Shown: positions 1-64,000 of the stretch, piece by piece | Position numbering within the stretch: the first letter of the stretch is position 1 | Layout: each line of letters opens with the position of its first letter | The notes under the pieces: model-generated | The model's input: the letters and a program-made list of their open reading frames with translations, nothing else | Databases searched by the model: none | Told to the model about the DNA's origin: nothing | Position numbers and translations under genes: made by a program | NCBI GenBank assembly: GCA_028713895.1 | Contig: JAQTNH010000001.1 | Span: 886,610-950,609 of the forward strand | Direction of reading: 5' to 3' | DNA length: 64,000 bases | From: Candidatus Nanoarchaeia archaeon | Lineage (GTDB): Archaea > Nanobdellota > Nanobdellia > CSSed11-243R1

Positions 1-82
1 ACGTATCTATCTAAATTACTAACGTTAGGAATTAAGGAAAGTGCGCTAAACCTTAATAAATCACCTTTTTCTATTAGATTGC

Positions 83-352
83 ATGTCTAAAGGGGTGTGG
101 AATAAAACAAAGGATAAGCTGAACAAGATACACAAGGTCTGGCTTGATCTGGACAGCCCGATGGTTTCTACGCAGCAGATAGCCAAGCAGATAGATGTTG
201 ACTGGCATACTGCTGGCAAATATCTTGGCAAGCTTGAAGAGCTGGGGCTTGTCAGCAGGGTTGAAATCAAAACCAGCAAAAAGAAAGTCACGTTCTGGGA
301 AAAGAAGAAAGGGCTCAAAGAGAAGAGCGCTGAAGGTATAGAGAACAAATAA
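83..352 (+). CDS. winged-helix DNA-binding protein
   Basis: 89-aa ORF; STQQIAKQIDVDWHTAGKYLGKLEELGLVSRVE reads as helix-turn-helix plus wing; lysine-rich tail. Confidence 0.5.
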   Translation: MSKGVWNKTKDKLNKIHKVWLDLDSPMVSTQQIAKQIDVDWHTAGKYLGKLEELGLVSRVEIKTSKKKVTFWEKKKGLKEKSAEGIENK

Positions 353-353
353 G

Positions 354-490
354 CGCCGAGGCCAGGATTTGAACCTGGATGTCCGTGAGGACACTAGTTC
401 TCTTGATAGCATCTCTCTTTTCAAAGGTTTTCTCTTGAAAGAGAAAAGCTTTTCGAGACTAGCGCATTAACCGGATTCTGCCACCTCGGC
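354..490 (-). tRNA. tRNA-Ser(CGA) with a 52-nt intron at the canonical 37/38 position
   Basis: Minus-strand read: acceptor GCCGAGG/CCTCGGC, 3-bp D stem, anticodon stem CTAGT/ACTAG with loop CT-CGA-AA (anticodon at 455..453), long variable arm TGTCCTCACGGACAT, T arm CCAGG-TTCAAAT-CCTGG, discriminator G; intron 400..451; 85 nt when spliced; CCA not encoded. Confidence 0.85.
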
Positions 491-570
491 ACATTATTTA
501 CTTGTCTTTTAATTCTTAAATAACATTTGGATAGCAATGTTTATAAGTATTCACTTTTTAGTAGTAATAT

Positions 571-1170
571 ATGGCATTAACACTAATCGGCGAAGCGCAT
601 CCTGAAGAATTGATGTGGCAATATCATTTGGCCAAATCAAAACATGAGCTGTTTGCAGGCAGTGACTTTGGAAAGAAATTTGTAAATCTTTTTGAACAAA
701 AAAGAACATTCGGGGAAATAGACGATTCTTATATACAAAACCTGAATCAAACGCTTAATGATGAGTCCTATGTAATGTCCAAAATCAACGGGATAACAGT
801 TGAGGAAACAAAAATTATTGATGAAATAAAACCCGACGTAATCGTCCTTGAATCCATTGGAATGAAAAAAAGATTCCCTCTTCAAAACAAGATTTATGTG
901 GAGGGTGTTTTACAGGTTATCAAAACCTCTTTCATGAATGCATATTATTCTGAGACTGGGAACTGGCACGAAAAGATGATTAAAGAAAGAGATTCCAAAT
1001 TTGTCCAAAAAATTGATGAAATCCTTGAAAGATATAATAATGTTGTAGGAATTTTTGGAGCAATACATATGCCTGGCATTTGTGAAAAATCCAAGAACAC
1101 AGCGCGCAATATCTTTTTTGTTCCTGAAAATCTCAATGTAATATCTGCGCTTAAAGATTATCTCACCTAA
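571..1170 (+). CDS. hypothetical protein, weak TraB/GumN-like pattern
   Basis: LIGEAHPEE ... KPDVIVLESIG ... GAIHMPGI loosely matches the GTAH / PD.V.VE / G.H..G pattern of TraB/PrgY/GumN proteins. Confidence 0.4.
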   Translation: MALTLIGEAHPEELMWQYHLAKSKHELFAGSDFGKKFVNLFEQKRTFGEIDDSYIQNLNQTLNDESYVMSKINGITVEETKIIDEIKPDVIVLESIGMKKRFPLQNKIYVEGVLQVIKTSFMNAYYSETGNWHEKMIKERDSKFVQKIDEILERYNNVVGIFGAIHMPGICEKSKNTARNIFFVPENLNVISALKDYLT

Positions 1171-1205
1171 TTCTTTATATATCCCTAGCCCTTTTTAAAA
1201 AGTAT

Positions 1206-3758
1206 ATGGCTGAGATTGTAATTGGCAGAAGCGAAAGAGATGTTGAAAAATACGGCATTGAAGGCACCATTTTTGTCGGCAAGCAATACGTAAAAATGGG
1301 CGAAACAATGTCCCTTGCTAACAAAATCCTTCTTGATGTTGTGCGCCCGCATGTCATACTTGTCTCTGGAAAAAGAGGCGAGGGCAAGTGCATTCACGGG
1401 GATACTGAGATTATTCTTTCGGATGGCAGCATAAAAACAGTCAAAGAGCTTGCAAACGATGAAAACCAGATAGTTGCTTTAAATCAAATTTTGAAATTAA
1501 AGACAGCTGAAAAAACAAAGTTCTATGTGCGCGAAGCCAATGAACTGCTTGAGATAAAATTGAGAACAGGTAGGACAATAAAACTTACCCCGGAACATCC
1601 ATTGCTTACAGTTAAGGGCTGGGAAAATGCATGCAATCTTAATGTGGGTTCAAGAGTGGCAACACCACGAGAATTAAATATATTTGGTACAGAATTCCTT
1701 GAAGATTCAAAAGTAAAGATACTTGCTTACTTAATTGCTGAGGGGCACATGAGCAATAATTTTGTTTTATTTTGCAATTCGGACGATAAAATAGTGACTG
1801 ATTTTAAAAATTCGATAAACGAATTTGACAGGAACCTTTTGATTAAGAAGCACGGGCATCTAAATCTAAGAATTGTTGAATGCAAAAGGCACGGGCACGG
1901 CATAGACTCAAAATCATCAATACGAAAGTGGCTTGGTGAAATTGGTATATACGGCAAACTTTCAACAGAAAAATTCATTCCTGACTCGGTATTCAAGCTT
2001 CCGAAAAACAAAGTTGCGCTGTTCCTGAACAGATTATTCAGCTGCGACGGAACAATTTACCCGCGAGAAGAAACATGGGATGTCAGCTATTCCAGCTCGT
2101 CAAAAAAACTGATAATGCAGGTTCAGCATCTGTTGCTTAGGTTCGGAGTGGTTTCTGTGCTTAAAACAAAAGTCACGCCACGAAACCTTAATTATGAACT
2201 CATAATAAGGGGAGCACAGATAATAAGATTCCTGAATGAAATAGGATTCTTTGGCGTAAAAGAACTCAGGGCTGCGCTGGCTCTAAGAGAATTGAGTTCA
2301 AAAAAGTTTAATCCCAACATTGACACTGTACCAAAAGAGATTTGGGAGTGGTACAGGCCAAATAACTGGGCTGAAATCGGAAGGACTATGGGATATTCTA
2401 CCCCAAAGGGCTTGCGAAGCAGCATAAACTATGCGCCAAACAGACAGAAGCTAAAGCAAATTGCGCTGGCAGACAAGAATGAAGCTGCGCTGATGCTCGC
2501 AGAATCGGATATTTACTGGGACGAAATCACAGAGATAAACAGACTGAGTGGAAAATTTACAGTTTATGACATCTCTGTTCCTGAGCATCATAATTTTGTT
2601 GCTGCGGATATTATAGTTCACAATTCTTACACCCTTGCAATGATTGCCGAGGGAATTTCTGACCTGCCAAAGGAGATTTCGCAGAACATTGCACCGCTTT
2701 TCCTGGATACGATGGGAATTTTCTGGACAATGAAGCAGCCGAATTTCAGGGATGAGGCGCTTCTCACCAAATGGGGGCTTCAGCCGCGCGGACTGACCAA
2801 TGTAAAAGTGTTTGTTCCCGGCGGAAAGTTCGATGAAATGGTTGAACAGGGGATTCCTGTTGATGAAAAGTTCTACATAACAACAAGCGAAATTAATGCT
2901 GATGAATGGTGCTATGTGATGGGAATAAATGCAACCTCTGACGAAGGCGTTCTTATTGCAAGCGTGATAAACAGGCTCAATAAGAAAGAGGAAAGATACG
3001 GCATCAAGGACATCGTAAAAGAAGTTGAAAAAGACGAGGACAGCGACAAGAGGATAAAGGCTGTTGTAAGGACACGCTTTGAAGCTGCAGATGCCTGGGG
3101 CTTATTTGCAGACGAGGGAACTGCAGTAGAACAGATAATTGTCGGCGGGCAGGCAACTGTGCTTGACATTTCTGCATATGCGCATGTTTATGGCGGATTT
3201 TCAATACGCGCGCTTGTTGTCGGGCTGTTTGCAAAGAAAATACTTGAACAGCGAATGGCTGTCAGGAAAATTGAAGAGCAGGAAGAAATTGAAAAAGGGT
3301 TCTCATACTACACAAGAAGGGATGTCAAAAAGAAAAGGATACCTCTTGTCTGGATGTTCATTGATGAAATCCATGAGTTCCTTCCGCTGGACAGCGAAAC
3401 AATAGCAACAGGGCCGCTGCTTCAGGTAATCAGGGAAGGCAGACAGCCTGGAATCTCAATGATTGTTGCGACACAGCAGCCCGGAAAAATGAACACGGAT
3501 GTTCTTTCGCAGTGCGACCTTGTAATCTCCCACAGAGTTACTGCAAAGGATGATATAAATGCGCTCAACCGAATCATGCAGACTTACCTGACTTCTGAAC
3601 TGCGGGAATATTTTGACGAGCTTCCGCGGGTGCAGGGGACTGCTGTGATACTTGACCAGAACCAGGAGCGGATGTATTCGGTGCAGATGCGCCCGCGCTT
3701 CAGCTGGCACGGCGGGGAAACACCGACAGCAATTCCACCAAAGGAAAGAAAGATATGA
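1206..3758 (+). CDS. DUF87/HerA-family P-loop ATPase interrupted by an intein
   Basis: Walker A split as SGKRGEGK|C...VHN|SYTL (spliced GKRGEGKS); Walker B VWMFIDEIHEF; VATQQPG and SHRV motifs; extein 438 aa. Confidence 0.85.
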   Translation: MAEIVIGRSERDVEKYGIEGTIFVGKQYVKMGETMSLANKILLDVVRPHVILVSGKRGEGKCIHGDTEIILSDGSIKTVKELANDENQIVALNQILKLKTAEKTKFYVREANELLEIKLRTGRTIKLTPEHPLLTVKGWENACNLNVGSRVATPRELNIFGTEFLEDSKVKILAYLIAEGHMSNNFVLFCNSDDKIVTDFKNSINEFDRNLLIKKHGHLNLRIVECKRHGHGIDSKSSIRKWLGEIGIYGKLSTEKFIPDSVFKLPKNKVALFLNRLFSCDGTIYPREETWDVSYSSSSKKLIMQVQHLLLRFGVVSVLKTKVTPRNLNYELIIRGAQIIRFLNEIGFFGVKELRAALALRELSSKKFNPNIDTVPKEIWEWYRPNNWAEIGRTMGYSTPKGLRSSINYAPNRQKLKQIALADKNEAALMLAESDIYWDEITEINRLSGKFTVYDISVPEHHNFVAADIIVHNSYTLAMIAEGISDLPKEISQNIAPLFLDTMGIFWTMKQPNFRDEALLTKWGLQPRGLTNVKVFVPGGKFDEMVEQGIPVDEKFYITTSEINADEWCYVMGINATSDEGVLIASVINRLNKKEERYGIKDIVKEVEKDEDSDKRIKAVVRTRFEAADAWGLFADEGTAVEQIIVGGQATVLDISAYAHVYGGFSIRALVVGLFAKKILEQRMAVRKIEEQEEIEKGFSYYTRRDVKKKRIPLVWMFIDEIHEFLPLDSETIATGPLLQVIREGRQPGISMIVATQQPGKMNTDVLSQCDLVISHRVTAKDDINALNRIMQTYLTSELREYFDELPRVQGTAVILDQNQERMYSVQMRPRFSWHGGETPTAIPPKERKI
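1389..2624 (+). mobile_element. 412-aa intein with LAGLIDADG homing-endonuclease core, inserted in the P-loop
   Basis: Starts at Cys codon TGC 1389-1391 (CIHGDTEIILSDG); block B TPEHPLLT; LAGLIDADG-like LAYLIAEGHM and FLNRLFSCDGT; ends IIVHN (AAT 2622-2624) followed by Ser +1. Confidence 0.8.
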
Positions 3759-4108
3759 ATAAGACCTTGAAAAAAGCCATTCACTGGACACCGCGTGTGC
3801 TTTCAATACTTTTCATTTTGTTCCTAAGCGTGTTCGCATTGGACATTTTCGACATGAGCCTTGGCATTTGGGGGACAATTGTAGGGCTGTTCATGCACCT
3901 AATTCCAAACTTTTTGCTAATTGGAATCCTTGTTGTGGCATGGAAATGGGAGCGCATAGGAGGAATCCTTTTTATTGTTCTTGGCATTGTGTTCACGCTT
4001 TTTTTCCAGACATACCAGAACATAATGAGTTTTTTATTAATCAGCGGGCCAGTGTTTCTCGTTGGAATATTATTTATAGTTGACTGGTATATTGCAAATA
4101 AGAAGTAA
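3755..4108 (+). CDS. 4-TM membrane protein
   Basis: Four hydrophobic helices; ATGA start/stop overlap with the upstream ATPase. Confidence 0.6.
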   Translation: MNKTLKKAIHWTPRVLSILFILFLSVFALDIFDMSLGIWGTIVGLFMHLIPNFLLIGILVVAWKWERIGGILFIVLGIVFTLFFQTYQNIMSFLLISGPVFLVGILFIVDWYIANKK

Positions 4109-4128
4109 TTGTGTCGGGGGTGTTTTAA

Positions 4129-4356
4129 TTGAATCCAATTAAAGAAGACTATGTAGGGCTTGGCGAAGGCAAGGGCATGAAAATACAACTTTGGCCAAAC
4201 AGGGTTGTAATCCAGCGAATGGAAAAGAAAGAAGGCAAGTGGGAAAAAACACAGGACATTGCCATGAATATACGCGTGCTTGAGTTCCTCGCTTCAAGGC
4301 TACCCGCATGGATTGTGATGATGGACGCGCAGAAAGAAGACAGAGAACAGTTTTAA
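4129..4356 (+). CDS. hypothetical small protein
   Basis: 75-codon ORF with TTG start (alternative ATG at 4177); no recognisable motif. Confidence 0.3.
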   Translation: MNPIKEDYVGLGEGKGMKIQLWPNRVVIQRMEKKEGKWEKTQDIAMNIRVLEFLASRLPAWIVMMDAQKEDREQF

Positions 4357-4731
4357 TTATTTTTTGGTAATCCTTACTTTTGGAACATTTTCTAATTTAA
4401 CTTCAAGTACAGCCCCGTATGCGCCCGGGCAGTTCATTTCAAACATCTTACGAAGAGCCGCAGCATCTTTATTGTATTCCTTGCACCCGACGTAAATAAA
4501 TTTGTTATCTGCATCAAAACCCACAACAGCATAGTGTCCAAGCTTGGGTTCAGAAGAAGGGATTACTTTACCTAACGCATAATCAACAAGAAAATCATTG
4601 AAATTCTGCTTAAGTTGTCTGTCTTTTTCTTCCATCCATTCCATTTTTCTTATGTCCTCTGGGGTAGCTTGCTTTACAGATTGTGTGGCTGGTTCTTTAT
4701 ATGCGCCGCCACCAAAAATTTCTCCGCCCAT
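4357..4731 (-). CDS. hypothetical protein
   Basis: 124-aa ORF with normal composition; no motif recognised. Confidence 0.5.
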   Translation of the reverse strand: MGGEIFGGGAYKEPATQSVKQATPEDIRKMEWMEEKDRQLKQNFNDFLVDYALGKVIPSSEPKLGHYAVVGFDADNKFIYVGCKEYNKDAAALRKMFEMNCPGAYGAVLEVKLENVPKVRITKK

Positions 4732-4741
4732 AAAATCACCT

Positions 4742-4864
4742 TTAAGGCTTTAATTTTTTCTGGCAGTCTGCGCACAAAGCCACGTTGCAGTGCTGGCAGA
4801 CTTTCACGTTTTCCTTAATTCCGAATTTGCCGCAAATTGAGCAGCTTACCAACTTAACTTCCAT
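4742..4864 (-). CDS. 40-aa zinc-ribbon miniprotein (below the ORF-track cut-off)
   Basis: My translation: MEVKLVSCSICGKFGIKENVKVCQHCNVALCADCQKKLKP; CxxC-x11-CxxC-x4-CxxC. Confidence 0.4.
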   Translation of the reverse strand: MEVKLVSCSICGKFGIKENVKVCQHCNVALCADCQKKLKP

Positions 4865-4907
4865 GCGCTAAGCAAAGTTTATTAGTCTTATAAAGTTTGT
4901 TGAAAGC

Positions 4908-5651
4908 ATGGCAAAATCAGAACCTCCTGCGAGTTCCGATACCTCCAGCGTCCACATAAAAGCTGTAATATTTGACATTGATAACACGCTTATTGACTTT
5001 TTTAAAATGAAGGAACTTGCTGTAGAAGAAGCAATCTATGCAATGATTGCTACAGGCCTGAAAAAGTCGCATGACGAGATATGGAACGCGATTGACAAAA
5101 TTTACCAGAAGCACGGGGTTGAATACCAGAATATTTTCAATGAAGTTCTTGAACAGTTTGAGGGAAAAGTTGACAACAAGAAGCTCGGGGCAGCAATTTC
5201 AGCATACAGAAGAGTGAAGACAGGGCACATCATGCCGTATGCCAATGTGATTCCAACGCTTATTGCGCTTACAAAGCGGGGTTATAAGCTCGGAGTGATA
5301 AGCGATGCGCCGAGCCTGCAGATGTGGATAAGGCTCTGCGACATGGGGCTGGAGCACTTTTTTGATTTTGTAATCGCATCAGAGGAAGAGGGAGAACTGA
5401 AGCCGAGCCCGCTGCCGTTCAGGAAAGCGATTGAAATACTCAAGCTGAAGCCGGACGAAATCATGATGATTGGAGACAATACGAACAGGGATGTTGCAGG
5501 GGCAAAAAATATCGGCATGGTTTCAGCGCTTGCGAAATACGGGCAGCTTGGAAAAAGAATTGTCGGAGTGCAGCCATATCCGGCAAACGATAAAATCAAG
5601 CCTGACTACGAAATTGGCGACATAAAGGAACTGCTTGAGATTCTGAAATAG
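4908..5651 (+). CDS. HAD-superfamily hydrolase
   Basis: Motif I FDIDNTLIDF (DxDxT), motif IV GDNTNRDVAGAKNIG. Confidence 0.8.
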   Translation: MAKSEPPASSDTSSVHIKAVIFDIDNTLIDFFKMKELAVEEAIYAMIATGLKKSHDEIWNAIDKIYQKHGVEYQNIFNEVLEQFEGKVDNKKLGAAISAYRRVKTGHIMPYANVIPTLIALTKRGYKLGVISDAPSLQMWIRLCDMGLEHFFDFVIASEEEGELKPSPLPFRKAIEILKLKPDEIMMIGDNTNRDVAGAKNIGMVSALAKYGQLGKRIVGVQPYPANDKIKPDYEIGDIKELLEILK

Positions 5652-5709
5652 GTTAGAAACTTTTATAAACAAAAGGAACCAAGAGATAAAAGATATGTCT
5701 CATTGAGGT

Positions 5710-5910
5710 GTGGCAATGTCAAAGTGTGAAATATGCAACCAAAAAGTCAAGACAACTTATGTGTGTGACGGATGCGGAGCGCGCTTCTGCGAAAAATGCG
5801 GAAATGTGAAGAAGCTCACATGCAAGGATTGCATAAGCTATGATGAGGAGATAAAAGGCGGATACAAGCCCGAACAGGAAATCGAGATAGAAATCGAGGA
5901 CACTGAGTAA
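5710..5910 (+). CDS. zinc-ribbon protein
   Basis: CEIC ... CDGC ... CEKC ... CKDC cysteine pairs; acidic tail. Confidence 0.55.
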   Translation: MAMSKCEICNQKVKTTYVCDGCGARFCEKCGNVKKLTCKDCISYDEEIKGGYKPEQEIEIEIEDTE

Positions 5911-5912
5911 TT

Positions 5913-6239
5913 TTATTCTATTTTACACAATTCTTCCAGGGAGAGCTTAACCAGTTTGCCGTGTTTCTTTTCCGCGGGCCTGATATATTCTTTAATCTTC
6001 TCCTGGGCCAAGCCTTTGTCGTGACTTATACAGCGATAACACATCTTTTCAAAATCTTTCCAGCCCCAATAAGGCAATTTCTCGCCTTTCTTCGTTTCAG
6101 TTACTCTGACTTTGAAATAAGGACCTGTGCCGCAATTTTTTATAACATCAGGGTCTGTAGCGAAACATTTGTAAATTTCTTTACCGCTGACAGTATCCTT
6201 TCTCCTTAGAACAAAGAAAATATGGTTATAATATGCCAT
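5913..6239 (-). CDS. hypothetical protein
   Basis: 108-aa ORF; no motif recognised. Confidence 0.5.
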   Translation of the reverse strand: MAYYNHIFFVLRRKDTVSGKEIYKCFATDPDVIKNCGTGPYFKVRVTETKKGEKLPYWGWKDFEKMCYRCISHDKGLAQEKIKEYIRPAEKKHGKLVKLSLEELCKIE

Positions 6240-6272
6240 AACAAAAATAAAAAATAATCAAAGAAGACACGA

Positions 6273-6539
6273 TTATAAGATGTCTTCTTCGGCAACTACG
6301 ACGTAATCGCCTACTGCTACAACTGAAGCGAACGGAATCTTTATGTTTCCTTTTTCGTCTTTTTCCAAGTCAAAGCCCATCGCGTATGGTGTTGGGTTCT
6401 TGAGAATTACGTATATCAATTCACCTGTTTTGCTCTCAAATTTCATGTCCCCGACCTCACCGAACTTCTTTCCTGCCTTGCTGACTACAGTTCTTCCAAG
6501 AATGTTCTTTGATGGTACTCTCTCGCCCTTTGTGACCAT
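6273..6539 (-). CDS. PRC-barrel domain protein
   Basis: LGRTVVSKAGKKFGEVGDMKFESKTGELIYVIL ... VGDYVVV pattern typical of PRC barrels. Confidence 0.6.
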   Translation of the reverse strand: MVTKGERVPSKNILGRTVVSKAGKKFGEVGDMKFESKTGELIYVILKNPTPYAMGFDLEKDEKGNIKIPFASVVAVGDYVVVAEEDIL

Positions 6540-6595
6540 GTTTCTACCTCCATTTTTATACTATATTAGTGAAAATTAAGATATATTAAGTTTTC

Positions 6596-7348
6596 TTACT
6601 TGAACTCAGTGGCACTTTGCTGTCCTACAGGGAAGAAAAACTGCACTAAAATGAAGCTTCCCACCAGTAAAAGTATTGAAATGATTATTGACCAAAGCAG
6701 CCCTATGAACGGCGGAAGGAGCCACAGGACAATTGCAGAGGCAAATATCCCCAGCCACACAGGGATGTTCCACCTGAATATTTTTGTTCCGTCCAAAGGC
6801 GGTATTGGAAGGCAGTTGAAGAGCGCGATGATTATGTTTATGTGCGCAGACATTGCGAAAAATACCGGACTGTACGGCAGCAGGATATAGGAGATTATTG
6901 CAAGGACTATGTTTGTCATCGGCCCGACAATTGATATCTTGCCCAGCTGGCTGCTTGTCAGCCCGATAAACCTGTAGCCAAGACGCGTGTGGTACGCCGG
7001 TGAAATCATTACAGCCCCAAGAGCCGCGAAAACGAAATTGCCCATTGTCAGCACTGAGAAAAGAAGCGCTATTGCAATACCTGTCGGCCACATCACATAA
7101 ACCGCCAGAAGGTCGTATTTCTGCGCCATTAACTTGTGCGCAAGCTCATGGAACAGGAGTGCAGGTCCGACAATCGCTATTGACATCAGGTAGTTCTTGA
7201 GCGACCAGTCACCGAATGAAAAAACGATTCCCAGGACTGCAACAGAAATAAGCAAATCGCGTATTTCCGCCAGCGTAAACGTATATTTTTTGTATCCGAA
7301 TGCCATGTTCCAGTCAATTTTTGACAGAATGTTTTCCATTTTAATCAA
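6596..7348 (-). CDS. M50 (site-2 protease family) membrane metalloprotease
   Basis: HELAHKLMAQ (HExxH) plus NCLPIPPLDG (NxxPxxxLDG); multiple TM helices. Confidence 0.8.
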   Translation of the reverse strand: MIKMENILSKIDWNMAFGYKKYTFTLAEIRDLLISVAVLGIVFSFGDWSLKNYLMSIAIVGPALLFHELAHKLMAQKYDLLAVYVMWPTGIAIALLFSVLTMGNFVFAALGAVMISPAYHTRLGYRFIGLTSSQLGKISIVGPMTNIVLAIISYILLPYSPVFFAMSAHINIIIALFNCLPIPPLDGTKIFRWNIPVWLGIFASAIVLWLLPPFIGLLWSIIISILLLVGSFILVQFFFPVGQQSATEFK

Positions 7349-8990
7349 TCACTATCTCGACCTTGTCCCCGAAAATTGCCTTCAGGGACTCTATTGTTTT
7401 CTCCTTGACTGTAGCAGTTTCAGAGACTTTAATATTTTTACGCTTTTTGGTGAGCTCTTCAACATCTGTTTTTTCCATTTTTTCAAGTGAGCCGTCATTT
7501 CTCATGCTTGCCCTGTAAGTTGTTGATTCCGGGTGGGTGATGTCTGCTATTATGAACACCTCATTTCCCAGAACCCAAATCTCCGCTTTTTTGTCCTTGT
7601 AAACAATCTTGAACCTGAACTTGTCAGTGCCTTTCAGCTCGCGGATTTTTGCAAATCCAATCACAGCTTCGATGAAATCATGCGCGTTTTTCTCCAGGCG
7701 GTTGATTTCTTCCTGCGTGACCAGCCCGCGCTGATAATCATCCTTTACGTGGTCAAAATAACCAAGGAACTCTGTGTATGCCGCAGGCATCACTTTTTTC
7801 TCAACCATCGTCTTCTTGAATTTGTATGCCAAGTCCTTGTCAGACGACTTGACGCCAAGGGTCTCAAGCACAGTGCGCATTCCCTTGCGCGACAGGTAAT
7901 CTATCTCCTTTATCTTTTCCCCGATGTTTTCTTTTTTCATCTTTTCAAAAAGCTTGTTTATATCCTCGGAGAACTCTGTTGCGCGCGCAATGTAAACATC
8001 AATCAATTTCCCGTTTACTTCCCTGCTGTTGTCGTGCTCAACGCGCTTGCGGATTGCGATTATTTCATCGAGCCAGTCAACATATTTCTTGTTAAGAAGC
8101 CCCTTGTCGACAAAATAGCGCTTTAACAGATGCGGGGTTTCGCCATAAGCAGGAGGCGCGATTCCTACAAACATAAGCGCTGCCTGGGCTGGGTTAAGCA
8201 TTGCATAGTAGAGCTTTTCTATAAGCATTTCATCAAGATTGCTCCTGATTACTTTTGTGAGAAGATTTCCTGACTGGATAAATGACTTGATTGCCTCGGG
8301 TGTGGGCTTTATTTTTCCCATCTTTAGCAGAAGCTTCCATGGCGAGAAAAGCCCCTTATCAAAAATGGGTACTCCGTCGCGCAGAAGCGTGAAAATAACA
8401 GGGTTTGCATCGCGCACATACTCCCAGAACTGGGTGAGGATGTACACCTGGACATTGATGTCCTTGCCAGATTCAGCTGCGATTCCAAGGACAATCTTCC
8501 GGATTTTTTCGCGGATTTCAACACGCGTGGTTTCCTTGACATCAGTGTCGTCTATGACAACTCCGAAGTCAACGTCCGAGCCCTTTACTGCCTGCCCTCG
8601 CGCCCAGGAGCCGAAAAGCACGAGTGAGATGAGGTACTTGTCAAACTTTTTTGCCAATCCTTCGCGCATTGCAAAGCCGCATTTCAAGGCGTTGATAAGT
8701 CCGGTATCATAAATAACTTTTGAGTGGACTATGTCCTCTGTCAGCTGGTATTTACCGTCGAAAAACGCCTGCCACAAGCCGGAAAGCGGAAGAATGTTGA
8801 ACTCTTTTGCATCCTTTGTGAACTCAGCCGCGTTTTCAGCAGCTTTTGTAAAGGCAAGGTCGTTTACAACTGCAATTATGACTGTGCTTTTTTTGCCCTC
8901 TTTCTCTATCTGCTTCTCAACAATCGTGAGAGTTTCCTTTTTGAACTTTTTAAGAAAAGCTGTTACCCCACCTTTTTGCGCTTTAGCCAT
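7341..8990 (-). CDS. nucleotidyltransferase-domain protein
   Basis: GSWARGQAVKGSDVDFGVVIDD (GS-x9-DxD minimal NTase motif); long helical C-terminal region. Confidence 0.65.
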   Translation of the reverse strand: MAKAQKGGVTAFLKKFKKETLTIVEKQIEKEGKKSTVIIAVVNDLAFTKAAENAAEFTKDAKEFNILPLSGLWQAFFDGKYQLTEDIVHSKVIYDTGLINALKCGFAMREGLAKKFDKYLISLVLFGSWARGQAVKGSDVDFGVVIDDTDVKETTRVEIREKIRKIVLGIAAESGKDINVQVYILTQFWEYVRDANPVIFTLLRDGVPIFDKGLFSPWKLLLKMGKIKPTPEAIKSFIQSGNLLTKVIRSNLDEMLIEKLYYAMLNPAQAALMFVGIAPPAYGETPHLLKRYFVDKGLLNKKYVDWLDEIIAIRKRVEHDNSREVNGKLIDVYIARATEFSEDINKLFEKMKKENIGEKIKEIDYLSRKGMRTVLETLGVKSSDKDLAYKFKKTMVEKKVMPAAYTEFLGYFDHVKDDYQRGLVTQEEINRLEKNAHDFIEAVIGFAKIRELKGTDKFRFKIVYKDKKAEIWVLGNEVFIIADITHPESTTYRASMRNDGSLEKMEKTDVEELTKKRKNIKVSETATVKEKTIESLKAIFGDKVEIVID

Positions 8991-9027
8991 AATATTTTGA
9001 ATAGTTTGTCCTTAAATAAGCTTTTTG

Positions 9028-9468
9028 TTAGAAGTCATCCTCTTTTGGTTTCTCTGGGAAATTCATTTCAAGCAGCTTAACAAGCCCTTCGTATTCTTCT
9101 TTATCATTGCGGTTATCCGATGTGTAATCAAGTTCAGCTTTTATATGATCCGGACTCCAGCAGTCCAATTCTACGTATACATTACGATCGCTGGAGTATA
9201 TGCGCACTCTACATATAGGACTTGTTTTGATGCCTGATACGTGTTCATACACAATATTAAACTCGCCATGTCTTGGATAATTTTGTTCATACTTCCGAAG
9301 CTGTTTTCTAAAATTTTTTGAAATATTACGTATATCTTCTTCTGAGAAATTTACACTATCACCGAATAATCCTATGAATTCATTAATTCTTTTCTTTACT
9401 GCCCCTAGTGGGCTTGTTAATGGTTTGGTTTGTATCCCTTCAACTTCTTTGTACAGTGATTGCACCAT
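9028..9468 (-). CDS. hypothetical protein
   Basis: 146-aa ORF; no motif recognised. Confidence 0.5.
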   Translation of the reverse strand: MVQSLYKEVEGIQTKPLTSPLGAVKKRINEFIGLFGDSVNFSEEDIRNISKNFRKQLRKYEQNYPRHGEFNIVYEHVSGIKTSPICRVRIYSSDRNVYVELDCWSPDHIKAELDYTSDNRNDKEEYEGLVKLLEMNFPEKPKEDDF

Positions 9469-9529
9469 TTTTGTCCGTACCCAATTAAGGATGTTCTAAT
9501 TTAAATAGTTTAAATGAATCAGTAATGGT

Positions 9530-10525
9530 ATGGATTTTTGTAAGGACAAGATTGCAATCATCCACCACAATGATGGTGACGGGATTTGTTCTGCTGCGAT
9601 TTTTGCGCTCACTCTCAAGAAGCTTGAAAATTTTCCTGTGCTGATTCATGCGCCTGAGCATGTTGACATTGAAGCGGATACAAAAAAGAAAATTGCGGAC
9701 AGCAGGGCAACGCATGTGGTAATCCTTGACATTCCCATAGAGCGCCTTGAAAACATCGGAATGCCGACGCTGATTATTGACCACCACCCGCGCACAAAAC
9801 GGATTGAACTGGACGGGGAAATACACCATATCACAACAAACTGTGCGTCCTATCTCACGTATGAATTCTGCAAACAAATAACTGACATTGAGGATTTGTC
9901 GTGGATAGCTGCAATCGGCTGCTTGAGCGACAAGGACAATGAGGGGTTTGAGAAGCTCGCGCCTCTGGTTGAGAAGACAAGCAGCCTGGACAGGAATATC
10001 CTGCAGAAAATGATGGGCTTTATCTCATCGGCAAAAGTGCTTGGAAGCGAGGGAATCGCGTGCGGAGTAAATGCGCTGGTTGAAGCTTCCACGATGGGTA
10101 TTGAAACAGCCGTATTAGGAAGCACCCCTAATGCGCAGAAACTCAAGGAGCTTAGGTTCATGTCGCGCAAAGAGCGGGATTACTGGCTGCTGTTCCACAA
10201 GGATTATGCGCTGATAAAAGACAAAATGATATATTACAAAATCAGAAGCAGGCTGCCGATTCAGAGCTATCTTGCAGGCACGCTTTCAAATTTTTATCCG
10301 AGCCATGTATGCTTTGTTACAAATGACAATACTGTGAATGAGTTCAGGACAATCGAGTGCAGGACAAAACTTGAGGGGATAAACCTTGGACAGATGCTCC
10401 GCCATATTGCAGAAGAACTTGGAGGCAGCGGCGGGGGCCTGGATTACGCTGCAGGAACAAAGATACCCGCAGCTAAAGAAGCTGAGTTCATCAAAAAGTG
10501 CGAAGAATTAACAAAGGATATCTAA
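9530..10525 (+). CDS. DHH-family phosphoesterase (RecJ-like fold)
   Basis: IIHHNDGDGICSA (DxD motif) and LIIDHHP (DHH motif). Confidence 0.7.
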   Translation: MDFCKDKIAIIHHNDGDGICSAAIFALTLKKLENFPVLIHAPEHVDIEADTKKKIADSRATHVVILDIPIERLENIGMPTLIIDHHPRTKRIELDGEIHHITTNCASYLTYEFCKQITDIEDLSWIAAIGCLSDKDNEGFEKLAPLVEKTSSLDRNILQKMMGFISSAKVLGSEGIACGVNALVEASTMGIETAVLGSTPNAQKLKELRFMSRKERDYWLLFHKDYALIKDKMIYYKIRSRLPIQSYLAGTLSNFYPSHVCFVTNDNTVNEFRTIECRTKLEGINLGQMLRHIAEELGGSGGGLDYAAGTKIPAAKEAEFIKKCEELTKDI

Positions 10526-11427
10526 GCTTCTGCTGAAATCTTTTCTTTTACTGCTTTTATTGCATCCTGCAAGTCAAGCCCAGCGCCCAAACCTATGCCT
10601 GTGCCCATGCCTTCGCCCAGCTTGTCCATTATTCCTGCGAACTGCATTGGAAGAACAATCTTTGTTGCGCTGCCCTTTGACATCTCTTCAAGAGCCTTTA
10701 TGTAAAGGTACATGATTGCACGGTCGTCCATGGACTTTGCGCCTGCGCCGATTGCTTCCATGACAATTTTCTTCGCCTCTGCCTTGAACTTTGCCGCCTG
10801 CATGTACTGGGATTCAATCTCCTTTTGCTGCATTGCAACTGCTATCTCATCAGGAGGCATTATCCCGCGCAGCTGAACCATAGGGACGTCAATTCCCCAC
10901 TGCCATGTTGCGTGGCGGATTTTGTCAGCCAAAATGTCGTTCAAGTCATCAAGCTTTGAGAAAACCTGGCGCATGCTCATTGAAGCTATAAGGTTCCTTG
11001 TTTCAGACTTCATCATGTCGCTCAAGCCAATCATGTAATTGTCAATCTTAAGAAGGGCTTTGCTTGGGTCAGTTATCCTGTAATAGATGACGCCATCAAT
11101 CTTGAGGCGCAAATCATCGCTTGTAAATGCAACCGGCACGAAAAGCTCTGCTGTCTTTGTACGGATGTCAATGCGCTGGAATTCCTTTTCAAAGAAAGGA
11201 ATGAACAGCGTCCAGCCCGGGCCTCCGATTCTGTTGAATTTTCCAAAGCGGAATATTATTGCCCGTTCGGTTTCATCATATTTCTTTATGAATAATTTGA
11301 AGAATATCACGACAACAATCGCCGCAAGCAGGAGATATGTGATAATGCGGACTGCAGGCAGGTAGATATAAGCGACTATGAATGCCGCAACAAGCCCAAC
11401 CAGCAATATCCAAATTCCGTTTTCCAT
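10522..11427 (-). CDS. SPFH/band-7 (stomatin/prohibitin-like) membrane protein
   Basis: N-terminal TM helices, then an ERAIIFRFGKF...GPGW..IPFFE SPFH core and an Ala/Glu-rich coiled coil. Confidence 0.8.
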   Translation of the reverse strand: MENGIWILLVGLVAAFIVAYIYLPAVRIITYLLLAAIVVVIFFKLFIKKYDETERAIIFRFGKFNRIGGPGWTLFIPFFEKEFQRIDIRTKTAELFVPVAFTSDDLRLKIDGVIYYRITDPSKALLKIDNYMIGLSDMMKSETRNLIASMSMRQVFSKLDDLNDILADKIRHATWQWGIDVPMVQLRGIMPPDEIAVAMQQKEIESQYMQAAKFKAEAKKIVMEAIGAGAKSMDDRAIMYLYIKALEEMSKGSATKIVLPMQFAGIMDKLGEGMGTGIGLGAGLDLQDAIKAVKEKISAEA

Positions 11428-11512
11428 ACGTTAAAGTGAAAGAAACGCTGATTAATAAACATTATTCTAAGAAAAGAAAGGCTTAAAAATGGTGAAACTT
11501 CTTGTTTAATCT

Positions 11513-11704
11513 ATGGGAAGAATAAGAACAACGTACGTCAAAAGGATGACAAGGAAGATAATTGAACATTTTCCAGACAGATTTACAAAGGAATTCAGCA
11601 AAAACAAGGCATTACTGAAAGAAGTTACAGAAACGCCTTCAAAACAGCTTAGGAACAAGATTGCCGGAAGCATTACGCGAACCCTTAAGACACAGAAAGA
11701 ATAG
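11513..11704 (+). CDS. rps17e: ribosomal protein eS17
   Basis: MGRIRTTYVKRMTRKIIEHFPDRFTKEF...LRNKIAGSITR matches archaeal S17e. Confidence 0.85.
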   Translation: MGRIRTTYVKRMTRKIIEHFPDRFTKEFSKNKALLKEVTETPSKQLRNKIAGSITRTLKTQKE

Positions 11705-11728
11705 TCGTGAAGCTGAATCTAATACTCT

Positions 11729-12031
11729 ATGACGCAGAATCGGAGGATTGATAACATGGTTGAAGACAGCGTTGTATTTATCGGAAAAAAACCTTTTATG
11801 AACTATGTGACAGGTGTTGTCATGCAGTTTAATTCGGGAGTCAAAAAGGTTACAATAAAGGCACGCGGAAAGTACATTAGCAGAGCAGTTGACGTTGCAG
11901 AGGTTGTGCGAAACAGGTTCGTGCAGGATGTCAAACTCAACGGCATTAAAATCGCCTCAGAAGAGTTTGATGCTGAAGACGGCAAAAAGATAAGAATTTC
12001 TACAATTGAAGTAACACTTGCAAAAGACTGA
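11729..12031 (+). CDS. albA: Alba DNA/RNA-binding protein
   Basis: VFIGKKPFMNYVTGVVMQFNSG..VTIKARGKYISRAVDVAEVVRNRF; true start probably the ATG at 11756. Confidence 0.85.
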   Translation: MTQNRRIDNMVEDSVVFIGKKPFMNYVTGVVMQFNSGVKKVTIKARGKYISRAVDVAEVVRNRFVQDVKLNGIKIASEEFDAEDGKKIRISTIEVTLAKD

Positions 12032-12049
12032 TTCTTTTGCAGTTATTTT

Positions 12050-12334
12050 TTATTTTTTAAAATCATATTTCTTTCGCAGGGCAAGAATCGCAAGCCCGTA
12101 CTTCTCTATGTCTGCCTTAGAATAGAATTTTTCAATGTCTTTTGTGTTGAACTTATACAGGACTTCGCAGTCCAGTTCGCGGCCGGTAAGCTTGTCTGTT
12201 CCCTGCTCCTGCTCTTTCAGAACAAGCGTATCTCCGGGCTTTGACTCAAAATCAGCAAGTCTGACTTCAAAGCGCTTCCTGCCGTCTGCTACTGCATCAA
12301 AATATTCCTTTTGCACTTTCTTTTCAATCCTCAT
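12050..12334 (-). CDS. ASCH/DUF3850-like protein
   Basis: KEYFDAVADGRKRFEVRLADF..PGDTLVLKE resembles the DUF3850 (ASCH-fold) signature. Confidence 0.55.
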   Translation of the reverse strand: MRIEKKVQKEYFDAVADGRKRFEVRLADFESKPGDTLVLKEQEQGTDKLTGRELDCEVLYKFNTKDIEKFYSKADIEKYGLAILALRKKYDFKK

Positions 12335-12366
12335 AGCCCTCTTTAATTCACGAACATTTATAAAAG

Positions 12367-13320
12367 TTGTTCGATTTCTTATTGTTTATGCCAATTATTC
12401 AGGGAATCGCGTTTACAGAGGAGCTTTTGATTAAGCTGATTGATGATGTGCGCGAGAAAAAAGAGCTCGGTCCGGTAGAGCGCAACATTGTGCGCGAACT
12501 TCTTGTCAAGGAACTCCAGTCAAACAAGAAACTTGTCATATTCCTGGCTGAACACGAACTGCGGACAGTTGACCGCGCCTCGAAATACAAGGAGCTCCTG
12601 AAGAATGTCCGCGCAAAACTGCGAAAGGCATACGGCATGTTCCAGATAGAGGGCGAGCGGGACAAGTGGGAAGCGCTTGAAGACTTGAAAAAAGCGATTG
12701 CAAAGAAGCACAATGTCGAGGTGACTGAAGGCCTGCACAGGGAGCTGCTGAAGACGCACCTTTCTTCAAAAGAAAGGCTGGGGTATTATGATGACATATA
12801 CAAACAAATCTGGCAGGTTACAGGAAAACCGCGGATAGTCATAGACGTTGGCTGCGGACTGAACCCGATTTCATTCCCGTTCATGCGGCTTAACAAGGTG
12901 GACTACTACGCCTCGGAGCTGAATACGCAGGATGTTAATTTCCTGAATACTTATTTTAACATTATGGAAGAATTCGGCTTGTACGGCAAGGCAGTGCAGC
13001 AGGACCTGCGCGACATAATCACAAACCCTTACCTGTTCACGGTGTTTCCGCGGGCAGATGTCTGTTTCATGTTCAAGCTTTTTGACTCTGTAAAAGTGCT
13101 TGGAAAGCCAAAGACAATCGACGAAAAGCTGATTGAAAAAGTGCCTGCAAAATATGTTGTATGCAGCTTCTCGACGCAGACAATCGGGGCGCGAAGCATG
13201 AGAGTTGTGAAGCGCGACTGGGTTGAGAAACTGTGCATGCGCCACGGATGGGCATTCAAGAAGTTTGAAATAGAGAATGAAGTTTTCTATGTTATTGACA
13301 AACATGGTGTTGTTATTTGA
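12367..13320 (+). CDS. SAM-dependent methyltransferase, ArmA/Rmt (FmrO)-family-like
   Basis: LLKTHLSSKERLGYYDDIY...IVIDVGCGLNPISF, DVCFMFKLF, VVCSFSTQTIGARS and ENEVFYVI line up by eye with the ArmA/RmtB pattern as I recall it; likely start is the ATG at 12388. Confidence 0.55.
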   Translation: MFDFLLFMPIIQGIAFTEELLIKLIDDVREKKELGPVERNIVRELLVKELQSNKKLVIFLAEHELRTVDRASKYKELLKNVRAKLRKAYGMFQIEGERDKWEALEDLKKAIAKKHNVEVTEGLHRELLKTHLSSKERLGYYDDIYKQIWQVTGKPRIVIDVGCGLNPISFPFMRLNKVDYYASELNTQDVNFLNTYFNIMEEFGLYGKAVQQDLRDIITNPYLFTVFPRADVCFMFKLFDSVKVLGKPKTIDEKLIEKVPAKYVVCSFSTQTIGARSMRVVKRDWVEKLCMRHGWAFKKFEIENEVFYVIDKHGVVI

Positions 13321-14021
13321 AAAAACTAGTCTGCCTTATTGACCCTAGCTGGGATTACCATAAGCTGGTTAAAACAGTTAATAAGAACTGGGAATCCCTG
13401 AAAAGCAATGTTGAAGTGTGGGTCGGGTGCGTGTGGGATAACGGGGTAATGACGCACGATGTTCTTGACAGCCTGAAAATCCCAAAGGAAAACAAGTTCC
13501 TTTTTCCAGGCACAATAGGACAGGGAGTGCGCGCAGGAGGAGAAGTGACTGCTGTTTTTGTGCCGAAAGTCCTTGGACGCGGATTTTCTCTTAAGCGAAT
13601 GATTTTAAATCTGGCTGTAAAAGTTGGAGAACGGTTAATGAGGATATTGTACCCAAAAACAAAACTCATCCCATACCTTTATCTTGTGCTGAGCAAGGAA
13701 AGCAGGATTGGCGAGAAAGTTGATGCAAATAGGATTAGGGATGCAGAAGCGCTGAAACTGATTAAGGAAAATCTGAATGGATGCCATCATATTTACATTG
13801 AAGGCGGAAGCAATGCAAAGCACTCGGTTGCAGAACGCGCTGGACTGCTGAGAGAAATAAAGAAACAGTTTAATCTTCCGCTTTATGCCGGCGGAGGAAT
13901 ACGCAGCGCAAATGAGTTTACAGCAGTTGCAAAAGTTGCGGACAAAATCATTGTGGGGCATTATTTCGGAGAGAATCCTGAATCTGTGCTTGAGTTCAGC
14001 AAAATTCTACAAAAGAATTGA
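13317..14021 (+). CDS. GGGP synthase / PcrB-family prenyltransferase
   Basis: IYIEGGSNAK ... LYAGGGIRSANEF...ADKIIVG; TTGA overlap with the upstream gene. Confidence 0.6.
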   Translation: MKKLVCLIDPSWDYHKLVKTVNKNWESLKSNVEVWVGCVWDNGVMTHDVLDSLKIPKENKFLFPGTIGQGVRAGGEVTAVFVPKVLGRGFSLKRMILNLAVKVGERLMRILYPKTKLIPYLYLVLSKESRIGEKVDANRIRDAEALKLIKENLNGCHHIYIEGGSNAKHSVAERAGLLREIKKQFNLPLYAGGGIRSANEFTAVAKVADKIIVGHYFGENPESVLEFSKILQKN

Positions 14022-15014
14022 AAAGTATTTCTGGATGAGCGCGTCGATTTTCCTGTGCCTTGAAAAAAGCCTGTAATAGCGCCTCTTTATTTTTTTTGCA
14101 ATTATTTGCTCGACAGCGCGGATTACCGGAAGAATCTTCAATCGCTCAAGAGAGTTAAGGTAGTTCATGTTCCAGAGCATTGAGTTCTTTATGCCATTGT
14201 AGGCTGAGCCGTACTTCAGGATGCGGAGAATCAAAGGTGTGGGCTTGTGATTTGGAATGTCATCTTCGATATCATCTATATCGTCTATGCTTTCCTGCAT
14301 TGCCTTTGACAGGGTTTCTGCCCAGCGCAACAAGTCAGCCTGAGGGCAGCGAGGCATTGGGTCTGTTTCAAAGAATAATGTATAAAATGAATCAATAAGA
14401 AATGTGTAGATTACTGAAACCCGCGCATTAGTAAGGTGGCTGAGTGTTGTATCCTTTTCAAACTGCTGCCTGATATATGATTTTGCAAACTTTGCATCTC
14501 CTGCGCAAACCTTGTCGGCGAATTCAAGCTCCTGCCTGAGATATCCCAGCCCAGCAGCGACGGCATCATCAAACTCTTTTGCTATGCGTTTTCCTGTTTT
14601 TGTTTCGAGTTTCTTCAAAAGTTCGTTTGCAAGGCGCAGGTGCTCTTTTGCAAGATTCCCCAGTTCAGGCTCATCCTTCCCGATTTTTTTAAGAAGTTCG
14701 CCCAGGTTTTTCCATGAGTGTCCGACAACAACCCTGTCTGCGCCTTCATTGATTAAGTCAGCCCCAAGTATTGCATGCGCCTGGAATTTGAGGAACATAT
14801 CAAAGCTTTCGCGGTTATCATGGCGGATTTTAGGATTGAGCTGATTAATGAAAAGGTACTCTACCGCAAGAATATCAATGAGTTTGGTGTCGTGAAAATA
14901 GCGTTTTCCGAGAAACATAATATTCTGCTGCGCCATGTACTTCTTGAGCGCACTGAGCTGTATTTTTGCCTTAATCAGCTTAATGATATTGAGTGGATTG
15001 TATTGCTCGAACAT
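14007..15014 (-). CDS. hypothetical protein (ORF trimmed to the internal ATG)
   Basis: The track ORF runs to 15230 but its first 72 codons overlap the TatD start and are low-complexity; ATG at 15014 (MFEQYNPL) leaves a 43-nt divergent intergenic region. Confidence 0.45.
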   Translation of the reverse strand: MFEQYNPLNIIKLIKAKIQLSALKKYMAQQNIMFLGKRYFHDTKLIDILAVEYLFINQLNPKIRHDNRESFDMFLKFQAHAILGADLINEGADRVVVGHSWKNLGELLKKIGKDEPELGNLAKEHLRLANELLKKLETKTGKRIAKEFDDAVAAGLGYLRQELEFADKVCAGDAKFAKSYIRQQFEKDTTLSHLTNARVSVIYTFLIDSFYTLFFETDPMPRCPQADLLRWAETLSKAMQESIDDIDDIEDDIPNHKPTPLILRILKYGSAYNGIKNSMLWNMNYLNSLERLKILPVIRAVEQIIAKKIKRRYYRLFSRHRKIDALIQKYFSILL

Positions 15015-15057
15015 AGATTTAGAAATGTTTATTATTGTTATAAACCTTTTTGAGCGC

Positions 15058-15828
15058 ATGAAAGATGCTTTAACATATGCTGATGTACACGCACACATAA
15101 GCGAGGACATCTTTGATGCAGACAGGAAAAAAATACTTGATGAATGCAGGAAAAAAGGTATTTCCATAGTAAACTGTTCAGGGACTCCGGAAAGCAACCG
15201 CAAGGCGCTGAAGCTTGCAAAGGAGTTCAAGGAGCTGAATATATGCCTTGGAATCTATCCTATCCAGTGCGCTGAGATGAGCGACAGGGAATTCTTTAAT
15301 GAGCTCGAGTTCATAAAGCAAAATGCAGACAAATTAGCCGGAATAGGGGAGGTCGGGCTGGATTTTTACTGGATAAAGGATGATGAGAAAAGGCGGCGCG
15401 AAGTTGAGCGATTCAGGGAGATAATCTGGCTCGCAAACAAGGTGAAGCTTCCGCTGAATGTCCACACGCGCGATGCAACAGCAGAATCTGTGAGCCTCCT
15501 GGCGCAGTCAGCGCACGTCCCTGTTGTGCTGCATTCTTTTGTAGGAGAGCCTGCTGTTGCGGATGTTGCTGTAAAAAACGGGTTTTATTTTTCAATACCT
15601 GTCAATGTTATTTACAACAAAAAGCGCCAGAAGCTTGTTGAATCCCTGCCAATGGGCTGCATACTTACTGAAACAGACTGCCCGTATCTCGGGCCTGACC
15701 CAAAGAAGAGGAATGACCCTCTGAACATACCTCTTGGGGTCAAAAAAATAGCTGAGCTGAAGAATATCCATGAGGATGAAACGCGCAGGATAATACTTGA
15801 GAACGCGCGAAGAGTTTTCAGGATTTAG
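15058..15828 (+). CDS. tatD: TatD-family metal-dependent hydrolase/DNase
   Basis: YADVHAHI, GEVGLDFYW, LNVHTRDA, VLHSF, ETDCPYL motifs. Confidence 0.8.
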   Translation: MKDALTYADVHAHISEDIFDADRKKILDECRKKGISIVNCSGTPESNRKALKLAKEFKELNICLGIYPIQCAEMSDREFFNELEFIKQNADKLAGIGEVGLDFYWIKDDEKRRREVERFREIIWLANKVKLPLNVHTRDATAESVSLLAQSAHVPVVLHSFVGEPAVADVAVKNGFYFSIPVNVIYNKKRQKLVESLPMGCILTETDCPYLGPDPKKRNDPLNIPLGVKKIAELKNIHEDETRRIILENARRVFRI

Positions 15829-16162
15829 TTTTTATTATGTGTTTTTGGAAGATGTCTGAATTCCAGCAGGAATCCCTGTCATCGTATAATATGCCGTCTA
15901 TAGTTGTTGTTTCAGCCACACCCTCAAGACCGCATATGTTGTCTACAATATACTGCCCTAAAGTCATGGGTTTGTAAGAATTCTTTTTCCCTACCCTTGT
16001 AAGCATATATGAATCGTTTTCATTTATTACAACCTTTGCGATTAAGTCGTATTCCCCAAAAAGAGGAAGCACCTCTGTTACACGCCTTAACCCTAACAGC
16101 ATTGAGTAAACATCTTTTTCAGCGCCAGGTTGCGTCTTAATCAGCACGTGTCCGAATACCAT
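15818..16162 (-). CDS. stand-alone Lrp/AsnC-type ligand-binding (RAM) domain protein
   Basis: VLIKTQPGAEKDVYSMLLGLRRVTEVLPLFGEYDLIAKVV ... LEGVAETTTI; no HTH. Confidence 0.5.
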   Translation of the reverse strand: MVFGHVLIKTQPGAEKDVYSMLLGLRRVTEVLPLFGEYDLIAKVVINENDSYMLTRVGKKNSYKPMTLGQYIVDNICGLEGVAETTTIDGILYDDRDSCWNSDIFQKHIIKTKS

Positions 16163-16213
16163 GGGTTCATACCTTCATTTGCAACATAATAACTCAAAAA
16201 TAAAAAAGAGAAA

Positions 16214-17203
16214 TTATTTTTTCTCGACTTTGGGGAACCCGCGCTTTGCTCCCCACTCAAATGGGGCCTGTCTCCATTCTTTCAGCATTTCATGCTGCTC
16301 TGGTTTTATTGCGCCAGTCTCTATTGCACCCTCAAGCAATTGTTCGTATCCAAGCGCTGCCCTGAAATTGCAGTTAATGTCGCTGAATTTCTTCAGGGAC
16401 TCTGGAAAGTCATATGAGAATATTGCTGCGCAATACGCCACTGTAGCTCCAGCTGCCCTGAACGTCTGAATCTCTTCAATGCAGCTTCCGCCTGTGCTTA
16501 CGAGGTCTTCGATGTGTAAAATAGTCTTACCATCAAGTTTGGGGACAATGAGTTTTGCTGAGATATCCTCGGAAAGCACATCCTTTACAAGAGCCTTTTT
16601 CTCTTCAAGCGCTGCTTTTGCCTTGTCTGCATAGCTCGTGCCTTTGTAGAAATCAACCAGGAGGATGTTATCAGATTCATCAACAATCCCTTCTATCTGC
16701 TGCTGCAAGCCGTGGCTTTTTGGTTTTTCCCGTGCGTATGCAAATGACACTTCTTTGTCGTTTGCGGCAAAAACAGCAGGTATTATTGCGTGCGGACAGG
16801 TGCTTGCAATCGCATTGTAGTATTTGTCGTGCAGTTTATCAACTATCTTCGCTGTTAATGAACGGACAAATTCAGGCGAGTACTCGCATATTGTGTTGTT
16901 GTCTATTATTAAAAGCGGAACATTGAGCAGCTGCGCAAGGCTTGCTGCCGGAGCAATCCCTGCAGTGGATGTCCCTGAAACCGCGTCTACACTAATATTG
17001 TTCTTAATTATGATATCATAAAATGCGCCGGTTATCATTTTCCTGTTCGCAGGATAATGCAGATGTTTCCGGTTGTCGTTGTAAATCGGCATCCTGAAAC
17101 CAGAGGCCCATGTGTAGGGGTCATCAGGTTTTAATGTTATTGCGCCTATGCCCAAGGCTGCTTTTGAGATTTCTTTTGCATAATCTACTGCCATGTCAAT
17201 CAC
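16214..17203 (-). CDS. pyrE: orotate phosphoribosyltransferase with internal insertions
   Basis: PYTWASGFRMPIYNDNR, SGTSTAGIAPAA, REKPKSHGLQQQIEG, ILHIEDLVSTGGS; 329 aa versus about 200 aa expected. Confidence 0.7.
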   Translation of the reverse strand: MIDMAVDYAKEISKAALGIGAITLKPDDPYTWASGFRMPIYNDNRKHLHYPANRKMITGAFYDIIIKNNISVDAVSGTSTAGIAPAASLAQLLNVPLLIIDNNTICEYSPEFVRSLTAKIVDKLHDKYYNAIASTCPHAIIPAVFAANDKEVSFAYAREKPKSHGLQQQIEGIVDESDNILLVDFYKGTSYADKAKAALEEKKALVKDVLSEDISAKLIVPKLDGKTILHIEDLVSTGGSCIEEIQTFRAAGATVAYCAAIFSYDFPESLKKFSDINCNFRAALGYEQLLEGAIETGAIKPEQHEMLKEWRQAPFEWGAKRGFPKVEKK

Positions 17204-18060
17204 CTTTTCTCCGTTTTGTATGCCGCGACTTTTTCCATATAGTCTTTTGCTGACTCTGCTGGAGTCATCTTTCTTACATCAGGGGCATTTACGATGTCTC
17301 TGCCAACAATCAAGAACTTGTTACCTAGTATGCTGTAAACATCGCTGCTTCCAAGCTGAGCAACGCCTATGCCCGGATGGCCATACCATAATTCAGGACC
17401 TGTAATACTCCTTAATGATTTGATTACCTCTGGCTTGTTTCCTGGCGCGATTATTGCATCAGTTCCAAGATAATTTGCAACCGCAGCATTAAACTGGCCA
17501 ATGGTTGCATTTTGCGCCAGAAGCTCCTCCAGTTTTATCGCTTTAATAAACGCATCAGGTCCTTTTTTAAGTGCTTCAGAATAATCTGCCACTTCCTTGA
17601 CTTTTTCTGCTCTTTTAAATTCTTCGCGCACTCTTGATTCAATTCCTTTATCGATTGGTGCGCCATAAAGAATTGCTGCCCCAGGCTGTGTCATGTCACA
17701 AACGCCAAGAGCAATCATCTCATGATTGTGTGCTTCCTGTACGCATGCTTCTGCGCTAAAAATACCAGTGAAAAGCTGGTAAATGATTCCAGATGCCCCT
17801 TTTTGGGCATATGCTTGGATCTTAAGTCTATTTGTATTTGGAATGTCAGCAAGTTTTACATCAGCAATTATTTTGCTGTCTGGAAACTCTTTTTTAATTT
17901 CATAAATGATGCCCTCTTTAAAAAAGTCTTCATGAACCTTAATTGCGTCAACGTATGGATAAACTTCGCCGATTACCCGCATAATCTCGGTTTTGTCAGG
18001 TTTATCAGCTGCAACAACAACACCCTTTGAAAAATCCATCTTCATCAAAAACACCCCCAA
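17200..18060 (-). CDS. pyrF: orotidine-5'-phosphate decarboxylase
   Basis: IIADVKLADIPNT (DxKxxDIxxT); 4-nt overlap with pyrE. Confidence 0.7.
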   Translation of the reverse strand: MGVFLMKMDFSKGVVVAADKPDKTEIMRVIGEVYPYVDAIKVHEDFFKEGIIYEIKKEFPDSKIIADVKLADIPNTNRLKIQAYAQKGASGIIYQLFTGIFSAEACVQEAHNHEMIALGVCDMTQPGAAILYGAPIDKGIESRVREEFKRAEKVKEVADYSEALKKGPDAFIKAIKLEELLAQNATIGQFNAAVANYLGTDAIIAPGNKPEVIKSLRSITGPELWYGHPGIGVAQLGSSDVYSILGNKFLIVGRDIVNAPDVRKMTPAESAKDYMEKVAAYKTEKR

Positions 18061-18202
18061 TATAATTTAATTTTCTAAACAGTTTTGGGTATAAAATACT
18101 ATGTCACAAAGAAACAGTGACGGGAATCAGAAATTTATGCCCAGAAGAGTTTTTGTATCCTTAATGTCAGAAAGCGAATCATAGATTCCATCTGTTTTGG
18201 AC

Positions 18203-18472
18203 TTAATCAAAACGTATGATCTTACCGTTTTCATCAAACTCCGTAGTCATGTTTATCTGGGCATCCATAACCCCTTCTATTGAACATATTTTTTCAAGCA
18301 CGAAATCCCTGACAACAGTGCTGTTTGGCAAATCATCAGTCACCACAATCAAATCAGGCAGGGGGTTCTCTATCCTGTAAACATCCTTTATCCCATCCAA
18401 TCGCTTAAGCATTGACTCAACATAGTCATGTCTTGAGGGCTTTGTGTCAATGTGGATATATCCGACAACCAT
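18203..18472 (-). CDS. stand-alone RAM-domain protein
   Basis: YIHIDTKPSRHDYVESMLKRLDGIKDVYRI...IEGVMDAQINM; same architecture as 15818..16162. Confidence 0.5.
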   Translation of the reverse strand: MVVGYIHIDTKPSRHDYVESMLKRLDGIKDVYRIENPLPDLIVVTDDLPNSTVVRDFVLEKICSIEGVMDAQINMTTEFDENGKIIRFD

Positions 18473-18562
18473 GTTATAACTCTGATAAAAGAGATATAAA
18501 AAGATTTTGTCACTGCCAGAGTAAACTTTAAAGGTAATTAAAATCTATTCTAAACAGGTGAA

Positions 18563-19276
18563 GTGATGCTAGAACCAGTAATAGAACTCAAAAATGTCTG
18601 GAAAATCTATGAAATGGACAAAGTAAAGGTTACTGCGCTTGAAGATGTTTCTTTAAAAATTTACAAGGGCGATTTTATCTGCATAATCGGGCCGAGCGGC
18701 TCAGGAAAATCAACCCTGATGCACATCATGGGCACTCTGGACAGGCCAACAAAAGGAAAAATGATTCTTAACAACAAGGACATATCCAGTTACAGTGAGA
18801 GCGAGCTTGCACAGGTAAGGGGCAAGGAAATCGGGTTTGTTTTCCAGCAATTCAACCTTATTCCGACGCTTACTGCAAGCGAAAATGTGGAGCTCCCGAT
18901 GATATTTCAGAACATTCCGGGCGATGAACGAAAGAAAAAGGCAAAAGACCTTCTTAATCAGGTCGGGCTTTCGCACCGCATGGAACACCTTCCGAACGAA
19001 ATGAGCGGAGGGGAGCGGCAGAGGGTGGCGATTGCGCGCGCACTTGCAAATGACCCGCTTGTTGTGTTTGCAGACGAGCCAACCGGGAATCTGGACTCAA
19101 AAACAGGAAAGGAAATCATGCTGCTCCTGTCGCACCTGAGCGAAAAGCACGGCAAAACACTTGTGATAGTCACGCATGACTCTGATTTAGCAGAGGGCAT
19201 AGACAAAAAAATAAGGATAAAGGACGGAAGAATAGTGGAAGTAACAAGAGACGGAAAAACGGAGGTAACACGATGA
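18563..19276 (+). CDS. ABC transporter ATP-binding protein (MacB/LolD type)
   Basis: GPSGSGKST, LSGGERQRVAIARAL, VVFADEPTGNLD. Confidence 0.9.
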   Translation: MMLEPVIELKNVWKIYEMDKVKVTALEDVSLKIYKGDFICIIGPSGSGKSTLMHIMGTLDRPTKGKMILNNKDISSYSESELAQVRGKEIGFVFQQFNLIPTLTASENVELPMIFQNIPGDERKKKAKDLLNQVGLSHRMEHLPNEMSGGERQRVAIARALANDPLVVFADEPTGNLDSKTGKEIMLLLSHLSEKHGKTLVIVTHDSDLAEGIDKKIRIKDGRIVEVTRDGKTEVTR

Positions 19277-20478
19277 AAAAGTTGTTTTTAATGTTAATAT
19301 TGTCAATGCTCGTTTTGAGCATTGCATCTGCGGCAGGAATTGCCACGCTGGACATAAGTGTTCCACGATATGAACCCTACCCTGCACAGCCTGGAGAATA
19401 TGCTGATGTGTGGGTCAAAATTGAAAATGTCGGGGGAGAAGACGCAACCAATGTCAAAATAACTGCAGACCCCAAGTTTCCATTCTCACTTGACTCAGGC
19501 GAGATTGCGCTGAAAGAGCTTGGAACCATACGCGCAGGGCAGTATGAACTTGTCCAATACAAGCTTGTTGTCGATGAAAAAGCGATACAGGGCGACAATG
19601 AGTTCGATGTGAAATATTCTTTCAGCGGATTCACAGACGTAACCCAGAGGCTTAACATAACAGTCCAGACGCATGATGCAATACTTTCAGTTGAGAACAT
19701 ATCAACCGAGCCGCAGAACTTTGTGCCGGGCAAGAATACAAAAGTCATGGTAACTGTAAAGAACATGGATGACGCGTTTTTGAGGGACATCAACATAAAA
19801 CTTGGCGTTGACAATGCAAGCCTGCCGTTTGCGCCTGCAGATTCAACCTCTGAAAAAAGGATTTACCAGATAAGCGCAGGGGATACACAGACGCTTGAGT
19901 TCAACATTCTCACAAAGCCTGATGCTGAAGGCGGATTATACAAAGTTCCAATCACGATTGAATACACAGACTCGGCAGGAACAGGCTACACAAAGAGCGA
20001 CATTGTCGCGTTCACAGTAGGAGATGTTCCAAAACTCAGCATTATACTGGACGAAAGCACAATAAAAACATCAGGGAGCAACGGAAAGGTTTCAATCATG
20101 CTTGTAAACAGCGGGCTTGTGAACCTGAAATTCCTTAACCTGAAACTGCTGGAATCAAATGACTACACGATACTCTCTGCAAAAGAGGAATACATCGGCA
20201 ACCTTGACTCGGATGACACTGACAATGTTGATTTTGACATCTATGCGAAATCCGGGATAAAGTCGCTGAACCTCAGCTTTGAAGTCAGCTATCTTGACAT
20301 AAACAACAATGAATACAATGAAACATTCAAAATGCCTGTGCCTCTTTATTCTGCGTCACAGCTCAGCATGTTCGGATTCCAGACAGGGATGAGCCCGGTA
20401 TTTATTGTAATCATACTGGCTGTAATCGGAGCGGCAGGATTCTTTGTATACAAGAAATTCTTTGCAAAGAAGAAGTAA
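19273..20478 (+). CDS. secreted beta-rich (COG1361/CARDB-like) protein with C-terminal TM anchor
   Basis: Signal peptide, repeated beta-sandwich-like segments, C-terminal TM plus KKFFAKKK. Confidence 0.55.
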   Translation: MKKLFLMLILSMLVLSIASAAGIATLDISVPRYEPYPAQPGEYADVWVKIENVGGEDATNVKITADPKFPFSLDSGEIALKELGTIRAGQYELVQYKLVVDEKAIQGDNEFDVKYSFSGFTDVTQRLNITVQTHDAILSVENISTEPQNFVPGKNTKVMVTVKNMDDAFLRDINIKLGVDNASLPFAPADSTSEKRIYQISAGDTQTLEFNILTKPDAEGGLYKVPITIEYTDSAGTGYTKSDIVAFTVGDVPKLSIILDESTIKTSGSNGKVSIMLVNSGLVNLKFLNLKLLESNDYTILSAKEEYIGNLDSDDTDNVDFDIYAKSGIKSLNLSFEVSYLDINNNEYNETFKMPVPLYSASQLSMFGFQTGMSPVFIVIILAVIGAAGFFVYKKFFAKKK

Positions 20479-20479
20479 A

Positions 20480-21697
20480 ATGATAGCAGACTACCTGAAG
20501 TTTGTGTGGAGCGGACTGCAAAAACGCAAACTCAGGAGCTGGCTCACGATATTAGGAATTCTTATAGGAGTAACTGCAGTAATTGCGCTGATTTCGCTGG
20601 GCAATGGGATGAACGCAGCAATAGGAGAGCTGTTCAGCGGCATAGGCAATGACAAGATATTTGTTTCACCCGGCGGAATGTTCATGGGACCGACAGGCGA
20701 GATGCTCACAAGCGCAAAAATAGATGACCATGACAGGGAGCTGATTGAGAATGTGCGCGGAGTGGAACAGGTAATCGGCTTGGTTACGCGGCAGGCAAAA
20801 ATAAAATTCGGGGAGCAGACCAAATATGCCTCGGTTGTAGCTGCTCCGACAGACAGCGACACTGTCAAGCTTCTTGATTCAATAAGCTTCTACAAGGTTG
20901 GGGAAGGAAGACAGATTAAGAACGGCGACAGGTTCAAGGCAGACATAGGGTTCAATCTTGCGCGCGATATGTTTGACAAAGAGGTCCAGCTTAGCGACAA
21001 TATTGATATTGAGGGGCAGATGTTCCAGGTGGTCGGGATACAGGAGAAAAGCGGGAGCCCTATCCATGACAACATGGTGCGCATCCCGATTGACACAGGC
21101 AGGGAGCTGTTTGGGATTCCGGATGAATACTCAATGTTCATTGTAAAGGTAAAAGAGGGGTCTGACCCCGCAGTTGTTGCAGAAAACATAAAGGAAACAA
21201 TGCGCGATGACAGAAACCTTGATGCTGGAAAAGAGGATTTTTCTGTTGAACTAACTGCAAACGTGATTTCGGGAGTGGGCACAATACTCAGTGTTGTGCA
21301 GATTGCCCTGATTGGAATCGCAAGCATCTCAATAATAGTCGGCGGAATAGGAATCATGAACACGACGTACACATCAGTCACAGAGCGCACAAAAGAGATA
21401 GGAATACTGAAAGCGGTCGGGGCGCAGAACAGGGATATTGTCATAATATTTTTGATTGAAGCAGGCATTCTGGGGCTGGTCGGTGGCGCGCTGGGAGTTG
21501 CGCTTGGAACTGTCCTTGCAAAAGCAGTTGAGCTCGCAGCAGCAAATTTAGGGGCAGATATCCTCAAGGCTGCATTGTCTCCGGGGCTGATTATAGGCTC
21601 GCTTGTATTCTCATTCGGAGTGGGCGCTCTTTCAGGCGTGCTGCCTGCGCTTAAGGCAGCCAAAATGAATATAGTGGAGGCAATAAGCCGTGTCTAA
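20480..21697 (+). CDS. ABC transporter permease (FtsX/MacB family)
   Basis: N-terminal TM, periplasmic-type domain, C-terminal FtsX segment RTKEIGILKAVGA; start reset to the ATG at 20480. Confidence 0.85.
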   Translation: MIADYLKFVWSGLQKRKLRSWLTILGILIGVTAVIALISLGNGMNAAIGELFSGIGNDKIFVSPGGMFMGPTGEMLTSAKIDDHDRELIENVRGVEQVIGLVTRQAKIKFGEQTKYASVVAAPTDSDTVKLLDSISFYKVGEGRQIKNGDRFKADIGFNLARDMFDKEVQLSDNIDIEGQMFQVVGIQEKSGSPIHDNMVRIPIDTGRELFGIPDEYSMFIVKVKEGSDPAVVAENIKETMRDDRNLDAGKEDFSVELTANVISGVGTILSVVQIALIGIASISIIVGGIGIMNTTYTSVTERTKEIGILKAVGAQNRDIVIIFLIEAGILGLVGGALGVALGTVLAKAVELAAANLGADILKAALSPGLIIGSLVFSFGVGALSGVLPALKAAKMNIVEAISRV

Positions 21698-22913
21698 AAT
21701 AATTGATGATTTTAGAATTGCACTGGAAAGCATTCTCAGGAGAAAAACCAGGAGCTTCCTTACAATACTTGCAATAGTGATTGGAATCGCTTCAGTTGTG
21801 GCGCTGATTGGGATAGGAAACGGATTGCAGAACACAATGAACGAACAGTTTGAGCGCATGGGCACTGACAAAATCTTTGTAATGCCCAGCGGGGGAGTCT
21901 ATGGGATAGGCTCAACTGTAGCGCTTAATGAGGATGATTTGAATGTTATTGAAAATGTAAGGGGTGTCCAGCGTGCAGACGGCTGGCCGTACAAGCTCGC
22001 AAGGATGGAATACAATGACATGCTGGTTTACAACTGGGTTATGGGGCCTGATTCCAAGGAGACAGATTATGAAACCCTTGTAACTTCATTCGGGCTGGAG
22101 CTTACAGAAGGCAAAGCCCCGGGTGCAAATGACAGGTACAAGGCAATTGTCGGGTGCATGCTTGCGCATGATGAGAACAATATATTCGGCAAGCTGCTTG
22201 GGATTGGAAAGAAGTTTACAATAGAAGGGCAGGAATTCGAAGTTTCAGGCGTTGTAAGCTGCGTTGGAAACCCAAATGATGACCAGCAGGTTTACATCAA
22301 TGCAGATACGCTGTTTGAACTGTTTAACGTCGAAGAAAAAAGTTATGATATGATAATAATAATGCTGGATAAAAATGTTAATGTCAGCACTGTCGCAGAA
22401 GAGATAACGAAGGATTTGAGGGATTTACGCAATCTTGATGAAGGCGAGGAAGACTTCAGCGTGCAGACAGCAGAGCAGCTGGTTTCAACATTCATGAGCG
22501 TGTTCTCGCTTGTTGTCATAGTAATCGGCGGAATAGGCGCAATCTCGCTCCTGGTCGGCGGAGTGGGGATTGCGAACACGATGTTCACATCAGTGCTTGA
22601 ACGCACGCGCGAAATTGGCGCAATGAAAGCAGTCGGGGCAACCAATACAGACATTCTTTCAATAATCGTGTGGGAGTCTGGGCTCTTTGGCCTGATTGGA
22701 GGCTCTATTGGTGTAACCATAGGATATGCTGTTGCAAAGCTGGTTGGAATTGTTGCGACAAATGTTTTGAAGTACACGTTCACAGTCAGGTTCTCACCTG
22801 GGTTCCTAATAGGAATGCTTGTGTTCGCGTTCGTGCTCGGCGTAATCTCAGGCGCGATTCCAGCATACAGGGCATCAAAGATGAACCCTGTTGAGGCGCT
22901 GAGGTACGAGTAA
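21690..22913 (+). CDS. ABC transporter permease (FtsX/MacB family), second copy
   Basis: RTREIGAMKAVGAT; same topology as the upstream permease. Confidence 0.85.
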   Translation: MSKIIDDFRIALESILRRKTRSFLTILAIVIGIASVVALIGIGNGLQNTMNEQFERMGTDKIFVMPSGGVYGIGSTVALNEDDLNVIENVRGVQRADGWPYKLARMEYNDMLVYNWVMGPDSKETDYETLVTSFGLELTEGKAPGANDRYKAIVGCMLAHDENNIFGKLLGIGKKFTIEGQEFEVSGVVSCVGNPNDDQQVYINADTLFELFNVEEKSYDMIIIMLDKNVNVSTVAEEITKDLRDLRNLDEGEEDFSVQTAEQLVSTFMSVFSLVVIVIGGIGAISLLVGGVGIANTMFTSVLERTREIGAMKAVGATNTDILSIIVWESGLFGLIGGSIGVTIGYAVAKLVGIVATNVLKYTFTVRFSPGFLIGMLVFAFVLGVISGAIPAYRASKMNPVEALRYE

Positions 22914-22967
22914 AACTGTCAAGAAAAAGCATAAACTTATTTAAAGCACAAATTCTAGTCTAACAGC

Positions 22968-24251
22968 ATGGGCTTTTTTGACTGGCTGATAAAACCGAAG
23001 AAGAAAGAGGAAGAAACAATTGTCAGCAGGGAAATAGCAACAGCTGATTTAATCAAGGCGATTAATGATATTGAAGAGGAAAAGTTTTCCGCATTCTACA
23101 AGTCGTTCTGGGAGTTCAACAAGCAGATGGAGATGCTTGCGAAGGAAATCGAGCGCAAGGTTTCCGGACTGGCGAATGCCAGAGTCAGCCAGGATGTTGA
23201 CGGGCGTTTGCTTGCGAAAATACACAGCGCAAAGGAAAACTTCATCAAAAAAACAAACTTCGTGAATTCGAAGCTGAACAAGGGATTCTGCTTCACAACT
23301 TTCGGCGAGATACGCCAGTCGCTTGAGCAGATGGAAGTGCTGGCAAAGGAGCTCAACACAAGCGGAGCAAAATACCTCGGCGCAATAGCGATTGTTTACA
23401 AGCGGCAGGCTGATGACATTGCAACATCAGTCAAAAAAGTGATTGAACTGTTCAAGGAAGTTAAAACATATTTTGAAAGCAATGAAAAGGTTGATGCTTT
23501 TGAAAAACTCAAGGAAAGAGCTGCAAAGCTGGTGGATTTGATTGATTACAGGAAAAAGATAGAAGACGAGACATTTTCAAAGGAGAACGACAAGGAGATC
23601 CTTGAGCGGCAGATTGATGATTTGAAGAAAAAAATCAGCGTGTACGAAGGCGCAGAGAGCTACAAGAACGTAAAGCCTGCTGAGACTGAACTGCAGAAGC
23701 AGGCAGAGGAGCTGAACAGCGAGAAAGTAATGCTGCGGAACAAATTCGCAGACTTCAGCAAGGCGGCAGCAAAGTTTTTGCACGATTACCCGCTAAGCAA
23801 GGAGGATGAGCGACTGCTCAACATGTATCTCAGCGAGCCGTATGACGCAATGGATTCTGACCCTGAGTTTGAGATTCTTGGCACCCTAAAAGAGATGAAA
23901 AAGGCGGTTGAAGCTGAAAAGTTCAGTTTGGATGAGCGCCTGACAAAGAAAAGCGCGGCTGCGCTGGCAGAGTTCATTTCAGGAGACGCGCTGAAGAAAA
24001 GCATGGACAAAAAGAAGGAAATTATAAAGCGGATTGTCGAGCTGAGGGTTGAGCTTGAAAAATCAGGCATATTTGAGCTGAATGCCCTCAACGTAAAGCT
24101 GAAAGACGATGAAAAAAAGCATAAAGACACAACAACCGCGCTGCAGGTGCAGGAAGAGCTGCTGAGAAAGAACATGGACGGCATTGGAAAGCTGAAGAGC
24201 GAGGTTTCTGACTTGTTCCTGAAGTTCAGCATAAACGCAAAGATAAATTGA
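22968..24251 (+). CDS. coiled-coil protein
   Basis: 427 aa, K/E-rich heptad-like sequence throughout. Confidence 0.5.
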   Translation: MGFFDWLIKPKKKEEETIVSREIATADLIKAINDIEEEKFSAFYKSFWEFNKQMEMLAKEIERKVSGLANARVSQDVDGRLLAKIHSAKENFIKKTNFVNSKLNKGFCFTTFGEIRQSLEQMEVLAKELNTSGAKYLGAIAIVYKRQADDIATSVKKVIELFKEVKTYFESNEKVDAFEKLKERAAKLVDLIDYRKKIEDETFSKENDKEILERQIDDLKKKISVYEGAESYKNVKPAETELQKQAEELNSEKVMLRNKFADFSKAAAKFLHDYPLSKEDERLLNMYLSEPYDAMDSDPEFEILGTLKEMKKAVEAEKFSLDERLTKKSAAALAEFISGDALKKSMDKKKEIIKRIVELRVELEKSGIFELNALNVKLKDDEKKHKDTTTALQVQEELLRKNMDGIGKLKSEVSDLFLKFSINAKIN

Positions 24252-24256
24252 ACAGA

Positions 24257-25258
24257 TTATAAGAAAATAGTCCAGTATGTTTCTGTTAATTCATCCGCAG
24301 CAGACATAATTAAATCGCTATAGTCTCCCAGTTTTAATCCAGTCAGGCTGCTATTGTCTGCACTTCTTAATGCATCAAGATAGTCTTTGCGCTTTTTTTT
24401 GTGGATTACTAAGGGGGGATAATTGTTTCTTATTAGGATATAATTAAGAAGCATTCGTCCAGTTCTGCCATTTCCGTCCATGAAAGGATGAATCTTTTCA
24501 AATTTGTGATGAAAAATGGTTGCTAAAACAAGCGGATGCAGTTTTCCTTCGTTCTTTTTGTACCATCCCAGCAATATTTCCATATCTGCTTTCACATAAG
24601 GCGCCGGAGTTGCATCAAAACTTGCTTTGATTACATGAACATCGGAGGTCCTGTATCCGCCTCTTCGTACATCTATGTTTTCCATAAGTCCAGAATGCAG
24701 TTTTATTATAAAATCGTGGGTTATTTCCTCGTTTGAGCCGTAAATTTTGAAGAATACTTTTTCGGTGTTCTGCAAATCATAGATTTCTCTTAGTGTCTTA
24801 TCCTTGGGAGTCAGGCCTTCCTGAAGCAGATTCTTTGCTTCATCAAGAGTTATGGTATTCCCTTCGATTGAGGTTGTATTAAATGAAAATTCTATTACAA
24901 AATTTTTAAGAATTTCATTCTTTGATATTTCGTTCTGGTGTTTGAATACAGAAGTGTAATGAAGCTTGCATGCTTCCACTGGACTAAGTTTTTCCATCAA
25001 AAAAACGTCTTTTTTAAGCTTCATTGCAAGTACTTTTTCAAGGTAGTAGTTGGATTCAAGAAAATGATGAATTGTTTTGTATGCTTTTCGTATACTGTCC
25101 TTATGCTGCGAAAGCGCGGCGAGACCCTTCTTTACTTCATCGATGGAATTTCCTAGATAAGCGACATCTTTTGAAATTACCTTTTTGCCTTTTCGTTCAG
25201 ATACGCGAAGGTAATAATAATTTCTCCCGCCAGTTGTCTTTTTGTATACATAAACCAT
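24257..25258 (-). CDS. Fic-domain protein
   Basis: HPFMDGNGRTGRMLLN = HxFx(D/E)GNGRxxR. Confidence 0.85.
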   Translation of the reverse strand: MVYVYKKTTGGRNYYYLRVSERKGKKVISKDVAYLGNSIDEVKKGLAALSQHKDSIRKAYKTIHHFLESNYYLEKVLAMKLKKDVFLMEKLSPVEACKLHYTSVFKHQNEISKNEILKNFVIEFSFNTTSIEGNTITLDEAKNLLQEGLTPKDKTLREIYDLQNTEKVFFKIYGSNEEITHDFIIKLHSGLMENIDVRRGGYRTSDVHVIKASFDATPAPYVKADMEILLGWYKKNEGKLHPLVLATIFHHKFEKIHPFMDGNGRTGRMLLNYILIRNNYPPLVIHKKKRKDYLDALRSADNSSLTGLKLGDYSDLIMSAADELTETYWTIFL

Positions 25259-25291
25259 ACCACATTCTAAACAAATCCTGTTTATATAGTT

Positions 25292-25327
25292 TACCCTCTA
25301 CATCTTAAAAATCAATTGTAGAGGGTA
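25292..25327. terminator. 11-bp perfect hairpin (TACCCTCTACA-14 nt-TGTAGAGGGTA)
   Basis: Read directly; lies between the stop of 25340..25624 and the start of the Fic gene. Confidence 0.3.
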
Positions 25328-25339
25328 GATTACGAAAAG

Positions 25340-25624
25340 TTAGAACCTGAAAAATTCCATCTTGCTGTCCAAAGGGAAAGGAAGCAATTCTTCAAGAGGG
25401 ACATACAGTTTTTTCGTTTTTTCATCACGCTTAAGAATTCCATCCGCCCTGTTTTGTTTTGCATGGATAACAGTATTATAGGCCTTAATTGTCTGGTAAG
25501 CCATTGCGCTGAAAAGATATGCTCCAACCACAACATCTAGTGCGTTCATTTGCATTCCCTGTTTTTTGTGTTCAGACTCCAGTGTACATGAGAACCGATG
25601 CAACATGCAGGATGAAAGGGTCAA
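25340..25624 (-). CDS. hypothetical small protein
   Basis: 94-aa ORF; one hydrophobic segment. Confidence 0.35.
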   Translation of the reverse strand: MTLSSCMLHRFSCTLESEHKKQGMQMNALDVVVGAYLFSAMAYQTIKAYNTVIHAKQNRADGILKRDEKTKKLYVPLEELLPFPLDSKMEFFRF

Positions 25625-25635
25625 AAAAGAAAAAA

Positions 25636-25896
25636 TTACTCGTTGTTATTGAAATAGCCCCTGATTTCCTTCTGTTTCATAAGATTCCAAGCAAACTTTT
25701 TTGCGTCGTCTATCCTATTGAACTCCCTCTTGAACAGCCTTCGCTTGTAGTTTGAGAGGTTCCTAAATGGTTCTACGATAAACTGCCTCTTTGGCATCTT
25801 CTCTTTCCATAGAAAGATGGAATAATTCTTCCTGCTGTAGCATTCGTAGTTTTCTGTCTCAGCAGTCTTTTTCCATCCTTTCGGTATGCGCCCCAT
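25636..25896 (-). CDS. hypothetical small basic protein
   Basis: 86-aa ORF. Confidence 0.4.
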   Translation of the reverse strand: MGRIPKGWKKTAETENYECYSRKNYSIFLWKEKMPKRQFIVEPFRNLSNYKRRLFKREFNRIDDAKKFAWNLMKQKEIRGYFNNNE

Positions 25897-26045
25897 AAGA
25901 CTATTTTGACGCAGACGTGATATATATAGGTTTGCTTCATTATACGGACAATATAATATAGCAACTGCCCTTTTCTTTTATCAAAAGAAAAGCGTAAGCT
26001 GCGGAAAAGAAAATTGTTATAATTACGCATTTTCTGGTTCTAAAC

Positions 26046-26579
26046 ATGAAAAAGATGCTTGCGTTCCCGGATTTGCGGCAGTACAGCAGCTATGACTGCG
26101 GCGCAAATGCCATACAGTCAGTGCTTGCATACTATGGCCTGAATGTCCGCGAAGACAGGATAGTCAAAATCGCCGGAAGCACAGCAAAGATAGGCACTGA
26201 ACCAGAAGGTTTTGAGAAGATTGCACGGAAATTCGGGTTCAAATGCAGGATAGAACAGATGACAATCAGGGACTTGAAGAAAAGCATTGACAAGAAACAG
26301 CCGGTTGTGCTGTTGCTGCAGGCGTACCCTGACAAAAAGGTTCTGAACTGGGAAAAAACCTGGCATACAGGGCACTATGCTGTTGCAATAGGCTACGACA
26401 GCAAGAAAATTTACTTTGAAGACCCTTCTTCAATGTGCAGGACATACCTCTCTTTCAAGGAGCTGGACAAGCGCTGGCATGACAAGGATGCATTCGGGAA
26501 GAAGTACGAACACGCGGGCATAATCTTCGCTGGAAAAAAGCCGAAATATAATCCTGAGAAAGCTGTGCATATGGACTAA
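26046..26579 (+). CDS. C39-like papain-fold cysteine peptidase
   Basis: QYSSYDCGANAIQSVLAYYG (catalytic Cys context) and TGHYAVAIGYD (His). Confidence 0.65.
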   Translation: MKKMLAFPDLRQYSSYDCGANAIQSVLAYYGLNVREDRIVKIAGSTAKIGTEPEGFEKIARKFGFKCRIEQMTIRDLKKSIDKKQPVVLLLQAYPDKKVLNWEKTWHTGHYAVAIGYDSKKIYFEDPSSMCRTYLSFKELDKRWHDKDAFGKKYEHAGIIFAGKKPKYNPEKAVHMD

Positions 26580-27016
26580 GAAACTGCATCTTCAAGCTTA
26601 ATCAGCTTGAGTTTTATGTTTTCACGTTCAAAAAAGCCCTGCCAGTACTCATCTTTAGTGGCAGAGTAGCAGAACCAGTTCTCAGCGTCTCTTTTGCTTG
26701 ACCCTTGTTTAATCAGGTCTTCATTGATATATGAACTCTGGAGCGTATGCCCCAGAAACTCGTTTGGAAGTGTGTCAGGCCAGATAAGAGCCAGAGAATA
26801 AACTGTGTCTATTTTATGTTTTTTAAGATATCTTACTGCGAGTTCATTTGTATATCTGCCTATGCAGTCATAAGGAACGCCTTTTTGTTCGCACGGATGG
26901 AATTTTTCTACAAGTTTTCCTTTTTCAACCTGCAGGATGGCAACAGAACTCTCTTCAGTATAATCTGCCTGAAAGTTGAATACAAAATAACAGCCTTCTA
27001 GTTCTTTGAGACTCAT
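26576..27016 (-). CDS. hypothetical protein
   Basis: 146-aa ORF. Confidence 0.5.
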   Translation of the reverse strand: MSLKELEGCYFVFNFQADYTEESSVAILQVEKGKLVEKFHPCEQKGVPYDCIGRYTNELAVRYLKKHKIDTVYSLALIWPDTLPNEFLGHTLQSSYINEDLIKQGSSKRDAENWFCYSATKDEYWQGFFERENIKLKLIKLEDAVS

Positions 27017-27042
27017 TTATACCGCCTGTTTAAATTTAAGAA

Positions 27043-27351
27043 TTATTCGACCATTTCGATTTCTACGTTGACATCCTTTGGCATTGGGATTCTCATGATA
27101 AGTCGCAATGCCCGTTCGTCAACTGCCAAATCAATGACACGCTTGTGAATCCGCATTTCCCAGGTTTCGTAAAGTTCGCGTCCCCTGCCGTCTGGCGCGG
27201 TTCTTGTAGGAACCTTTAATCGCTTTGTTGGCAGCGGAATAGGGCCTGAGAAATTTACGCCAGTTCTTTTTGCAATGTCCTTAATCTGGTCAATAATAGT
27301 AGTCAATTGTTCAGGTTCTGTTGAACTCAGTCTTATTCGTGCTATTGGCAT
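27043..27351 (-). CDS. rps10: ribosomal protein uS10
   Basis: [11 protein letters not shown]...[23 protein letters not shown]...[12 protein letters not shown]. Confidence 0.9.
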
Positions 27352-27409
27352 AAGATAATTCCAACAAAACGGGTTTATAAAGATTATGCCAAGATTTTTA
27401 TAGAACCTT

Positions 27410-27979
27410 GTGCTTTACAATAGAATGAATCCTAAGCAGGTAATTGGCAGATACTTCGAGGGCTATGTAATGGTTCTTTTTGATTTAGTAAAGACTGAAA
27501 AAAAGGAATTTCCTGATTTGGTTTCAAAAGACGACTTGTTAGGCCGCCTGTTATATGTTGAGGTGAAATCGTCAAAGGAAGGCGGCGTGATAAAAGAGGC
27601 GCAGCTGAAAAGATTTGGGGGAATCGCTGATGCACGGAGGTCCTATGCATTGTGCTATCATACCCTTACAGACATTGAGGAAACATATCCCACTGAAGGC
27701 GGGCTTATTTATGCGCTTAACCAATGTAAAAAACAGGTTTATCTTTTCCCGTTCAGCATTGTAAAGGCGCATTTTGAAGCAGGCAAAAAACAGATATATG
27801 CGGGCATGGACAGGTTTGTGCATTTCAGGCAGAACCAGGCAAGGGACATTTTCAATAAGGATGCAGGCATGTGGGACAAGCTCGGGCTTGACATGAGTGA
27901 TTATACAACTGAATCCGATGTTCCATATATTTATATTATAAAACGCAAGCCGACTGATGTAGTTCAGGCGCTTGTGTAA
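27410..27979 (+). CDS. PD-(D/E)xK-fold nuclease-like protein
   Basis: FEGYV ... FPDLVSKDD ... [10 protein letters not shown] reads as a D...ExK core; GTG start, alternative ATG at 27425. Confidence 0.4.
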
Positions 27980-27989
27980 GCAGGCAAGG

Positions 27990-28730
27990 CTAAAAATTCA
28001 GAACAGAAATTATTTTTTCTAAGTCTGTGTAGTCGTCAAATAGATAATCAGGCTTTGCTGCTTCGAGCAATTTTTTCCTGCGCGAATAACTCTTTCCAGC
28101 CTTTGAACTGCCTGAATCGTGCGAGTTCTTTATTACTGCAACGCTTATGCATCCTGTTTTCCTGGCGGACTCAACATCTGCAGGAACATCCCCGAAAACA
28201 TATATCTTTGTTTTGAAATTGACAAGCCCGAGCTTCTTTGCAGAATTTATGGCTTTGGAAACAAGCTCGTACCTGTGTGAAATGCCATCGCCGTAGCTGT
28301 TGATTCGCGGGTCAAAGTAATCGTACAATCCAGCGATATCCAGTATTGACTCGCCAACTTTCTTTATGTTCCCTGTCACAACACCCATTGGGATGTTCTT
28401 TGACTTGAGTTTCTGAAGCAGTGATGCAACTCCAGGAAGCACAATATTAGAATCTTTTGAAGCCTGCTTAAGATTATGCTCGAACTGTTTGGCATATTCA
28501 GAAACCATACTTGGGAACCCATTTTGTATTGTCTCCGCGTCAATGCCTTTGTTCCGAAGAGGTATTGCTATCACGTCCTTCTGCGGCTTTCCGTAATTTT
28601 CCTCTATTTCGGAGGAAGATAACTCAGTCTTGTACACTTTTTTGAATGCTTTCTGGTAAGCAGGAGTGTGGTACCTGTATATGTCTACAAGATTCCCGTC
28701 AATGTCCCACAGCGTAAGGATATTTTTCAT
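27990..28730 (-). CDS. HAD-superfamily phosphatase
   Basis: LWDIDGNLVD (DxDxx) must sit near the N-terminus, so the start is reset to the ATG at 28730; GDVPADVESARKTG. Confidence 0.7.
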   Translation of the reverse strand: MKNILTLWDIDGNLVDIYRYHTPAYQKAFKKVYKTELSSSEIEENYGKPQKDVIAIPLRNKGIDAETIQNGFPSMVSEYAKQFEHNLKQASKDSNIVLPGVASLLQKLKSKNIPMGVVTGNIKKVGESILDIAGLYDYFDPRINSYGDGISHRYELVSKAINSAKKLGLVNFKTKIYVFGDVPADVESARKTGCISVAVIKNSHDSGSSKAGKSYSRRKKLLEAAKPDYLFDDYTDLEKIISVLNF

Positions 28731-28814
28731 TAAAGTTTCTGTAATCGCAAAACCACCTTTTTGGTTAATATAAACCAAATAATGGGTTATCAATAAAGAT
28801 TGCGGTAGAACTTA

Positions 28815-29156
28815 TTAAGGTCTGTAAATTCTTTCGAGTAATTTTTCTCTTGATACAGGAGGTAATCCCGAACTATTGATATTGTTAATATAATCATGCA
28901 CATGGTGTCGTCTTATCATTTCACGTTTATTCTCAGGGTCATTCAAATATGCCAGGATTTCTTCTTCAGTATACTGTTTTTGTTCAGGGTGCTGTTCAGG
29001 CGTACTGACAGTCCCAAAGACAATGTCTTCATCTTCTGGGTTAAGATCGAATATCTTTTTGCGGATATCTGATCTAGCTGTCAGAAGTTCAGGATTATTT
29101 GTTCTATTGTGCACGAGCTCTTCCAGCTTCTTTTTTTCTTCAGGAGTTAGGGGCAT
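28815..29156 (-). CDS. hypothetical protein
   Basis: 113-aa ORF. Confidence 0.5.
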   Translation of the reverse strand: MPLTPEEKKKLEELVHNRTNNPELLTARSDIRKKIFDLNPEDEDIVFGTVSTPEQHPEQKQYTEEEILAYLNDPENKREMIRRHHVHDYINNINSSGLPPVSREKLLERIYRP

Positions 29157-29410
29157 GGTTTCATCTATTATATACAGATTTATTTAACTTTGCAAAAATA
29201 AAAATAAAAAAACTAGAAATTAAAAAAGAAAAAATTACTTGGTGCGAGGCACCAAATCTATGCAGAGGGCAAGTAACATGGCATTGGTTGTCATTTCAGA
29301 GTGACAATAAGATAACCTATCCATTAGCAGAAAAATCTGTACAGAATGTGTTTCGAGAAGCACGGGGTATCAATCCATCTATAATAGCATATACGGACTA
29401 AGGTGATTAT

Positions 29411-30625
29411 ATGGACGATATCCACAATTTGAAATTTAAACTAGAGAAAAGAATACGGCAAATAAAAGAAAATCCCAACATATCGGAGAAAAACAAAGAA
29501 CTGATTGTTCAGTTCTGCTATGAAAAAAGGGCTATAAGTCTATCGGCTGGGCGAATTTGTCAGTATGTTTTTAATTTGCATAAATTTTGCGAATTGTTGG
29601 GAAAGGATTTCGATAAAGCCACTATTGATGATTACAAAAAGGCAGTAGGGGAACTCGAACAACTGGATTGGGAGGAGGCAACAAAACAGGCAGCTAAAAT
29701 AACATTAAAGGTGTTCTTAAGATGGTTATACGGAACCAAAGAAGATCCTCAAATAATACAATGGCTGGAGATCAAAGCAAGAAACAACAATAGAAAGCTA
29801 CCTGAAGACATGTTGACAGAGGAAGATATTAAGCTATTAATTGACAATTCAAAAAGCGTAAGGGACAGGGCGTTTCTTATTACTCTATATGAATCTGGTT
29901 GCAGAATAGGGGAATTATTGCCAATTAAGATAAAAAATGTCCATTTTGATGAATACGGCGCTCAACTACTTGTTGATGGGAAAACGGGAATGCGAAGGGT
30001 CAGGATAATATCCGCAACCCCCTATCTTACTGAGTGGATTAATAAACATCCTTTAAGGCAACCAGAAGCCCCATTATGGATTACATCAAATAAAACCCGG
30101 TGGGCATATACTTCATTGAAAAAAATGCTAAGAGTACTACGTGTAAGATCTGGGCTTAAAAAAAGACTGTATCCCCATATCTTTCGCCATAGCAGGGCGA
30201 CCTATTTGGCAAACCATCTTACAGAGGCTCAATTAAAGGAGATATTTGGCTGGTCACGAAATTCCAACATGGCGGCTACGTATGTGCATTTATCCGGGCG
30301 AGACGTCGATAATGCCCTTCTGAGGACATACGGAATCAAATTGGAGGAAAAGGTTGAACCGAACGAATTAAAACCCAAAGTGTGCCCAAGATGCAATGAG
30401 GTTAATCCTGCAACAAATCAAATTTGTGCAAAATGCAGTATGATTATTGACGAACGAATGAGGAATAAACTTATTGAGGATGAATTCAACCAACGGGAAA
30501 CCGATAAAATTATTGGAAAAATGCTTGAAACGCACCCAGAATTTAAACAAGTATTCATGACTGCGTGGGGGAACGTATTTGAAGAACTATCCAGCAATAA
30601 GAAAAATAATACTAAAATCAATTAA
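29411..30625 (+). CDS. tyrosine recombinase/integrase with C-terminal zinc ribbon
   Basis: SGCRIGELL (Arg I), HIFRHSRATYL (HxxR), WSRNS..AATYVHLS (Tyr), CPRCN...CAKC. Confidence 0.85.
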   Translation: MDDIHNLKFKLEKRIRQIKENPNISEKNKELIVQFCYEKRAISLSAGRICQYVFNLHKFCELLGKDFDKATIDDYKKAVGELEQLDWEEATKQAAKITLKVFLRWLYGTKEDPQIIQWLEIKARNNNRKLPEDMLTEEDIKLLIDNSKSVRDRAFLITLYESGCRIGELLPIKIKNVHFDEYGAQLLVDGKTGMRRVRIISATPYLTEWINKHPLRQPEAPLWITSNKTRWAYTSLKKMLRVLRVRSGLKKRLYPHIFRHSRATYLANHLTEAQLKEIFGWSRNSNMAATYVHLSGRDVDNALLRTYGIKLEEKVEPNELKPKVCPRCNEVNPATNQICAKCSMIIDERMRNKLIEDEFNQRETDKIIGKMLETHPEFKQVFMTAWGNVFEELSSNKKNNTKIN

Positions 30626-30756
30626 ATTCTTGGGTTCTGATATTCTTTTTTTCTTTATTCCTTTATTCTCTTCTCCTTCCTTTATTTGATCCTTTATCTA
30701 ATGGAGAATTGATTATGCGTCGGGGTCGTCCTTTTCGACACCAGTTTAATCAACTA

Positions 30757-30776
30757 GGGCAGCCCGCAGGCTGCCC
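30757..30776. terminator. GC-rich 8-bp hairpin GGGCAGCC-CGCA-GGCTGCCC followed by ATTTATT
   Basis: Read directly; about 130 nt downstream of the integrase stop. Confidence 0.3.
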
Positions 30777-31022
30777 ATTTATTAAAATTCTTATTAATAT
30801 TCGTCTTATCTACTATCCTTTTATTAAGATTCCTTTTAGAATCGTATTACTGCTTCTTTTGTCCCTTTATTCCTTTCTTTTGCCTGCTCTTGCTTTCGAA
30901 TAAGATTTTATTTTTTATATGATAATGCCTTTACTTTGGTGCGTGCCCTTATCCCGGATTCTTTAGTATCCTATTGCATTGCTCCCTTCTTTTTTCATTG
31001 TAATTATCATATTCCTATTTTA

Positions 31023-31220
31023 CCTTGTGTAATCCACTTTGTCCTCTGCTGCTATGTGTTCCTTGAAATCCTCTTTAACCGCCTTGTATCCCCCTTTGAT
31101 TCTGGTTATTTTGTATTTCTGCTCGTTTTGGAACTTCCCTGCCTGCGCTACAGAGTTTATCAGCGCCCTCTCTATAGTTTCGCCTCTATCTCTATATCCG
31201 TGTTTTGCTCTTTTTTGTAT
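31023..31220 (-). pseudogene. start-less 66-codon open frame, possible gene remnant
   Basis: My translation: IQKRAKHGYRDRGETIERALINSVAQAGKFQNEQKYKITRIKGGYKAVKEDFKEHIAAEDKVDYTR; protein-like composition but no usable ATG/GTG/TTG start. Confidence 0.25.
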
Positions 31221-31448
31221 TTATAACACCCCTTGGTGTTTATTCTTCCTGCTATTATTCGCGTCTGATATTCTATTTTTTTTATCACCTTTTTATGACT
31301 TGGAACAAGTCTTTATTCACGTTCGTGGTTCCCCTTGGGGTTAGGGGGCATCTGCCTTCATATGACTGGACTCGTTGTCCTGTCCAAGCATTCTCGCAGA
31401 CTATACGCTTTCTCGGTGGACGTTATATTTTCTATATGTTCTCCCCAC

Positions 31449-31478
31449 CGAATAGCCTATGTCAAGGGGATGCCTAAA
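31449..31478 (+). repeat. left copy of a ~30-nt direct repeat
   Basis: CGAATAGCCTATGTCAAGGGGATGCCTAAA; 27 of 31 aligned columns match 42603..42633. Confidence 0.7.
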
Positions 31479-32418
31479 CGTCCTGCGCTCCACCCTGTTG
31501 GTTTGTCTGTTTGTATGTCTTACCTATATTTGATAAAACCGTGTCTCGTTGTTTCCAGCCTAATTTGTCCAAGTTTTCTGCGACGTCTACTATTGGTATC
31601 GTGTTATCTTTTACAAAGTCTCTAAGTAATTTGGACATATTTATCAAGACATCCTCAAATATTATGTTGAACTTTTCATTGCCTAATATCTGCTCTAACT
31701 TCTCATATTCGTTTGCACCCTCATAATACCCCATCGCTCTTGTAAAAATTGAATTAAACTCCCCAAGTGCAATATAAAATTTTTTAGAACCGTTAGTAAA
31801 ATCCATTTCTTCACAATTTTGGCATTCTTGAATTAATTTGTCCATTTCTTTAGAAATATTAAACCGACCTACCATTGACTCGTTTTTAATCTGTCTGTGT
31901 ATACTCTCCTCAATTCGGCATGCATCGTATTCTGAAACCAAATCATTTAAATTGTCTATTTTTTCCATCTGTATGTCTGTTAAATTCATTGGGGTGTTAT
32001 TATCAAAATAGACATTCCAATAAACGTGTATTACTTCGTGACAAAACGAGGCAATCATATCATTTTGATTAATATTACTGTTTACAGGGATTGTTTTCTG
32101 ATTCGTGGTGAAACAATCTTTTAAAAAAATCCCTGCGATCGGATACAGGACAATGGCGTATTTAGTATTATCATTTCTTGATCTGAACGTTTTTCCGCAT
32201 GTTTTTAGATATGTGAATTCGTTTTCCCATAGCCATCTTTGATATTCATCCTCAACCATTCGTGTTGAAAGTGCTGTTTTAACATCAGTTGTGAAAACAA
32301 CTTCTGCAAGCCTATCGTGATACTCTGTCAGAATTTTGTCTACGAATGTATTGAGGGATTTCTCAAAGTCCTTAATATTGTTGATATGAACTCCTTTTTC
32401 GTAAGTATAGACGACCAT
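31474..32418 (-). CDS. HExxH-motif protein (putative metallopeptidase)
   Basis: Single HEVIH motif (SFCHEVIHVYW); otherwise unrecognised. Confidence 0.45.
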   Translation of the reverse strand: MVVYTYEKGVHINNIKDFEKSLNTFVDKILTEYHDRLAEVVFTTDVKTALSTRMVEDEYQRWLWENEFTYLKTCGKTFRSRNDNTKYAIVLYPIAGIFLKDCFTTNQKTIPVNSNINQNDMIASFCHEVIHVYWNVYFDNNTPMNLTDIQMEKIDNLNDLVSEYDACRIEESIHRQIKNESMVGRFNISKEMDKLIQECQNCEEMDFTNGSKKFYIALGEFNSIFTRAMGYYEGANEYEKLEQILGNEKFNIIFEDVLINMSKLLRDFVKDNTIPIVDVAENLDKLGWKQRDTVLSNIGKTYKQTNQQGGAQDV

Positions 32419-32464
32419 ATTACACTCCGTTTTTCAAATCGGTTTTTTTATATACGGTTTGAGT

Positions 32465-32953
32465 TCAATAGTCGATGGTTCCCGCCCAGATTACTTTGGT
32501 TCCCATCCATCCCAATGGATCTTTGATGAATTTTACATTCGCGTAGGTTATACCATCTTTAACTGGCTTAAACGGCCAATCCATTGGACGTGTGTCATCG
32601 GATTTTTTAATATATTTTAAATAATGATCATTGAGGTCTAAAATAAATTTATCAAGATACCTAGAGACCATTTTATCTTTTAGTTCCTGCTTGTAATACC
32701 AATCATTAATTCTGATTTCCACTCTCCGATCCATTTTCAATAAATTCACTCTTTCAATAATCTCCCTTTCAAGTGGTTCCAAATCTATAGATGGAGTTCC
32801 ATCTTCAAGATATACCTCAAGTCTGACTAATGTCCCATCTTTACCTGTATCAATGCCTGCAGACATCACATCTCGAAGAGACAATTGAGCAACAACAGTG
32901 CTATCGTTTATCTTCAATAAGTGACCACGTTTTATTAGAACCGGCTTATTCAT
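32465..32953 (-). CDS. hypothetical protein
   Basis: 162-aa ORF. Confidence 0.5.
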   Translation of the reverse strand: MNKPVLIKRGHLLKINDSTVVAQLSLRDVMSAGIDTGKDGTLVRLEVYLEDGTPSIDLEPLEREIIERVNLLKMDRRVEIRINDWYYKQELKDKMVSRYLDKFILDLNDHYLKYIKKSDDTRPMDWPFKPVKDGITYANVKFIKDPLGWMGTKVIWAGTIDY

Positions 32954-33089
32954 TTAGAACACCAATTTATACTATATAGAAGTATAAGTATTTATAACTT
33001 TTTCCAAATTATAGTATTAAGTTGTTATTGGCATAATTAGAAATGGGATGGGATATTTGCTAAGAATATATGGGCCGTTATGCATTCTT

Positions 33090-34535
33090 TCAAGAATCTG
33101 TTTTCGGCTGCTGGTCCTTTTTGTCTTGAACTATCTTTTCACAAGATTCCGGGCATTCTCCACAGAATTTCGGTCTAGCCCAATCCAAACATGGATCAAG
33201 GTCTTTGATATTGTTAGTTTCAGAGGCCGTTTTTAACTTATCAATTGCACTCTTTATTAACCGCTTTCCTGCTTTAAGATTTTCAGAATCGATTTTTAGA
33301 ATATTAACGGATATTGCCTCCCCTGCGTTTGGATATAACGTTACCAATGCCCCAGTCTCGGAGTTGGTTGCAATGCATGTACAAAGCATCTGTGCTTTAT
33401 ACGCAGAATTAATATATCGTGGCACATCTTTTTTATTACTAACTCTTAACATGACGGGCACAATTTTTCGGGGATTCTCAGATCGGGAATCAAGTATTGC
33501 AGCCCACTGCCACGTTTTAAACATTGGTAAATCGAACTTCATATTTTTAATTTGGTCAATGTCTGATGTCGTTAGGGCAAGTTGATCTGACCTACCTATG
33601 GATTTTTGCATAGCGTCAAGATATGCCAGTTCTGTTGGATCCCGAGAATATTCATCCGCGATTCCATGATTTTTATCCAATATCCAGGCACGGGGCTTGA
33701 ATAAATCAAATGGTCTGAATAGAATATTGTCCGTTGTTTTATTTTTCTCCCGAAGAGTGTTCAATTCCGCTTCTTTATCCGTATCTCTTACAAGGTTAAT
33801 GGAGCTTCTGAGTACTGCTGTTGAAATGTCCTCCACAGCTCCGCAACTGCAAACTCCAGCGTCTTTAAAATCGCACCCAGGTGTAAAATATCTGCATTTT
33901 CCCAATTTGTCTGGATTGGACGTCTTTATGGCTTCATCCAAAGCCCTCTTGCGCTGTTTCAATAAATTTGTTATTTTACCAAAATCTGTTATTTCTATTT
34001 TAAAAACGGTAATCGGGAATGGGGCTTTCGTTTCCTGAAATATTAGATAGTGTATGTTATGTTTGAAAGGATGCATAACTGCGTAGAAGCATATCTGCTC
34101 GAGGTCCTGGGGGTATTTTGTAAATACTGTCTCTGGATCCATGACTCTTTCGTCTTTTGTTTTAAATTCGATTATGGAATTACCGAATCGTATATCGTAT
34201 TTTGCAATCACACCGGGTATTCCAGTATATATTCCGTCTAATGTGGTCTCTTCATCAACATAATCCGGGTGTTTTCTCAACCAAAAATAGGCGATATTCT
34301 GGAGTTTGTTGCCAAGGGATAATTTGTTTGCTATTTTTTGACTGCGCTTAATCTCTTTCCTCTTTCGCGTCCAGTAAGCCTGTGCAGGATTCACTATGTC
34401 TGTAAGATAATAATAATCCGATGGTCTTTGATCGACTAAGTATCGCTTTCTGTATGCTGCGGATAGAATGCCTGATACGGTCCCATCTGAGGAGACGCTA
34501 GCTTTTAATGAAATGATATCTTCGTACAATCCCAT
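33090..34535 (-). CDS. Cas4/RecB-like PD-(D/E)xK nuclease with cysteine clusters
   Basis: YDIRFGNSIIEFKTK (D..ExK), LEQICFYAV (QxxxY), CRYFTPGCDFKDAGVCSC and C-terminal CLDW..CGECPESC. Confidence 0.55.
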   Translation of the reverse strand: MGLYEDIISLKASVSSDGTVSGILSAAYRKRYLVDQRPSDYYYLTDIVNPAQAYWTRKRKEIKRSQKIANKLSLGNKLQNIAYFWLRKHPDYVDEETTLDGIYTGIPGVIAKYDIRFGNSIIEFKTKDERVMDPETVFTKYPQDLEQICFYAVMHPFKHNIHYLIFQETKAPFPITVFKIEITDFGKITNLLKQRKRALDEAIKTSNPDKLGKCRYFTPGCDFKDAGVCSCGAVEDISTAVLRSSINLVRDTDKEAELNTLREKNKTTDNILFRPFDLFKPRAWILDKNHGIADEYSRDPTELAYLDAMQKSIGRSDQLALTTSDIDQIKNMKFDLPMFKTWQWAAILDSRSENPRKIVPVMLRVSNKKDVPRYINSAYKAQMLCTCIATNSETGALVTLYPNAGEAISVNILKIDSENLKAGKRLIKSAIDKLKTASETNNIKDLDPCLDWARPKFCGECPESCEKIVQDKKDQQPKTDS

Positions 34536-34645
34536 GTTTTCACCACTTTATCGTATCAATGAAACCCATTGTGTCGGATATATAAGGATATGTAAACTCT
34601 TTCTGAATAACACGTTTTTATGGTGTTGCCGAACATCGAATATTT

Positions 34646-34795
34646 TTATTTCTTCCCCCGTGAACTCTTGTAGGCAGGATTGTTCGGGTTCCCCTGATTC
34701 GATTTGTTGTCCATCGTAGCCTTGTTCTCTGTGCTCGGCGGATTGTGCACATCAGACTTTTGATCGTTGCTGTTTCGTTTTTTCTCTTCGGGCAT
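34646..34795 (-). CDS. 49-aa hydrophilic low-complexity miniprotein (below the track cut-off)
   Basis: My translation: MPEEKKRNSNDQKSDVHNPPSTENKATMDNKSNQGNPNNPAYKSSRGKK. Confidence 0.25.
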   Translation of the reverse strand: MPEEKKRNSNDQKSDVHNPPSTENKATMDNKSNQGNPNNPAYKSSRGKK

Positions 34796-34889
34796 TTGAT
34801 TCACCTTTTCTATAATTTGTAAGTAGTGTGATAGAAGAGAGCGTTCTCTTCAGTATATATTAATTATGGTTACACCGTTTGTAAAGACT

Positions 34890-34918
34890 GATTTATTTAC
34901 TATATTGAAGATAAATCG
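34890..34918 (-). promoter_or_regulatory. degenerate fourth copy of the island motif
   Basis: GATTTATTTACTATATTGAAGATAAATCG versus GATTTATCTTCCATATTGAAGAAAAATC. Confidence 0.35.
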
Positions 34919-34927
34919 TAAACCTAT

Positions 34928-36175
34928 TTATTTTAACTCTTTTAAGATTTTTTTGTCATAACCCACTAGCTTGAACCAGTCTAATTGTTTGGTGTATACA
35001 TCATCTTTTTGTAAGAGCCATTCTGAAAATTCTGAATAATTCTTGAATTGTTTATCATGTATTACTTTGATTAATTCTAAAAAGAATTGAGTACCCCAAT
35101 AAATAATACTATCACTTTCGTTTTTTATTAGGACCAAATCGGTTTCTGGCCAGTCGTATTCATCACATTCGTGAGTGAATCTGTTTCTAACATCATACAA
35201 ATCATGGAATTTTGATGGCTCTGGGAATCCCCTTGAAATTCTTGAAAAGAAAAGGCATAGCCTGAACATAATCTTATATTTTTTAGGAGATTTTTCTTTC
35301 CTGGTCAATACTGCTTCTAATGCCATAAAAGTTTTAATAAGTTTCATCATTACATCAGATTCGTATTTTGCTTCCGCTAATAATTTTAAACCTGCAATTG
35401 TACATTTTACGAGTTCGTTCTCATTATTCAATAATAGTGAGCTCCACTTTTCCATATACGAAATATCGTCTTCTTCAGGGATTGAATTATCCCATCCAAT
35501 ATCATCAATCCTGGACCATTCACACCTATGTGTATTTGGTAAATGGTAGAAGATAATTTCGTCTGGAATGATTTTATTATGTCTTGTGTGCCGGGGTAAT
35601 AATGTTAATAAAGAAATAAATGCAAAACATTTACTTTTACCCCGTTGTAATGCTTTCCAAAATGAATTCGCTTTTACACGGGTGATTAAAACAACACGTC
35701 CGATATATTCTTTATATAGTCCCCACGGAGTATCTGATGCCCATTCGTTATATAACTCTTCATCAAGATGTTTTATTTGAAATTCCCCAATAGTAAGATT
35801 TTTCATTAAATCAAGGTTCTTTAAGGGCATGAGAATTTCTGTTTCTTTATCCTCTTCTGAAATCCCATCAAGCCATTTCGCAATCTCCTCAGTGGTTTTA
35901 GGTAAATCAGAGTACTTATCTTGGTTTGTGATAAAATCAAAAACAAATTCCCAAAGATGGTCTTCCAACTTACTTTTTTCTATATAATTGGTTTTATCAT
36001 AATGCAATAACAAATAAATTATTTCAGAAAATTTATCTGCTGTTTTTCCTAATAGGGTTCCTATTCCTGCCCTATATCGAAGTGATTTATGCACCTTGTT
36101 TTCTTTATCTGAACTTTTCAACAACGTCACGAATTCTTTCATTCGACTGATAATTTCATCTTTAGTTGAGATCAT
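34928..36175 (-). CDS. HEPN-motif protein (putative RNase)
   Basis: LYDVRNRFTHE = Rx4H with RN dipeptide (codons 35188..35171) inside a helical C-terminal domain. Confidence 0.5.
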   Translation of the reverse strand: MISTKDEIISRMKEFVTLLKSSDKENKVHKSLRYRAGIGTLLGKTADKFSEIIYLLLHYDKTNYIEKSKLEDHLWEFVFDFITNQDKYSDLPKTTEEIAKWLDGISEEDKETEILMPLKNLDLMKNLTIGEFQIKHLDEELYNEWASDTPWGLYKEYIGRVVLITRVKANSFWKALQRGKSKCFAFISLLTLLPRHTRHNKIIPDEIIFYHLPNTHRCEWSRIDDIGWDNSIPEEDDISYMEKWSSLLLNNENELVKCTIAGLKLLAEAKYESDVMMKLIKTFMALEAVLTRKEKSPKKYKIMFRLCLFFSRISRGFPEPSKFHDLYDVRNRFTHECDEYDWPETDLVLIKNESDSIIYWGTQFFLELIKVIHDKQFKNYSEFSEWLLQKDDVYTKQLDWFKLVGYDKKILKELK

Positions 36176-36207
36176 AAGAGAATGAATGAAAACTGTTCTA
36201 TTAAACT

Positions 36208-36762
36208 TTACGCATGATTATCTCCAGTCCCAGGCTCAAATCCCATCCACTCAAAGAAATGCCCGTGCTTGCACACCCAATGCTTCCATGTGTTCTTCTG
36301 TATCAGCCCTATGTCGCTTGTCCTGCATTTGGGGCAGACAAAGAACGATTTTCCGTATAACTTCTGCTTCTGCCACTGGTCCTGGGAAAGTTCTATGTGT
36401 TGAATAGGGAAATTACCTTTTTTATATTCCTCATACCCGCGCTCCAGGAAGCAGACCGGTGGAAGGCTGCCAAACGGCTGCATTGCCTTGAAAATGTGCC
36501 CTGCACCTGTATACCTTGCCGGGTCTGCCAATGCCACTGTGCCCTCGATAAATATGCCTGTTTTGAACTGCCTAGAACTCGCCTGGTTGGTGGCTAGGCA
36601 TTTTGAGCATTCCACCTTGAAATGCGTTTCAGAAGATTGGAATTCTGCAAACCAGATCAGGTTGTCACATTGCGTGCACCTGCCCCAGTAATTGCCCTGG
36701 AAATAGACTAACTTGTCCTCTGAAAAAGAGCCGAGTATCCTGGATTTTGTATCTGATCTCAT
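36208..36762 (-). CDS. zinc-ribbon protein
   Basis: CTQCD...CSKC and CPKC...CKHGH. Confidence 0.5.
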   Translation of the reverse strand: MRSDTKSRILGSFSEDKLVYFQGNYWGRCTQCDNLIWFAEFQSSETHFKVECSKCLATNQASSRQFKTGIFIEGTVALADPARYTGAGHIFKAMQPFGSLPPVCFLERGYEEYKKGNFPIQHIELSQDQWQKQKLYGKSFFVCPKCRTSDIGLIQKNTWKHWVCKHGHFFEWMGFEPGTGDNHA

Positions 36763-36852
36763 TAATCCACTTAGAACGAAAGGGTAGGAGATTATTTAAT
36801 AATTGTTGTTTAAAACCTCACTCGCGATTTTCGACAAACGTCTGGTTGCCAA

Positions 36853-37629
36853 TCATCTTTGCCCCCGAATTGCTGCCTGAATGTGTTTTGGCAACTCCTG
36901 TTGTAATATTTCATATCCATCAGAGTTGTCTTCGTATTCTATATGTCTTAAAACTTTAATGTCAAATGGAACATCCGCCTCTTTTTGTGTGATAATAATT
37001 ACTTCCTTTCCAAGTGTATGAGCGATTCCCAATTCATAAAATACATTCGGATTTCGCCCAGTAACATCTGCAATTATTATTTTTGCACCATTAATGGACT
37101 TCCAGATATCTTCGATTATTTTTTCTCCATAAAGATCATCAGCTCGTTTACATTCAAGACCGCACTGTTTAACGATTGGACATATGTGTTTTGACCATAT
37201 TCTTTCGGACCAGGGTTCACTAAATGGCATTAAAACAAAGCATAGTTTCTCTTGTAACGTAACATCTTTCGAAGAAAAGACCTTTGGATTGATCTGCATA
37301 GTTTCACTTCCTTCTTCAGTGGTATCTTTACTTACTTCTTTAACTTTATTTTTGATGTTCCATGGGAATGGTTTACCACATTTATGGCAAAAACCGGGAG
37401 CTTTGGTCATTGGTCCAACGCCAATGATACCTGGATAATATATTGAACCTGGGATATCAGCACTACAGTTTAGGCATTTAACAATGGTTTTTTGTCCACA
37501 TTTATCGCAATAATCTTTATTTTTTTCTGGACTTTCTTTGTATTCATCATTAATGACATGTCCATAAAGACATACCTGCATGATATCTTGCCGAGGTTTT
37601 TCATCTTCGTCGTCATCAATCGGAAACAT
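36853..37629 (-). CDS. DUF2321-type zinc ribbon fused to a nucleoside 2-deoxyribosyltransferase-like/TIR-like Rossmannoid domain
   Basis: N-terminal CLYGH..CDKCG..CLNC..CHKCGKPFPW; C-terminal CFVLMPF...IIIADVTGRNPNVFYELGIAHTLGKEVIIIT. Confidence 0.55.
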   Translation of the reverse strand: MFPIDDDEDEKPRQDIMQVCLYGHVINDEYKESPEKNKDYCDKCGQKTIVKCLNCSADIPGSIYYPGIIGVGPMTKAPGFCHKCGKPFPWNIKNKVKEVSKDTTEEGSETMQINPKVFSSKDVTLQEKLCFVLMPFSEPWSERIWSKHICPIVKQCGLECKRADDLYGEKIIEDIWKSINGAKIIIADVTGRNPNVFYELGIAHTLGKEVIIITQKEADVPFDIKVLRHIEYEDNSDGYEILQQELPKHIQAAIRGQR

Positions 37630-37680
37630 GTGTATTCTCCAGAGGATTATTGGGGTATTATTATATTAAGGTTATGAAAG

Positions 37681-37710
37681 TCGATTTATCTTCCATATTG
37701 AATAAAAATC
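37681..37710 (-). promoter_or_regulatory. island motif copy 1
   Basis: TCGATTTATCTTCCATATTGAATAAAAATC; 51 nt upstream of the start at 37629. Confidence 0.6.
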
Positions 37711-37764
37711 CAGTGTATCTTCTGTTTACCGTAATACCACTTACGATGACACATAGAATGCCAT

Positions 37765-37893
37765 TTATACTTCAGATATTTTTTTCAGAAACAAGTATTC
37801 ATCAAAACTTCTTAACTTGAGAATATCCCCAGGCTTAAGTCCCATACTATCCAACATCGCCTTTGAAAGAGTGGTTTCTCCGCGCTTTCCCAT
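37765..37893 (-). CDS. 42-aa AbrB/SpoVT-fold miniprotein (below the track cut-off)
   Basis: My translation: MGKRGETTLSKAMLDSMGLKPGDILKLRSFDEYLFLKKISEV; swapped-hairpin signature ..GLKPGD.L. Confidence 0.45.
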   Translation of the reverse strand: MGKRGETTLSKAMLDSMGLKPGDILKLRSFDEYLFLKKISEV

Positions 37894-37930
37894 TTTTACG
37901 TATTCCGCTTTTATTTCCGTGAGATCATCA

Positions 37931-38206
37931 TTAGACGCAAATTGGTATCTTCTTCTGTATCCTTTGCGGCAGGAACATCAGGCTCATAGAAGAAAGGCTG
38001 GCCCTCAGGGCTCGCTTTAGGTTTAATACCTCGATTCCGACGAGCTCATGGTTCTTGTCATAGTCCAAAACAAGGTCAATATCCCTGGTTTTGTCCTTTT
38101 CTGTGCGTTCTACTTTTTTGTCCGAGAATTTATAGTATAATGCATTTGCCTCTAAATCCCAATCAATGCTTATCTTACCATATGGTTCCATTTTGTTTTT
38201 TTCCAT
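37931..38206 (-). CDS. DUF2283-family protein
   Basis: ISIDWDLEANALYYKF...DYDKNHELVGIEVLN matches the YD.e.DaLyi...G.vvGIEIL pattern. Confidence 0.6.
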   Translation of the reverse strand: MEKNKMEPYGKISIDWDLEANALYYKFSDKKVERTEKDKTRDIDLVLDYDKNHELVGIEVLNLKRALRASLSSMSLMFLPQRIQKKIPICV

Positions 38207-38275
38207 CTTTTACACCCTAAAAATAAACTGTTTTGATAATATAAGTATTTCCTTTAAATACCGCTTATAAAAATA

Positions 38276-39052
38276 TCAATCAAAATCCAGGTTTATGTTT
38301 TTGCCACCCGTCCAGCTAATATTTTTAAAAACGTGATCTATAAAATCGAGCGTGTTTTTATATTTCAAATATTCATTTTTTCCGATAGGGTGTTTGGAAA
38401 ATGTATCTAATATTTGTCGTTTATAATGATTGATATTGTCTTCTGATATGATTATGTCTGTGTTAATAAAGGATATTTGTGGCCAATTCCAAACATACCC
38501 TTTCATTTCATTGTTGTTTTTTAAAGGGATGTTGTATTCTATGACGCAATGTCGTAAGAAATTGTCTTTTAAAAGTAATTCTTTTTTTATGGCATATGAA
38601 GTTTTTGGAGTAAAATGAATACCTATCCATTCTGCAGATTCATACCATTCACCTGCATCATTGATTGCAGGCCCGATTATTCTTGTATTATCTGTATAAT
38701 ATGTTCCGACACTGATTGCGCCTCTAAAAAATCTTGAAGATGAGAATGTTATAGCATAAAACGTCTGAATTCTCAGTAACAATACAAGCAATGCTCCGAT
38801 GGAATTTGATGAGGTAGCCTCAATAATATATGTATCCGAAAATTGGTGTATCTGAATACTAAATTCTTTCTCAAATAGTCTGGAATCTTCGACTCCTTTC
38901 TCAATCGATTTTCGCAGGTGATCTTCAAATAACCTCATATCTTCCATAAATTTTTCTGGATTTTCTCTCTCCATAATACGTTTTGTTCCCAACATATCTA
39001 TTAATAGGATTACTCCATCTTTTTTTTTCGTTTCTGTATTTTCTGGAGGCAT
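38276..39052 (-). CDS. class-III-cyclase/mCpol-like palm-domain protein
   Basis: ILLIDMLGTK (first metal Asp), QFSDTYIIEA (second Asp), FRGAISVGTYY, IIGPAINDAGEW, in the order expected for a nucleotidyl-cyclase palm; C-terminal 130 aa unknown. Confidence 0.45.
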   Translation of the reverse strand: MPPENTETKKKDGVILLIDMLGTKRIMERENPEKFMEDMRLFEDHLRKSIEKGVEDSRLFEKEFSIQIHQFSDTYIIEATSSNSIGALLVLLLRIQTFYAITFSSSRFFRGAISVGTYYTDNTRIIGPAINDAGEWYESAEWIGIHFTPKTSYAIKKELLLKDNFLRHCVIEYNIPLKNNNEMKGYVWNWPQISFINTDIIISEDNINHYKRQILDTFSKHPIGKNEYLKYKNTLDFIDHVFKNISWTGGKNINLDFD

Positions 39053-39095
39053 AGTTGATAATATTGGTATATGTATATAATTATTTGTTATATGT

Positions 39096-39125
39096 TCGAT
39101 TTATCTTCCATATTGAAGAAAAATC
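39096..39125 (-). promoter_or_regulatory. island motif copy 2
   Basis: TCGATTTATCTTCCATATTGAAGAAAAATC; 43 nt upstream of the start at 39052. Confidence 0.6.
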
Positions 39126-39170
39126 AACCATAAAGAAACATACCCCATAGTAAACGGATTTACTTCAAGA

Positions 39171-39422
39171 TTAGAATCTCAGTTTCTTCTGAAAGTTTTT
39201 ATGTAGAAATCTTAGCAGCTCCAGACATTCAGCGTTCATCCTATAGTAAAGCCTGTATTTCCCAACGTATCCTTCCCAAATACCAGGTGCATACCTGAAA
39301 GGATGGCCAAGTGGCCTACCGTGTTCTGCAATGCTTTGGACTTTCTTTTTTAATTGAATCATGATATCTTTGCTTAATGATGATAAATCTTCCATATATT
39401 CAGGAGTCGTGTTTACTATCAT
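39171..39422 (-). CDS. RelE/ParE-family toxin
   Basis: 83 aa; ..GKYRLYYRMN.. core; ATGA overlap with the upstream antitoxin. Confidence 0.65.
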   Translation of the reverse strand: MIVNTTPEYMEDLSSLSKDIMIQLKKKVQSIAEHGRPLGHPFRYAPGIWEGYVGKYRLYYRMNAECLELLRFLHKNFQKKLRF

Positions 39423-39703
39423 TGTTTTGATATCTCCTTGTCCATGTGTTCCATATATTTTTCATATGTGAAAGTTCTTCCTTTTCCGCATTCAAGGGAA
39501 TGAATTGCCTTTTGAATCTCCTTTACAAGCATGATTTCTTCTTCACTCATACTGGTGTCCACTTTCTTGACTATCATCATGTCATTAACTTTCATTACAT
39601 TCAGGATGTTACCCTTCTTATAATTTAAATTAACACGCAATAGTTTTGGAACTACAAATTCACCTTTAGTTCCGAGTTTAACATAATCTTGCATTCCGTC
39701 CAT
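39419..39703 (-). CDS. AbrB/SpoVT-type antitoxin
   Basis: VKLGTKGEFVVPKLLRVNLNYKKGNILNV. Confidence 0.65.
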   Translation of the reverse strand: MDGMQDYVKLGTKGEFVVPKLLRVNLNYKKGNILNVMKVNDMMIVKKVDTSMSEEEIMLVKEIQKAIHSLECGKGRTFTYEKYMEHMDKEISKQ

Positions 39704-39756
39704 TTTTATCCTCCTTTTATTAGGAAGAATTAGAATTGCTGGATTTATATGTGTTT

Positions 39757-39781
39757 CGGAATATTCGAATTTCGAAAATTC
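39757..39781. promoter_or_regulatory. overlapping palindromes (GAATATTC, TTCGAA x2) upstream of the TA operon
   Basis: CGGAATATTCGAATTTCGAAAATTC read directly, 54-78 nt upstream of the antitoxin start. Confidence 0.3.
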
Positions 39782-39829
39782 ATTGTTTTAAAACATATAA
39801 TGACAATATAATATTCATCTTTTTTAGCA

Positions 39830-40273
39830 TTATGTATCAATAATGGCCCTTATTCTATTTCTCAATATTGCAGGTCTATCTGTATGCAGTAGTATTATAA
39901 GGCTCCCATTATGAATTTGTAATTCTCTGTTTGAAATATTAAATCTACTTTCAAATTCGTGTATTCTTGAAAATAATGCATTTCTCTGAAATCTTGAACT
40001 ACGTAGATTTACCATCAACCTCAATATAGAATGACGTCTAATAGCTGGAACCGATTGTTGAATTGCCTCAATTATCTGTAATACATTATCTGTGAGGTGG
40101 TTTCTATTTAATAGATTGTCTATATCCTCTCCTAACCGTTCAGGAATTTGAGTGTTGATTACTATACGTAACAGATCTGCTTGACTATCAATGTTAAAGT
40201 TATTTATTAGATATGCCTGAAAAAGTAATCTACGTATTAATTCTCTGTCGCCATCGGGTATATCAACAAACAT
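39830..40273 (-). CDS. hypothetical helical protein
   Basis: 147-aa ORF. Confidence 0.5.
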   Translation of the reverse strand: MFVDIPDGDRELIRRLLFQAYLINNFNIDSQADLLRIVINTQIPERLGEDIDNLLNRNHLTDNVLQIIEAIQQSVPAIRRHSILRLMVNLRSSRFQRNALFSRIHEFESRFNISNRELQIHNGSLIILLHTDRPAILRNRIRAIIDT

Positions 40274-40293
40274 AGATTTACTTCCTTTTGTGT

Positions 40294-40746
40294 TTATTTA
40301 AAGTTATATTTTTTCTTTATGATAGTGGTTATTGGGGTAAGTAATAATCGAGTTGCTTTTCTAAAAAAATTATTTTCAGAAATAATATTTGCTATACTGG
40401 GGCTAATTCTATAGTATATCTTAATAAATTCTAGTCCTAAGAAATGGGATTTTAATACATCATCTCTCCATAGCCGTAAAATATTGATTTCTTTAGTAAA
40501 CGGGGTACCGTACGCAGCAGTTGCAATAAAACAGCCTTCATTTTGTCTGTTTTGAGGACGACTTGTGGAGGGATGATATGAATAGGGAGTTCTACAATAT
40601 GGACAGGCTAGTAATGCCCCACGATAACATCTTGGGCATACTTGATTAAATTGGTAAAGGGGGCCCTTGCAATATGGACATATCGCCTGTTCTGAGGTAT
40701 TGCCACACGCATTGCATCTATACATATTATCACCGTACCTATACAT
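40294..40746 (-). CDS. double zinc-ribbon protein with CFI-box (CFIATAAYG) domain
   Basis: CNACG..CPYC..CPRC..CPYC then GCFIATAAYGTPFTKEINILRLWRD...YYRISP. Confidence 0.55.
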   Translation of the reverse strand: MYRYGDNMYRCNACGNTSEQAICPYCKGPLYQFNQVCPRCYRGALLACPYCRTPYSYHPSTSRPQNRQNEGCFIATAAYGTPFTKEINILRLWRDDVLKSHFLGLEFIKIYYRISPSIANIISENNFFRKATRLLLTPITTIIKKKYNFK

Positions 40747-41305
40747 TTTCTATTAGATTAATTGATGCTTTTGCCATTTGACGAAGACTTATCAAAATCA
40801 AACATACTTCACTTGCAATTACAAAGAATCCAACATAGTAATATTCATCTAAAAGGTTACTAAAAGGCAGTGCTATTAATGATATTAAAAAGATTAAAAC
40901 AATAAAAATTAAGGGCTTTTTAATTGTTTCCTGTATTTTTTTCATTTGTAAATCGAATTGACTAAAATAATATGGTGCGGGATGAGTTGTTATCATTTTG
41001 CTTTGGTATGGTTGAACTTTGAAAGTAATTAACATTATTATTATAGCAAGGATTGTTCCATATGTTTCAACTATTGTACTATGAAACCAAAAAGAGATAT
41101 CATTAAAACTTTCGTTAGGTAAAAAAAATGAAAGTATTGCAAACCCTATTGAGAAAATTAAGGATACCCCGGTAATTAGAACCAATTGCCAACTCTTAAA
41201 ATCATATGTTAAAATCGACGCCAACATCGTTTTATTAACTTTTTTTATTTTCTCCCCCTGTGTCTTTTTTAAAGACGTGTTATATAAATGGGTTCGTTGT
41301 GTCAT
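40739..41305 (-). CDS. 4-TM membrane protein
   Basis: Four hydrophobic helices; 8-nt overlap with the downstream gene. Confidence 0.6.
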   Translation of the reverse strand: MTQRTHLYNTSLKKTQGEKIKKVNKTMLASILTYDFKSWQLVLITGVSLIFSIGFAILSFFLPNESFNDISFWFHSTIVETYGTILAIIIMLITFKVQPYQSKMITTHPAPYYFSQFDLQMKKIQETIKKPLIFIVLIFLISLIALPFSNLLDEYYYVGFFVIASEVCLILISLRQMAKASINLIENV

Positions 41306-41397
41306 TTATACGTAATATTATTGAGAGGTAGATATATTTTTGGATATGTACGGATTCTTTGTTTTACTACCTCATTGTGTTTTACATCACTTTTTAA

Positions 41398-41422
41398 TTA
41401 TCTTCCATATTGAAGAAAAATC
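41398..41422 (-). promoter_or_regulatory. island motif copy 3
   Basis: TTATCTTCCATATTGAAGAAAAATC, 25/25 identical to copy 2; 92 nt upstream of the start at 41305. Confidence 0.6.
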
Positions 41423-41609
41423 AGGTAGGCACCCCCATCCCTGCCATCGCCTCCAGCTCCTGAAGTTCCTTTTCATATGCCCCCTGGTCCAGTTTAACGT
41501 CCTCAACAGCGCTATAATAGCCTTCAATGGTTTCCTCGCAGTTCTGAATCCGTTCATGGAGCTCCTTAATCCTTTTCTCAATAAACTCCTTTGCAGCCAT
41601 CCTAATCAC
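41421..41609 (-). CDS. small coiled-coil protein
   Basis: 62-aa ORF, E/K-rich. Confidence 0.4.
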   Translation of the reverse strand: MIRMAAKEFIEKRIKELHERIQNCEETIEGYYSAVEDVKLDQGAYEKELQELEAMAGMGVPT

Positions 41610-41805
41610 CCCCTATTTTCCCGTATGTTCTGCCCCGTTCCTTCAAAAGCACGAGCTTTTTTCCAATGATTTCCCTATCAAGCACCCTTTCAAAGAGCTC
41701 GCGGGTTCGCTTTGCACCCAATGAGATATACCGCTTTTTTGTGTGCAGGCAGATTATCGGAGTGCCCCAGCAAGTGTGGATGTGGTAATTTACTATCTTT
41801 GCCAT
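41602..41805 (-). CDS. hypothetical small protein
   Basis: 67-aa ORF overlapping its neighbours by a few nt. Confidence 0.4.
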   Translation of the reverse strand: MAKIVNYHIHTCWGTPIICLHTKKRYISLGAKRTRELFERVLDREIIGKKLVLLKERGRTYGKIGGD

Positions 41806-41809
41806 GCTT

Positions 41810-42076
41810 TCACCCCCTCCTTCCTGATATCGGAAGGTTTCTCTGGGGTATCTCCCAAATCTGCCCTTTCTTGATCAAAGCGTCAAGCTCTGCCTCTGCG
41901 AATTCGCCCCATTCATTCTCCAAACCCTGCACAAATCCGAACCAGACAGGCTTTCCTTCGAGTTCTCCTACCTCTTCAACAGCGAACCAATACCAGCCTG
42001 TGAAGCTTTCCCAGGCTTTCAACACCTTTTTGCTGTCTATGTAGAGCTCCCTGTCCCTTGATTCAAAGGTTGCCAT
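41810..42076 (-). CDS. DUF2958-like protein
   Basis: FTGWYWFAVEE...KPVWFGFVQGLENEWGEFAEAELDAL resembles the DUF2958 pattern; start reset to the ATG at 42076. Confidence 0.4.
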   Translation of the reverse strand: MATFESRDRELYIDSKKVLKAWESFTGWYWFAVEEVGELEGKPVWFGFVQGLENEWGEFAEAELDALIKKGQIWEIPQRNLPISGRRG

Positions 42077-42413
42077 TTGAACCGCCCCGGATGTATTTCT
42101 CAAACACCTGCGCCCTGGTGATGAACCCCTCTGCTGAAATGGTTTGGTTTGATGTGCTTGCAACTGCTGATTTCAATGCAGACATCCTTATTGAGACGTC
42201 CTCGCTTAAAGCGTTGTTTTGCTTTTTACTCTGATTTGGCTTTATGAGGCTTATTTTAATAAGCTCCTTTGCCTGGTGCTCGAACTCAATTTCTGCGGCT
42301 TTTCCATAAGTTTTTACTGATTCTATTATGTCTTCATTGGCATTATACCAGGTTTCACCTATCTTTACCCCATTGTTTGCCTCGCTCCAGGCTTCTAATT
42401 TTCCTTTTTCCAT
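42063..42413 (-). CDS. hypothetical protein
   Basis: 116-aa ORF. Confidence 0.45.
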   Translation of the reverse strand: MEKGKLEAWSEANNGVKIGETWYNANEDIIESVKTYGKAAEIEFEHQAKELIKISLIKPNQSKKQNNALSEDVSIRMSALKSAVASTSNQTISAEGFITRAQVFEKYIRGGSNGNL

Positions 42414-42602
42414 CTTAAAACACCTCTCTTTTTGAACTGGACTTTGATGCTTTGCCAGCCCCCTGAAGATTTTTTGGTTCTTCCCTTTAGGGGAGTTAGA
42501 GGGGCTTTTTGATAGAAGACAGACTTGATGTCTGGCTTAGTGCAGGCCTCGCAGACAATACGCTTTTCTGCTGGAAAAAGGTAGAATTAACGATAATATC
42601 AG

Positions 42603-42633
42603 CGAAAAGCCTATGTCAAGAGGGGGGCCTAAA
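42603..42633 (+). repeat. right copy of the ~30-nt direct repeat
   Basis: CGAAAAGCCTATGTCAAGAGGGGGGCCTAAA. Confidence 0.7.
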
Positions 42634-42764
42634 ATAATATAAAGTAAATAAATAATCTTTAAGCCTTACGAACCATTATCTCCTTATAATTAGAATTTCT
42701 TATAATTTTTAGATTTCTGTATATAAACGATAATTATAAAAAATGCCATATTGTCTAATCTAAA

Positions 42765-43748
42765 ATGAATCATGAAGGAATACTATTCAATAATAGAGAG
42801 ATTAATAGAGCAAGAAATTATTTATCAGACATTAAAAAAAGAATTGCATATAAACAATTAAAAAAAACTACTGATAAATTATTAAAATACGAATTTAAAA
42901 AAATTAAAAATCCGCTCTCAATTCCAAAATTTTATCGTGATAAAATCAAATGGGAAAATGCAATATATCCTCTAGAAATGCTTTCAAGAACAATGATATC
43001 ATGTGCAAACATGTATAGAATAAAAAAGGATAAAAAGTATCTGAATAAAATAATTAATCTAATAAAGAAATGGGGAGATGGGATTTCGGGTTATAAAACG
43101 GAACAAGCAAGATTTGAATCTGTCTGGAATTTCCAAATAATGACATTAGCCTGTGAGTTAGTCTGTAATAATATTCCAAAGGACGTTTTAGCTCCGTTCT
43201 TCGAATGGAATTACAGGGAATGTATAAAATTATTGAAATCAAACAATAGAAAAAACAATTTATTATATTGGTTGGGAGCATATTTAATAACTACCGCGAT
43301 TACTAAAGAAGATAAAAAATTATTAAAAAAAGCTTGTCAAATCTATAAAGATGCAATAAAAAATGATATCACCTACCAAGGAGATATGCCTAAAGAAACA
43401 ATACGTAAATCAAGAGGAATTCATTATACTTTTTTTGCAATTGATGCACTAGTTTATATTGCCGAAGCTGCAAAACATCAAGGTATTGATTTATTTTCTT
43501 ATAAATTTAAAGGAAAATCACTTTTTACAGCAATCGACTATATTCTTCCTTTTGTAAAATATCCAGAAACATGGATTTGGAGCAAGAAAACACAAGATTT
43601 TTCAGTTTTTCCATACATCCATTCTGGCTGGTGTGAAATAGTACATCGCTATAAAAAAACAATTGCTCTTCAAGAATTCTTAAAAAAATATAGACCGGTA
43701 TTTGATTCTAGAATTGGAGGTGCTCAAACCTTATTTCATTTTTATTAA
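42765..43748 (+). CDS. alginate-lyase-like (alpha/alpha toroid) protein
   Basis: NNRKNNLLYWLGAY and RKSRGIHYTFFAIDALVYIAEAAKHQGIDLF resemble the NNHSYW / R..s..Y..f.L..iAe...G.dly motifs. Confidence 0.45.
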   Translation: MNHEGILFNNREINRARNYLSDIKKRIAYKQLKKTTDKLLKYEFKKIKNPLSIPKFYRDKIKWENAIYPLEMLSRTMISCANMYRIKKDKKYLNKIINLIKKWGDGISGYKTEQARFESVWNFQIMTLACELVCNNIPKDVLAPFFEWNYRECIKLLKSNNRKNNLLYWLGAYLITTAITKEDKKLLKKACQIYKDAIKNDITYQGDMPKETIRKSRGIHYTFFAIDALVYIAEAAKHQGIDLFSYKFKGKSLFTAIDYILPFVKYPETWIWSKKTQDFSVFPYIHSGWCEIVHRYKKTIALQEFLKKYRPVFDSRIGGAQTLFHFY

Positions 43749-43787
43749 TTATTAGTTCTATGTCAACGAAAAATCGAACCTATAGTA

Positions 43788-45116
43788 TTGACGGAATTAA
43801 AATATTTAAATAGTAGTTATTGTATTCTTCCCCTAATGATACATTCAAATAACTTAAAATTATTTAAAGGTGTAAATAAAATCAAGATAGATAATTATCT
43901 TAAAATAATCTATCAACAAATCAACAGATATTCAAATGAGATACATGGACGAAAAAAAATCGCTATTTTTTCACCTTCAAAATATGGTCTTGGACATTTT
44001 CATCAAAGTGATATATTAAATAGAAGAATAAATGAAAAGTTATCCAATTATTGTTTATCTTTACATCTTACAGATTTAACACCGTCTAAAAAAGTTCCTG
44101 AGAATACAATAAAAATACCCAATTATAGCGATATTCTTTGGTCGAATATTGTGAATCTTGAAGAAAAAAAAGTAAGGTTAAATAAGGAACAATTATCTTT
44201 TATTCGCAAAGATATTCTTAAAAAATTTATAGATTTATTTTCTCCAGATATTATACTCTTTGATTATTATCCATTCATTCACTCGAATGAAATTTTTTCA
44301 GAGTTTTATAAAACAATCGCATATTGGAAAAAAGAAAATTCTCATGGGAGATTAATCTGTCTTTATAGAGGAATTTTAGGGTATAATTCTGAACGGATGG
44401 AACCTGGTTATAGAGAACGAGTAATAAAAACAATGAAAAAACAAATTGATTTTGTTTTTATTTTAGCCGATCCTGATGAGCGATTCTTTATAAGAGAAGA
44501 ATTGTGGTTCCTGAATAAAGAATTTTATAAATTTAAATATTTAGGATATATAACAGATATTAAACAATGTGATCCTCCAAATAAAAAACAAATTATATGT
44601 CAAGTTGGGGGAGGAATAGATGGAGACAAATTAATTGAAATCTTTTGCAAATGCATGAAAATAATTGAACAAATTGATGATTCTGTGATAGGTATTGTTA
44701 TCCTTGGTCCAACCTTTCCTGAAAAAAGGAAAAAACAAATTCTTGAAGATTACAAAAATGTAAAAACGTTAATATTTAAACCTGGTGTCGATGAATTGTA
44801 TCCAGTATTAAAAAAATCAGATCTCATAATATCAATGGGTGGCTATAATAGTGTGGTTGAAGCTGCAAATCTTGAAATACCCTCGATTATCGTTCCAAGA
44901 GAAAAAGAAATCAAACATGAACAATATCTTAATGCAATGAGATTCTATCAATATGGGTTAATTGATGAAATCATTGAAATGGAGCGATTGGAAGTCAAGA
45001 ATCTATTACCTTCAATTTTTAGATATATCTATAAGAAAGAAGTAAAACCAATAAAAATGTGCGGTTTAGATAGTATTATTGATGAAATCTGTACTATTTG
45101 GAATATAGTATTGTGA
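43788..45116 (+). CDS. glycosyltransferase (GT28/MurG-like C-terminal domain)
   Basis: QVGGGIDGDKL ... ISMGGYNSVVEAANLEIPSIIVP; TTG start uncertain. Confidence 0.55.
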   Translation: MTELKYLNSSYCILPLMIHSNNLKLFKGVNKIKIDNYLKIIYQQINRYSNEIHGRKKIAIFSPSKYGLGHFHQSDILNRRINEKLSNYCLSLHLTDLTPSKKVPENTIKIPNYSDILWSNIVNLEEKKVRLNKEQLSFIRKDILKKFIDLFSPDIILFDYYPFIHSNEIFSEFYKTIAYWKKENSHGRLICLYRGILGYNSERMEPGYRERVIKTMKKQIDFVFILADPDERFFIREELWFLNKEFYKFKYLGYITDIKQCDPPNKKQIICQVGGGIDGDKLIEIFCKCMKIIEQIDDSVIGIVILGPTFPEKRKKQILEDYKNVKTLIFKPGVDELYPVLKKSDLIISMGGYNSVVEAANLEIPSIIVPREKEIKHEQYLNAMRFYQYGLIDEIIEMERLEVKNLLPSIFRYIYKKEVKPIKMCGLDSIIDEICTIWNIVL

Positions 45117-46521
45117 TGTTATTATTTTCATTTTTTGTCACTTTTATTATTTTATTTAAAACAATCATTCTATTATCATTTATTTGATTCATTTGTAATT
45201 TTTGATTGTTGTTTGTTATTATAAAAATATTCTTAATATTATTATTAACCGGAGTAACATTCTTTTTCTTTCGTTGATCTATTATTAATTTTATTATACA
45301 ACTAGTAAGTGTAATTAGGGCTGGCAATATTGGAAGAACAATATCTTTAAAAATTAGTTCTATAGAACCAGTGTTTAAAATTATTTCAAACATTGTCTCA
45401 TCGTCCATTTTTTCTTCAAATTTATAATTAAAAAATGGAGTTATTAAATAAAAAATTTCAGAAAAAGTTGGTTTTTCATCCAAAGTAAATGAAATAGTTG
45501 GTTTATTATTTGGGATATAATTCGTTAAAGCACATTTTTTAAGATCAATAGATATATTGAATAATTGAAAATATTCAAGGACTTCAAGAAATTGCTTTTC
45601 ATTGGATAGTAAATAATTAACATCGGAGAATTCTTTTTTTATTTGTACTAATTGATATATAGTCTCTATAGAAAACTCAGGAAAATATTTATTAAATGAT
45701 ATAGAATATATTTTTATACCATTATAGAAATCATTAATTAAATCATTATCAAGGTAATAATCAAAACCTCGAAAAAGAATTTTAAAAGCGGATTGTATTT
45801 CACCAAGAATAAGTACAATGTTTGCTGCAATATTATAATCATTTATTCTTAATGAGTCTTGCAAAAAAATATATAAAAAATCGAATAAAATTGATGTTGG
45901 AATAATATTTTTTTCGTAGATAAATGAATTTTTTTTCAACACCTCAATAGTTGGAGTAATTAAATAAGGAATGTCTGTGACATTAAAAATACAACCTTTT
46001 ATGTGAGTTTCTACGACTAATGAATATTTCATTGTTAAATTCGAGAAATCATCATCTTCTAAAGAACTTCTTGAAAAATTTGACCACCCAGAATTTCCTG
46101 CAAGTATACAATTCTTAATCATTGTGTCAGTAAAATTTGTTTTTCTTAGATTAACCATTCGAATTTCTGTATTAATAATAATAGACCCTTGAAAATTCGC
46201 TTTATGATAATTTCCCCGCAATATTGAACAATTTTTCAATGTACAATCAATGAATCTTGATTCAATATAATCCCCACCTTCGAACGTACAATTGTTGAAA
46301 GTACACTTCTTGAATTCTAATCGCTCACAATCGCCCCCTAAGAAAGATGATCCATTGAATTTACAATTCTTAAAATTCGGATTAGAAAAAAAAGAACCTC
46401 TGAATTTAAATTTCTCATCAAATGATTTGTTTAATATATCCTTATTTTGATACTTTTCTCGTCTTTTCTCAATAGCACTCAGAAATTTTTTATTAGATAT
46501 CTTTTTCTTATTTTTCACCAT
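45094..46521 (-). CDS. pentapeptide-repeat protein with C-terminal TM helix
   Basis: About 130 aa of A(D/N)LxX-type repeats (FKNCKFNGSSFLGGDCERLEFKKCTFNNCTFEGGD...). Confidence 0.7.
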   Translation of the reverse strand: MVKNKKKISNKKFLSAIEKRREKYQNKDILNKSFDEKFKFRGSFFSNPNFKNCKFNGSSFLGGDCERLEFKKCTFNNCTFEGGDYIESRFIDCTLKNCSILRGNYHKANFQGSIIINTEIRMVNLRKTNFTDTMIKNCILAGNSGWSNFSRSSLEDDDFSNLTMKYSLVVETHIKGCIFNVTDIPYLITPTIEVLKKNSFIYEKNIIPTSILFDFLYIFLQDSLRINDYNIAANIVLILGEIQSAFKILFRGFDYYLDNDLINDFYNGIKIYSISFNKYFPEFSIETIYQLVQIKKEFSDVNYLLSNEKQFLEVLEYFQLFNISIDLKKCALTNYIPNNKPTISFTLDEKPTFSEIFYLITPFFNYKFEEKMDDETMFEIILNTGSIELIFKDIVLPILPALITLTSCIIKLIIDQRKKKNVTPVNNNIKNIFIITNNNQKLQMNQINDNRMIVLNKIIKVTKNENNNITILYSK

Positions 46522-46588
46522 ATTATCAGAACCCTAAATAATTTTAAGTTATTTTGAGGTATTCCCCTCTGTTCGATTTTTTTTAAAA

Positions 46589-47545
46589 TTACCGGGAAAT
46601 ATTGATCCGGTTTCTCTGATTGAATTTCATAAGAACCTTCTTTTTATGTTCGGAGGAGACCTCTGTGTATATCTGGGTAGTCGTGATACTCGCGTGTCCG
46701 AGAATCTCCTGGACAGCCCGGATGTCAGCCCCGTTGCTCAACAACATGGTAGCCATGGTATGTCTGAGACAATGTGGGGTATAATGCTTCTTTATTCTGG
46801 CCAAATCGCAATACTTTTGAAACACGTTCTCGACCGAATATATGCTCAGTCGGCCTGAGTACTTGTTCAAAAACAACGCTTCAGACTTAGTTAAAACACC
46901 TTTCCGGCACGAAACGTACTCATTCAGGGCATCAAGGACCTCATTTGAGGATATAAAGATAATGCGCTCTTTTCTTCCTTTTCCTATTATAAGTACAATC
47001 CTATCTGCAAAATTCACATCCTGAACGTTCAAGGAGACAAGTTCCCCTATTCGCATCCCCGTCGAAAACAGGAGTTCGATCATAGCCCTATTCCGCAGTA
47101 ATAGGAACGTTTTAGCTGGTGGAGCCTTATCCAAGGACTGCATCGCTCCAATTACCGTTTTTACATCTTTACCAAGCATTCGCAACATACGTTTGATTTC
47201 CCGGACGCTTAGAACCTTAGGTAGTCTCTTTACAATTTTGTATCTTCTCTTTATCCTTCTCGTAGGGGAGTCATTCAAAACGTTCTCGTCTTCGAGAAAT
47301 GTAAAAAATACCTTTAACGTGGCAATTTTTCGCTTCATGGTCGTGTCCTTATATATGTGCTCTTTTTCCAAGGAATTGATGAAATGCCTTACGTCATCTG
47401 TCGTGAAGTCCTCTAACGGTTTTTTAACATAGGAACTCTTCAACTGCTTAAGGTCGCTGGTATAGGCTTTTATCGTCTTTTCAGATAGATTCCTTTCCGA
47501 AGAAAGGCTATTTAAGAATCTAGAAACGCCGGTATCGAAGTCCAT
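46589..47545 (-). CDS. XerC/XerD/XerA-like tyrosine recombinase
   Basis: STGMRIGEL, HCLRHTMAT, LGHASITTTQIYTEV. Confidence 0.85.
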   Translation of the reverse strand: MDFDTGVSRFLNSLSSERNLSEKTIKAYTSDLKQLKSSYVKKPLEDFTTDDVRHFINSLEKEHIYKDTTMKRKIATLKVFFTFLEDENVLNDSPTRRIKRRYKIVKRLPKVLSVREIKRMLRMLGKDVKTVIGAMQSLDKAPPAKTFLLLRNRAMIELLFSTGMRIGELVSLNVQDVNFADRIVLIIGKGRKERIIFISSNEVLDALNEYVSCRKGVLTKSEALFLNKYSGRLSIYSVENVFQKYCDLARIKKHYTPHCLRHTMATMLLSNGADIRAVQEILGHASITTTQIYTEVSSEHKKKVLMKFNQRNRINISR

Positions 47546-47607
47546 ATGATCATCATATACGGGATTCGTGGATATTATAAAAAATTATTCAATCAAAATA
47601 TACTCAT

Positions 47608-48612
47608 TTATCCCTCATTATTAATTTTATTTAATTCCAATGTTTTTTTACATTCGTTCAATTTTAAAATAATCTGCTTCCCCAACTCTCTCGTATTTAT
47701 CTCGTTCCCATTTTCTCTAAATAAATTGATTTTTAATTCCTTTTCCTTATTAATCTCTCGTAGTATTGGTTTGGCAACTTGTTCTTCGGCGGTATTCATA
47801 TCGAATACTTTCACGGTACCGTGCTCAAACCTGACAATCCAATAGGTTCCTACGTTGATTTTTACTTCAACATCATCGATGACATCTCCAAGATTCTTTG
47901 GCTTCTTCATGGTTAAATCGGGTGTAAATTCCTCTTTAACATGATAGATAAAAGCTTTAAGTGTATGTCTCAAATATTCGGTTAAAGGATTGATCTTTAC
48001 ATCCGCTTCATCTTGAAGAAGTCCCATCAATAATGGAACAAGTGCATATTTATTATTAGACTTGCTATACCATTCTAGCCAGCAGGCTTTGTGTTTTCCT
48101 AAAATTTCCTCTGTTAATGCCGAAAACTCGGATTCAATTTTAGGATTCTTCTCCGGTGTTATGAATACCATCGTAATTTTTGTATCATTATTTCCAATAT
48201 CTTCTTTAAGTCCTAAAAATTCTTCTAAGAATTGTGAGTTATCGATGGATTTCATATTTATTTTGTTTTCTATTCCAATACGATGCAATTCGATTGGAAC
48301 TCTATTTTCAGATTCCTCATCTTCTTTAGAGAAGACTTGTATTTGAATGTCGATTTTTCGTGTTTTATCTCCGATTTTATATGGAACTTCAAAATTAATG
48401 TCTATGTCAACATTTTTATCACATACATTTTCAAATCGTTCTCGATCCTCACAACCTTCTCCTACTAACGTTAGGAATTTTTTTAAAAAAGCATCACTCA
48501 ATCCATGTGTTTCATATGGTTTTAAAAAATAACCAATTATCGCACTATGATTTTCTTCGTCAAGGCGACCATTACCTTGGCTTAGAACCGTGAAGATGTT
48601 CATAGATATCAA
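47608..48612 (-). CDS. PD-(D/E)xK nuclease-family protein
   Basis: NIFTVL..EENHSAIIGYFLKP..HGL, RKIDIQIQV, IGIENKINMKSIDNSQFLEE. Confidence 0.5.
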   Translation of the reverse strand: MISMNIFTVLSQGNGRLDEENHSAIIGYFLKPYETHGLSDAFLKKFLTLVGEGCEDRERFENVCDKNVDIDINFEVPYKIGDKTRKIDIQIQVFSKEDEESENRVPIELHRIGIENKINMKSIDNSQFLEEFLGLKEDIGNNDTKITMVFITPEKNPKIESEFSALTEEILGKHKACWLEWYSKSNNKYALVPLLMGLLQDEADVKINPLTEYLRHTLKAFIYHVKEEFTPDLTMKKPKNLGDVIDDVEVKINVGTYWIVRFEHGTVKVFDMNTAEEQVAKPILREINKEKELKINLFRENGNEINTRELGKQIILKLNECKKTLELNKINNEG

Positions 48613-48773
48613 CCCCTAATTGTACTATGGAGTATTAAACTTTTATTTCATTAAGATTTGAGGTTATTGATATAGAATTATAGTTTATTATCAGACTTTA
48701 AGTTTTGGATAATTATTAGAGTGAACCCCTCGGCGTGGACATATAGGTAAGCACGAATATTTAGATATCATTA

Positions 48774-48947
48774 TCACTTTCCAGCCGTCACCAATACCCC
48801 CTTCTCCACATAGATCCTGCCATTATCTTCCGTGAATAGAATGTAATCCCCCTCATTGATGCCCCCGAGCTTTTTCTGAACTGCTTTCGGAATACATATC
48901 TGCCCCCGCACTGTGACCTTTGAGGTTGCAAAAAACTTCGTTGCCAT
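48774..48947 (-). CDS. 57-aa AbrB/SpoVT-fold protein (below the track cut-off)
   Basis: My translation: MATKFFATSKVTVRGQICIPKAVQKKLGGINEGDYILFTEDNGRIYVEKGVLVTAGK. Confidence 0.55.
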   Translation of the reverse strand: MATKFFATSKVTVRGQICIPKAVQKKLGGINEGDYILFTEDNGRIYVEKGVLVTAGK

Positions 48948-49046
48948 TCAATAGTTATACATGCCGTCCAATTAAAACATGTAGCAATAAAATAAGAAAA
49001 CAAGATTTCAAGAATATTTATAAAGTCCCAGCATGTAAAAACACGT

Positions 49047-49325
49047 ATGGTAAAGAAGCATAACCTGTGGTGGTTGATTGTCATTTCTGGGGTATTCATC
49101 CTGGCAATGGGCATTTGCGGAGCAATCTCTACAGCTGATACCGCAAACGATTTCCAAAACCTCGCGAAAATGACAAGTGAGAGCACCCAAGATTTGCCTG
49201 AATTCGTAGCAATGGCCTATTTCGGGTTAGGAACGATGAATGTCGATTTCTCGCTTTTCTTAATCCAAATCGCCATTGGTGTTGTTTTCATTGCTTTGGG
49301 ATTAATACTGAGGGAGAGAAAATGA
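49047..49325 (+). CDS. 2-TM membrane protein
   Basis: Two hydrophobic helices; ATGA overlap with the next gene. Confidence 0.5.
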   Translation: MVKKHNLWWLIVISGVFILAMGICGAISTADTANDFQNLAKMTSESTQDLPEFVAMAYFGLGTMNVDFSLFLIQIAIGVVFIALGLILRERK

Positions 49326-49654
49326 ACCGGAAAGGTTTGGAACTGCCTATGAATACGATTGTGATTATGGTTATGGTACTGTTCGTTCTTATTGGGCTTG
49401 GAATTTTCTTTTTTCAGCAATTTGGAGCCAGCAAAACCCAAGGCTTTGACCAGAGCCAATGCGTCTCAATTTGTCAGACTGCAAAGTCTGTGCATGCATC
49501 GCAACTGCCAACAGGACTGCATGCTTCGGATGCTGCTGCCAAGAATTACTGTAATAGTTGCCCAGATGGTGTTTGCGCCTTGGACGATACTGGAACTCAA
49601 TTAGGTTGCAAAGGAAACGTTGTCGGAGGATCAAATAATAATTTGCCGAGTTAA
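49322..49654 (+). CDS. possible archaeal type-IV-pilin-like protein
   Basis: MNRKG|LELPMNTIVIMVMVLFVLIGLGIFFF resembles a class III signal peptide; Cys-rich C-terminal part. Confidence 0.4.
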   Translation: MNRKGLELPMNTIVIMVMVLFVLIGLGIFFFQQFGASKTQGFDQSQCVSICQTAKSVHASQLPTGLHASDAAAKNYCNSCPDGVCALDDTGTQLGCKGNVVGGSNNNLPS

Positions 49655-51573
49655 ATCTGTGTCTTTTTCTTTCCGATTTTTCTTGCAATTATGGCAGTTA
49701 ATCCACCCAGTCCAAGAACTCCGCCAACTGCTGCGATTGAACCGCAAACTAACATTGTCGGGAACTGTTTAGAAGTATTATTGGTTTTGTTGCTTTCCTT
49801 ATCCTCAACAGTAACAGCAAAACTCGTGTCTTTTGTATCCTTGCCATCGCTTGCCCTGACTTCACACATATATGTGCCTGGTTTGGTAATATATTCTGGT
49901 TTAAGCGCCCATTCATTGCCAACAAGGTCAAAGTAAGTACCGCTTCCATTGAACATAGACAAGAAAACCTTGTCGCCGTCCTTATCAGAAACCTCGATAA
50001 GACCCGATGCAGAATTGCCATAAGGACTGTATATGTTTTTTATCGATTTGAATTCAGGAGAATTGTTGGGAAGTGCGCTTTTCTCATTGATAGTGATGTT
50101 GAAGAAAATGCTTTTGGATGCACCGTGCTCATCTGTTGCAGTCGCCCTGCACATATACCTGCCTGGCAGTGATTTGTATGACTCCTTTAACGTTATTGTA
50201 TCCCCGACAAGCTGGAAAGCGTCTCCTTCTACTTTTTCTGTTACTGTGTCATTATCAGGATCGCTTGCAATAAGTTTTCCACTCCACCCTGCTCCTTTTG
50301 CAACGCTCTGGCTTAAAATTTGTTCAAGATTCGGAGCCTGATTCATAGTTTCTGGACTTAAATCAACAAGCCAGACTGAAGGATCATCAAATCCGGTTTC
50401 CTGTTGTGTGAACACAATGTAATCGGTTTTGTCACCATCGAAAACTGAAGGATATTCTTGATTTCCATCCAATTTTATTTGTGTCGTTTTGCCATCTGAA
50501 ATATCATACACATACAAATCAAAATCTGAGCCGATATACTTATGCCATACAACCAGATTTTTATTTATATCAGGATGGGATCCTTCTCCTAAATCTTTGA
50601 GCTCTCCTGTATTCCAGTTTTTCAGATATACATTTGAATCGCCGGTAAAAACAATGTATTCGCCATATATTTTCCCCTGGTCCTCGTTCATATCCGAATC
50701 AGGATTTAGTCTTTCATCGGTCTTTGTTATCATATCATATAGGATCAATTTCAGTTTTTCCCCTGAGTAGTCCTGATAAAGTATTTTGTTTATGTTTCCA
50801 TCCGTGTATATATCCCACAGGGAGACGTTCTTTGCAATGACCGTTTTCTCATTTGCTCCGATGTCAAACTTGTTTATGCTCCTGTCAACACCGATATCAC
50901 ATACTTCATATGCAATAATATTATTCGAGATTGCTACACCCTGAATATCTTTTCCATATTCATCATCTATTAATGTTTCAGACTTGGATTTTAAATCGAT
51001 AGTTTTTAATTGATTGCCATTGTCAAATGCGATGTATTTACCATCGGAATCCATACCGGATATTTCTTTTCCTCCGTCTGTATCCGTGAAAATGGTATCT
51101 TTGTTGGAACCATCTGTGCTTTTTGTTAAAATATCATATCCAACATCGGTTTTGGAGGCATAAACTACCTTTGTTTCATCAATTGCAATCGGCTTCTGCG
51201 CATTCTCTCCATCCCCGCTAATCTTCATGGGCTTGTATTCCTGCTCTGTTGCCCTTGTTTTCATCGGCTTCTCGTCTACAATCTTCTCAAGATACATTGT
51301 AGCGTCGCTGTGGCTGTCATTTATATCATGATAGGCCATTCCCCCAACCCCGGCTCCGATCATCAGAAGCCCTGCTCCGAGCGCTACGTATGCAGGAACG
51401 TTGCTGCTTAACAGAGAATTCACTATCCGAGAGAAATAGGGGTTTTGGTTGAATTTCTGGTCCTCGTTCAGCTGTTTGACTTGTTTGTTGGAGATATACC
51501 TATCTGTTTCTGAGAAGTCTTTTCCGTGATTCTGCCTGTAATCGTGCCTATGGGCAGGTTGTCTATACCCCAT
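49651..51573 (-). CDS. surface protein: N-terminal TM, PD40/TolB-like beta-propeller region, two cadherin/Ig-like domains, C-terminal TM
   Basis: Repeated ..DG.kI.f.. blades; two paralogous segments ending ..PGRYMCRATATDEHG.. and ..PGTYMCEVRASDGKD.. Confidence 0.55.
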   Translation of the reverse strand: MGYRQPAHRHDYRQNHGKDFSETDRYISNKQVKQLNEDQKFNQNPYFSRIVNSLLSSNVPAYVALGAGLLMIGAGVGGMAYHDINDSHSDATMYLEKIVDEKPMKTRATEQEYKPMKISGDGENAQKPIAIDETKVVYASKTDVGYDILTKSTDGSNKDTIFTDTDGGKEISGMDSDGKYIAFDNGNQLKTIDLKSKSETLIDDEYGKDIQGVAISNNIIAYEVCDIGVDRSINKFDIGANEKTVIAKNVSLWDIYTDGNINKILYQDYSGEKLKLILYDMITKTDERLNPDSDMNEDQGKIYGEYIVFTGDSNVYLKNWNTGELKDLGEGSHPDINKNLVVWHKYIGSDFDLYVYDISDGKTTQIKLDGNQEYPSVFDGDKTDYIVFTQQETGFDDPSVWLVDLSPETMNQAPNLEQILSQSVAKGAGWSGKLIASDPDNDTVTEKVEGDAFQLVGDTITLKESYKSLPGRYMCRATATDEHGASKSIFFNITINEKSALPNNSPEFKSIKNIYSPYGNSASGLIEVSDKDGDKVFLSMFNGSGTYFDLVGNEWALKPEYITKPGTYMCEVRASDGKDTKDTSFAVTVEDKESNKTNNTSKQFPTMLVCGSIAAVGGVLGLGGLTAIIARKIGKKKTQI

Positions 51574-51724
51574 TTCAATCCCTTCTGGCTATATCTACCC
51601 TATACTTCATTTTCTAAAGCATTCAGGTTTTATATAGGTTACGAAATGATGATGGCACCTGCGGAGTTGGGTGTGTTCTTTCTATTCTTTGATGTGTATT
51701 GTCTCTCTGACTGATAGAGTATAT

Positions 51725-53113
51725 TCATTTCTCGCCCTCCTTGCCAACAAAATCATCGCTGTCTGAATTGTCCTGTCTATTTTGATTGCTTTTTGAGATA
51801 TTGTCTTTTGATTTTCTCCTGCTTAAGACTACAACCAGTATAATGACTATTATCAACACAGTGACTCCACCGGCAATTAGGGCAATATATAACAGTAAAT
51901 TGTTCTGACTATCGTCTTTACTTGGTTCAAGAACTGATATAGTTATTGTTGCTGTGCTGGTGGCTCCACTGTCGTCAGTAGCTGTCAATGTCACTTTGTA
52001 AGTGCCCGGAGACTTGTATATATGTGAAGGGTTGATGATATCGCTGGTCCCGGTATCTCCGAACTCCCAATGATAAGACGATATCACTCCGTCCTTGTCT
52101 GTTCCTTTTCCTGTGAAATAAACGGTTAACGGCGCAGATCCGTTGTTAATGCTTGCTTCGATAGTAGCAGAGGGTATTTGATTAAGCCGAACCGTCACAG
52201 TTACATTGCTTGTTCCTGTCCCTCCTTTGTTGTCTGTCACGATGAATTTGATATTATACGTTCCAGGGTTGTTGTATGTGTGTGCTGGATTCTGTTCTGT
52301 GGAATTGCTTCCATCCCCGAAATCCCAATAATAAGACGCAATGGTGCCATCGCTGTCTGTCCCTGATCCTGTAAATATAACGGTTAACGGCGCATTTCCG
52401 GTTATTTTATTCACATTGGCTGTTGCATTTGGCAGTTTGTTGCTCATATCGATGTATTGAAAATCCCAGCTATCATCATAATCCCAGGTTGTTGTCGATC
52501 CCGAGTATGTTGTCGCGCTTCCAGAATATGTATAATGGCCGATTTCATGCTCAATTATTTGGGTTTTTGTGTTATACCAGTAATCAATATCGTAGTTAAA
52601 TGTGCTTGAACCCTGGCCTGTGCCTGATAGTGTTGCAGACCAATGCCATATGTCTCCATCATGGTCGACTTCTTGAATAGTTGCTTTTACCTCATAATTG
52701 TTTGGATAGGTCCCCTGGTTTGTTTTCATGTTTTCTCCATACCAGTTGACGTATTTGTAGAATCGAAAATCGCTTTTATCGACCATTATTTCTCCGTTCC
52801 ATGTTTCGTTGTTTGTCGGAAATGAGCCGAAGAATTTGATCCAATGCGGCAAATAGTATGTTGAATTCATGAAAAATGAGGAATTGGATTCTTCCAACAT
52901 CCTCATATCAAGAGTTCCGGTCTCATCTCCAAAATCAGAAGTTCCATCCTTCACGTCAGTCCATGTCATTGAATATTCATAATAAAGCCTAATGTCATTT
53001 TGAATAGGTTCTTCACTACGAGTATTTAAAGTGGTTATCATCAAAGTGATTATTCCAGCAAAAACAAACATACTCACAATCAAGCACACCAAGAATCTCT
53101 TTTGGTTGTCCAT
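51725..53113 (-). CDS. surface protein with two PKD domains and C-terminal TM anchor
   Basis: APLTVIFTGSGTDSDGTIASYYWDFGDGS...HTYNNPGTYNIKFIVTDNKG and a second copy. Confidence 0.75.
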   Translation of the reverse strand: MDNQKRFLVCLIVSMFVFAGIITLMITTLNTRSEEPIQNDIRLYYEYSMTWTDVKDGTSDFGDETGTLDMRMLEESNSSFFMNSTYYLPHWIKFFGSFPTNNETWNGEIMVDKSDFRFYKYVNWYGENMKTNQGTYPNNYEVKATIQEVDHDGDIWHWSATLSGTGQGSSTFNYDIDYWYNTKTQIIEHEIGHYTYSGSATTYSGSTTTWDYDDSWDFQYIDMSNKLPNATANVNKITGNAPLTVIFTGSGTDSDGTIASYYWDFGDGSNSTEQNPAHTYNNPGTYNIKFIVTDNKGGTGTSNVTVTVRLNQIPSATIEASINNGSAPLTVYFTGKGTDKDGVISSYHWEFGDTGTSDIINPSHIYKSPGTYKVTLTATDDSGATSTATITISVLEPSKDDSQNNLLLYIALIAGGVTVLIIVIILVVVLSRRKSKDNISKSNQNRQDNSDSDDFVGKEGEK

Positions 53114-53232
53114 ATTATATCCTCCGGGATTATAACACGTAGTGATATTGTTACTACTATAATAATATTATTACTATAGTATAGTTTTTGTTACTAATCA
53201 TCCTAAATAATTACAGACCTATTCTGAGTATT

Positions 53233-53505
53233 ATGAAAATTCGAAAAATAATTGCCAAGACTGGCTGTATCGAGATTCTTCTTGCATTGAAAGAACATAA
53301 AAAGCTGAATTTCGGTAAGTTAAACAAGATAACGGGTTATTCCTCAACAACAACAGCCAGACTCAAGGAGTTATTGACAGAAAATTTGATAAAACGTATA
53401 GTCAACCCTAACTCTGAAAAGACGCTGGTTGAATATGAACTAACAGAAAAAGGAAAACGTCTTTCTGAGATCGTAAAAGATTTGAAAGCCTTTGAGGAAG
53501 CATAA
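53233..53505 (+). CDS. winged-helix transcription regulator (HxlR/ArsR-like)
   Basis: TGCIEILLALKEHKKLNFGKLNKITGYSSTTTARLKELLTENLIKR; start reset to the ATG at 53233. Confidence 0.55.
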   Translation: MKIRKIIAKTGCIEILLALKEHKKLNFGKLNKITGYSSTTTARLKELLTENLIKRIVNPNSEKTLVEYELTEKGKRLSEIVKDLKAFEEA

Positions 53506-53533
53506 TGATGTGGGCAATTAATCGTGTTTTGAA

Positions 53534-53659
53534 TTGTCGTTCCCACTTTTCGAAAAAATCAAGATATACATTGCAAAGCACCCGGAAAAGGGATTCACGA
53601 GCGTTTCGGACTTTGTCAGGCATGCAACCATTGAGAAGCTGGAGAAATATAATGGATGA
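53534..53659 (+). CDS. possible 41-aa ribbon-helix-helix (CopG-like) protein, TTG start
   Basis: My translation in a different frame from track ORF 53505..53693: (M)SFPLFEKIKIYIAKHPEKGFTSVSDFVRHATIEKLEKYNG. Confidence 0.35.
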   Translation: MSFPLFEKIKIYIAKHPEKGFTSVSDFVRHATIEKLEKYNG

Positions 53660-53712
53660 AGAAGTTCCTAAAAATAAAGAGCGCTATTTATAATATTTTG
53701 TTGTTATAACAA

Positions 53713-54441
53713 TTATATCGATCTTGCGAGACGAAAACCGATATTACTATCACGTTGATCAGAGACGATACTATTACGCGTAGCCGATGTACAGCATGTA
53801 GCTGCGGACATGTACCAAATACCACCGCGAATAACGCGTTCAGAACCCGTTTCAGGTCCCTTAGGATTGTCCTTTGGGCTATTTCTGTAATAATATTTTT
53901 CATACCAGTCTTCGCACCATTCCCATATTTTTCCATGCATTTCATAAAATCCCCATGCGTTTGGCTTTTTCTGACCTACGATGTGGTTTTTCTTGAAACC
54001 GTACTTAGGTCCAAACCAAGCGTATCTTTCTAATAATTCTCCGTTATCTCCAAAACAAAAATTCGTACTACTTCCAGCTCGGCAAGCGTATTCCCATTCA
54101 GCTTCAGTAGGAAGGCGGTAATTTATCCCCCCTTCTATCTTATTCAATAGCGCAATAAAAATTTGGCAGTCATCCCAGGAGACACAACATATTGGGAGAT
54201 TCTTGTTACCAATATTTCTACATTTTAACATACCAGATGATTGAGTTGGACGGTGTTCCCATTTGCCCATTACAGCTTCCCAATCCTTTTGAGTTACGGT
54301 ATATATTCCAAGATAGAATGGTTTTGAAATACAAACTGTATGTATTGGATTATAATACACATCTCCCATCTCGAACTCACCAATAGGGACAAGATTAAAC
54401 TTCATACCAATACTGTTTATTTTATCAACTAGAACGTCCAT
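53713..54441 (-). CDS. FGE-sulfatase (SUMF1/FGS) domain protein
   Basis: YRLPTEAEWEYACRAG, NAWGFYEMHGKIWEWCEDWY, RVIRGG. Confidence 0.8.
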   Translation of the reverse strand: MDVLVDKINSIGMKFNLVPIGEFEMGDVYYNPIHTVCISKPFYLGIYTVTQKDWEAVMGKWEHRPTQSSGMLKCRNIGNKNLPICCVSWDDCQIFIALLNKIEGGINYRLPTEAEWEYACRAGSSTNFCFGDNGELLERYAWFGPKYGFKKNHIVGQKKPNAWGFYEMHGKIWEWCEDWYEKYYYRNSPKDNPKGPETGSERVIRGGIWYMSAATCCTSATRNSIVSDQRDSNIGFRLARSI

Positions 54442-54734
54442 TTTCTCAACTCCGTGTTTAGTTGTTCTCCACCAATCGTTATTGTAATAGTAACAACTTC
54501 ATCATTCTCTGCATCTAGATTTCCGTATTTTGCATTGCATTTATCCTCACAGTGTAGTGAGTACTGCACTTTAATTTCCATATAGTAATCTGGGACATAT
54601 TTTAAAACTTGATAAGAGGTTTCATTGATATCTGCTATATGAATTAATTGATATGATATCGAATTAAATACAATTATCATGATTAAGGACATAACTTTAC
54701 ATGTCATATAGGTTTCTATTATACCTGCCATCAA
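54429..54734 (-). CDS. small membrane-anchored protein
   Basis: N-terminal hydrophobic helix; 13-nt overlap with the FGS gene. Confidence 0.45.
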   Translation of the reverse strand: MMAGIIETYMTCKVMSLIMIIVFNSISYQLIHIADINETSYQVLKYVPDYYMEIKVQYSLHCEDKCNAKYGNLDAENDEVVTITITIGGEQLNTELRKWTF

Positions 54735-54760
54735 TTTTGGATATTAAATTATATTCTTCT

Positions 54761-57700
54761 TTATTTCGGAAAATCTGAGTCAATTTTTATTAAAACATCT
54801 GATATTTCATTAATTCTAGTTCGTATTCTTTTCAACATTTTTTTAGTAACATTTTTTTCATCTTTATTTTTAAATTGTTCTATCATTTTCATTTCAATAT
54901 GAACCGAGTATGCTCCTATTAATCTATATCTTTCGATGTCAGTAATTTTTTTATCTATTTTTATAAAGTCGATTTCATAAAATAAGCGTTCGCCCAATGA
55001 TAAATTAAAGTCCATCATCAATTCAATTGTCGTTAGAGCTAGATTTAATTTCATCTTGTGAATTTTATTAAGAAATATATTTTTTAATTTATCTCCATAT
55101 TCTTTATTGTAGGTCGTAATAACGGCGTATAACATAGAAATGCTATAGGCAGTAAAATTATCGAATACCTTTTTATCCCTAATTATTCTTTTAATTTTAT
55201 TAAAACCTACATTTTTAATTAGTTTATTTATAGAATGACTATCATTCCCAGGAGAATTTGGAACCCAAAATTTTTTTACACTTACATTACGAATATAGTT
55301 CCAATCTCCTCCCTCACTAGTTATAGGTTTACTTGTACCACCAGCAAAAATATTTAAACAAGTAGAAAATTCAATGTTATCAAGATTATCCATAAGTTTC
55401 TTTGTTATTAATGTATATAACATTTTTTTATATTTTGTCGATGTTTGCGCTATTTTTCTAATACAGAGACAGGCGTCTATGAGATTGTGATTCGTTTTTA
55501 ATTTTGTGGTTAATAATGGATATATGATTTTTTCGTCACCAGTATTTGTTCGTAATATAGTGATGAAAAAATCACATAATTCTCCAATATTCTCAATTGT
55601 TATTAATTTATTTTTAGACTCTTTTAATAAAATTTTTCCAATATCACTACGATCTAATCTGTATAAGTATAAAAAATAAAAAGAAAGTTTTTCCATACAT
55701 ATACTATTTTCATCGGATGTCATATATAAATATTCTAAATAATCGTTAATATATGGATCCCTTATTGTAGTATTTATTTTACATTTGAAAAATGTTTTTA
55801 TTAATAGTCTTGTATTTATTTTATTAATTATCTCAATTGCTTTCTCTATGCTTCCTTCTGAAATATCAATTAAATATATCATTTTAAGATCAAATTGATT
55901 AATATAATCAATCTGTTTTACAATGTTGTTTGTATCAAGTTTCATCGTGATTCTTTCAGCTAACTTTTGATTTAAATGTTTTATTCTAATTATTGCGGGT
56001 GGGGGTGATAAAAAATTATATGCGCCAACAATCTTTAAATCTGGATTTTTCATGTCAATCTTTTCAATTACTTGAAAAAAATATTTTTTAAGGATATCTG
56101 AATGATATGCGATTAGTGAAACATTGTTTGATTTATTTATTCTTGAACAGAATAATTCAATATCCATCTTAAAAATAATTTGTTCCATTTTGTTTTTAAT
56201 CTGATTTTCAATTAATTCTAATAAATCAAATGTAAAAGAAATATTATCTGTTTTATTGATCTCTTTTATAAAGAAGGAAATTATCCGATCATCCTGAAGG
56301 ACATTTTTTTTAACAATATCTCGGTTTGGAGCCTTGCTATACCAGGAAACCGAATCTCGTAAAAGATGAACCCAATTTTTTGCTCCATTTATTATATAGC
56401 AATATAGTATATTACTTAAACCGTCGTCGTATTCATTACAAATTGTATGGATTCTATAATTTAAATATCGTACATAATCAAATTTTTTTGCAGTATCATA
56501 ATATAGTTCTGCTATCGAAGTATGACTCATTCCAATTAAATTTTCGGATTCAGTAAGTACTTTATCTGCTAACATTTCATCTATAAGTAAAGGATTGAAT
56601 TTTAATACCTTGATTAGAAAGAATCTGTCAATTTGAATAGAAAACATCATCCAATAAAATGAAGATATTAGTGTAAGTAACTCCAAAGGACTATCATTAT
56701 AATTTGCATACTTTTCCTTAACGTGTTGAAACTCGTATTCGTTAATGAATGAAAAAACTTGTTCATAATTAATATTTTTACCGTCCCAGCTCATTAATAA
56801 ATATGCAAGTTTCCATAAATCATGTCCACTTTTATCAATTAATTCATTTTTTCTTTCGACGGGTATTTCAATATACGTTTTTCGTTTTAAATAAGAGTTA
56901 TAGTTGTCTATTATTTTATCAATAGCATTTCTTCCTATAATATTATAAAACTGTATTTTCTTTTCTGTAAATGCAAATAGTAAATCTTTATTTAAATAAT
57001 CCATTTCATCACGATGCAATCGGGATGTAATAATAAATGTAATATTTTCAAATGTATTTGTTGCTTCAAGAATTTTATTAAATATTTCAATATAGTCCTG
57101 GATATCTTCAAAAATTAAAATAGTTCCATCAACAACGATTTTATCGATATCAATAATAATTGATTCGTGATGGCCTTTTATGAAATCCCGATCAAAATAA
57201 TAGATTTTCAAGCACTTCGTTTCTGCAAGAAGATATCCAACATATTTTGCAATTATACTTTTTCCAGATGCGGGATCCCCATATAAATAATGAAATCGAA
57301 AATCGTTTAAATTTTTTATAATAATATCTACTTCCTCTCGTTTTACAATACAACTGTTAGGATCCATAAAATCCGTCCATATTGGACCAAATGAATTAAA
57401 ATTAGGTCTTGTTTTTTCTAATGAAATGTCCTTGTATAATGCTTGTTGGATGATTTTAAAATATTTTGGTTTTTTCTTGATTTCTTCTTCAATAATTTCG
57501 ACAAGTGTTTTTTCGTTCTTTTCGTTTCTGACAAAGAGATACCTAATGTTCTTTGGTTTTCTGTTATGAAAATTGATTATAAATATCTGTTGTTCATATT
57601 CACTTGTTAATTCGTTATATCTGAAAAAGACTCCTAAATTTTTTATTTCCTTATTTAGCGTTTCAATTATATCTCGACCGAAATTACAGTCCTTTAAAAG

Positions 57701-58264
57701 ATTCATTTTCTTTCTTATGACTTTTTCGTATACACGCTCAATTTCAGTTTTTATTATAGTCTCTTTATTAAGAAATGTCTCACTTAGAATTTTGTTCCAA
57801 TCTATTTCAGAACATATCTCTTGATTAAATTTAACTAAAAAACCAAAGCCTTCTTTTTTTATTTTTTTCATATCTTTATTTTCTATTGCTTCGAGTATTT
57901 CTTTCCGTTTATTACTGTCCATTAATTTATTTTGTAATTCTTCATCAGTTATTAGTTCTGTAACGGTATCAATGGAAAAATTAAAAACTTGATCAAGAAT
58001 TTTTCTATTGATATACGCAATATTAAATGATTTTCTTCTTTGATATTCTTCCAATGTAGTATTGCCCCACGCAATTAGATATGACTCAACAGTAAAATCT
58101 TTTAATTTTTTTAACTCAGTCTTATTTGGATTAAGTTGATTTATTGTTATAATGTCTATTTTCCTTTTTTTTGAGAATAGGGGCCTATTTAAGAGACGAT
58201 ACAGGTCTCCCCCTTCGTTGGGGTTTAGTATTAATTGCTTGTTCTCTATTCTTGATTTAAGCAT
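54761..58264 (-). CDS. 1167-aa STAND-like P-loop NTPase with a long helical C-terminal region
   Basis: Walker A LYGDPASGKSIIAK, Walker B GTILIFEDIQD, about 330-aa N-terminal region, about 700-aa alpha-helical repeat-like tail. Confidence 0.65.
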   Translation of the reverse strand: MLKSRIENKQLILNPNEGGDLYRLLNRPLFSKKRKIDIITINQLNPNKTELKKLKDFTVESYLIAWGNTTLEEYQRRKSFNIAYINRKILDQVFNFSIDTVTELITDEELQNKLMDSNKRKEILEAIENKDMKKIKKEGFGFLVKFNQEICSEIDWNKILSETFLNKETIIKTEIERVYEKVIRKKMNLLKDCNFGRDIIETLNKEIKNLGVFFRYNELTSEYEQQIFIINFHNRKPKNIRYLFVRNEKNEKTLVEIIEEEIKKKPKYFKIIQQALYKDISLEKTRPNFNSFGPIWTDFMDPNSCIVKREEVDIIIKNLNDFRFHYLYGDPASGKSIIAKYVGYLLAETKCLKIYYFDRDFIKGHHESIIIDIDKIVVDGTILIFEDIQDYIEIFNKILEATNTFENITFIITSRLHRDEMDYLNKDLLFAFTEKKIQFYNIIGRNAIDKIIDNYNSYLKRKTYIEIPVERKNELIDKSGHDLWKLAYLLMSWDGKNINYEQVFSFINEYEFQHVKEKYANYNDSPLELLTLISSFYWMMFSIQIDRFFLIKVLKFNPLLIDEMLADKVLTESENLIGMSHTSIAELYYDTAKKFDYVRYLNYRIHTICNEYDDGLSNILYCYIINGAKNWVHLLRDSVSWYSKAPNRDIVKKNVLQDDRIISFFIKEINKTDNISFTFDLLELIENQIKNKMEQIIFKMDIELFCSRINKSNNVSLIAYHSDILKKYFFQVIEKIDMKNPDLKIVGAYNFLSPPPAIIRIKHLNQKLAERITMKLDTNNIVKQIDYINQFDLKMIYLIDISEGSIEKAIEIINKINTRLLIKTFFKCKINTTIRDPYINDYLEYLYMTSDENSICMEKLSFYFLYLYRLDRSDIGKILLKESKNKLITIENIGELCDFFITILRTNTGDEKIIYPLLTTKLKTNHNLIDACLCIRKIAQTSTKYKKMLYTLITKKLMDNLDNIEFSTCLNIFAGGTSKPITSEGGDWNYIRNVSVKKFWVPNSPGNDSHSINKLIKNVGFNKIKRIIRDKKVFDNFTAYSISMLYAVITTYNKEYGDKLKNIFLNKIHKMKLNLALTTIELMMDFNLSLGERLFYEIDFIKIDKKITDIERYRLIGAYSVHIEMKMIEQFKNKDEKNVTKKMLKRIRTRINEISDVLIKIDSDFPK

Positions 58265-58310
58265 AATACCAATCCGAAACCTTTATAAGTTATCACTGTC
58301 CAGTAATATC

Positions 58311-58829
58311 ATGGCAATCATAGATATTGGCAATTGTACCACGAATTTGTACTTAACTAAGCCTAGACTCAATAAACTCGTAACGGTTATAAAAAACTTA
58401 CGCAAAGTTTTACCCGCGTTAAATAAAAACCTCTTTACGGATTATGCCTCATATGGACATGAATTCAAAGGAGATGATTATGATTTCGTTTATTTTGGAG
58501 TTTATATAAAAAAAGACAGTAATAAGAGATTAGACGAGTTGTTTGGCTGCGAACCTGATGGTATTCTTGAAAATAGGATTACATTTGAATTTGAACAAGA
58601 TAATCGAAATAAAAAATATTGGCGTTTTATGAGAGCGGGGCGTCCACTATGTGGTAAAAGATACCAAGAGGTAATAGATGGCAAAGAACGATATGATACT
58701 TGCCCATGTCCTCATGAAGTTAAGGAGTTCTGTAAATATTCAACTAAGGCAGTAAAGAAATTAACATTAAAAACAGAAGAGAAATTATTTGGTAAACGGT
58801 CCGAACTTGTAGGTCATAGTTACAGATAA
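58311..58829 (+). CDS. hypothetical protein
   Basis: Start reset to the ATG at 58311, because the track ORF start lies inside the NTPase gene. Confidence 0.45.
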   Translation: MAIIDIGNCTTNLYLTKPRLNKLVTVIKNLRKVLPALNKNLFTDYASYGHEFKGDDYDFVYFGVYIKKDSNKRLDELFGCEPDGILENRITFEFEQDNRNKKYWRFMRAGRPLCGKRYQEVIDGKERYDTCPCPHEVKEFCKYSTKAVKKLTLKTEEKLFGKRSELVGHSYR

Positions 58830-58991
58830 CTGATTAATTTGATTCTATGGTGATTGTTGTAACTCCATAATCGGTATACGTTGATATGTTTTTTCGTATC
58901 ATTTAATTTTTATCTGACTTATTATTTTTTGATTCCTGTTAAGTTCAAATTTGATTCTTGGTAATCTAATATCATGATAAGTTCTTAGTTC

Positions 58992-59231
58992 TTGGTGAAA
59001 ATGATGTGTAAAAAAATAAATCCAGGAACCGTGCGTCTTGCCTATAAAAAGAAAGATAAAATGCACCCCTGTAAAAATAAAGAAGATAAGGAGACACTCG
59101 GAAAGAAAATAAAGAATTTGATAAATGATATCTTTGATTTTAGGACACCTCCAAGAATCCCTAAAAAACATGAGTCGGATGAAGCAGAGAATATAGAAGA
59201 ATTTGATGATTTGATAGAACGGGGGGATTGA
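58992..59231 (+). CDS. hypothetical basic/acidic small protein
   Basis: 79-aa ORF directly abutting the next gene; preferred over antisense ORF 58899..59171. Confidence 0.35.
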   Translation: MVKMMCKKINPGTVRLAYKKKDKMHPCKNKEDKETLGKKIKNLINDIFDFRTPPRIPKKHESDEAENIEEFDDLIERGD

Positions 59232-59232
59232 A

Positions 59233-59823
59233 ATGAACGCAGATTCTAAGCTCCAACCTGCGACTATTAATAAGAATTACGAAAGGATATTCCCAGCCCC
59301 GCCTAATTCTCAAGATAATGAATTTCAGGAGAAAATGAAGCCTTCTTCTGAGATATCAGGATTCATGAAATGCTGGCAACAAATCGATCATTATCTTCTT
59401 GTCAAGTACCATTACGATGTGCCTAAAAGATGTGATTATTGCTTCCTCACATTTCTAGTATTTGCATTGGAACACAACTTTGATTCTCATGCTGCACGTG
59501 TCTGCAGGTACATCAATAGAATTTTATTAAAAACCGATGATAAAAATCGGATCCCCTTAAGCAGTGTCAGGGAAGCTTTCGAAGACCTCAAAGCGTGTAA
59601 TGTCATTATGCATAATGCTCTACGGGAGCCATATTCCTTAGTTACGCCATTAGCAATAGTTCCTTCTGATTATGATACCATAATCTTTAAACTGGAGAAA
59701 ATCAACCCCATAATAAAGGCGGAATTCGAGGATGGGCACCTATCCACAAGTATCAAACGTGACGAGAAATGGACTGTGATAAAGAAAGGGAGAAATATTC
59801 AGTACATTCAGACAATGCCATAG
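59233..59823 (+). CDS. hypothetical protein
   Basis: 196-aa ORF. Confidence 0.5.
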   Translation: MNADSKLQPATINKNYERIFPAPPNSQDNEFQEKMKPSSEISGFMKCWQQIDHYLLVKYHYDVPKRCDYCFLTFLVFALEHNFDSHAARVCRYINRILLKTDDKNRIPLSSVREAFEDLKACNVIMHNALREPYSLVTPLAIVPSDYDTIIFKLEKINPIIKAEFEDGHLSTSIKRDEKWTVIKKGRNIQYIQTMP

Positions 59824-60033
59824 AAAAACGAAAATGGGCAATCTTCTTCTATTTAATCTTTTTAAATTAATAGCATCAAATTCCCTATCAATCTTCTATA
59901 TCAATTATACCATTTATTCCATTACTCATTCCCTTATCTGGGTGATGTACTCTTGAAAACCATTATATACCCTCCCCGATGAGGGACATGATGCTTCCGG
60001 TCCGATATGACGCGGTGCATCAGAAGGTAAAAA

Positions 60034-60330
60034 ATGAAACGCATAAAAGAGTATCAGAGCGATTTGACCGGTGCGCCAGAGAACAAGAAGATAACCCTGC
60101 TCTACAAGAGCAGTGTCGGCTTGGGCCAGAACGGCACCTGCGAGGCCTCAGAAAGCGATACAATAAAAGAGGTAAAGGAGAGGATCGCTGCAATCGAGGC
60201 TGTAGATGCCACGGGTATCGCCCTGATGTTCGGGGACAAGATCCTCGACGACGGCTGCCGCCTCAAGGAATACGGCATCAGGGACCAGGACAAGATCGAG
60301 GTCGTGCCCAAGCACCGGAGGGGTGGGTAA
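60034..60330 (+). CDS. ubiquitin-like protein ending in Gly-Gly
   Basis: C-terminus ...DKIEVVPKHRRGG followed directly by TAA; beta-grasp-like ..IALMFGDKILDDGCRLKEYGI.. Confidence 0.75.
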   Translation: MKRIKEYQSDLTGAPENKKITLLYKSSVGLGQNGTCEASESDTIKEVKERIAAIEAVDATGIALMFGDKILDDGCRLKEYGIRDQDKIEVVPKHRRGG

Positions 60331-60333
60331 GCG

Positions 60334-60681
60334 TTGGGAATCAACCCGGACCTGAAAGCCAGGTTGTCAAGGGAATCCATCGCAATCCAGGAAGAGGGGA
60401 TACCATTAAGGCCAATTACCCCTCTTCACTGGGTTGGCCTTATCAGATACAGGGGACATGTGGTTCCAAAGCAGGATTACAGATTCACAATAGAGATTCC
60501 TAAAGCATACCCGTATCTTCCGCCGACTGTGACATGGAAGACCCCAGTGATACATCCCAACATATTCATTTCCGGATACGTATGTATCAACATACTGAAA
60601 GACAGCTGGCGGCCTAGCTACTCCCTTATAACAGTATATAAAAGCCTTGCCTGGCTCCTTGACAATCCTAGCAATGATTAG
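60334..60681 (+). CDS. E2 ubiquitin-conjugating (UBC-fold) enzyme
   Basis: HPNIFISGYVCINILKDSWRPSYSL...LLDNP (HPN + Cys84 at 60583-60585); TTG start 3 nt after the Ubl stop; no internal Met. Confidence 0.8.
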   Translation: MGINPDLKARLSRESIAIQEEGIPLRPITPLHWVGLIRYRGHVVPKQDYRFTIEIPKAYPYLPPTVTWKTPVIHPNIFISGYVCINILKDSWRPSYSLITVYKSLAWLLDNPSND

Positions 60682-60691
60682 AGGTGAAAGC

Positions 60692-61390
60692 ATGAGGAAA
60701 AATGACAGCAGTACCGATAGGTTTCTTGCTAACGAAATGATGAACGAGGCCCCCAAAGCAAAGCGGCCTATAAAGAAAAAGGTCATTATGCGCAAAAAAA
60801 AGAAAAAGGCAAAGAGGAAGGATACAACTGAGAATGATGAAAGTACCCAATCCACCCCTTCTGCAAAATGCAAGAATCCCACTTGTCACGGCAAGATTAT
60901 CGTCGTTGCCATGGTGATCACCAAGATGTTCCTATGGGCAGTGGCTCACCCGGGTATGGAATGCGCCGGACTTCTCATCGGAACGGTAAAAGACGGCGTT
61001 CTGGTGATTTCCGACGTTTTCCTATGCAAGAGGGCGAGGGGGACCCATGTATCTATTGAAATTGACCCTATTGATTTCATAGATGCCTTAAAGACCTTGA
61101 AAAAAGAAGAGGGAATATATGGATGGGCGCACAGCCATCCTGGATTTGGGCCATTTATGTCTGGAACAGACGTCACTACACAAAGGGATTTCCAGAACCT
61201 GTTTCCAATGGCAGTTGCGCTGGTTCTGGACCCATTTCATTATGGCGCAATTGAATTCAAGTTCTTTAGAATCAGGACCTCGGACCCTGAGCAAGTCGAG
61301 GAAATACAATACGAATGGAGGCAGGAACAAAATGATACACAAAAGGCAGACCTTGATTGGCGGCTGGGACCAAAAGTCGGTTTCAAATAG
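60692..61390 (+). CDS. JAB/MPN+ (JAMM) isopeptidase with a lysine-rich N-terminal tail
   Basis: MECAGLLIG and WAHSHPGFGPFMSGTD (HxHx7Sx2D, His codon at 61130); alternative starts at 60647 and 60674. Confidence 0.85.
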   Translation: MRKNDSSTDRFLANEMMNEAPKAKRPIKKKVIMRKKKKKAKRKDTTENDESTQSTPSAKCKNPTCHGKIIVVAMVITKMFLWAVAHPGMECAGLLIGTVKDGVLVISDVFLCKRARGTHVSIEIDPIDFIDALKTLKKEEGIYGWAHSHPGFGPFMSGTDVTTQRDFQNLFPMAVALVLDPFHYGAIEFKFFRIRTSDPEQVEEIQYEWRQEQNDTQKADLDWRLGPKVGFK

Positions 61391-62039
61391 AAAAGTGGCT
61401 GTTATTGCGGAAGGGGCATCAGAATCCGCAGCTACAATCGGCTGTGCGCGCATTGGCATAGGAAGCCTAGTTGTTGTAGATTATGACATCCTTCAGGAAC
61501 ATAACCTTGAGAATCAGGCATATACGGAAAAACACCTTGGCATGCTCAAAGTTGAGGCGATAAAGGAGATAATTCGTGAAATTGACCCCAAAATTGAGGT
61601 TATTGCTTATGCTAAGCGTGTTGAAGAGCTGACAAACGAGGAACTGAAGGCGGATGTGTTTCTTTCAGGCCTAGATGCAATTGCACCCAGGTTCTATGTT
61701 AACTGGAAGGCTGTACAACAAGGTGTCCCATTAATAGATGTTGGGATAGAAGGGTTTGAAGGAACCATAAGAACCGTTATTCCTGGAAAGACCCCCTGCC
61801 TCGAATGCCATCCTGCGCTAATGCCTGAATCAAAAATAAAGCATGGTTGCTCCGAAGACCCGATACCATCAACATACATCACTGCCCAGATTGGGGCAGC
61901 AATACAAGTCATGCAGTTGATTAAGATAATTCACGGATGGGAAGTTGAGCCGTATATCTGTTTCAACCTGATGACTGGCAAATCAAATGTCGTAAAAATT
62001 AAAAGAAATCCCGACTGCCCGTTGTGCGGAGGGATATAG
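61332..62039 (+). CDS. E1-like ThiF/MoeB-family adenylyltransferase (divergent nucleotide loop)
   Basis: KRQTLIGGWDQKSVSNRKVAVIAEG...LVVVDYD...NLENQ, LDAIAPRFYVN, CLEC...CPLC; overlaps the JAB gene by 59 nt. Confidence 0.75.
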   Translation: MIHKRQTLIGGWDQKSVSNRKVAVIAEGASESAATIGCARIGIGSLVVVDYDILQEHNLENQAYTEKHLGMLKVEAIKEIIREIDPKIEVIAYAKRVEELTNEELKADVFLSGLDAIAPRFYVNWKAVQQGVPLIDVGIEGFEGTIRTVIPGKTPCLECHPALMPESKIKHGCSEDPIPSTYITAQIGAAIQVMQLIKIIHGWEVEPYICFNLMTGKSNVVKIKRNPDCPLCGGI

Positions 62040-62055
62040 AAAAAGGAGGAATCTC

Positions 62056-62274
62056 ATGGTTGACATACTTGCACCTGAAGAGGACAAGCCGGTCGTGATT
62101 CAAATCCTGGAGTTTGCCCTTCTTGGAGTCACGCTATTGTGTTTCATCGGCTTCGCTATCTGCGCGATACTCAACGGAATGACTGAAAATTATCTAGTGC
62201 TGATAATTTCGAGCCTATTCTCCGTTATTTCGGCTGCTATGTTCTTCGTAATCCGGAGTGTGAAAGGAAAGTGA
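62056..62274 (+). CDS. 72-aa 2-TM membrane protein
   Basis: Two hydrophobic helices. Confidence 0.5.
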   Translation: MVDILAPEEDKPVVIQILEFALLGVTLLCFIGFAICAILNGMTENYLVLIISSLFSVISAAMFFVIRSVKGK

Positions 62275-62357
62275 CTATTTTCTTTCAATATAGAAAGAAA
62301 TTCTTTAAATGGTATGCAAAGGCATTCCTTGGGATCAAGAGTATTTCATCAACAAGG

Positions 62358-64000
62358 ATGGATTGGGAACACATAGCCCGAGGCATTAGCACAAACCGGA
62401 CACTGGTATCTTTAATGGTGTCCGTTGACAAATCGAGCAGGGTCTATTTGTCCACGTTTGGAAAAGCGTTTTCAAAGAGAAACGCCAATATGATGGCTGA
62501 GACCTCAATGCACACCTTATCTGCGCTCTTTGCAGGATGCACATTCACGAGCGAGGAACCTGTGCCTCTTTCCCTAACTGCGTGCCCTGCAATTGTCTTC
62601 ATCCTTGGGCAACCCCATATTGGACAAAAAAGCCAATTGAACGAGATAATCCAGGGTCTCAGATCCCAAGACATCACCGCAACGATAATAATGAATGTTT
62701 TTCCAATAACACCACCGATTGATGAAGCCGATAAAATAAAATGCAAAGAGAACCGGGAGACGTATTTAGTAAAAGATGCAAGTTTGATTGTTACATACGC
62801 CGTATTAATTAATGAGGACACACAAGAGAACCTTAATGCTTCTGTCCAGGCGCTCATCGGGCTTGTTGGGAGCGTTTACGACTCAGAGCATTCAAAGATG
62901 AAGGTGTATTGTGAGACAGGAGAGAAGGCTCTGCGTTCATTTGAGAAACTGCTTTGGGGCGATATCTCCTGGGCAACCATTTTGCCTACCCACGAATTCA
63001 TTGCATTCTTCCAAATACCCCCTGACTATGGCATCGAGGTGATCGAGAAACCCGAAATCTACGTGCCACCGCCGACTTCTTTCAGGAATGGGATCAATAT
63101 AGGTCAAATCCTTGGTGCATTCGACGAACCGTTATACAATGGATCTTTGAATCCAAATACAACATCACCTCATATCTTGATAACCGGAACTACGGGGATG
63201 GGCAAATCGAATCTCATCCATCACATCATCGATGGCTTCTTCAAAATCGGTTATGATATAATAGCATACGACCACCACAATGAGTACGGCTTTAATTTCA
63301 ACCTCGGAGAACTTGGCAATAGCACGTTAATTTTTGACCCCAGGATAGTTCCAATAAGATTGAACCCGTTCGAATTGCCACCTGGATTGAGCGGCAAAGA
63401 ACGGGATATCGCGGTAATGGAGACAATAGAGAATTTTATTCACATTATCGAAAAACAACTCGGTTTCTTTGTAGGAGATGTCCAGAAGCCAAGGTGCGAG
63501 AAGCGCCTTCTCGAACTATACAAGGAATCGGATTCGCCACGAATACCGGAATTAATCAGATTATTGAAAGAGGACAAGACCACGAAACTGATGAAAGACC
63601 AGGACAACCTACCGATCAAGCTGTCATCTTTGGAAAAGGGGCTGCGCGGAGAGATTTGCAATCACGAACACACAAACCTGCCGCTTGCCTTTGGTAAGCA
63701 AAATGCACTTTTCTTCGAATTGGAGAAGTACCCTGTTGACATAAGGACCTTCGTAATCATAATGCACCTCACAAGATGGTGGAATAAAAGAATTGCTTCG
63801 AATCCGGACGATCTCAGGCCGACAGTCATTGTTCTTGATGAATTCTCCCACCTAGATGGAGTCCCTGTGGTATTGAAGCTATTGAGTGAATCAAGGAAAT
63901 ACAAGGTGATTTTGGTAATCAGCCTCCAGGGCATCGGGCAGATCCAGGACAGGGCAATGAGGGGGGAGCTGAGCCGTAATACCGATAACAAATTTGTATT
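62358..64000 (+). CDS. DUF87/HerA/VirB4-like ATPase, 3' end outside the window (absent from the ORF track)
   Basis: I translated the frame codon by codon: open from 62208 to 64000. Walker A HILITGTTGMGKSN (63171 onward), Walker B PTVIVLDEFSHL. Start is ATG 62358, or GTG 62271 overlapping the upstream stop. Confidence 0.7.
   Translation, partial: MDWEHIARGISTNRTLVSLMVSVDKSSRVYLSTFGKAFSKRNANMMAETSMHTLSALFAGCTFTSEEPVPLSLTACPAIVFILGQPHIGQKSQLNEIIQGLRSQDITATIIMNVFPITPPIDEADKIKCKENRETYLVKDASLIVTYAVLINEDTQENLNASVQALIGLVGSVYDSEHSKMKVYCETGEKALRSFEKLLWGDISWATILPTHEFIAFFQIPPDYGIEVIEKPEIYVPPPTSFRNGINIGQILGAFDEPLYNGSLNPNTTSPHILITGTTGMGKSNLIHHIIDGFFKIGYDIIAYDHHNEYGFNFNLGELGNSTLIFDPRIVPIRLNPFELPPGLSGKERDIAVMETIENFIHIIEKQLGFFVGDVQKPRCEKRLLELYKESDSPRIPELIRLLKEDKTTKLMKDQDNLPIKLSSLEKGLRGEICNHEHTNLPLAFGKQNALFFELEKYPVDIRTFVIIMHLTRWWNKRIASNPDDLRPTVIVLDEFSHLDGVPVVLKLLSESRKYKVILVISLQGIGQIQDRAMRGELSRNTDNKFV

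Follow-up and report, generated by a model that had tools for sequence, protein, structure and literature searches.

Four copies of a 28-bp imperfect palindrome, which we number c1 to c4, lie within 6.5 kb of one another and in a single orientation (direct repeats) in a mobile-element-like module of approximately 11 kb. The host is a DPANN archaeon (Candidatus Nanoarchaeia), known from a MAG, and the window analysed here is a 64-kb stretch of its DNA. Each copy is found above the core promoter of a different transcription unit, and we consider the chances about even that the motif is the shared upstream binding site of one regulator, to which it is predicted to bind.

The motif, GATTTATCTTC-CATATT-GAAGAAAAATC, is made up of an 11-bp arm, a 6-bp centre and an inverted 11-bp arm, with CTTC/GAAG as its inner arms, and is self-complementary at 24 of 28 positions; the 12-nt dyad (10/12) that the first-pass annotation placed in the core was therefore wrong in extent. 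The best copy, c3 (39098..39125, minus strand as are the other three), reads GATTTTTCTTC AATATG GAAGATAAATC. Its arms pair at 10/11 positions and it has 12 of 14 symmetric pairs; only two 28-mers in the 64-kb window reach at least 12/14, compared with 0.3 expected. Copy c2 (37683..37710) has one mismatch, in the GATTTTTATTC arm. In c4 (41395..41422) the promoter-proximal arm is degenerate in its outer part (..GAAGATAATTA), while c1 (34890..34917; 24/28) reads GATTTATCTTC AATATA GTAAATAAATC. Arm pairing falls to 9/11 in c1 and c2 and to 8/11 in c4; the degenerate copies, c1 and c4, are the outermost ones, and the asymmetric centre CATATT is retained in c2 to c4. Recomputed coordinates agree with the earlier description of a 30-nt repeat (29/30 identical) at 37681-37710 (c2) and 39096-39125 (c3), of an exact 25-nt core at 41398-41422, and of a degenerate copy, now placed at 34888-34917 and matching the best copy at 24/28 over 34890-34917. 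The single orientation and the unrelated flanks were likewise upheld: on alignment with 60-nt flanks similarity was limited to the 28 bp, and neither target duplication nor flanking similarity was seen.

Every copy falls in a short gap between genes, at -2 to 54 nt from the stop codon before it. Copy c3 follows the stop of a ParE-like gene by 45 nt, c2 that of a 42-aa AbrB-like ORF by 54 nt, and c1 that of a 415-aa gene by 10 nt. Copy c4 shares its first two bases, GA, with the TGA stop of a 59-aa gene (a 2-nt overlap) and sits at a sharp break in GC content (0.465 versus 0.318). The number of matches expected in shuffled sequence is 0. No further copy was found in the remainder of the window or in 10 kb of flank (a scan of ca. 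74 kb of the 956-kb contig). The search beyond the island that had been suggested was carried out on three public collections; it gave single partial hits, each without the left palindrome arm, and neither the full site nor a related or orthologous island. Loci of homologues of the 481-aa protein lack the motif.

TATA boxes, assigned by consensus match only, are located 13, 16, 26 and 58 nt downstream of c2, c3, c1 and c4, respectively. They are ATTATATA of the cyclase-like gene (39074..39081, minus strand), which starts at -29 from the ATG, a leaderless spacing; TTAATATA of the DUF2321/TIR-like gene (37662..37669, minus) at -40; TATATCTA of the 4-TM gene (41329..41336, minus) at -31; and TTAATATA below c1 (34856..34863, minus), at -68 from the ATG of a 49-aa ORF. 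For the host genes in the window the TATA 8-mer starts ca. -32 from the ATG and promoters are mostly leaderless; the boxes below the motif keep a distance to the ATG that is usual in this genome. The gap between motif and TATA box is not constant, and its variation from 13 to 58 nt would count against a shared regulatory site. The distances claimed to the first start codons, 43-92 nt for the exact copies and about 350 nt for the degenerate one, are matched by 43 (c3), 51 (c2) and 92 nt (c4), measured from the 30-nt or 25-nt repeat, and by 355 nt from c1 to the start of the 481-aa gene. Since c1 has its own TATA box and the 49-aa ORF closer by, it too heads a transcription unit, an addition to the first-pass annotation. 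Of the approximately 12 promoters of the module, only 4 have the motif.

Between TATA box and start codon three of these promoters share a second element: CAATATT at 39060..39066 (minus strand) in that of c3 and CAATAAT at 37646-37652 and 41317-41323 in those of c2 and c4. It lies 13-17 nt below the TATA start and is absent from all 41 other upstream regions (p ~0.01-0.03, our own rough post-hoc estimate and not computed by a tool), which suggests that c2 to c4 mark one promoter class.

The genes downstream of the copies all lie on the minus strand. The module after c4 (39171..41305) comprises five genes, encoding a 4-TM protein (40739-41305), a CFI-box protein (40294-40746), a 147-aa protein (39830-40273), an AbrB-like protein (39419-39703) and a ParE-like protein (39171-39422). 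That after c3 (37765..39052) has three: a cyclase-like protein (38276-39052), a DUF2283 protein (37931-38206) and the 42-aa AbrB/MazE-like ORF (37765-37893). Another three follow c2 (34928..37629), namely a DUF2321 Zn-ribbon protein with a TIR/NDT-like domain (36853-37629), a 184-aa Cys-rich protein (36208-36762) and the 415-aa protein (34928-36175). Beyond c1 (31474..34795) are the 49-aa ORF (34646-34795), which lies 94 nt below c1 and has a Shine-Dalgarno-like AAGGTGA, the 481-aa PD-(D/E)XK-like protein (33090-34535), a 162-aa protein and a 314-aa protein. The labels Zn-ribbon NDT/TIR-like (DUF2321 Zn-ribbon plus TIR/NDT-like domain) and CFI-box are supported. The cyclase-like label is weakly supported, by a model of low confidence for which class III cyclases make up all of the best fold matches, and the protein has one homologue only, a distant one; Cas4-like, as applied to the 481-aa protein, is based on conserved D..ExK and Cys columns only. 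The modules are not the single operons that had been proposed, several internal genes having their own TATA boxes. Their GC3 is a mosaic gene by gene, finer than the motif-defined modules; the first gene is AT-rich in those after c2 to c4 (GC3 0.24-0.28), and the 481-aa gene after c1 has a value of 0.37.

As in shared transcription-factor sites, we find a symmetric duplex site in the promoter regions of several transcription units. The long palindrome suits a dimeric DNA-binding protein, and the combination of 24/28 palindromy with single-strand folding that is weak and unconserved points to a duplex protein site and not to an RNA or ssDNA structure. The 28-bp duplex would be bound by one regulator, a dimer (or tetramer), above the core promoters of the four transcription units. 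These belong to the ca. 11-kb module and begin with the 4-TM gene, the cyclase-like gene, the Zn-ribbon/TIR-like gene, and the 49-aa ORF followed by the PD-(D/E)XK nuclease. As the site precedes all four units, a single protein would switch them jointly. If the start site is taken as ca. 32 nt below the start of the TATA 8-mer, in keeping with the leaderless norm of the host, the site centre lies above it by approximately 60 nt (c2 and c3), 72 nt (c1) and 104 nt (c4). In no copy does the site overlap BRE/TATA or the start site, and it would therefore be an upstream activator-type or remote site, not a classical operator. The shared-operator proposal is supported in part, by the palindrome, the placing in a promoter gap above TATA, the CAATAWT that accompanies three of the copies and published precedent; it is limited by a position unlike that of a classical operator and by the fact that neither a cognate regulator nor an orthologous locus was found. 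Because the site stays clear of BRE/TATA, activation, anti-repression or looping is to be preferred over simple promoter occlusion. The most likely mode would be activation, or else anti-repression or looping in conjunction with the weaker CAATAWT between TATA and start. The module and its surroundings yielded no cognate regulator, only weak AbrB/MazE-like antitoxin hits. Since neither a regulator nor a related island was found, the function, that is protein binding, co-regulation and its sign, is one that we infer from the site, its symmetry, copy number and position, and the evidence comes from one genome.

There are several precedents for such an arrangement. Unrelated early and anti-defence genes of archaeal viruses, and of MGE-like MAG contigs, share highly conserved, genome-specific regulatory sequences thought to bind one regulator, which is either Aca8 (wHTH) or, on inverted repeats, a leucine-zipper protein (Bhoobalan-Chitty et al. 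2024, PMC11065993). The resemblance lies in a nearly identical, genome-specific sequence before unrelated, poorly conserved genes of one element. In the viruses, however, the block surrounds or overlaps BRE/TATA and the proposed regulator represses, whereas here a discrete 28-bp palindrome is positioned 13-58 nt above a less conserved TATA box, no regulator was found for it, the host is a DPANN archaeon, and the genes resemble those of defence effectors, not the small genes of anti-defence. Palindromes through which one protein controls several operons are also seen in other systems. Ptr2 of Methanocaldococcus jannaschii is an archaeal activator with palindromic upstream activating sites above BRE/TATA, and the KorB/KorA operators of RK2 are identical palindromes occurring at many promoters and at variable distance. 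Those sites are 12-20 bp long, with binding proteins that are known and encoded nearby; the motif, unlike them, is 28 bp, and its binder is presumed.

Near-identity over 25-30 bp, asymmetric positions included, with sharp edges, is more than selection for binding would need by itself, and suggests common descent or recombination. Core sites of tyrosine recombinases have, in textbook form, this 28-bp size and 11-6-11 layout, which counts against the regulator reading. The main rival, possible though on the whole doubtful, is that the motif is such a core, with two inverted 11-bp arms around a 6-bp asymmetric overlap, and that its copies are cassette junctions. Cassettes would then be inserted serially or excised as circles, on a platform similar to integrons or dif modules, by a 404-aa tyrosine integrase with a C-terminal Zn ribbon (29411..30625, plus strand) or by another enzyme acting in trans. 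The retention of CATATT in c2 to c4, the identity that stops right at the arm ends against unrelated flanks, the direct orientation, the degeneracy of the outermost copies and the position -2 to 54 nt past stops, with c4 overlapping a stop at the GC break, would all be accounted for. In their contents (TA pair, TIR-like, cyclase-like, nuclease) the cassettes are similar to those of integrons, archaeal ones included (PMC9668308), and to the 0.8-3 kb modules of pdif systems (PMC6449649). Two tyrosine recombinases, the integrase and a Xer-like enzyme (46589..47545, minus strand; above the NCBIfam XerA_Arch cut-off and of host-like GC), are within 5 kb of the outermost copies.

An active site-specific inversion can be demonstrated in the island, at sites other than the motif. 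The Xer-like gene is flanked by different inverted repeats with the form TAA-N7-TTA (43847-43866 and 46535-46554, within TAA-N6-8-TTA-signature sites at 43842-43870 and 46531-46559), and the segment between them is inverted in one of five assemblies; they are likely the enzyme's own sites. None of these five (the window, L001, L002, L003 and L104) has a hybrid junction or an alternative neighbour at the motif, and none shows deletion or reordering there. Neither recombinase gene has a full motif beside it, only a weak half-site, TCCAT-TAGCAGAAAAATC (29320-29337), being present 74 nt upstream of the integrase ATG, and no similar site or comparable array was found at loci of Xer homologues, nor an array at those of 481-aa homologues. 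The finer GC3 mosaic and the presence of promoters in each cassette also speak against cassette junctions, and recombination has no need of shared promoter-proximal elements. Of the cassette-boundary site offered earlier as the alternative, then, the 11-6-11 layout, sharp edges, direct copies and two recombinases fit, whereas no rearrangement was seen at the motif and the Xer sites are others.

The dif site is 28 bp, two 11-bp arms and a 6-bp centre (PMC2958812), and the motif shares this architecture as a 28-bp, 11-6-11 imperfect palindrome. As with Xer/dif and the pdif modules of Acinetobacter, the copies delimit accessory modules of ca. 0.8-3 kb with toxin-antitoxin pairs (PMC2958812, PMC6449649), and the host has a gene for a Xer-family recombinase. 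In modules of the pdif type the Xer sites on the two sides, C/D and D/C, are of opposite orientation (PMC6449649); such sites alternate in orientation and resemble chromosomal dif, whereas here all four are direct and have CTTC/GAAG in place of TAA/TTA. The present module was found in no other context, contigs with the cyclase-like or the 59-aa protein all having the same arrangement, and the Xer-like enzyme nearby has sites that differ; the orientation and the invariant context speak against a pdif assignment. Integron arrays and CALINs are similar in that co-oriented accessory genes (TA, phage-resistance-like) are parted by a repeated site (PMC9668308). The attC site, however, is a structured imperfect hairpin of 55-140 nt that recombines as a folded single strand, and most cassettes are promoterless (PMC9668308), whereas the motif is a simple 28-bp palindrome without extended fold and these cassettes have promoters. 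An attC hairpin (R''/L''..L'/R') is not supported, as 88-nt windows fold to nothing beyond the 28 bp (z = -0.09, 0.18, -2.56 and -0.61), nor is an integron integrase with its IntI-specific additional domain, as the two recombinases score 124.5 and 33.3 bits with TIGR02249, under the cut-off of 265. We think it unlikely that the sites are the junctions of a DPANN cassette platform, a pared-down version of integrons and pdif modules, on which defence cassettes with their own promoters are accumulated and reshuffled by a tyrosine recombinase at a simple 11-6-11 core and the same site may also be a regulatory docking point.

The remaining explanations are weaker. Near-identical palindromes kilobases apart are typical of parS clusters, and the motif could be a site bound by protein but unrelated to promoters: a parS-like centromere (partition site) of an integrated element, an insulator or roadblock, or a terminator of the archaeal kind between co-directional units, since the coding-strand arm GATTTTTCTTC brings a T5 run that follows the upstream stops by -2 to 54 nt. 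This is improbable, as all copies are strictly intergenic and above promoters, the module has no detectable ParA- or ParB-like gene, c1 is without the T5 run, and a terminator needs no conserved 28-bp palindrome. Still less probable is that the chromosomal dif of the host XerA, together with pseudo-dif scars of integrated elements in an IMEX-like array, gave rise to the copies. The size and 11-6-11 layout, c3 as the sole near-perfect copy, and a recombinase of host-like GC above the XerA_Arch cut-off at 5 kb would fit, the more so as a haloarchaeal dif-like site adjoins the xerA operon (PMC11840125). The motif nevertheless lacks TAA-N6-8-TTA, the most conserved feature and signature of archaeal dif (PMC11840125), the Xer-like gene has TAA-N7-TTA repeats of its own at which inversion is seen, and loci of Xer homologues have no similar site. 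The inner arms, CTTC/GAAG, speak against a dif identity; in bacterial dif their signature is ATAA..TTAT. A replicon is expected to have one functional dif, close to its replication terminus and recombined by the host Xer; the motif is present four times in 6.5 kb. A transcribed hairpin, solitary CRISPR-like repeat or MITE/IS end, for which the 28-nt length and the 10/11-bp stem possible in c3 might argue, is the most improbable of all, given that c1, c2 and c4 fold weakly and no better than shuffles, that the fold is not conserved across copies, that no Rfam family, CRISPR repeats included, matches the motif, that no tandem array with spacers occurs in the window, and that further copies (window, flank and public collections), flanking similarity and target duplication are all wanting; the Rfam and array results are those that speak against a CRISPR repeat or structured RNA family.

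If recombination is what the motif serves, this would be the first cassette platform with a simple site to be described from archaea and also a mechanism for building defence islands. If, as we favour, it is a shared regulatory element, it would provide a handle on the joint switching of several defence-like systems in a genome-reduced, host-dependent DPANN archaeon. "Guilt by regulatory motif" could then place orphan genes (4-TM/CFI-box, cyclase-like and the 481-aa nuclease) in one response, an assignment that would parallel the approach used for the anti-defence genes of archaeal viruses.

The 25-nt core of the repeat has exactly three matches at up to three mismatches (37686-37710, 39101-39125 and 41398-41422), versus none in 100 shuffles. 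Repeat finding added a degenerate copy at 34888-34917, and gave 97% identity across 30 nt between 37681-37710 and 39096-39125. Core search, repeat finding and distance measurements together bear out the coordinates, identities, common orientation and distances of the first-pass annotation. The full motif is a 28-bp imperfect palindrome with minus-strand copies at 34890-34917 (c1), 37683-37710 (c2), 39098-39125 (c3) and 41395-41422 (c4). c3 reads GATTTATCTTC CATATT GAAGAAAAATC on the plus strand; its two 11-bp arms are inverted copies of one another at 10 of 11 positions, the 6-bp centre is asymmetric, and 24 of the 28 positions are self-complementary. c2 carries a single arm change, c4 has lost three to four bases at the outer end of its promoter-proximal arm, and in c1 one arm and the centre are altered. 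When the four copies were aligned with 60-nt flanks, similarity was limited to the motif. Only 13 sites of this 11-6-11 layout with arms matching at 9 or more of 11 positions occur in the 64-kb window, three of them motif copies, and c3 is one of just two 28-mers having at least 12 of 14 symmetric pairs (0.3 expected). Outside the island, between convergent genes at 62276-62303, lies an 11-6-11 palindrome (TATTTTCTTTC AATATA GAAAGAAATTC; arms 9/11) which is like the motif at 20 of 28 positions; it may be distantly related to the motif or act as a T-rich terminator in both directions.

Database records assign the proteins of the window to a 956-kb contig of a 'Candidatus Nanoarchaeia' (DPANN) MAG. 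A 137-nt stretch (354-490) found by Rfam and missed by ARAGORN matches a 71-position tRNA model, and is read as a putative intron-bearing tRNA, in keeping with an archaeon. An 850-aa protein (1206-3758) contains intein-splicing and LAGLIDADG domains. In the upstream regions of host genes the ATG is in most cases preceded, at approximately 32 nt, by the start of a TATA-like 8-mer; we take this to mean that transcripts of this DPANN genome would be mostly leaderless.

All genes of the motif region are on the minus strand, and every copy lies within an intergenic gap of 115-135 nt. The distance from the preceding stop codon is -2 nt for c4, which overlaps the TGA of a 59-aa gene, 45 nt for c3, 54 nt for c2 and 10 nt for c1. 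Downstream, the TATA-like box follows after 58, 16, 13 and 26 nt and the next ATG after 89, 45, 53 and 94 nt (c4, c3, c2 and c1, respectively). No copy overlaps the core promoter. If transcription is taken to begin ~32 nt past the first base of the TATA 8-mer, the motif centre precedes the predicted start sites by some 60 to 104 nt. The promoters of c2, c3 and c4 have a further element in common, CAATAWT (37646-37652, 39060-39066 and 41317-41323), between the TATA box and the ATG and 13-17 nt downstream of the TATA start; it is found within 40 nt of the ATG in none of 41 other upstream regions. We estimate p at ~0.01-0.03 after allowing for post-hoc choice, which is suggestive. In sequence CAATAWT is similar to the palindrome centre (TCAATAT); it may represent a second site of lower strength.

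Among the gene labels, that of DUF2321 zinc ribbon finds support; its protein also matches a TIR-type effector (E 2e-12) and, weakly, nucleoside deoxyribosyltransferases. The CFI-box-CTERM (E 2e-24) and DUF2283 labels hold as well, and the ParE-like and AbrB-like matches are weak. The "cyclase-like" protein following c3 has no family match and no PDB sequence match, and is nearly an orphan with one distant homologue; the top fold matches of its low-confidence model (pLDDT 45) are solely class III cyclases (E ~1e-4). The 481-aa protein downstream of c1 (33090-34535) belongs to a small family of 17 clusters whose alignment has an invariant D..E.K and multiple conserved cysteines. Pfam, PHROG, PADLOC and PDB returned no match to the family, and relatives were absent from IMG/VR and from phage and plasmid collections. 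Homologues of the protein (28-46% identity) are found singly in other neighbourhoods of defence type (AbiJ, AbiGi, MmeI-type RM, GmrSD), and the protein is a candidate stand-alone defence nuclease. The motif is absent from the fetched loci of these homologues. One of them is encoded by L098, an unrelated metagenomic defence island (JGI 3300035701), where a motif of another sequence (AAGYCTTATCTCCTGAYGA, 19 nt, with GGAnATGAC after most copies) occurs in one orientation at 138-156, 4674-4692, 5641-5659 and 6577-6595, with weaker copies at 4733 and 6453. It precedes successive genes (for a 249-aa protein, an AbiGi-like and a NucS_C-like protein); L098 offers a second case of adjacent defence genes with a sequence in common in front of them.

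The window and 10 kb to its left, together ~8% of the source contig, contain no further instance of the full motif. The GTDB representative genomes, which do not include the source genome, gave 73 single partial matches in unrelated bacteria and the full palindrome in none. Eight single matches were obtained in IMG/VR (none with the arms-only pattern) and two in the JGI metagenomes, both without the left arm. All of these are isolated partial matches from unrelated organisms and none has the whole palindrome, and motif scans of the three collections found no related island. The island itself is present at 100% identity in contigs from three SRA runs and at 99.985% in one NCBI assembly, with identical gene order around the motif in all of them. 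No structural variants at the motif were seen in the contigs from the three SRA runs and one NCBI MAG; contigs that stop close to c3 and c2 (22 nt short of the motif and 86 nt past it) have no alternative sequence.

The first-pass annotation had proposed a shared operator or, alternatively, a cassette-boundary recombination site. The palindrome upstream of TATA boxes speaks for a shared regulatory site and the lack of rearrangement at the motif speaks against recombination; the interpretation is thus partly supported, whereas the observation itself is confirmed. We give about an even chance to the motif being a shared regulatory site, at which one regulator would dock upstream of several transcription units. 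This reading is based on the palindrome and its consistent placement upstream of TATA boxes, on the common CAATAWT element together with the restriction of the motif to a subset of promoters, and on the stability of the arrangement across assemblies. There is also precedent: unrelated early and anti-defence genes of archaeal viruses and MGE-like contigs are preceded by regulatory sequences that are highly conserved and specific to the genome, and to which one regulator presumably binds (PMC11065993). Since the motif lies upstream of the BRE/TATA, we infer that activation, looping or anti-repression is more likely than promoter occlusion. A search for the regulator in Pfam, NCBIfam, PHROGs and PADLOC returned weak AbrB/MazE-like matches only. 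An unannotated 42-aa ORF (MGKRGETTLSKAMLDSMGLKPGDILKLRSFDEYLFLKKISEV; 37765-37893), called in just one fetched contig, has weak MazE/AbrB similarity and ends 54 nt upstream of c2.

That the motif is instead a tyrosine-recombinase core site at cassette junctions is a doubtful, though serious, alternative. It would account for the 11-6-11 layout (PMC2958812; PMC6449649), the asymmetric yet conserved centre, the end of identity at the arm ends, the direct orientation of the copies and their closeness to upstream stop codons, and it fits the GC break seen at c4, gene contents such as integron cassettes and dif modules typically have, and two nearby recombinase genes. A 404-aa tyrosine integrase (29411-30625) and an Xer-like recombinase (46589-47545) are encoded on either side of the AT-rich, compositionally mosaic stretch that contains the copies. 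Against junctions, this mosaic is finer than cassettes: GC3 shifts gene by gene (e.g. 0.26, 0.57 and 0.29 inside one block) and across 34928-42413 alternates between 0.22-0.29 and 0.51-0.57. At 0.45-0.57, the 184-aa, DUF2283 and four small genes (41421-42413) come close in GC3 to the Xer-like gene, which has host-like overall GC. AT-rich genes lie in between, and an AT-rich gene follows each of the exact copies c2-c4. Several genes within the motif-delimited blocks also carry TATA boxes of their own. Because of these internal boxes and the gene-by-gene GC3 changes, the blocks are neither single operons nor compositionally uniform cassettes. It further counts against cassette junctions that each unit has its own promoter, that rearrangement was not observed at the motif, that a full site adjoins neither recombinase gene, and that the motif does not qualify as a dif site, pdif module or attC.

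For the 404-aa integrase, no att-type direct repeats were found besides a pair of ~90-nt imperfect hairpin elements. These two direct copies (31385-31479 and 42540-42636) bracket an 11-kb module holding all four motif copies. In them the boxes at the base of the stem (CTTGACATAGGC ... GCGTATWGTCTGCGAG) are conserved, the loop varies, and three pair changes are compensatory; one copy begins 4 nt past the stop of a 314-aa gene. In design the element is like attC, but it lacks AAC/GTT boxes; there was no Rfam match, and its conserved boxes were unmatched in IMG/VR. From the integrase stop to the hairpin element (30626-31385, ~760 nt) there is no convincing ORF and T/C-tract repeats are abundant (e.g. 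30626-30664 and 31254-31292). A half-site-like TCCAT-TAGCAGAAAAATC at 29320-29337, 74 nt upstream of the integrase ATG, matches the right arm of the motif at 10 of 11 positions with one gap needed, which is not statistically compelling.

With 233 bits against a cut-off of 220, the Xer-like protein qualifies under the NCBIfam archaeal XerA model, but it does not pass the integron-integrase model. Its nearest relatives, at ~60% identity, belong to a range of archaea, where their surroundings are of both housekeeping and defence-island type; four homologue loci (58-59% identity; L087, L088, L090 and L092) have no motif-like site or comparable repeat array, and on these loci the motif as a conserved companion of Xer genes was rejected. 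A perfect 20-bp inverted repeat, AAATAACTTAAAATTATTTA, with a dif-like TAA-N7-TTA, is found at 43847-43866 and, 35 nt from the stop codon of the Xer-like gene, at 46535-46554. The intervening 2.7 kb (43867-46534) adjoin the recombinase gene; a glycosyltransferase gene (43836-45116, plus strand) and a pentapeptide-repeat gene (45094-46521, minus strand) lie here. An independent assembly of the region (L003; GCA_028716625.1, JAQUPK010000022.1; 1-311/292-7002) contains the junction expected for the inverted segment. Because of the dif-like signature, the closeness to the gene and this junction, the Xer-like enzyme most plausibly serves the AAATAACTTAAAATTATTTA repeats. The segment resembles an invertible switch, driven by a recombinase and acting on the 5' ends or promoters of two surface-related genes of a DPANN archaeon. 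The island is thus recombinationally active, yet no event was seen at the motif.

A partition, roadblock or terminator role for the motif is improbable. Still less can be said for a dif/IMEX site: reported archaeal dif sites have TAA-N6-8-TTA in common (PMC11840125), the motif is without this signature, and the canonical form was rejected as the main reading on that ground and because the Xer-like gene has sites of its own. RNA or repeat-family readings are the least probable. c3 folds as a single strand into a modest hairpin (-8.4 kcal/mol, z -2.6), c1, c2 and c4 give nothing beyond shuffles, folding of the surroundings found no larger or attC-like extended structure, and no Rfam family matches the motif. 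An attC-like or RNA structure was rejected for want of the extended fold and the Rfam match. On account of the palindrome, the weak single-strand folding and these two negative results, the motif looks like a duplex protein-binding site rather than an RNA or attC-type folded site.

The regulatory and cassette-junction readings are compatible, and a conserved regulatory site can double as a homology 'linker' for module exchange. We regard the motif as a putative palindromic protein-binding site shared by several transcription units of a mobile-element-like island. This kind of feature is already known; the motif sequence is unique and the lineage little studied. Were the copies to prove a cassette platform, the interest of the motif would be high instead of moderate.

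Follow-up and report, generated by a model that had tools for sequence, protein, structure and literature searches.

A predicted class III cyclase-homology-domain protein from an archaeal genomic island belongs to a large, unannotated family found across bacteria and archaea

Class III nucleotidyl cyclases underlie cAMP and cGMP signalling as well as the Pycsar anti-phage system, and minimal palm enzymes (mCpol) have recently, it is reported, been shown to drive an 'inverse' immune pathway called Panoptes. OptS, the Panoptes enzyme, is a minimal CRISPR polymerase encoded in an operon with an effector that carries an S-2TMbeta, CARF or SAVED sensor (PMC12657218). In human soluble adenylyl cyclase (sAC), a class III enzyme, Asp47 and Asp99 bind ATP via divalent cations (PMC12250328). 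Here we analysed a 64-kb window (the whole stretch of 64,000 nucleotides) from a Candidatus Nanoarchaeia archaeon, in which a gene for a 258-aa protein heads a palindrome-delimited group within a low-GC island that adjoins a tyrosine recombinase gene and is rich in toxin-antitoxin and effector-like genes. An earlier note, made from the sequence, had read this protein as a class III cyclase or minimal Cas10-like (mCpol) palm enzyme leading a three-gene operon, and had raised the possibility of a second-messenger defence system with a new receiver, which we consider doubtful. The group comprises the following features:

39096..39125, minus strand: imperfect palindrome GATTTTTCTTCAATATGGAAGATAAATCGA, ending 44 nt before the ATG; operator-like, start of the gene group
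38276..39052, minus strand: ORF of 258 aa with an ATG start; predicted divergent class III cyclase-homology-domain (CHD) protein (from the ORF, its family, AlphaFold2 and Foldseek)
37931..38206, minus strand: DUF2283 protein, 91 aa, 69 nt downstream; Pfam PF10049 at E 9e-10, above cut-off
37765..37893, minus strand: mini AbrB/MazE-like ORF, 42 aa; weak matches to MazE_antitoxin (E 0.022), doc_partner (NCBIfam, E 0.009) and AbrB (E 0.067), all below cut-offs
37681..37710, minus strand: next palindrome copy; end of the cyclase-like gene group and start of a DUF2321/TIR-like group

Searched as a single sequence against Pfam, NCBIfam, PADLOC and the sequences of the PDB, the 258-aa protein returned zero matches. 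In Pfam no match as good as E 0.1 was obtained for it, and 65 members of its family likewise gave nothing beyond noise; for Guanylate_cyc (PF00211) the query had no match at E<=1, while 2 of the 65 members matched at E 0.011, with none at the gathering threshold. Though divergent, the protein is confidently predicted to be a CHD-fold relative of the class III cyclases. Its AlphaFold2 model (pLDDT 88.7, pTM 0.86) has a beta-alpha-beta-beta-alpha-beta topology, and comparison of the model with the PDB using Foldseek returned 85 matches at E<=1e-3 (best E 5e-7, probability 1.0), with target-normalised TM-scores of 0.55-0.67 for single-domain targets. The best 50 of the 85 are all class III adenylate or guanylate cyclases (50/50), bearing out the nucleotidyl-cyclase palm fold suspected in the earlier note. 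In a library of viral structures good scores were obtained only for giant-virus guanylate-cyclase-type proteins, and GGDEF appeared only at E 0.087. The CHD fold was obtained independently, by model and structural matches, for a second family member, the fusion protein P0181. Judged by sequence alone, homology to the class III cyclases would be marginal, the family HMM matching sAC among PDB sequences at E 0.045; alignment of the family profile with sAC by hhalign gave a probability of 75.6% (E 2.4e-5). The Foldseek alignments cover 187-214 columns, and most of the C-terminal ~130 aa, previously left unassigned, appears to form the rest of the CHD, its second half, after which comes a conserved, family-specific helical hairpin of roughly 55 residues with the motif KYxNTxxF. 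The 258-aa protein carries no regulatory or sensor domain.

The other half of the original assignment, an mCpol/Cas10 palm, did not survive the comparison. The family resembles mCpol/Panoptes OptS in being a small stand-alone palm enzyme with two active-site Asp residues, in its sparse but wide distribution in both prokaryotic domains and in sometimes lying near SMODS genes, but it is ~100 residues longer than the mCpol core, has a complete second CHD half and no Pfam match, and is without an S-2TMbeta, CARF or SAVED partner. We rejected the mCpol/Cas10 palm on the grounds that the structural neighbours are class III cyclases, that GGDEF scores no better than E 0.087 and that 150 scanned neighbours of homologues include no S-2TMbeta, CARF or SAVED domain. 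A Thg1-like polymerase, which has a similar length and an SDT/SDE-like hairpin, was rejected as well, there being no Thg1 Pfam match in 65 members and none among the best 50 structural matches.

The four palm motifs read in the earlier note are present in the expected order at residues 15-24, 70-79, 109-116 and 127-136 (ILLIDMLGTK, QFSDTYIIEA, FRGAISVG and GPAINDAGEW). They are also the most conserved positions of the family: in an alignment of 65 homologues that share 22-33% identity with the query, from which all conservation counts are taken, D19, G22, D73, G111, G116 and G127 are invariant (65/65), and R110 (64/65), P128 (61/65) and A129 (59/65) occur in most members. As judged from this alignment, the motif matches in the 258-aa protein are not due to chance. 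The conserved elements map as follows:

38981..39010, minus strand: beta-1 motif ILLIDMLGTK; D19, predicted first metal-binding Asp; D19 and G22 invariant; K24 is K/R in 61/65
38816..38845, minus strand: beta-2/beta-3 hairpin motif QFSDTYIIEA; D73, predicted second metal-binding Asp; S72 53/65, T74 58/65; model strands 65-71 and 74-80
38705..38728, minus strand: beta-4 motif FRGAISVG; R110 64/65; G111 and G116 invariant
38642..38674, minus strand: helix motif GPAINDAGEWY, counterpart of GxxVNxAxR; the Arg position is E135; G127 invariant
38480..38536, minus strand: second CHD half, YxxPxK turn (K178) and NWP motif (W190); Y173 56, P176 63, K178 54 and W190 64 of 65; model strands 170-177 and 181-188
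38342..38365, minus strand: family-specific C-terminal helix motif KYKNTLDF; K230 64, N233 61, T234 65 and F237 60 of 65; model helix 225-244

Profile alignments made with HMMER and with hhalign agree in placing D19 on Asp47 and D73 on Asp99 of sAC, so that, by alignment, both metal-binding Asp positions of the class III cyclases are in place. In those enzymes the counterpart of the LGTK loop is the phosphate-binding loop FxDIxGFT; by analogy with them R110 would be the triphosphate-binding Arg, and K178 the equivalent of the beta7-beta8 Lys. The family and the class III CHD (PF00211; human sAC C1, CyaC, Rv1900c) have in common the fold over about 190-210 aligned positions, the equivalent metal Asp residues, a Gly-rich phosphate loop after beta-1, the beta-4 Arg and an 'I-x-h-S/T-P' strand after the helix.

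The two differ in the half of the site that would contact the base and the transition state. A counterpart of the GxxVNxAxR landmark is present in GPAINDAGEW, as the earlier note had it, but its Arg is absent and its Asn is mostly Asp in the family. At the canonical Asn position 131, D occurs in 43 and N in 9 of 65 members (the query has N131); position 132 is always acidic (38 D, 27 E); and at position 135, that of the canonical transition-state Arg, the residues include E (26 members, and E135 in the query), S (13) and D (7), never a conserved Arg. The transition-state Asn/Arg pair on helix alpha-4 is therefore not kept in the 65-member alignment, and in having the Asp residues without this pair the family resembles the C1 half of heterodimeric cyclases. 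The base-specifying position four residues before D73 (H69 in the query) is variable, with Y, T and S most frequent, and, absent a superposition, the second specificity residue can be placed only tentatively; as far as mapped, the Lys/Asp (for ATP) or Glu/Cys (for GTP) that specify the base in class III CHDs appear unconserved. Further differences from the class III CHD are the lack of a significant Pfam match, the extra C-terminal hairpin (KYxNTxxF), the absence of a regulatory or sensor domain and the scatter through accessory genomes. Because the canonical Asn/Arg pair and the purine-specifying residues appear to be replaced, the substrate and product of the enzyme probably depart from the canonical ones, and the sequence does not reveal which they are.

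The explanation that best accounts for all of these observations, to which we assign a probability of about 0.6, is that the 258-aa protein is a stand-alone, single-domain, highly divergent class III CHD enzyme of an accessory, horizontally scattered family. Such an enzyme would dimerise, like other CHDs, and would hold an NTP via two divalent metals on D19 and D73 together with R110, K178 and the LGTK loop. The canonical pair and the purine-specifying residues would be replaced by the acidic pair 131/132, the aromatics W136, Y137, W142 and W190, and residues K230, N233 and T234 of the C-terminal helix, and the predicted reaction is nucleotidyl transfer with release of pyrophosphate. The roles given here to R110, K178, K230, N233 and T234, like dimerisation, are putative. 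The most likely function of the protein, we infer, is to generate a nucleotide signal or to consume nucleotides; it would belong to an accessory, conflict-related gene pool, and any receiver would be encoded elsewhere.

The same loss of the transition-state Arg, change of Asn to Asp and variability at the base position would also be compatible with a transferase that is not a cyclase, or with a domain that serves for binding. On this account, which we consider unlikely though the best placed of the alternatives, a CHD would have been re-purposed, as other palm-domain enzymes have been, into a nucleotidyltransferase with a macromolecule or a small molecule as its target, or into a nucleotide-binding regulatory module, and would not make a diffusible cNMP. 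New invariant or near-invariant residues beyond the canonical set (T234, K230, N233, W190 and the acidic pair 131/132) and the want of a significant Pfam cyclase match fit it, as does the association of one clade, by fusion or operon, with a dimeric domain of the Vch_cass3 type, a hint that the partner or substrate may be a protein. Against it, the whole CHD is kept, down to both metal Asp residues and the Arg and Lys predicted to bind phosphate, the best structural matches are all bona fide cyclases, and none of the 65 members has a Thg1, GGDEF or mCpol match in Pfam.

That the protein belongs to a family at all emerged from an exhaustive profile search, which returned 1,899 representative clusters at E<=1e-3, 776 of them still retained at E<=1e-10; a word-indexed search had found one relative only. 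Members are ~230-300 aa long and occur in Bacteria and Archaea, in hosts that include Omnitrophica, Bathyarchaeota, Thermoproteota, Thermoplasmata, Methanoregula, Bryobacterales, Lentisphaerae, Dehalococcoidia, Edwardsbacteria, Silvanigrellaceae, Bacillus plasmids and Fusobacterium. A homologue also lies on an IMG/VR contig (L068), and none was found in 50,697 phage records. The family is unannotated and horizontally scattered across bacterial and archaeal accessory DNA.

Homologue loci, which we retrieved with a 9-sequence alignment, are variable and often contain restriction-modification, reverse-transcriptase, TIR-STAND, SIR2, Fic, toxin-antitoxin or recombinase genes. Beside individual homologues lie, for example, a type III restriction-modification system and a reverse transcriptase (L001), a BsaWI restriction-modification system (L002), SMODS, helicase, resolvase and ArdC genes (L005), and ATPase+HNH and OLD nuclease genes (pMC319); other neighbours are Fic/Fic_N, a ubiquitin-like system with AAA_15/Ntox37, and SLFN_AlbA_2. 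Integrases occur at L010 and L026, and at L072 and L075 the homologues sit amid housekeeping genes. All-against-all BLAST revealed synteny only at the level of lineage, in one Bathyarchaeota clade (that of L007) whose homologues adjoin a convergent STAND-TPR-TIR gene. Among 150 scanned neighbours, any given Pfam or PADLOC family is seen in at most 2 of the 38 non-redundant loci. DUF2283 adjoins the cyclase-like gene in 2 of ~39 non-redundant loci, the window and L009 (where it lies 209 nt upstream), and the DUF2283 and mini-AbrB genes are local cargo, not obligate partners. Of the two downstream genes previously described, the DUF2283 gene is confirmed by its Pfam match, and the 42-aa ORF has only sub-threshold AbrB/MazE signals; their standing as members of a signalling operon was not borne out. 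Since the three-gene operon is not conserved, the 258-aa protein is best read as a stand-alone enzyme.

The local setting has features that would fit a multi-gene defence system, in which a signal made by the cyclase would be sensed by the co-transcribed DUF2283/AbrB proteins or by the effectors of other palindrome-marked modules (TIR-like, HEPN-like, 4-TM). The shared upstream motif reported earlier is real: an imperfect palindrome of 28-30 nt has four copies in the 64-kb window, at 34888, 37681, 39096 and 41393, with 0 expected by chance, and its position before four gene groups of the island suggests co-regulation. The neighbouring effector folds are partly so, with a TIR/NDT-like protein at 36853-37629 (E 2e-12 with the TIR effector model of PADLOC and E 0.003 with Nuc_deoxyrib_tr of Pfam) and a 4-TM protein at 40739-41305 (by hydropathy); the HEPN reading of 34928-36175 has no Pfam or NCBIfam match and goes back to an RNRFTH string seen by eye only. 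The cyclase fold with its metal-site Asp residues in place, and the L009 homologue with its DUF2283 neighbour, would also fit. We nonetheless regard this possibility as doubtful, somewhat more so than re-purposing. No CARF, SAVED, cNMP-binding or S-2TMbeta domain is present in any island ORF scanned, in line with the earlier failure to recognise a nucleotide sensor, and one sub-threshold chance match was all that a search of the island for a riboswitch or RNA receiver gave. The palindrome was found in none of 74 related loci. Of the window neighbours only the tyrosine recombinase recurs beside homologues (L010, L026), and the one tie between the 258-aa protein and the TIR-like, HEPN-like or TM proteins of the neighbouring modules is the palindrome shared within a single genome.

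The recombinase (29411-30625, plus strand) is XerA/XerC-like and convergent with the gene array, and no tRNA integration site lies within the window. An integron gene-cassette array was rejected: matches to integron-integrase models are partial and far below cut-offs, the recombinase is convergent with the array, and a 28-30 nt palindrome with unconserved flanks is not attC. We also rejected Pycsar. PycC and the family are both small CHD-fold proteins found in defence contexts without the elaborate regulatory domains of housekeeping cyclases, but PADLOC matched neither the query nor any member (0/65), and no cNMP-binding effector neighbours the gene in the window or among the 150 homologue neighbours.

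Very improbable, finally, is that the protein is a toxin, such as an NTP-depleting enzyme, in a toxin-antitoxin-like module with DUF2283 and/or the mini-AbrB protein, kinds commonly taken as antitoxin-type small proteins, as antitoxin or repressor: a ParE-like/AbrB-like pair flanks the gene, DUF2283 recurs at L009 and numerous homologues lie in toxin-antitoxin-rich stretches, but most homologues are without a conserved adjacent small partner on the same strand (DUF2283 at L009 apart, such ORFs are mutually unrelated and many look spurious), the enzyme-first order with gaps of 69 and 37 nt is not diagnostic, and a type II module was rejected because no conserved adjacent antitoxin was found, DUF2283 being confined to the window and L009.

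Returning to the stand-alone CHD enzyme, its family has a sole recurrent partner, and that in one distinct clade, where a Vch_cass3-like domain is encoded directly upstream or fused; a Bacillus plasmid carries such an operon (NZ_CP020745, 107886-109197). The 258-aa protein belongs to a different, partner-less clade, and the domain is absent throughout the 64-kb window. Vch_cass3 (PDB 3FY6) has a solved structure with no known function (PMC3548836). It corresponds to Pfam PF21648, the M1E1E6-like integron cassette protein, a dimeric domain, and the clade-specific fusion offers the first functional link for this orphan fold. A broader proposal, which we advance tentatively and with less confidence than the main reading, is that the family is a large, undescribed, cross-domain set of stand-alone 'mini' class III cyclases with a rebuilt substrate half (the K-N-T helix at the C terminus together with the acidic pair 131/132), which would produce a non-canonical nucleotide signal in prokaryotic conflict systems and whose receiver in one clade would be the Vch_cass3-like domain.

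Taken together, our analyses describe a known enzyme fold in a new variant that forms a large family: at least ~1,900 sequence clusters with a predicted cyclase fold, in which both metal Asp positions are kept, are missed by Pfam, NCBIfam and PADLOC. Should the enzyme prove to be an ordinary cAMP cyclase carried by mobile elements, the finding would be modest. The 258-aa protein could plausibly take part in defence signalling. With its cyclase fold, its metal site and its movement across domains in regions that are often rich in defence genes, the family is a good candidate in which to look for novel nucleotide chemistry or an additional arm of signalling.

In our best-supported reading, with a probability of about 0.6, the cyclase-like gene belongs to the accessory gene pool and encodes a divergent nucleotidyltransferase that resembles class III cyclases and stands alone. 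An identical protein is annotated as hypothetical in a Candidatus Omnitrophica MAG, and two short ORFs follow the gene:

38276-39052, minus strand: cyclase-like ORF, ATG start, 258 aa
37931-38206, minus strand: DUF2283 protein, 91 aa (Pfam E 9e-10), 69-nt gap after the cyclase-like ORF
37765-37893, minus strand: 42-aa ORF, 37-nt gap after the DUF2283 gene, weak AbrB/MazE-type signals (E 0.009-0.07, every one under curated cut-offs)

Searched on its own, the 258-aa protein matched neither a Pfam, NCBIfam or PADLOC model nor a PDB sequence, and a word-indexed search returned one relative. Exhaustive profile search of 1.84 billion representatives yielded a family of 1,899 proteins at E<=1e-3 (776 at E<=1e-10), mostly 230-300 aa and matched over their full length. 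The four palm motifs that an earlier note had read in the protein are present in the order it gave (residues 15-24, 70-79, 109-116 and 127-136). In an alignment of 65 members, each 22-33% identical to the query, D19, G22, D73, G111, G116, G127 and T234 are invariant and R110 (64/65), P128, A129, G144, P149, P176, W190, K230, N233 and F237 nearly so, indicating that the motifs characterise the family and did not arise by chance. No member of the 65 matches Pfam or PADLOC significantly; Guanylate_cyc (Pfam) reached E 0.011 in two.

An AlphaFold2 model of the protein, with 31 homologues as input (mean pLDDT 88.7, pTM 0.86), opens with a beta-alpha-beta-beta-alpha-beta topology. Foldseek comparison of this model with the PDB gave 85 matches at E<=1e-3 (best E 5e-7, probability 1.0; alignments of 187-214 columns; target-normalised TM-scores of 0.55-0.67 for single-domain targets), and all of the best 50 of these 85 are class III adenylate or guanylate cyclases. 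The matches include a bacterial adenylyl cyclase soluble domain (5o5l), human soluble adenylyl cyclase (sAC), tmAC C1/C2, sGC, CyaC, CyaB, Rv1900c and photoactivated cyclases. In a library of predicted viral structures, high scores were confined to guanylate-cyclase-type proteins of giant viruses, with a GGDEF protein at E 0.087, and a distant family member fused to a partner domain (P0181), modelled independently, has a class III cyclase C-terminal domain. These matches identify the protein as a complete cyclase-homology domain (CHD) and rule out a minimal Cas10/GGDEF-type palm, so that the cyclase fold proposed earlier stands and the mCpol label attached to it does not. Judging by the Foldseek alignment lengths, the C-terminal half, formerly left unassigned, is probably mostly the second half of the CHD, which would comprise strand WIGIHFTP after the GPA helix and a hairpin (170-188) with a YxxPxK turn. 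A two-helix extension of ~55 residues, bearing a conserved KYxNTxxF motif, follows it.

The family profile matched sAC among PDB sequences at E 0.045, and hhalign against the sAC C1 segment gave a probability of 75.6% (E 2.4e-5). Both profile alignments place D19 on sAC Asp47 and D73 on sAC Asp99, bearing out the two metal-binding Asp residues anticipated for the protein; in sAC, divalent cations link this pair to ATP (PMC12250328). R110 is located on beta-4 in an RGxxxxG context. Class III cyclases carry a phosphate-binding Arg at the beta-4 position and a phosphate-binding Lys in the beta7-beta8 turn, and by motif register R110 and K178, in the beta7-beta8 turn, are the putative equivalents. 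The class III motif GxxVNxAxR holds the transition-state Arg and Asn; here Glu replaces the Arg in the query and the family has E, S or D at this position, Asp stands in for the canonical Asn in 43 of the 65 members, and the purine-specifying position ahead of the second Asp is variable. Strongly conserved are an acidic pair (131/132), aromatic residues and a C-terminal helix with K230, N233 and T234. In these residues the protein is reminiscent of the C1 half found in heterodimeric cyclases, its second half-site having been rebuilt. NTP binding and two-metal chemistry are likely. A CHD re-purposed for something other than cyclase activity, to which the altered Asn/Arg pair could point, is unlikely given the invariant metal carboxylates. 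Class III cyclases are the closest known relatives of the protein, sharing its fold and metal site but differing in the Asn/Arg pair and in Pfam membership. Only a functional analogy links it to Pycsar PycC and mCpol/OptS, and by their membership tests it falls outside both.

We fetched 76 related loci and analyzed neighbourhoods in 39 non-redundant clusters (60% identity) from the first 68. All-against-all BLAST of neighbours revealed synteny at the lineage level only, and when 150 neighbours within 2.6 kb were annotated with Pfam and PADLOC, each family was confined to at most 2 of 38 non-redundant loci. In one Bathyarchaeota clade the cyclase-like gene invariably converges, across a gap of 2-23 nt, on an AAA_16-TPR-TIR STAND gene (~1,120-aa product; 6741-10103, minus strand, in L007, with the same arrangement in L016-L022, L027 and L030), whose product has diverged far more rapidly (25-89% identity) than has the cyclase-like protein (80-100%). 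DUF2283 lies beside another homologue once only, in L009. With no recurrent neighbour family, the three-gene arrangement in the window is not a conserved system, contrary to the operon proposed in the earlier note. The multi-gene signalling module that note envisaged is quite improbable, and the present findings do not demonstrate a new signalling system. What they do establish is the fold, the metal carboxylates, the breadth of the family and the lack of any conserved partner. Many neighbourhoods contain defence, toxin-antitoxin or mobile-element genes:

L001: type III restriction-modification and reverse transcriptase
L002: BsaWI restriction-modification
L005: SMODS, helicase, resolvase and ArdC
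L007 clade: STAND-TIR
Bacillus thuringiensis plasmid: ATPase+HNH and OLD nuclease
Another locus: ubiquitin-like system and AAA_15/Ntox37
Other loci: SIR2, reverse-transcriptase and IS200 genes; Fic/Fic_N; SLFN_AlbA_2; integrases

Other neighbourhoods are housekeeping, e.g. ribonucleotide reductase and PMSR.

One clade has a partner, whose gene lies immediately upstream on the same strand (47-nt overlap to +3 nt) in two Bacillus plasmids, in a Lentisphaerae MAG and on several metagenomic contigs; at least five protein clusters have the two joined as a single polypeptide. Partner and cyclase-like regions, operonic or fused, are:

L069, 5325-6636
L070, 5302-6645
L056, 5342-6720
L015, 5305-6714
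L066, 98-1564

The partner is ~215 aa in most loci and ~130-150 aa in L049 and L051/L058. The domain at its C-terminus belongs to Pfam PF21648 (M1E1E6-like 'integron cassette protein') and superposes on Vch_cass3 (PDB 3FY6; target-normalised TM-score 0.72), whose dimeric alpha+beta fold has no known function (PMC3548836). In the N-terminal part of the partner a His-rich stretch (HHxYMxxNRG ... FYxHIHPxEDLL) is conserved, for which no known family gave a match. All seven partner-linked members fall in one clade of a neighbour-joining tree, the window protein lying elsewhere, and the partner HMM had no match anywhere in the 64-kb window. At the level of the family, this linkage is useful evidence that the enzyme can cooperate with a dedicated protein; it does not bear directly on the window locus.

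The gene lies in a block of minus-strand genes (~30.7 to 42.4 kb) with a GC content of 32-39% versus 42-46% in the flanks, and this block (~30700-42400) looks like an integrated island. Adjoining it, and convergent with its genes, is an XerA/XerC-like tyrosine recombinase (29411-30625, plus strand) that carries a zinc ribbon at its C-terminus; in L010 and L026, too, a homologue of the recombinase lies close to the cyclase-like gene. Integron architecture is ruled out, as the recombinase, not of IntI type, runs convergently to the array and the repeat does not resemble attC. Searches gave neither a tRNA anywhere in the window nor a riboswitch in the island. An imperfect palindrome of 28-30 nt, GATTTTTCTTCAATATGGAAGATAAATCGA, with arms GATTT-TCTTC / GAAGA-AAATC, occurs four times in the window versus 0 expected by chance:

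34888-34917, minus strand: palindrome copy
37681-37710, minus strand: palindrome copy
39096-39125, minus strand: palindrome copy
41393-41422, minus strand: palindrome copy

Every copy lies upstream of the first ORF in one of four successive minus-strand gene groups:

4-TM protein, CFI-box-CTERM Zn-ribbon protein, 147-aa protein, AbrB-like/ParE-like pair
cyclase-like gene, DUF2283, mini-AbrB ORF
DUF2321/TIR-like protein, 184-aa Zn-ribbon protein, 415-aa protein
481-aa protein and the genes after it

Conservation is confined to the palindrome core, flanks differing between copies, and the palindrome was not found in 74 related loci; it looks like a shared operator, putatively for a dimeric regulator.

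The group upstream of the cyclase-like gene begins with a 188-aa protein with four hydrophobic segments (40739-41305, minus strand), its end overlapping the start of a 150-aa protein (40294-40746, minus strand) that carries a double zinc ribbon at its N-terminus as well as a CFI-box-CTERM domain (NCBIfam NF041770, E 1.6e-24). Directly upstream of the cyclase-like gene's palindrome, an AbrB-type 94-aa protein (39419-39703, minus strand; NCBIfam AbrB domain E 2.8e-4) and, downstream of it with a 4-nt overlap, a ParE-like 83-aa protein (39171-39422, minus strand; Pfam E 2.9e-4, slightly under cut-off) form a probable toxin-antitoxin pair. The next palindrome-marked group is headed by another 258-aa protein (36853-37629, minus strand) whose N-terminus is a DUF2321 zinc ribbon (E 1.7e-26) and whose C-terminus is TIR/nucleoside-deoxyribosyltransferase-like (PADLOC TIR effector, E 2e-12), followed by the 184-aa zinc-ribbon protein and the 415-aa protein, which had no database matches. 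Elsewhere in the window, 54000-58000 has a very low GC content (26-28%) and a 1,167-aa ORF lies at 54761-58264 on the minus strand. That the cyclase-like protein is itself a toxin of the toxin-antitoxin type, as the AbrB/MazE-type signals of the 42-aa ORF might hint, is highly improbable.

A class III cyclase-like nucleotidyltransferase of this kind may dimerise, turn over NTPs and serve in signalling or conflict. The fold itself is known; what is new is a large unannotated family that combines this cyclase-type fold with a rebuilt active site, and these features, with the clade-specific link to an orphan solved fold, make the family a worthwhile biochemical target.

Follow-up and report, generated by a model that had tools for sequence, protein, structure and literature searches.

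A compact ubiquitin-like conjugation cassette linked to a DNA-pump-like ATPase in archaeal accessory DNA: a candidate anti-invader module

Four adjacent plus-strand genes in a 64,000-nucleotide stretch of archaeal DNA (the window) encode a ubiquitin-like protein (Ubl), a UBC-type E2, an Rpn11-like JAMM protease (JAB) and a ThiF-type E1. In a profile search, all four proteins pass curated Pfam thresholds, which for neighbouring genes is far beyond chance. Our best explanation, to which we assign a probability of about 0.42, is that these genes are the first four members of a conserved mobile module of six genes, completed by a small membrane protein (TM-B) and a HerA/T4CP-like ATPase, in which a Ubl cascade coupled to a membrane-anchored DNA ATPase would act against invaders, with the window copy possibly weakened or inactive. 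The data point to an undescribed system of the conflict or DNA-transfer type.

Among archaea, complete eukaryotic-type ubiquitin cascades are known mainly from Aigarchaeota and Asgard genomes, where they are interpreted as cellular precursors of the eukaryotic system; the bacterial cascades (Bil, CBASS) are antiviral and, sequence-wise, only distant. The family described here bridges both, as it combines classical ubiquitin, UBC and Rpn11-type proteins in minimal form, on integrase-flanked islands and joined to a DNA-type ATPase.

Locus and gene content

The source genome is classified at NCBI as Candidatus Nanoarchaeia, a DPANN lineage, and the cassette lies in its accessory DNA, in agreement with an earlier note on this DNA that had placed it in an accessory island of a DPANN-like archaeon. 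That note described a four-gene operon; the four genes are real, but the conserved unit comprises six genes, and in this genome a serine integrase gene comes next. The feature delimited in the note ended at 62274, which is the stop of the 72-aa TM-B protein, and no open reading frame was listed from 62271 on because the 855-aa ATPase gene runs past the window end. All six reading frames run without interruption over 4.8 kb and have kept their ribosome-binding sites and overlaps. Two independent assemblies agree on the sequence of the cassette, contig L001 being identical to the window across an overlap of 12.7 kb. The cassette had also been described as a GC-richer block in AT-rich DNA, and its GC content of 44-55% does exceed the window mean of 38.8%; the true compositional outliers, however, are the AT-rich flanks, at 26-35% GC on both sides of a GC-coherent block that extends from 59.98 to 65.8 kb.

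The first gene (60034..60330, plus strand) encodes the 98-aa Ubl, a ubiquitin-family beta-grasp protein (PF00240, 1.2e-13; Rad60-SLD, 3e-6) whose best PDB matches are eukaryotic ubiquitin. Its C-terminus reads VVPKHRRGG, followed by TAA, and since RRGG directly precedes the stop codon, the Ubl is encoded in its mature form. The Ubl of relatives instead has a GGC-stop end or is fused to the E2, as is the case in most loci, and either arrangement is found in 12 of the 13 lineages with a readable Ubl C-terminus. Most relatives would therefore need the JAMM protease to release the Ubl, whereas the window copy, with an in-frame stop right after GG, would not. As the junction in fused forms is mostly G-A or G-S, not G-G, release from the fusions is itself uncertain.

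The 115-aa mini-E2 (60334..60681, plus strand) starts with the TTG at 60334, 3 nt past the Ubl stop, and shares the reading frame of the Ubl, with a single TAA codon between them. It matches PF00179 (UQ_con, 5.5e-20) at profile positions 29-113 of 140 and UBE2C at 1.9e-16. The protein contains HPNIFISGYVCINILKDSWRPS, in which Cys84 is the putative catalytic residue, and an HPN motif; both the motif and the cysteine are invariant in an alignment of the family E2s. The C-terminal helices 3-4 of canonical UBC proteins are missing, and in the same alignment the E2s of all relatives stop just past NPNY. Where relatives have the loop KGKWKG, the window E2 has RGHVVPK.

The third gene encodes a 232-aa Rpn11-like JAMM/MPN+ metalloprotease (60692..61390, plus strand; PF01398 JAB, 9.8e-12; Prok-JAB, 6e-9). 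Its reading frame spans 60647-61390 with alternative starts at 60674 and 60647; translation probably begins at the ATG at 60692, which follows a GAGGTGA ribosome-binding site. MECAGLLIG and HSHPGFGPFMSGTD lie downstream of a Lys-rich N-terminal extension of ~60 aa, which relatives lack. PDB matches include Rpn11 (1.2e-18), the Caldiarchaeum Rpn11-like protein 6fjv (5.6e-16) and CSN5. The E...HxHx7Sx2D motif is intact in the window protein and in 15 of 17 relatives, with one extra residue in the other two.

The fourth gene (61332..62039, plus strand), which overlaps the JAB gene by 59 nt, encodes a minimal, 235-aa E1 of the ThiF/MoeB/UBA5 type (PF00899 ThiF, 5.6e-35). Pfam and the AF2 model (pLDDT 85.8) agree on a single ThiF/adenylation domain, and the best-matching folds are UBA5, MoeB and ThiF, with TM scores of 0.79-0.84. 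The enzyme has two CxxC zinc pairs (C156xxC159 and C229xxC232), conserved Arg5, Lys73 and Asp115, and Cys173 in the crossover loop, which is invariant across the family; the canonical Arg of NLxRQ is absent from the whole E1 family and replaced by Asn. Gly-rich loops of the Rossmann type generally serve ATP binding. In the window E1, this GxGxxG loop reads A26-E-G28-A-S-E31 (G26A, G31E), so that the first and third Gly are gone; the loop is GxGAxGS in ~18 relatives, and among ~19 readable family E1s the window copy alone lacks these two glycines. Because two of the three glycines are missing, the window copy may be impaired. This disruption had escaped the first reading of the sequence.

In other respects, that reading of the four genes holds. 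Specifically, the di-glycine end of the 98-aa Ubl directly before TAA, the TTG-started 115-aa E2 three nucleotides on, the JAMM motifs behind a Lys-rich N-terminus, and the 235-aa E1 with two CxxC pairs and a 59-nt overlap are all confirmed from sequence, and the ubiquitin, UBC, JAB and ThiF families are matched above their curated cut-offs. Profiles and gene sizes likewise support the claim of a four-component Ubl/E2/JAMM/E1 set with unusually small enzymes and no E3; no RING or zinc-finger family occurs in the cassette, in its neighbours or in the related loci.

Two further genes complete the cassette. TM-B (72 aa; 62056..62274, plus strand) has two transmembrane helices (hydropathy segments at residues 11-44 and 45-69) and matches no family in the Pfam profile search. 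A GGAGG ribosome-binding site precedes its gene, whose stop codon overlaps the start codon of the ATPase gene (GTGA). The protein is kept at the same position, with 32-60% identity, in 17 of the 18 loci that reach it. The ATPase itself has no transmembrane segment, the two-helix TM-B being translationally coupled upstream. Its gene (plus strand) occupies 62271..64000 of the window, which covers the N-terminal 576 of 855 aa, and continues to window-equivalent position 64838.

The ATPase belongs to the HerA/FtsK/T4CP superfamily, with Pfam matches above cut-off to DUF87 (1.6e-11), TrwB_AAD_bind (3.6e-11) and TraG-D_C (1.4e-5) and a match to HerA 4d2i (1.8e-4). Further matches to TraD, CedD, VirB4 and TraC in NCBIfam and to mad8, HerA and DndH in PADLOC are all partial and far under equivalog cut-offs (CedD, 103 bits against a cut-off of 600). 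Profile support is equal for DNA transfer (CedD, VirB4, TraC, TraD, TrwB) and defence (mad8, DndH, HerA). Walker A and B are conserved in the alignment (GTTGMGKS, VIVLDEF), a wHTH and a PD-(D/E)xK-like domain are located at the C-terminus, and an N-terminal region of ~280 aa is unique to the family. The window ATPase has Ser for the conserved Lys of the ExExGK motif, the putative nuclease Lys, and 21 private substitutions at otherwise invariant columns compared with 4-10 in relatives, a count that is inflated because the window copy is a long branch. In PLSDB, the sole plasmid homologues are Sulfolobus conjugative-plasmid ATPases, at 22-25% identity. The structure model of the ATPase (pLDDT 42) is too poor for use. 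Beyond the window, at 64850-65800, the ATPase gene is followed by a serine integrase with Resolvase and Recombinase domains (phrog_95, 8e-84).

Related loci and mobility

The same six-gene order recurs in ~18 related loci with tight or overlapping junctions, and dN/dS values of 0.09-0.22 for all six genes, obtained from two pairs of relatives, indicate purifying selection. In one locus (L025), TM-B and the ATPase are still attached to a Ubl/JAB/E1 set that is only ~25% identical. The window copy is at most 48% identical to any relative, and an equally isolated locus, L018, likewise shows private changes. Integrases adjoin three loci, namely the window (serine) as well as L022 and L026 (tyrosine), and neighbouring genes include a STAND-like NTPase, a TPR-HEPN protein, a weak TIR-like protein and an RHS toxin. 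The distribution is patchy across two archaeal phyla, with Thermoplasmatota MAGs as named hosts together with one Nanoarchaeia genome, and the family is rare: at E<=1e-30, a set of 1.84 billion representatives yields 9 clusters. No member was found in the viral contigs and phage genomes searched, and no known defence model in PADLOC covers the whole system.

Comparison with known systems

Judged by sequence, the affinity of the cassette is to the eukaryote/Caldiarchaeum type (ubiquitin, UBE2C and Rpn11; Caldiarchaeum E1, E2 and Rpn11) and not to Bil. The earlier note had drawn a likeness to eukaryote-like archaeal cassettes as well; identity to the Caldiarchaeum enzyme is 37% for the E2 and 34% for the E1 (99 bits over 175 aa, versus 63 bits for MoeB). 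The operon of Candidatus Caldiarchaeum subterraneum and Asgard archaea encodes Ub, E1, E2, a small RING E3 and Rpn11 (PMC3082918, PMC5654768, PMC6043591). Both groups share the Pfam families ubiquitin, UQ_con and Rpn11-type JAB; the Caldiarchaeum and window E1s have in common an N-terminal RQxLxGWDQ motif, a CLEC zinc motif and the crossover-loop Cys; and maturation of the Ub precursor is expected to fall to an Rpn11-like protease, for which Caldiarchaeum provides experimental precedent (PMC5654768, PMC6043591). In contrast to the Caldiarchaeum and Asgard sets, the window family has no RING E3 and no E2 helices 3-4, carries a Ubl-E2 fusion in most members, is always linked to a two-helix protein and a HerA/T4CP-like ATPase, often with integrases, and has Thermoplasmatota and one DPANN archaeon as named hosts. 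Its E1 also lacks the post-Cys insertion (~70 residues) and the C-terminal Ubl domain of the Caldiarchaeum E1, and is shorter, at 235 aa compared with 337 aa or more in a partial Caldiarchaeum sequence; E1s of Clusters I and II have a catalytic-Cys insertion as well as a Ubl (UFD-like) domain at the C-terminus (PMC5654768). Possibly the window family is equivalent to the archaeal 'Cluster III' clusters in the same paper, whose text does not name their taxa.

The comparison with Bil, also drawn in the earlier note, stands for the parts list but not for sequence. Bil types I and II consist of BilABCD; of the prokaryotic E1/E2/JAB sets, those characterised act against viruses (PMC10557695). Bil counters phage by attaching its Ubl to a virion protein. 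Like the window family, Bil has a Ubl, E2, JAB and E1 without an E3 in a mobile or defence-island context, and its JAB pre-processes the Ubl, in which extra residues follow a conserved Gly, as established by experiment (PMC10557695). BilB, however, is no classical HPN UBC, BilD is a pseudo-dimeric IAD+AAD enzyme with a helical Cys insertion (PMC10557695), and neither a TM protein nor an ATPase is linked to the Bil genes. PADLOC 2.0 and NCBIfam 20, libraries that may hold no Bil models, give no Bil match for Ubl, E2 or JAB and no Cap match for Ubl or E2, and the E1 matches are of the generic ThiF kind. The complete lists of PDB matches (42 for JAB, 46 for E1), in which Bil structures are assumed to be represented, contain no entry named Bil or bacterial DUB or E1, and the top 50 Foldseek neighbours of the E1 model include no Bil or other bacterial E1 or DUB.

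In type II CBASS, Cap2 is an E2-E1 fusion, Cap3 is a JAB, and conjugation regulates a co-encoded effector pathway. This E1/E2/JAB chemistry offers a model for Ubl machinery that controls a neighbouring enzyme, but the window E1 matches Cap2-like models via the generic ThiF core only (PADLOC E1-E2, 4e-18; NCBIfam cap2_3, 4e-9), the cassette has no CD-NTase, and a separate Ubl is present. The window E1 is of the size of UBA5, the minimal homodimeric UFM1 E1, or MoeB. Like these enzymes and ThiF, it consists of one adenylation domain with two CxxC zinc pairs, and its Cys sits in a flexible crossover loop instead of a separate Cys domain; it differs in its low identity (22-25%), in the NLxRQ Arg-to-Asn change of its family and in its UBC/HPN E2 partner.

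The ATPase resembles the HerA/FtsK/T4CP proteins (TrwB/VirD4, CedD, Sulfolobus plasmid ATPases, HerA, DndH, mad8) in its Walker A/B motifs, family-profile matches and putative membrane association, here through a separate two-helix protein, but differs by its unique N-terminal region and by the C-terminal wHTH and PD-(D/E)xK-like domain. A comparable gene arrangement exists in Sulfolobales, where the genes for a small protein and for Saci0667, a HerA-like ATPase associated with the membrane, adjoin a Ubl gene, and Saci0667 was found to be Urm1-modified in vivo (PMC2948915, PMC4569737); there, however, the modifier is of the Urm1/SAMP type without an E2, and the neighbourhood is housekeeping rather than mobile.

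Proposed mechanism and competing explanations

The chemistry of the protein families suggests the following model. The JAMM protease would free the Ubl C-terminus, whose terminal Gly would be adenylated by a homodimeric E1 of the UBA5/MoeB type. Cys173 in the flexible crossover loop of the E1 could then take the Ubl as a thioester and hand it to Cys84 of the E2, which would conjugate it directly, with no E3, to lysines of a dedicated target; the same JAMM protease would reverse the mark. The strictly co-inherited, membrane-anchored DNA ATPase complex could serve either as the effector under regulation or as the substrate, and the unit as a whole would be a conflict system on small integrative islands, most likely directed against invaders and acting on incoming DNA at the membrane. 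A role in defence or plasmid competition, as the earlier note proposed, is plausible; defence is the more likely role, with DNA transfer as its main rival.

In that rival, which we consider serious though rather unlikely, a minimal integrative element would use the module as its transfer apparatus. TM-B and the ATPase would make up a split T4CP- or TraB-like membrane DNA pump, with the two-helix anchor as a separate polypeptide and the C-terminal wHTH recognising the DNA of the element; DNA would be pumped between attached cells, for instance a DPANN symbiont and its Thermoplasmatota host, and the Ubl cascade would regulate the pump or modify recipient proteins. The N-terminal 70 residues of TrwB form a two-helix membrane anchor of about the size of TM-B. 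Consistent with a split pump, TrwB was crystallised with just these residues removed (deltaN70; PDB 1e9r), and the transfer-type Pfam and NCBIfam matches, the Sulfolobus conjugative-plasmid ATPases as best PLSDB matches, the three loci with adjoining integrases, the presence in two phyla and the absence from the viral and phage sequences searched all fit. Yet neither the window nor any related locus has a relaxase or VirB4 partner, pilus or replication genes are likewise not conserved beside the cassette, the plasmid ATPases are just 22-25% identical, the PD-(D/E)xK-like tail is unusual in coupling proteins, and a complete Ubl cascade is left without a reason. The anti-invader reading, like the transfer one, is compatible with a further possibility, that of a decaying window copy with intact reading frames whose E1 is unable to bind ATP, so that no conjugation takes place. 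This is possible, if doubtful: the unique G26A and G31E changes, the Lys-to-Ser change and private substitutions of the ATPase and the altered E2 loop argue for it, whereas the six uninterrupted reading frames with their preserved signals, the intact E2 HPN/Cys84, JAMM motif, E1 R5/K73/D115/C173 and Walker A and B, the long branch of the copy, the private changes in the equally isolated L018 and the identical sequence in two independent assemblies argue against it.

Three further explanations fare worse. Housekeeping tagging akin to the ubiquitin-proteasome system, as proposed for Caldiarchaeum and Asgard archaea, would fit a JAMM protein most similar to proteasomal Rpn11 and an E1 and E2 closest to Caldiarchaeum enzymes, but is improbable for a rare, patchy family on integrase-flanked, compositionally distinct DNA, where the related loci conserve no proteasome, PAN or Cdc48 gene nearby and a DNA-type ATPase is always linked instead. 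Still less probable is a true BilABCD member transferred to archaea: the four component types and the JAB pre-processing logic (PMC10557695) are the same, yet the profile libraries (for Ubl, E2 and JAB), the PDB lists for JAB and E1 and the top 50 E1 folds yield no Bil match, a single 235-aa E1 domain stands against the IAD+AAD+CYS architecture of BilD, and the E2 is a classical HPN UBC. A sulfur-carrier pathway (MoaD/ThiS-MoeB/ThiF), which the earlier note had named as an alternative to be checked in homologous operons, is very improbable; the fold and size of the E1 do match MoeB and ThiF, but the Ubl matches ubiquitin rather than ThiS or MoaD, the cassette includes a UBC E2 as well as a JAMM protease, and none of the ~18 homologous loci contains a cofactor-biosynthesis gene (Moa, Thi, Moe).

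Implications

A broader reading, tentative and rather doubtful, is that the module represents a new class of archaeal conflict or DNA-exchange system, in which a minimal, E3-less ubiquitin cascade of the eukaryotic type with a Ubl-E2 precursor would steer, or mark substrates for, a membrane-anchored HerA/T4CP-like DNA pump-nuclease, carried by a ~6-kb integrative element that moves between Thermoplasmatota and their DPANN associates. If so, direct relatives of eukaryotic Ub, E2 and Rpn11 would circulate on archaeal mobile elements as conflict modules. If functional, the system would offer a very small model (98 + 115 + 232 + 235 aa) for E3-independent ubiquitylation and a natural Ubl-E2 precursor, and it would allow the idea to be tested that ubiquitylation arose in mobile conflict systems before its domestication.

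Upstream region

A possible archaeal TATA-like element, ACCATTATATACCCT (59959..59973, plus strand), can be read ~60 nt upstream of the Ubl start codon, within a 210-nt AT-rich intergenic region (59824-60033). A 15-mer similar to ACCATTATATACCCT is also present inside the ATPase gene, probably by chance.

A predicted minimal ubiquitylation cascade

Four closely packed plus-strand genes encode a ubiquitin-family protein (Ubl), a UBC-type conjugating enzyme (E2), an Rpn11-like JAMM protease (JAB) and a ThiF-type adenylating enzyme (E1). Specifically, Ubl (60034-60330; 98 aa) ends in ...VVPKHRRGG before TAA and matches Pfam ubiquitin at 1.2e-13, E2 (60334-60681; 115 aa) has a TTG start and the motif HPNIFISGYVC with Cys84 (UQ_con 5.5e-20), the JAB ORF (60647-61390) has an ATG at 60692 preceded by a GAGGTGA ribosome-binding site (Pfam JAB 9.8e-12), and E1 (61332-62039; 235 aa; ThiF 5.6e-35) carries two CxxC pairs, its gene overlapping the JAMM gene by 59 nt. 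Every detail that the earlier note had read from the sequence alone was reproduced from the ORF list and the raw sequence, and the UBC, beta-grasp and other folds it had claimed are upheld by Pfam matches that exceed the curated cut-offs for all four proteins. Cofactor-biosynthesis genes, the mark of the sulfur-carrier pathways named there as an alternative, occur in none of the homologous loci; given this and the Pfam placement of all four proteins, neither a failed fold assignment nor a sulfur-carrier pathway undoes the operon claim, and a role in sulfur transfer is unlikely. A 174-aa Arg-rich ORF (59979-60503, plus strand) runs across Ubl and E2 in another frame and is called as a gene in their place on L002, a Logan contig; this call is spurious and would hide the cassette from automated annotation.

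Among solved structures, eukaryotic proteins rank first. The best match of Ubl is ubiquitin, those of E2 are UBE2C and UBE2A/D, and those of E1 are MoeB, ThiF, UBA2, UBA3 and UBA5; JAB matches proteasomal Rpn11 (1e-18) ahead of the Caldiarchaeum Rpn11 homologue 6fjv (6e-16) and CSN5. Compared with the Caldiarchaeum sequences in the supplement of PMC5654768, the E2 is 37% identical over its whole length. Across 175 residues, the E1 has 34% identity to its Caldiarchaeum counterpart, at a score of 99 bits compared with 63 bits for MoeB, and both E1s share an N-terminal RQxLxGWDQ, the CLEC zinc motif and a Cys after it. A confident AlphaFold model of E1 from eight family sequences (pLDDT 85.8) has the minimal E1 UBA5, MoeB and ThiF as its best structural neighbours (TM about 0.8). 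The enzyme is UBA5/MoeB-sized and has neither a Cys-domain insertion nor a Ubl domain, E2 ends directly after helix 2 (UQ_con profile positions 29-113 of 140; alignment A2), and no RING E3 was found in the system. The earlier note had likened the operon to the bacterial Bil antiphage systems. At the sequence level this likeness did not hold up: neither PADLOC nor NCBIfam gave a Bil/Cap match for Ubl or E2, E1 returned only generic ThiF-core matches there, and the complete PDB match lists of the protease and E1 contain no Bil-named entries. Taken together, the structure searches, the Caldiarchaeum identities, the missing Bil matches and the neighbours of the E1 model indicate that the system belongs with the eukaryote-like archaeal cascades, in pared-down form, and is not homologous to Bil, so that true Bil membership is unlikely.

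The window JAB carries a Lys-rich N-terminal extension of ~60 aa (residues 1-63; 60692-60880) that its relatives lack. The beginning of the JAB ORF (NDSSTDRFLANEMM…) was likened to E2 helix 3, as if E2 were split. Joining it to E2 raises the UQ_con score from 71.8 to 77.9 bits, and it is the first 25 residues that bear the likeness. Given this small gain of about 6 bits, the short E2s of all relatives and the absence of the extension from their JABs, the idea was dropped, and the weak likeness would reflect a remnant at most.

Fusion and probable fission at the di-glycine site

Ubl and E2 form a single polypeptide in 10 of the 13 lineages with a readable Ubl C-terminus, joined at PKHxxG[GAS] and a linker of ~20 residues. 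In the three split lineages (the window, with the junction at 60328-60336, and the related contigs L005, at 2070-2093, and L007, at 1677-1700), the two genes share a reading frame and are divided by a single stop codon: TAA in the window, TAG in L005 and L007. Behind this codon come a ribosome-binding site and the start of E2. The split genes look like an ancestral fusion that has undergone fission precisely where GG maturation would occur, and the window Ubl has its GG end encoded ready-made. Because most members are fused, the Rpn11-like protease is predicted to be the processing enzyme there; processing of Ubl precursors has been demonstrated for Caldiarchaeum Rpn11 and for BilC (PMC5654768, PMC6043591, PMC10557695).

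Linkage to genes for a membrane protein and an ATPase

The cassette extends beyond the four cascade genes. Exact-match lookup found the window DNA on two Logan contigs, one of which, L001, is identical over 12.7 kb. TM-B (62056-62274, plus strand) encodes a 72-aa protein with two transmembrane segments and overlaps by GTGA with the gene of an 855-aa ATPase on the same strand, which starts at 62271 and continues past the window end, explaining why the last 1.7 kb had appeared ORF-free. The ATPase scores above threshold for DUF87/HerA, TrwB_AAD_bind and TraG-D_C, with partial matches to TraD, CedD, VirB4 and TraC (NCBIfam) and to mad8, DndH and HerA (PADLOC). Its C-terminus combines a winged helix with a conserved EH…D[IV][RK]A…E[IV]E[TA][GC]K motif, which in sequence is typical of PD-(D/E)xK folds. 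An AF2 model from four sequences (mean pLDDT 42.5) and its weak Foldseek matches to HerA, TrwB and wHTH proteins were unusable for classing the terminal domains. Directly after the ATPase, from window-equivalent position 64850 and thus beyond the window, lies a serine integrase gene (Resolvase and Recombinase domains; phrog_95 8e-84; 45.5% GC).

Word-indexed protein search, GTDB genomes, JGI metagenomes and an exhaustive HMMER scan with E1, with the ATPase as a further query, together yielded about 18 distinct related loci; the word-indexed search with E2 returned only E2 itself. As far as the contigs reach, tblastn maps the order Ubl, E2, JAB, E1, an optional small TM protein, TM-B and ATPase everywhere. 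The family is rare (nine 50%-identity clusters at E<=1e-30 among 1.84 billion representatives in the HMMER scan). Three hosts are named, all of them MAGs from the Thermoplasmatota (Thermoplasmata M8_bin1702, Thermoplasmatales SG8-52-3 and one of the Methanomassiliicoccales); the window's own 956-kb contig is labelled Candidatus Nanoarchaeia by NCBI. In two pairs of relatives, all six cassette genes are under purifying selection (dN/dS 0.09-0.22). A viral origin was rejected, as IMG/VR held no relatives, the phage collection no ATPase relatives and PHROG no match for Ubl, E2 or JAB.

A variant module on the related contig L025 (7414-12289) retains TM-B, with 50% identity to its L005 counterpart, and the ATPase, with 47% identity to that of the window, behind a remote upstream set, which argues that the link between Ubl machinery and pump is old and robust. 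Besides a JAB-like protein, this set comprises a 94-aa protein ending in EIGG and a 132-aa protein that has no family match and may be an E2 of non-UBC type. Its E1 (266 aa) shows 25% identity and carries canonical GxGGxG and NLSRQ motifs. The interval between E1 and TM-B also varies: one relative (L015) has a second Ubl-like gene there (7653-7889), L005 and L007 have extra small genes (a TM protein of 104-107 aa and one of 83 aa), and most loci, though not the window, encode a small extra TM protein that bears an LCWxYW motif.

Eukaryote-like archaeal cascades are already known, and NCBI auto-annotation already names the E2 and ThiF genes. The archaeal 'Cluster III' clusters mentioned in PMC5654768 may overlap this family. 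Within the searchable, non-subscription literature, no description was found of the cassette itself, of its minimal architecture, of the Ubl-E2 precursor that splits at GG, of the unvarying association with a HerA/T4CP-like ATPase and a 2-TM protein, or of an integrase-borne distribution across phyla that includes a DPANN genome.

Defense or DNA transfer as possible roles

The analysis shows what the parts are, that their linkage is conserved, that they are under purifying selection and that their context is mobile and patchy. In the proposed mechanism, the JAMM protease would mature Ubl, which E1 would adenylate and bind as a thioester before passing it to a thioester on E2; conjugation from E2 would be E3-independent and reversed by the JAMM protease, and the cascade would be functionally coupled to a TM-B/ATPase complex. 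The ATPase as a Ubl substrate would have a precedent, since in Sulfolobus the Urm1 gene adjoins a membrane HerA-like ATPase that is urmylated in vivo (PMC2948915, PMC4569737).

A role in defense or conflict is the favored reading, at a probability of roughly 0.4. Those prokaryotic E1/E2/JAB sets that have been characterized by experiment, in Bil and type II CBASS, act against viruses (PMC10557695). The ATPase resembles DNA-scanning defense ATPases and has a nuclease-like tail, and neighbors include a STAND-like NTPase, a TPR-HEPN protein, a weakly TIR-like protein and an RHS toxin. A function in DNA transfer, the competing and less probable reading, would account for the match of the ATPase to coupling-protein profiles, for its only plasmid homologues being the ATPases of Sulfolobus conjugative plasmids, for the integrases adjoining the cassette and for its sharing by Thermoplasmatota and one DPANN archaeon. 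Additionally, TM-B is similar in length to the 70 N-terminal residues removed for TrwB crystallography (TrwBdeltaN70), which form the membrane anchor. Housekeeping proteostasis, to which the Rpn11 likeness of the protease might point, is unlikely in a cassette of patchy, mobile context.

Residues of E1 and the state of the window copy

Arg5, Lys73, Asp115, both CxxC pairs and Cys173 are invariant across the E1 family. Arg5 aligns with the Arg-finger region of MoeB, and Cys173, which lies in a loop (165-177) that is disordered in the E1 model like crossover loops, aligns with MoeB Cys187 and with the Cys following the CLEC zinc motif in Caldiarchaeum E1. In eukaryotic UBA3-type E1s, the cysteine of the PMCTIA motif is the catalytic one. 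A published alignment matches the Caldiarchaeum Cys to that motif (PMC5654768). Every family member has HN(L/I)xNQ (61500-61517 in the window, residues 57-62) in place of the NLxRQ of E1, MoeB and ThiF, such that the canonical ATP-contacting Arg, which Caldiarchaeum E1 retains, is replaced by Asn.

The nucleotide-binding loop reads GxGAxGS in about 18 relatives and A-E-G-A-S-E-S in the window E1 alone, where one base substitution each has turned G26 into Ala (GGG to GCG) and G31 into Glu (GGA to GAA; 61407-61424, residues 26-31). A Glu at the third glycine of a Rossmann-type loop should hinder ATP binding. The window ATPase, furthermore, has Ser at the conserved Lys of its ExExGK motif and 21 substitutions of its own in columns that are invariant elsewhere, versus 4-10 in relatives, a count inflated by the long branch of the window copy (<=48% identity to any relative). 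These substitutions are suggestive of relaxed selection, confounded by the long branch. Outside the changes noted, ORFs, ribosome-binding sites and catalytic motifs of the window cassette are all intact; that this copy is impaired appears possible, if doubtful.

Genomic surroundings

The block from ~59.98 to 65.8 kb has 44-55% GC, flanked on both sides by DNA of 26-35% GC. No convincing direct or inverted repeats surround the 59.9-65.9 kb block and no tRNA gene adjoins any locus; since serine integrases leave no long repeats, the missing flanking repeats are not evidence against mobility. Tyrosine integrases lie directly upstream of the cassette in the related locus L022 and upstream in L026, where a C-terminal (3′) integrase remnant is also found ~220 nt from the Ubl-E2 gene. 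In L026, a 51-nt repeat matches the 3' end of the tyrosine integrase gene; its two copies (5878-5928 and 7556-7606), which are 86% identical, flank a 448-aa gene and leave the integrase remnant upstream of Ubl-E2. Further upstream (903-4474), a ~210-nt unit recurs five times between small ORFs.

Directly upstream of the window cassette is an AT-rich foreign block with a 1167-aa STAND-like NTPase gene (54761-58264, minus strand; 25.7% GC; weak nSTAND5 and NPHP3_N matches), beside which are a 100-aa ORF, an FGE-sulfatase-domain gene (53713-54441) and an HxlR regulator. The sequence downstream of the ATPase, available from L001 (13519-18802, window-equivalent 64850-70133), resembles a defense island, with the serine integrase followed by a 198-aa protein with weak TIR-like matches, a 471-aa protein, a TPR and HEPN_LA2681 protein (28% GC) and a transposase HTH. 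Elsewhere in the window, the 30-54 kb region has 35% GC and mostly unannotatable ORFs, and a Xer-like tyrosine recombinase (Phage_integrase 3.8e-43) adjoins a PDDEXK_4 nuclease (46589-48612, minus strand) near a pentapeptide-repeat protein, an alginate-lyase-domain gene and a GT28 gene. At 354-490 on the minus strand, a tRNA gene of 137 nt in total with a long intron, detected by Rfam (46 bits) and missed by ARAGORN, is consistent with an archaeal genome.
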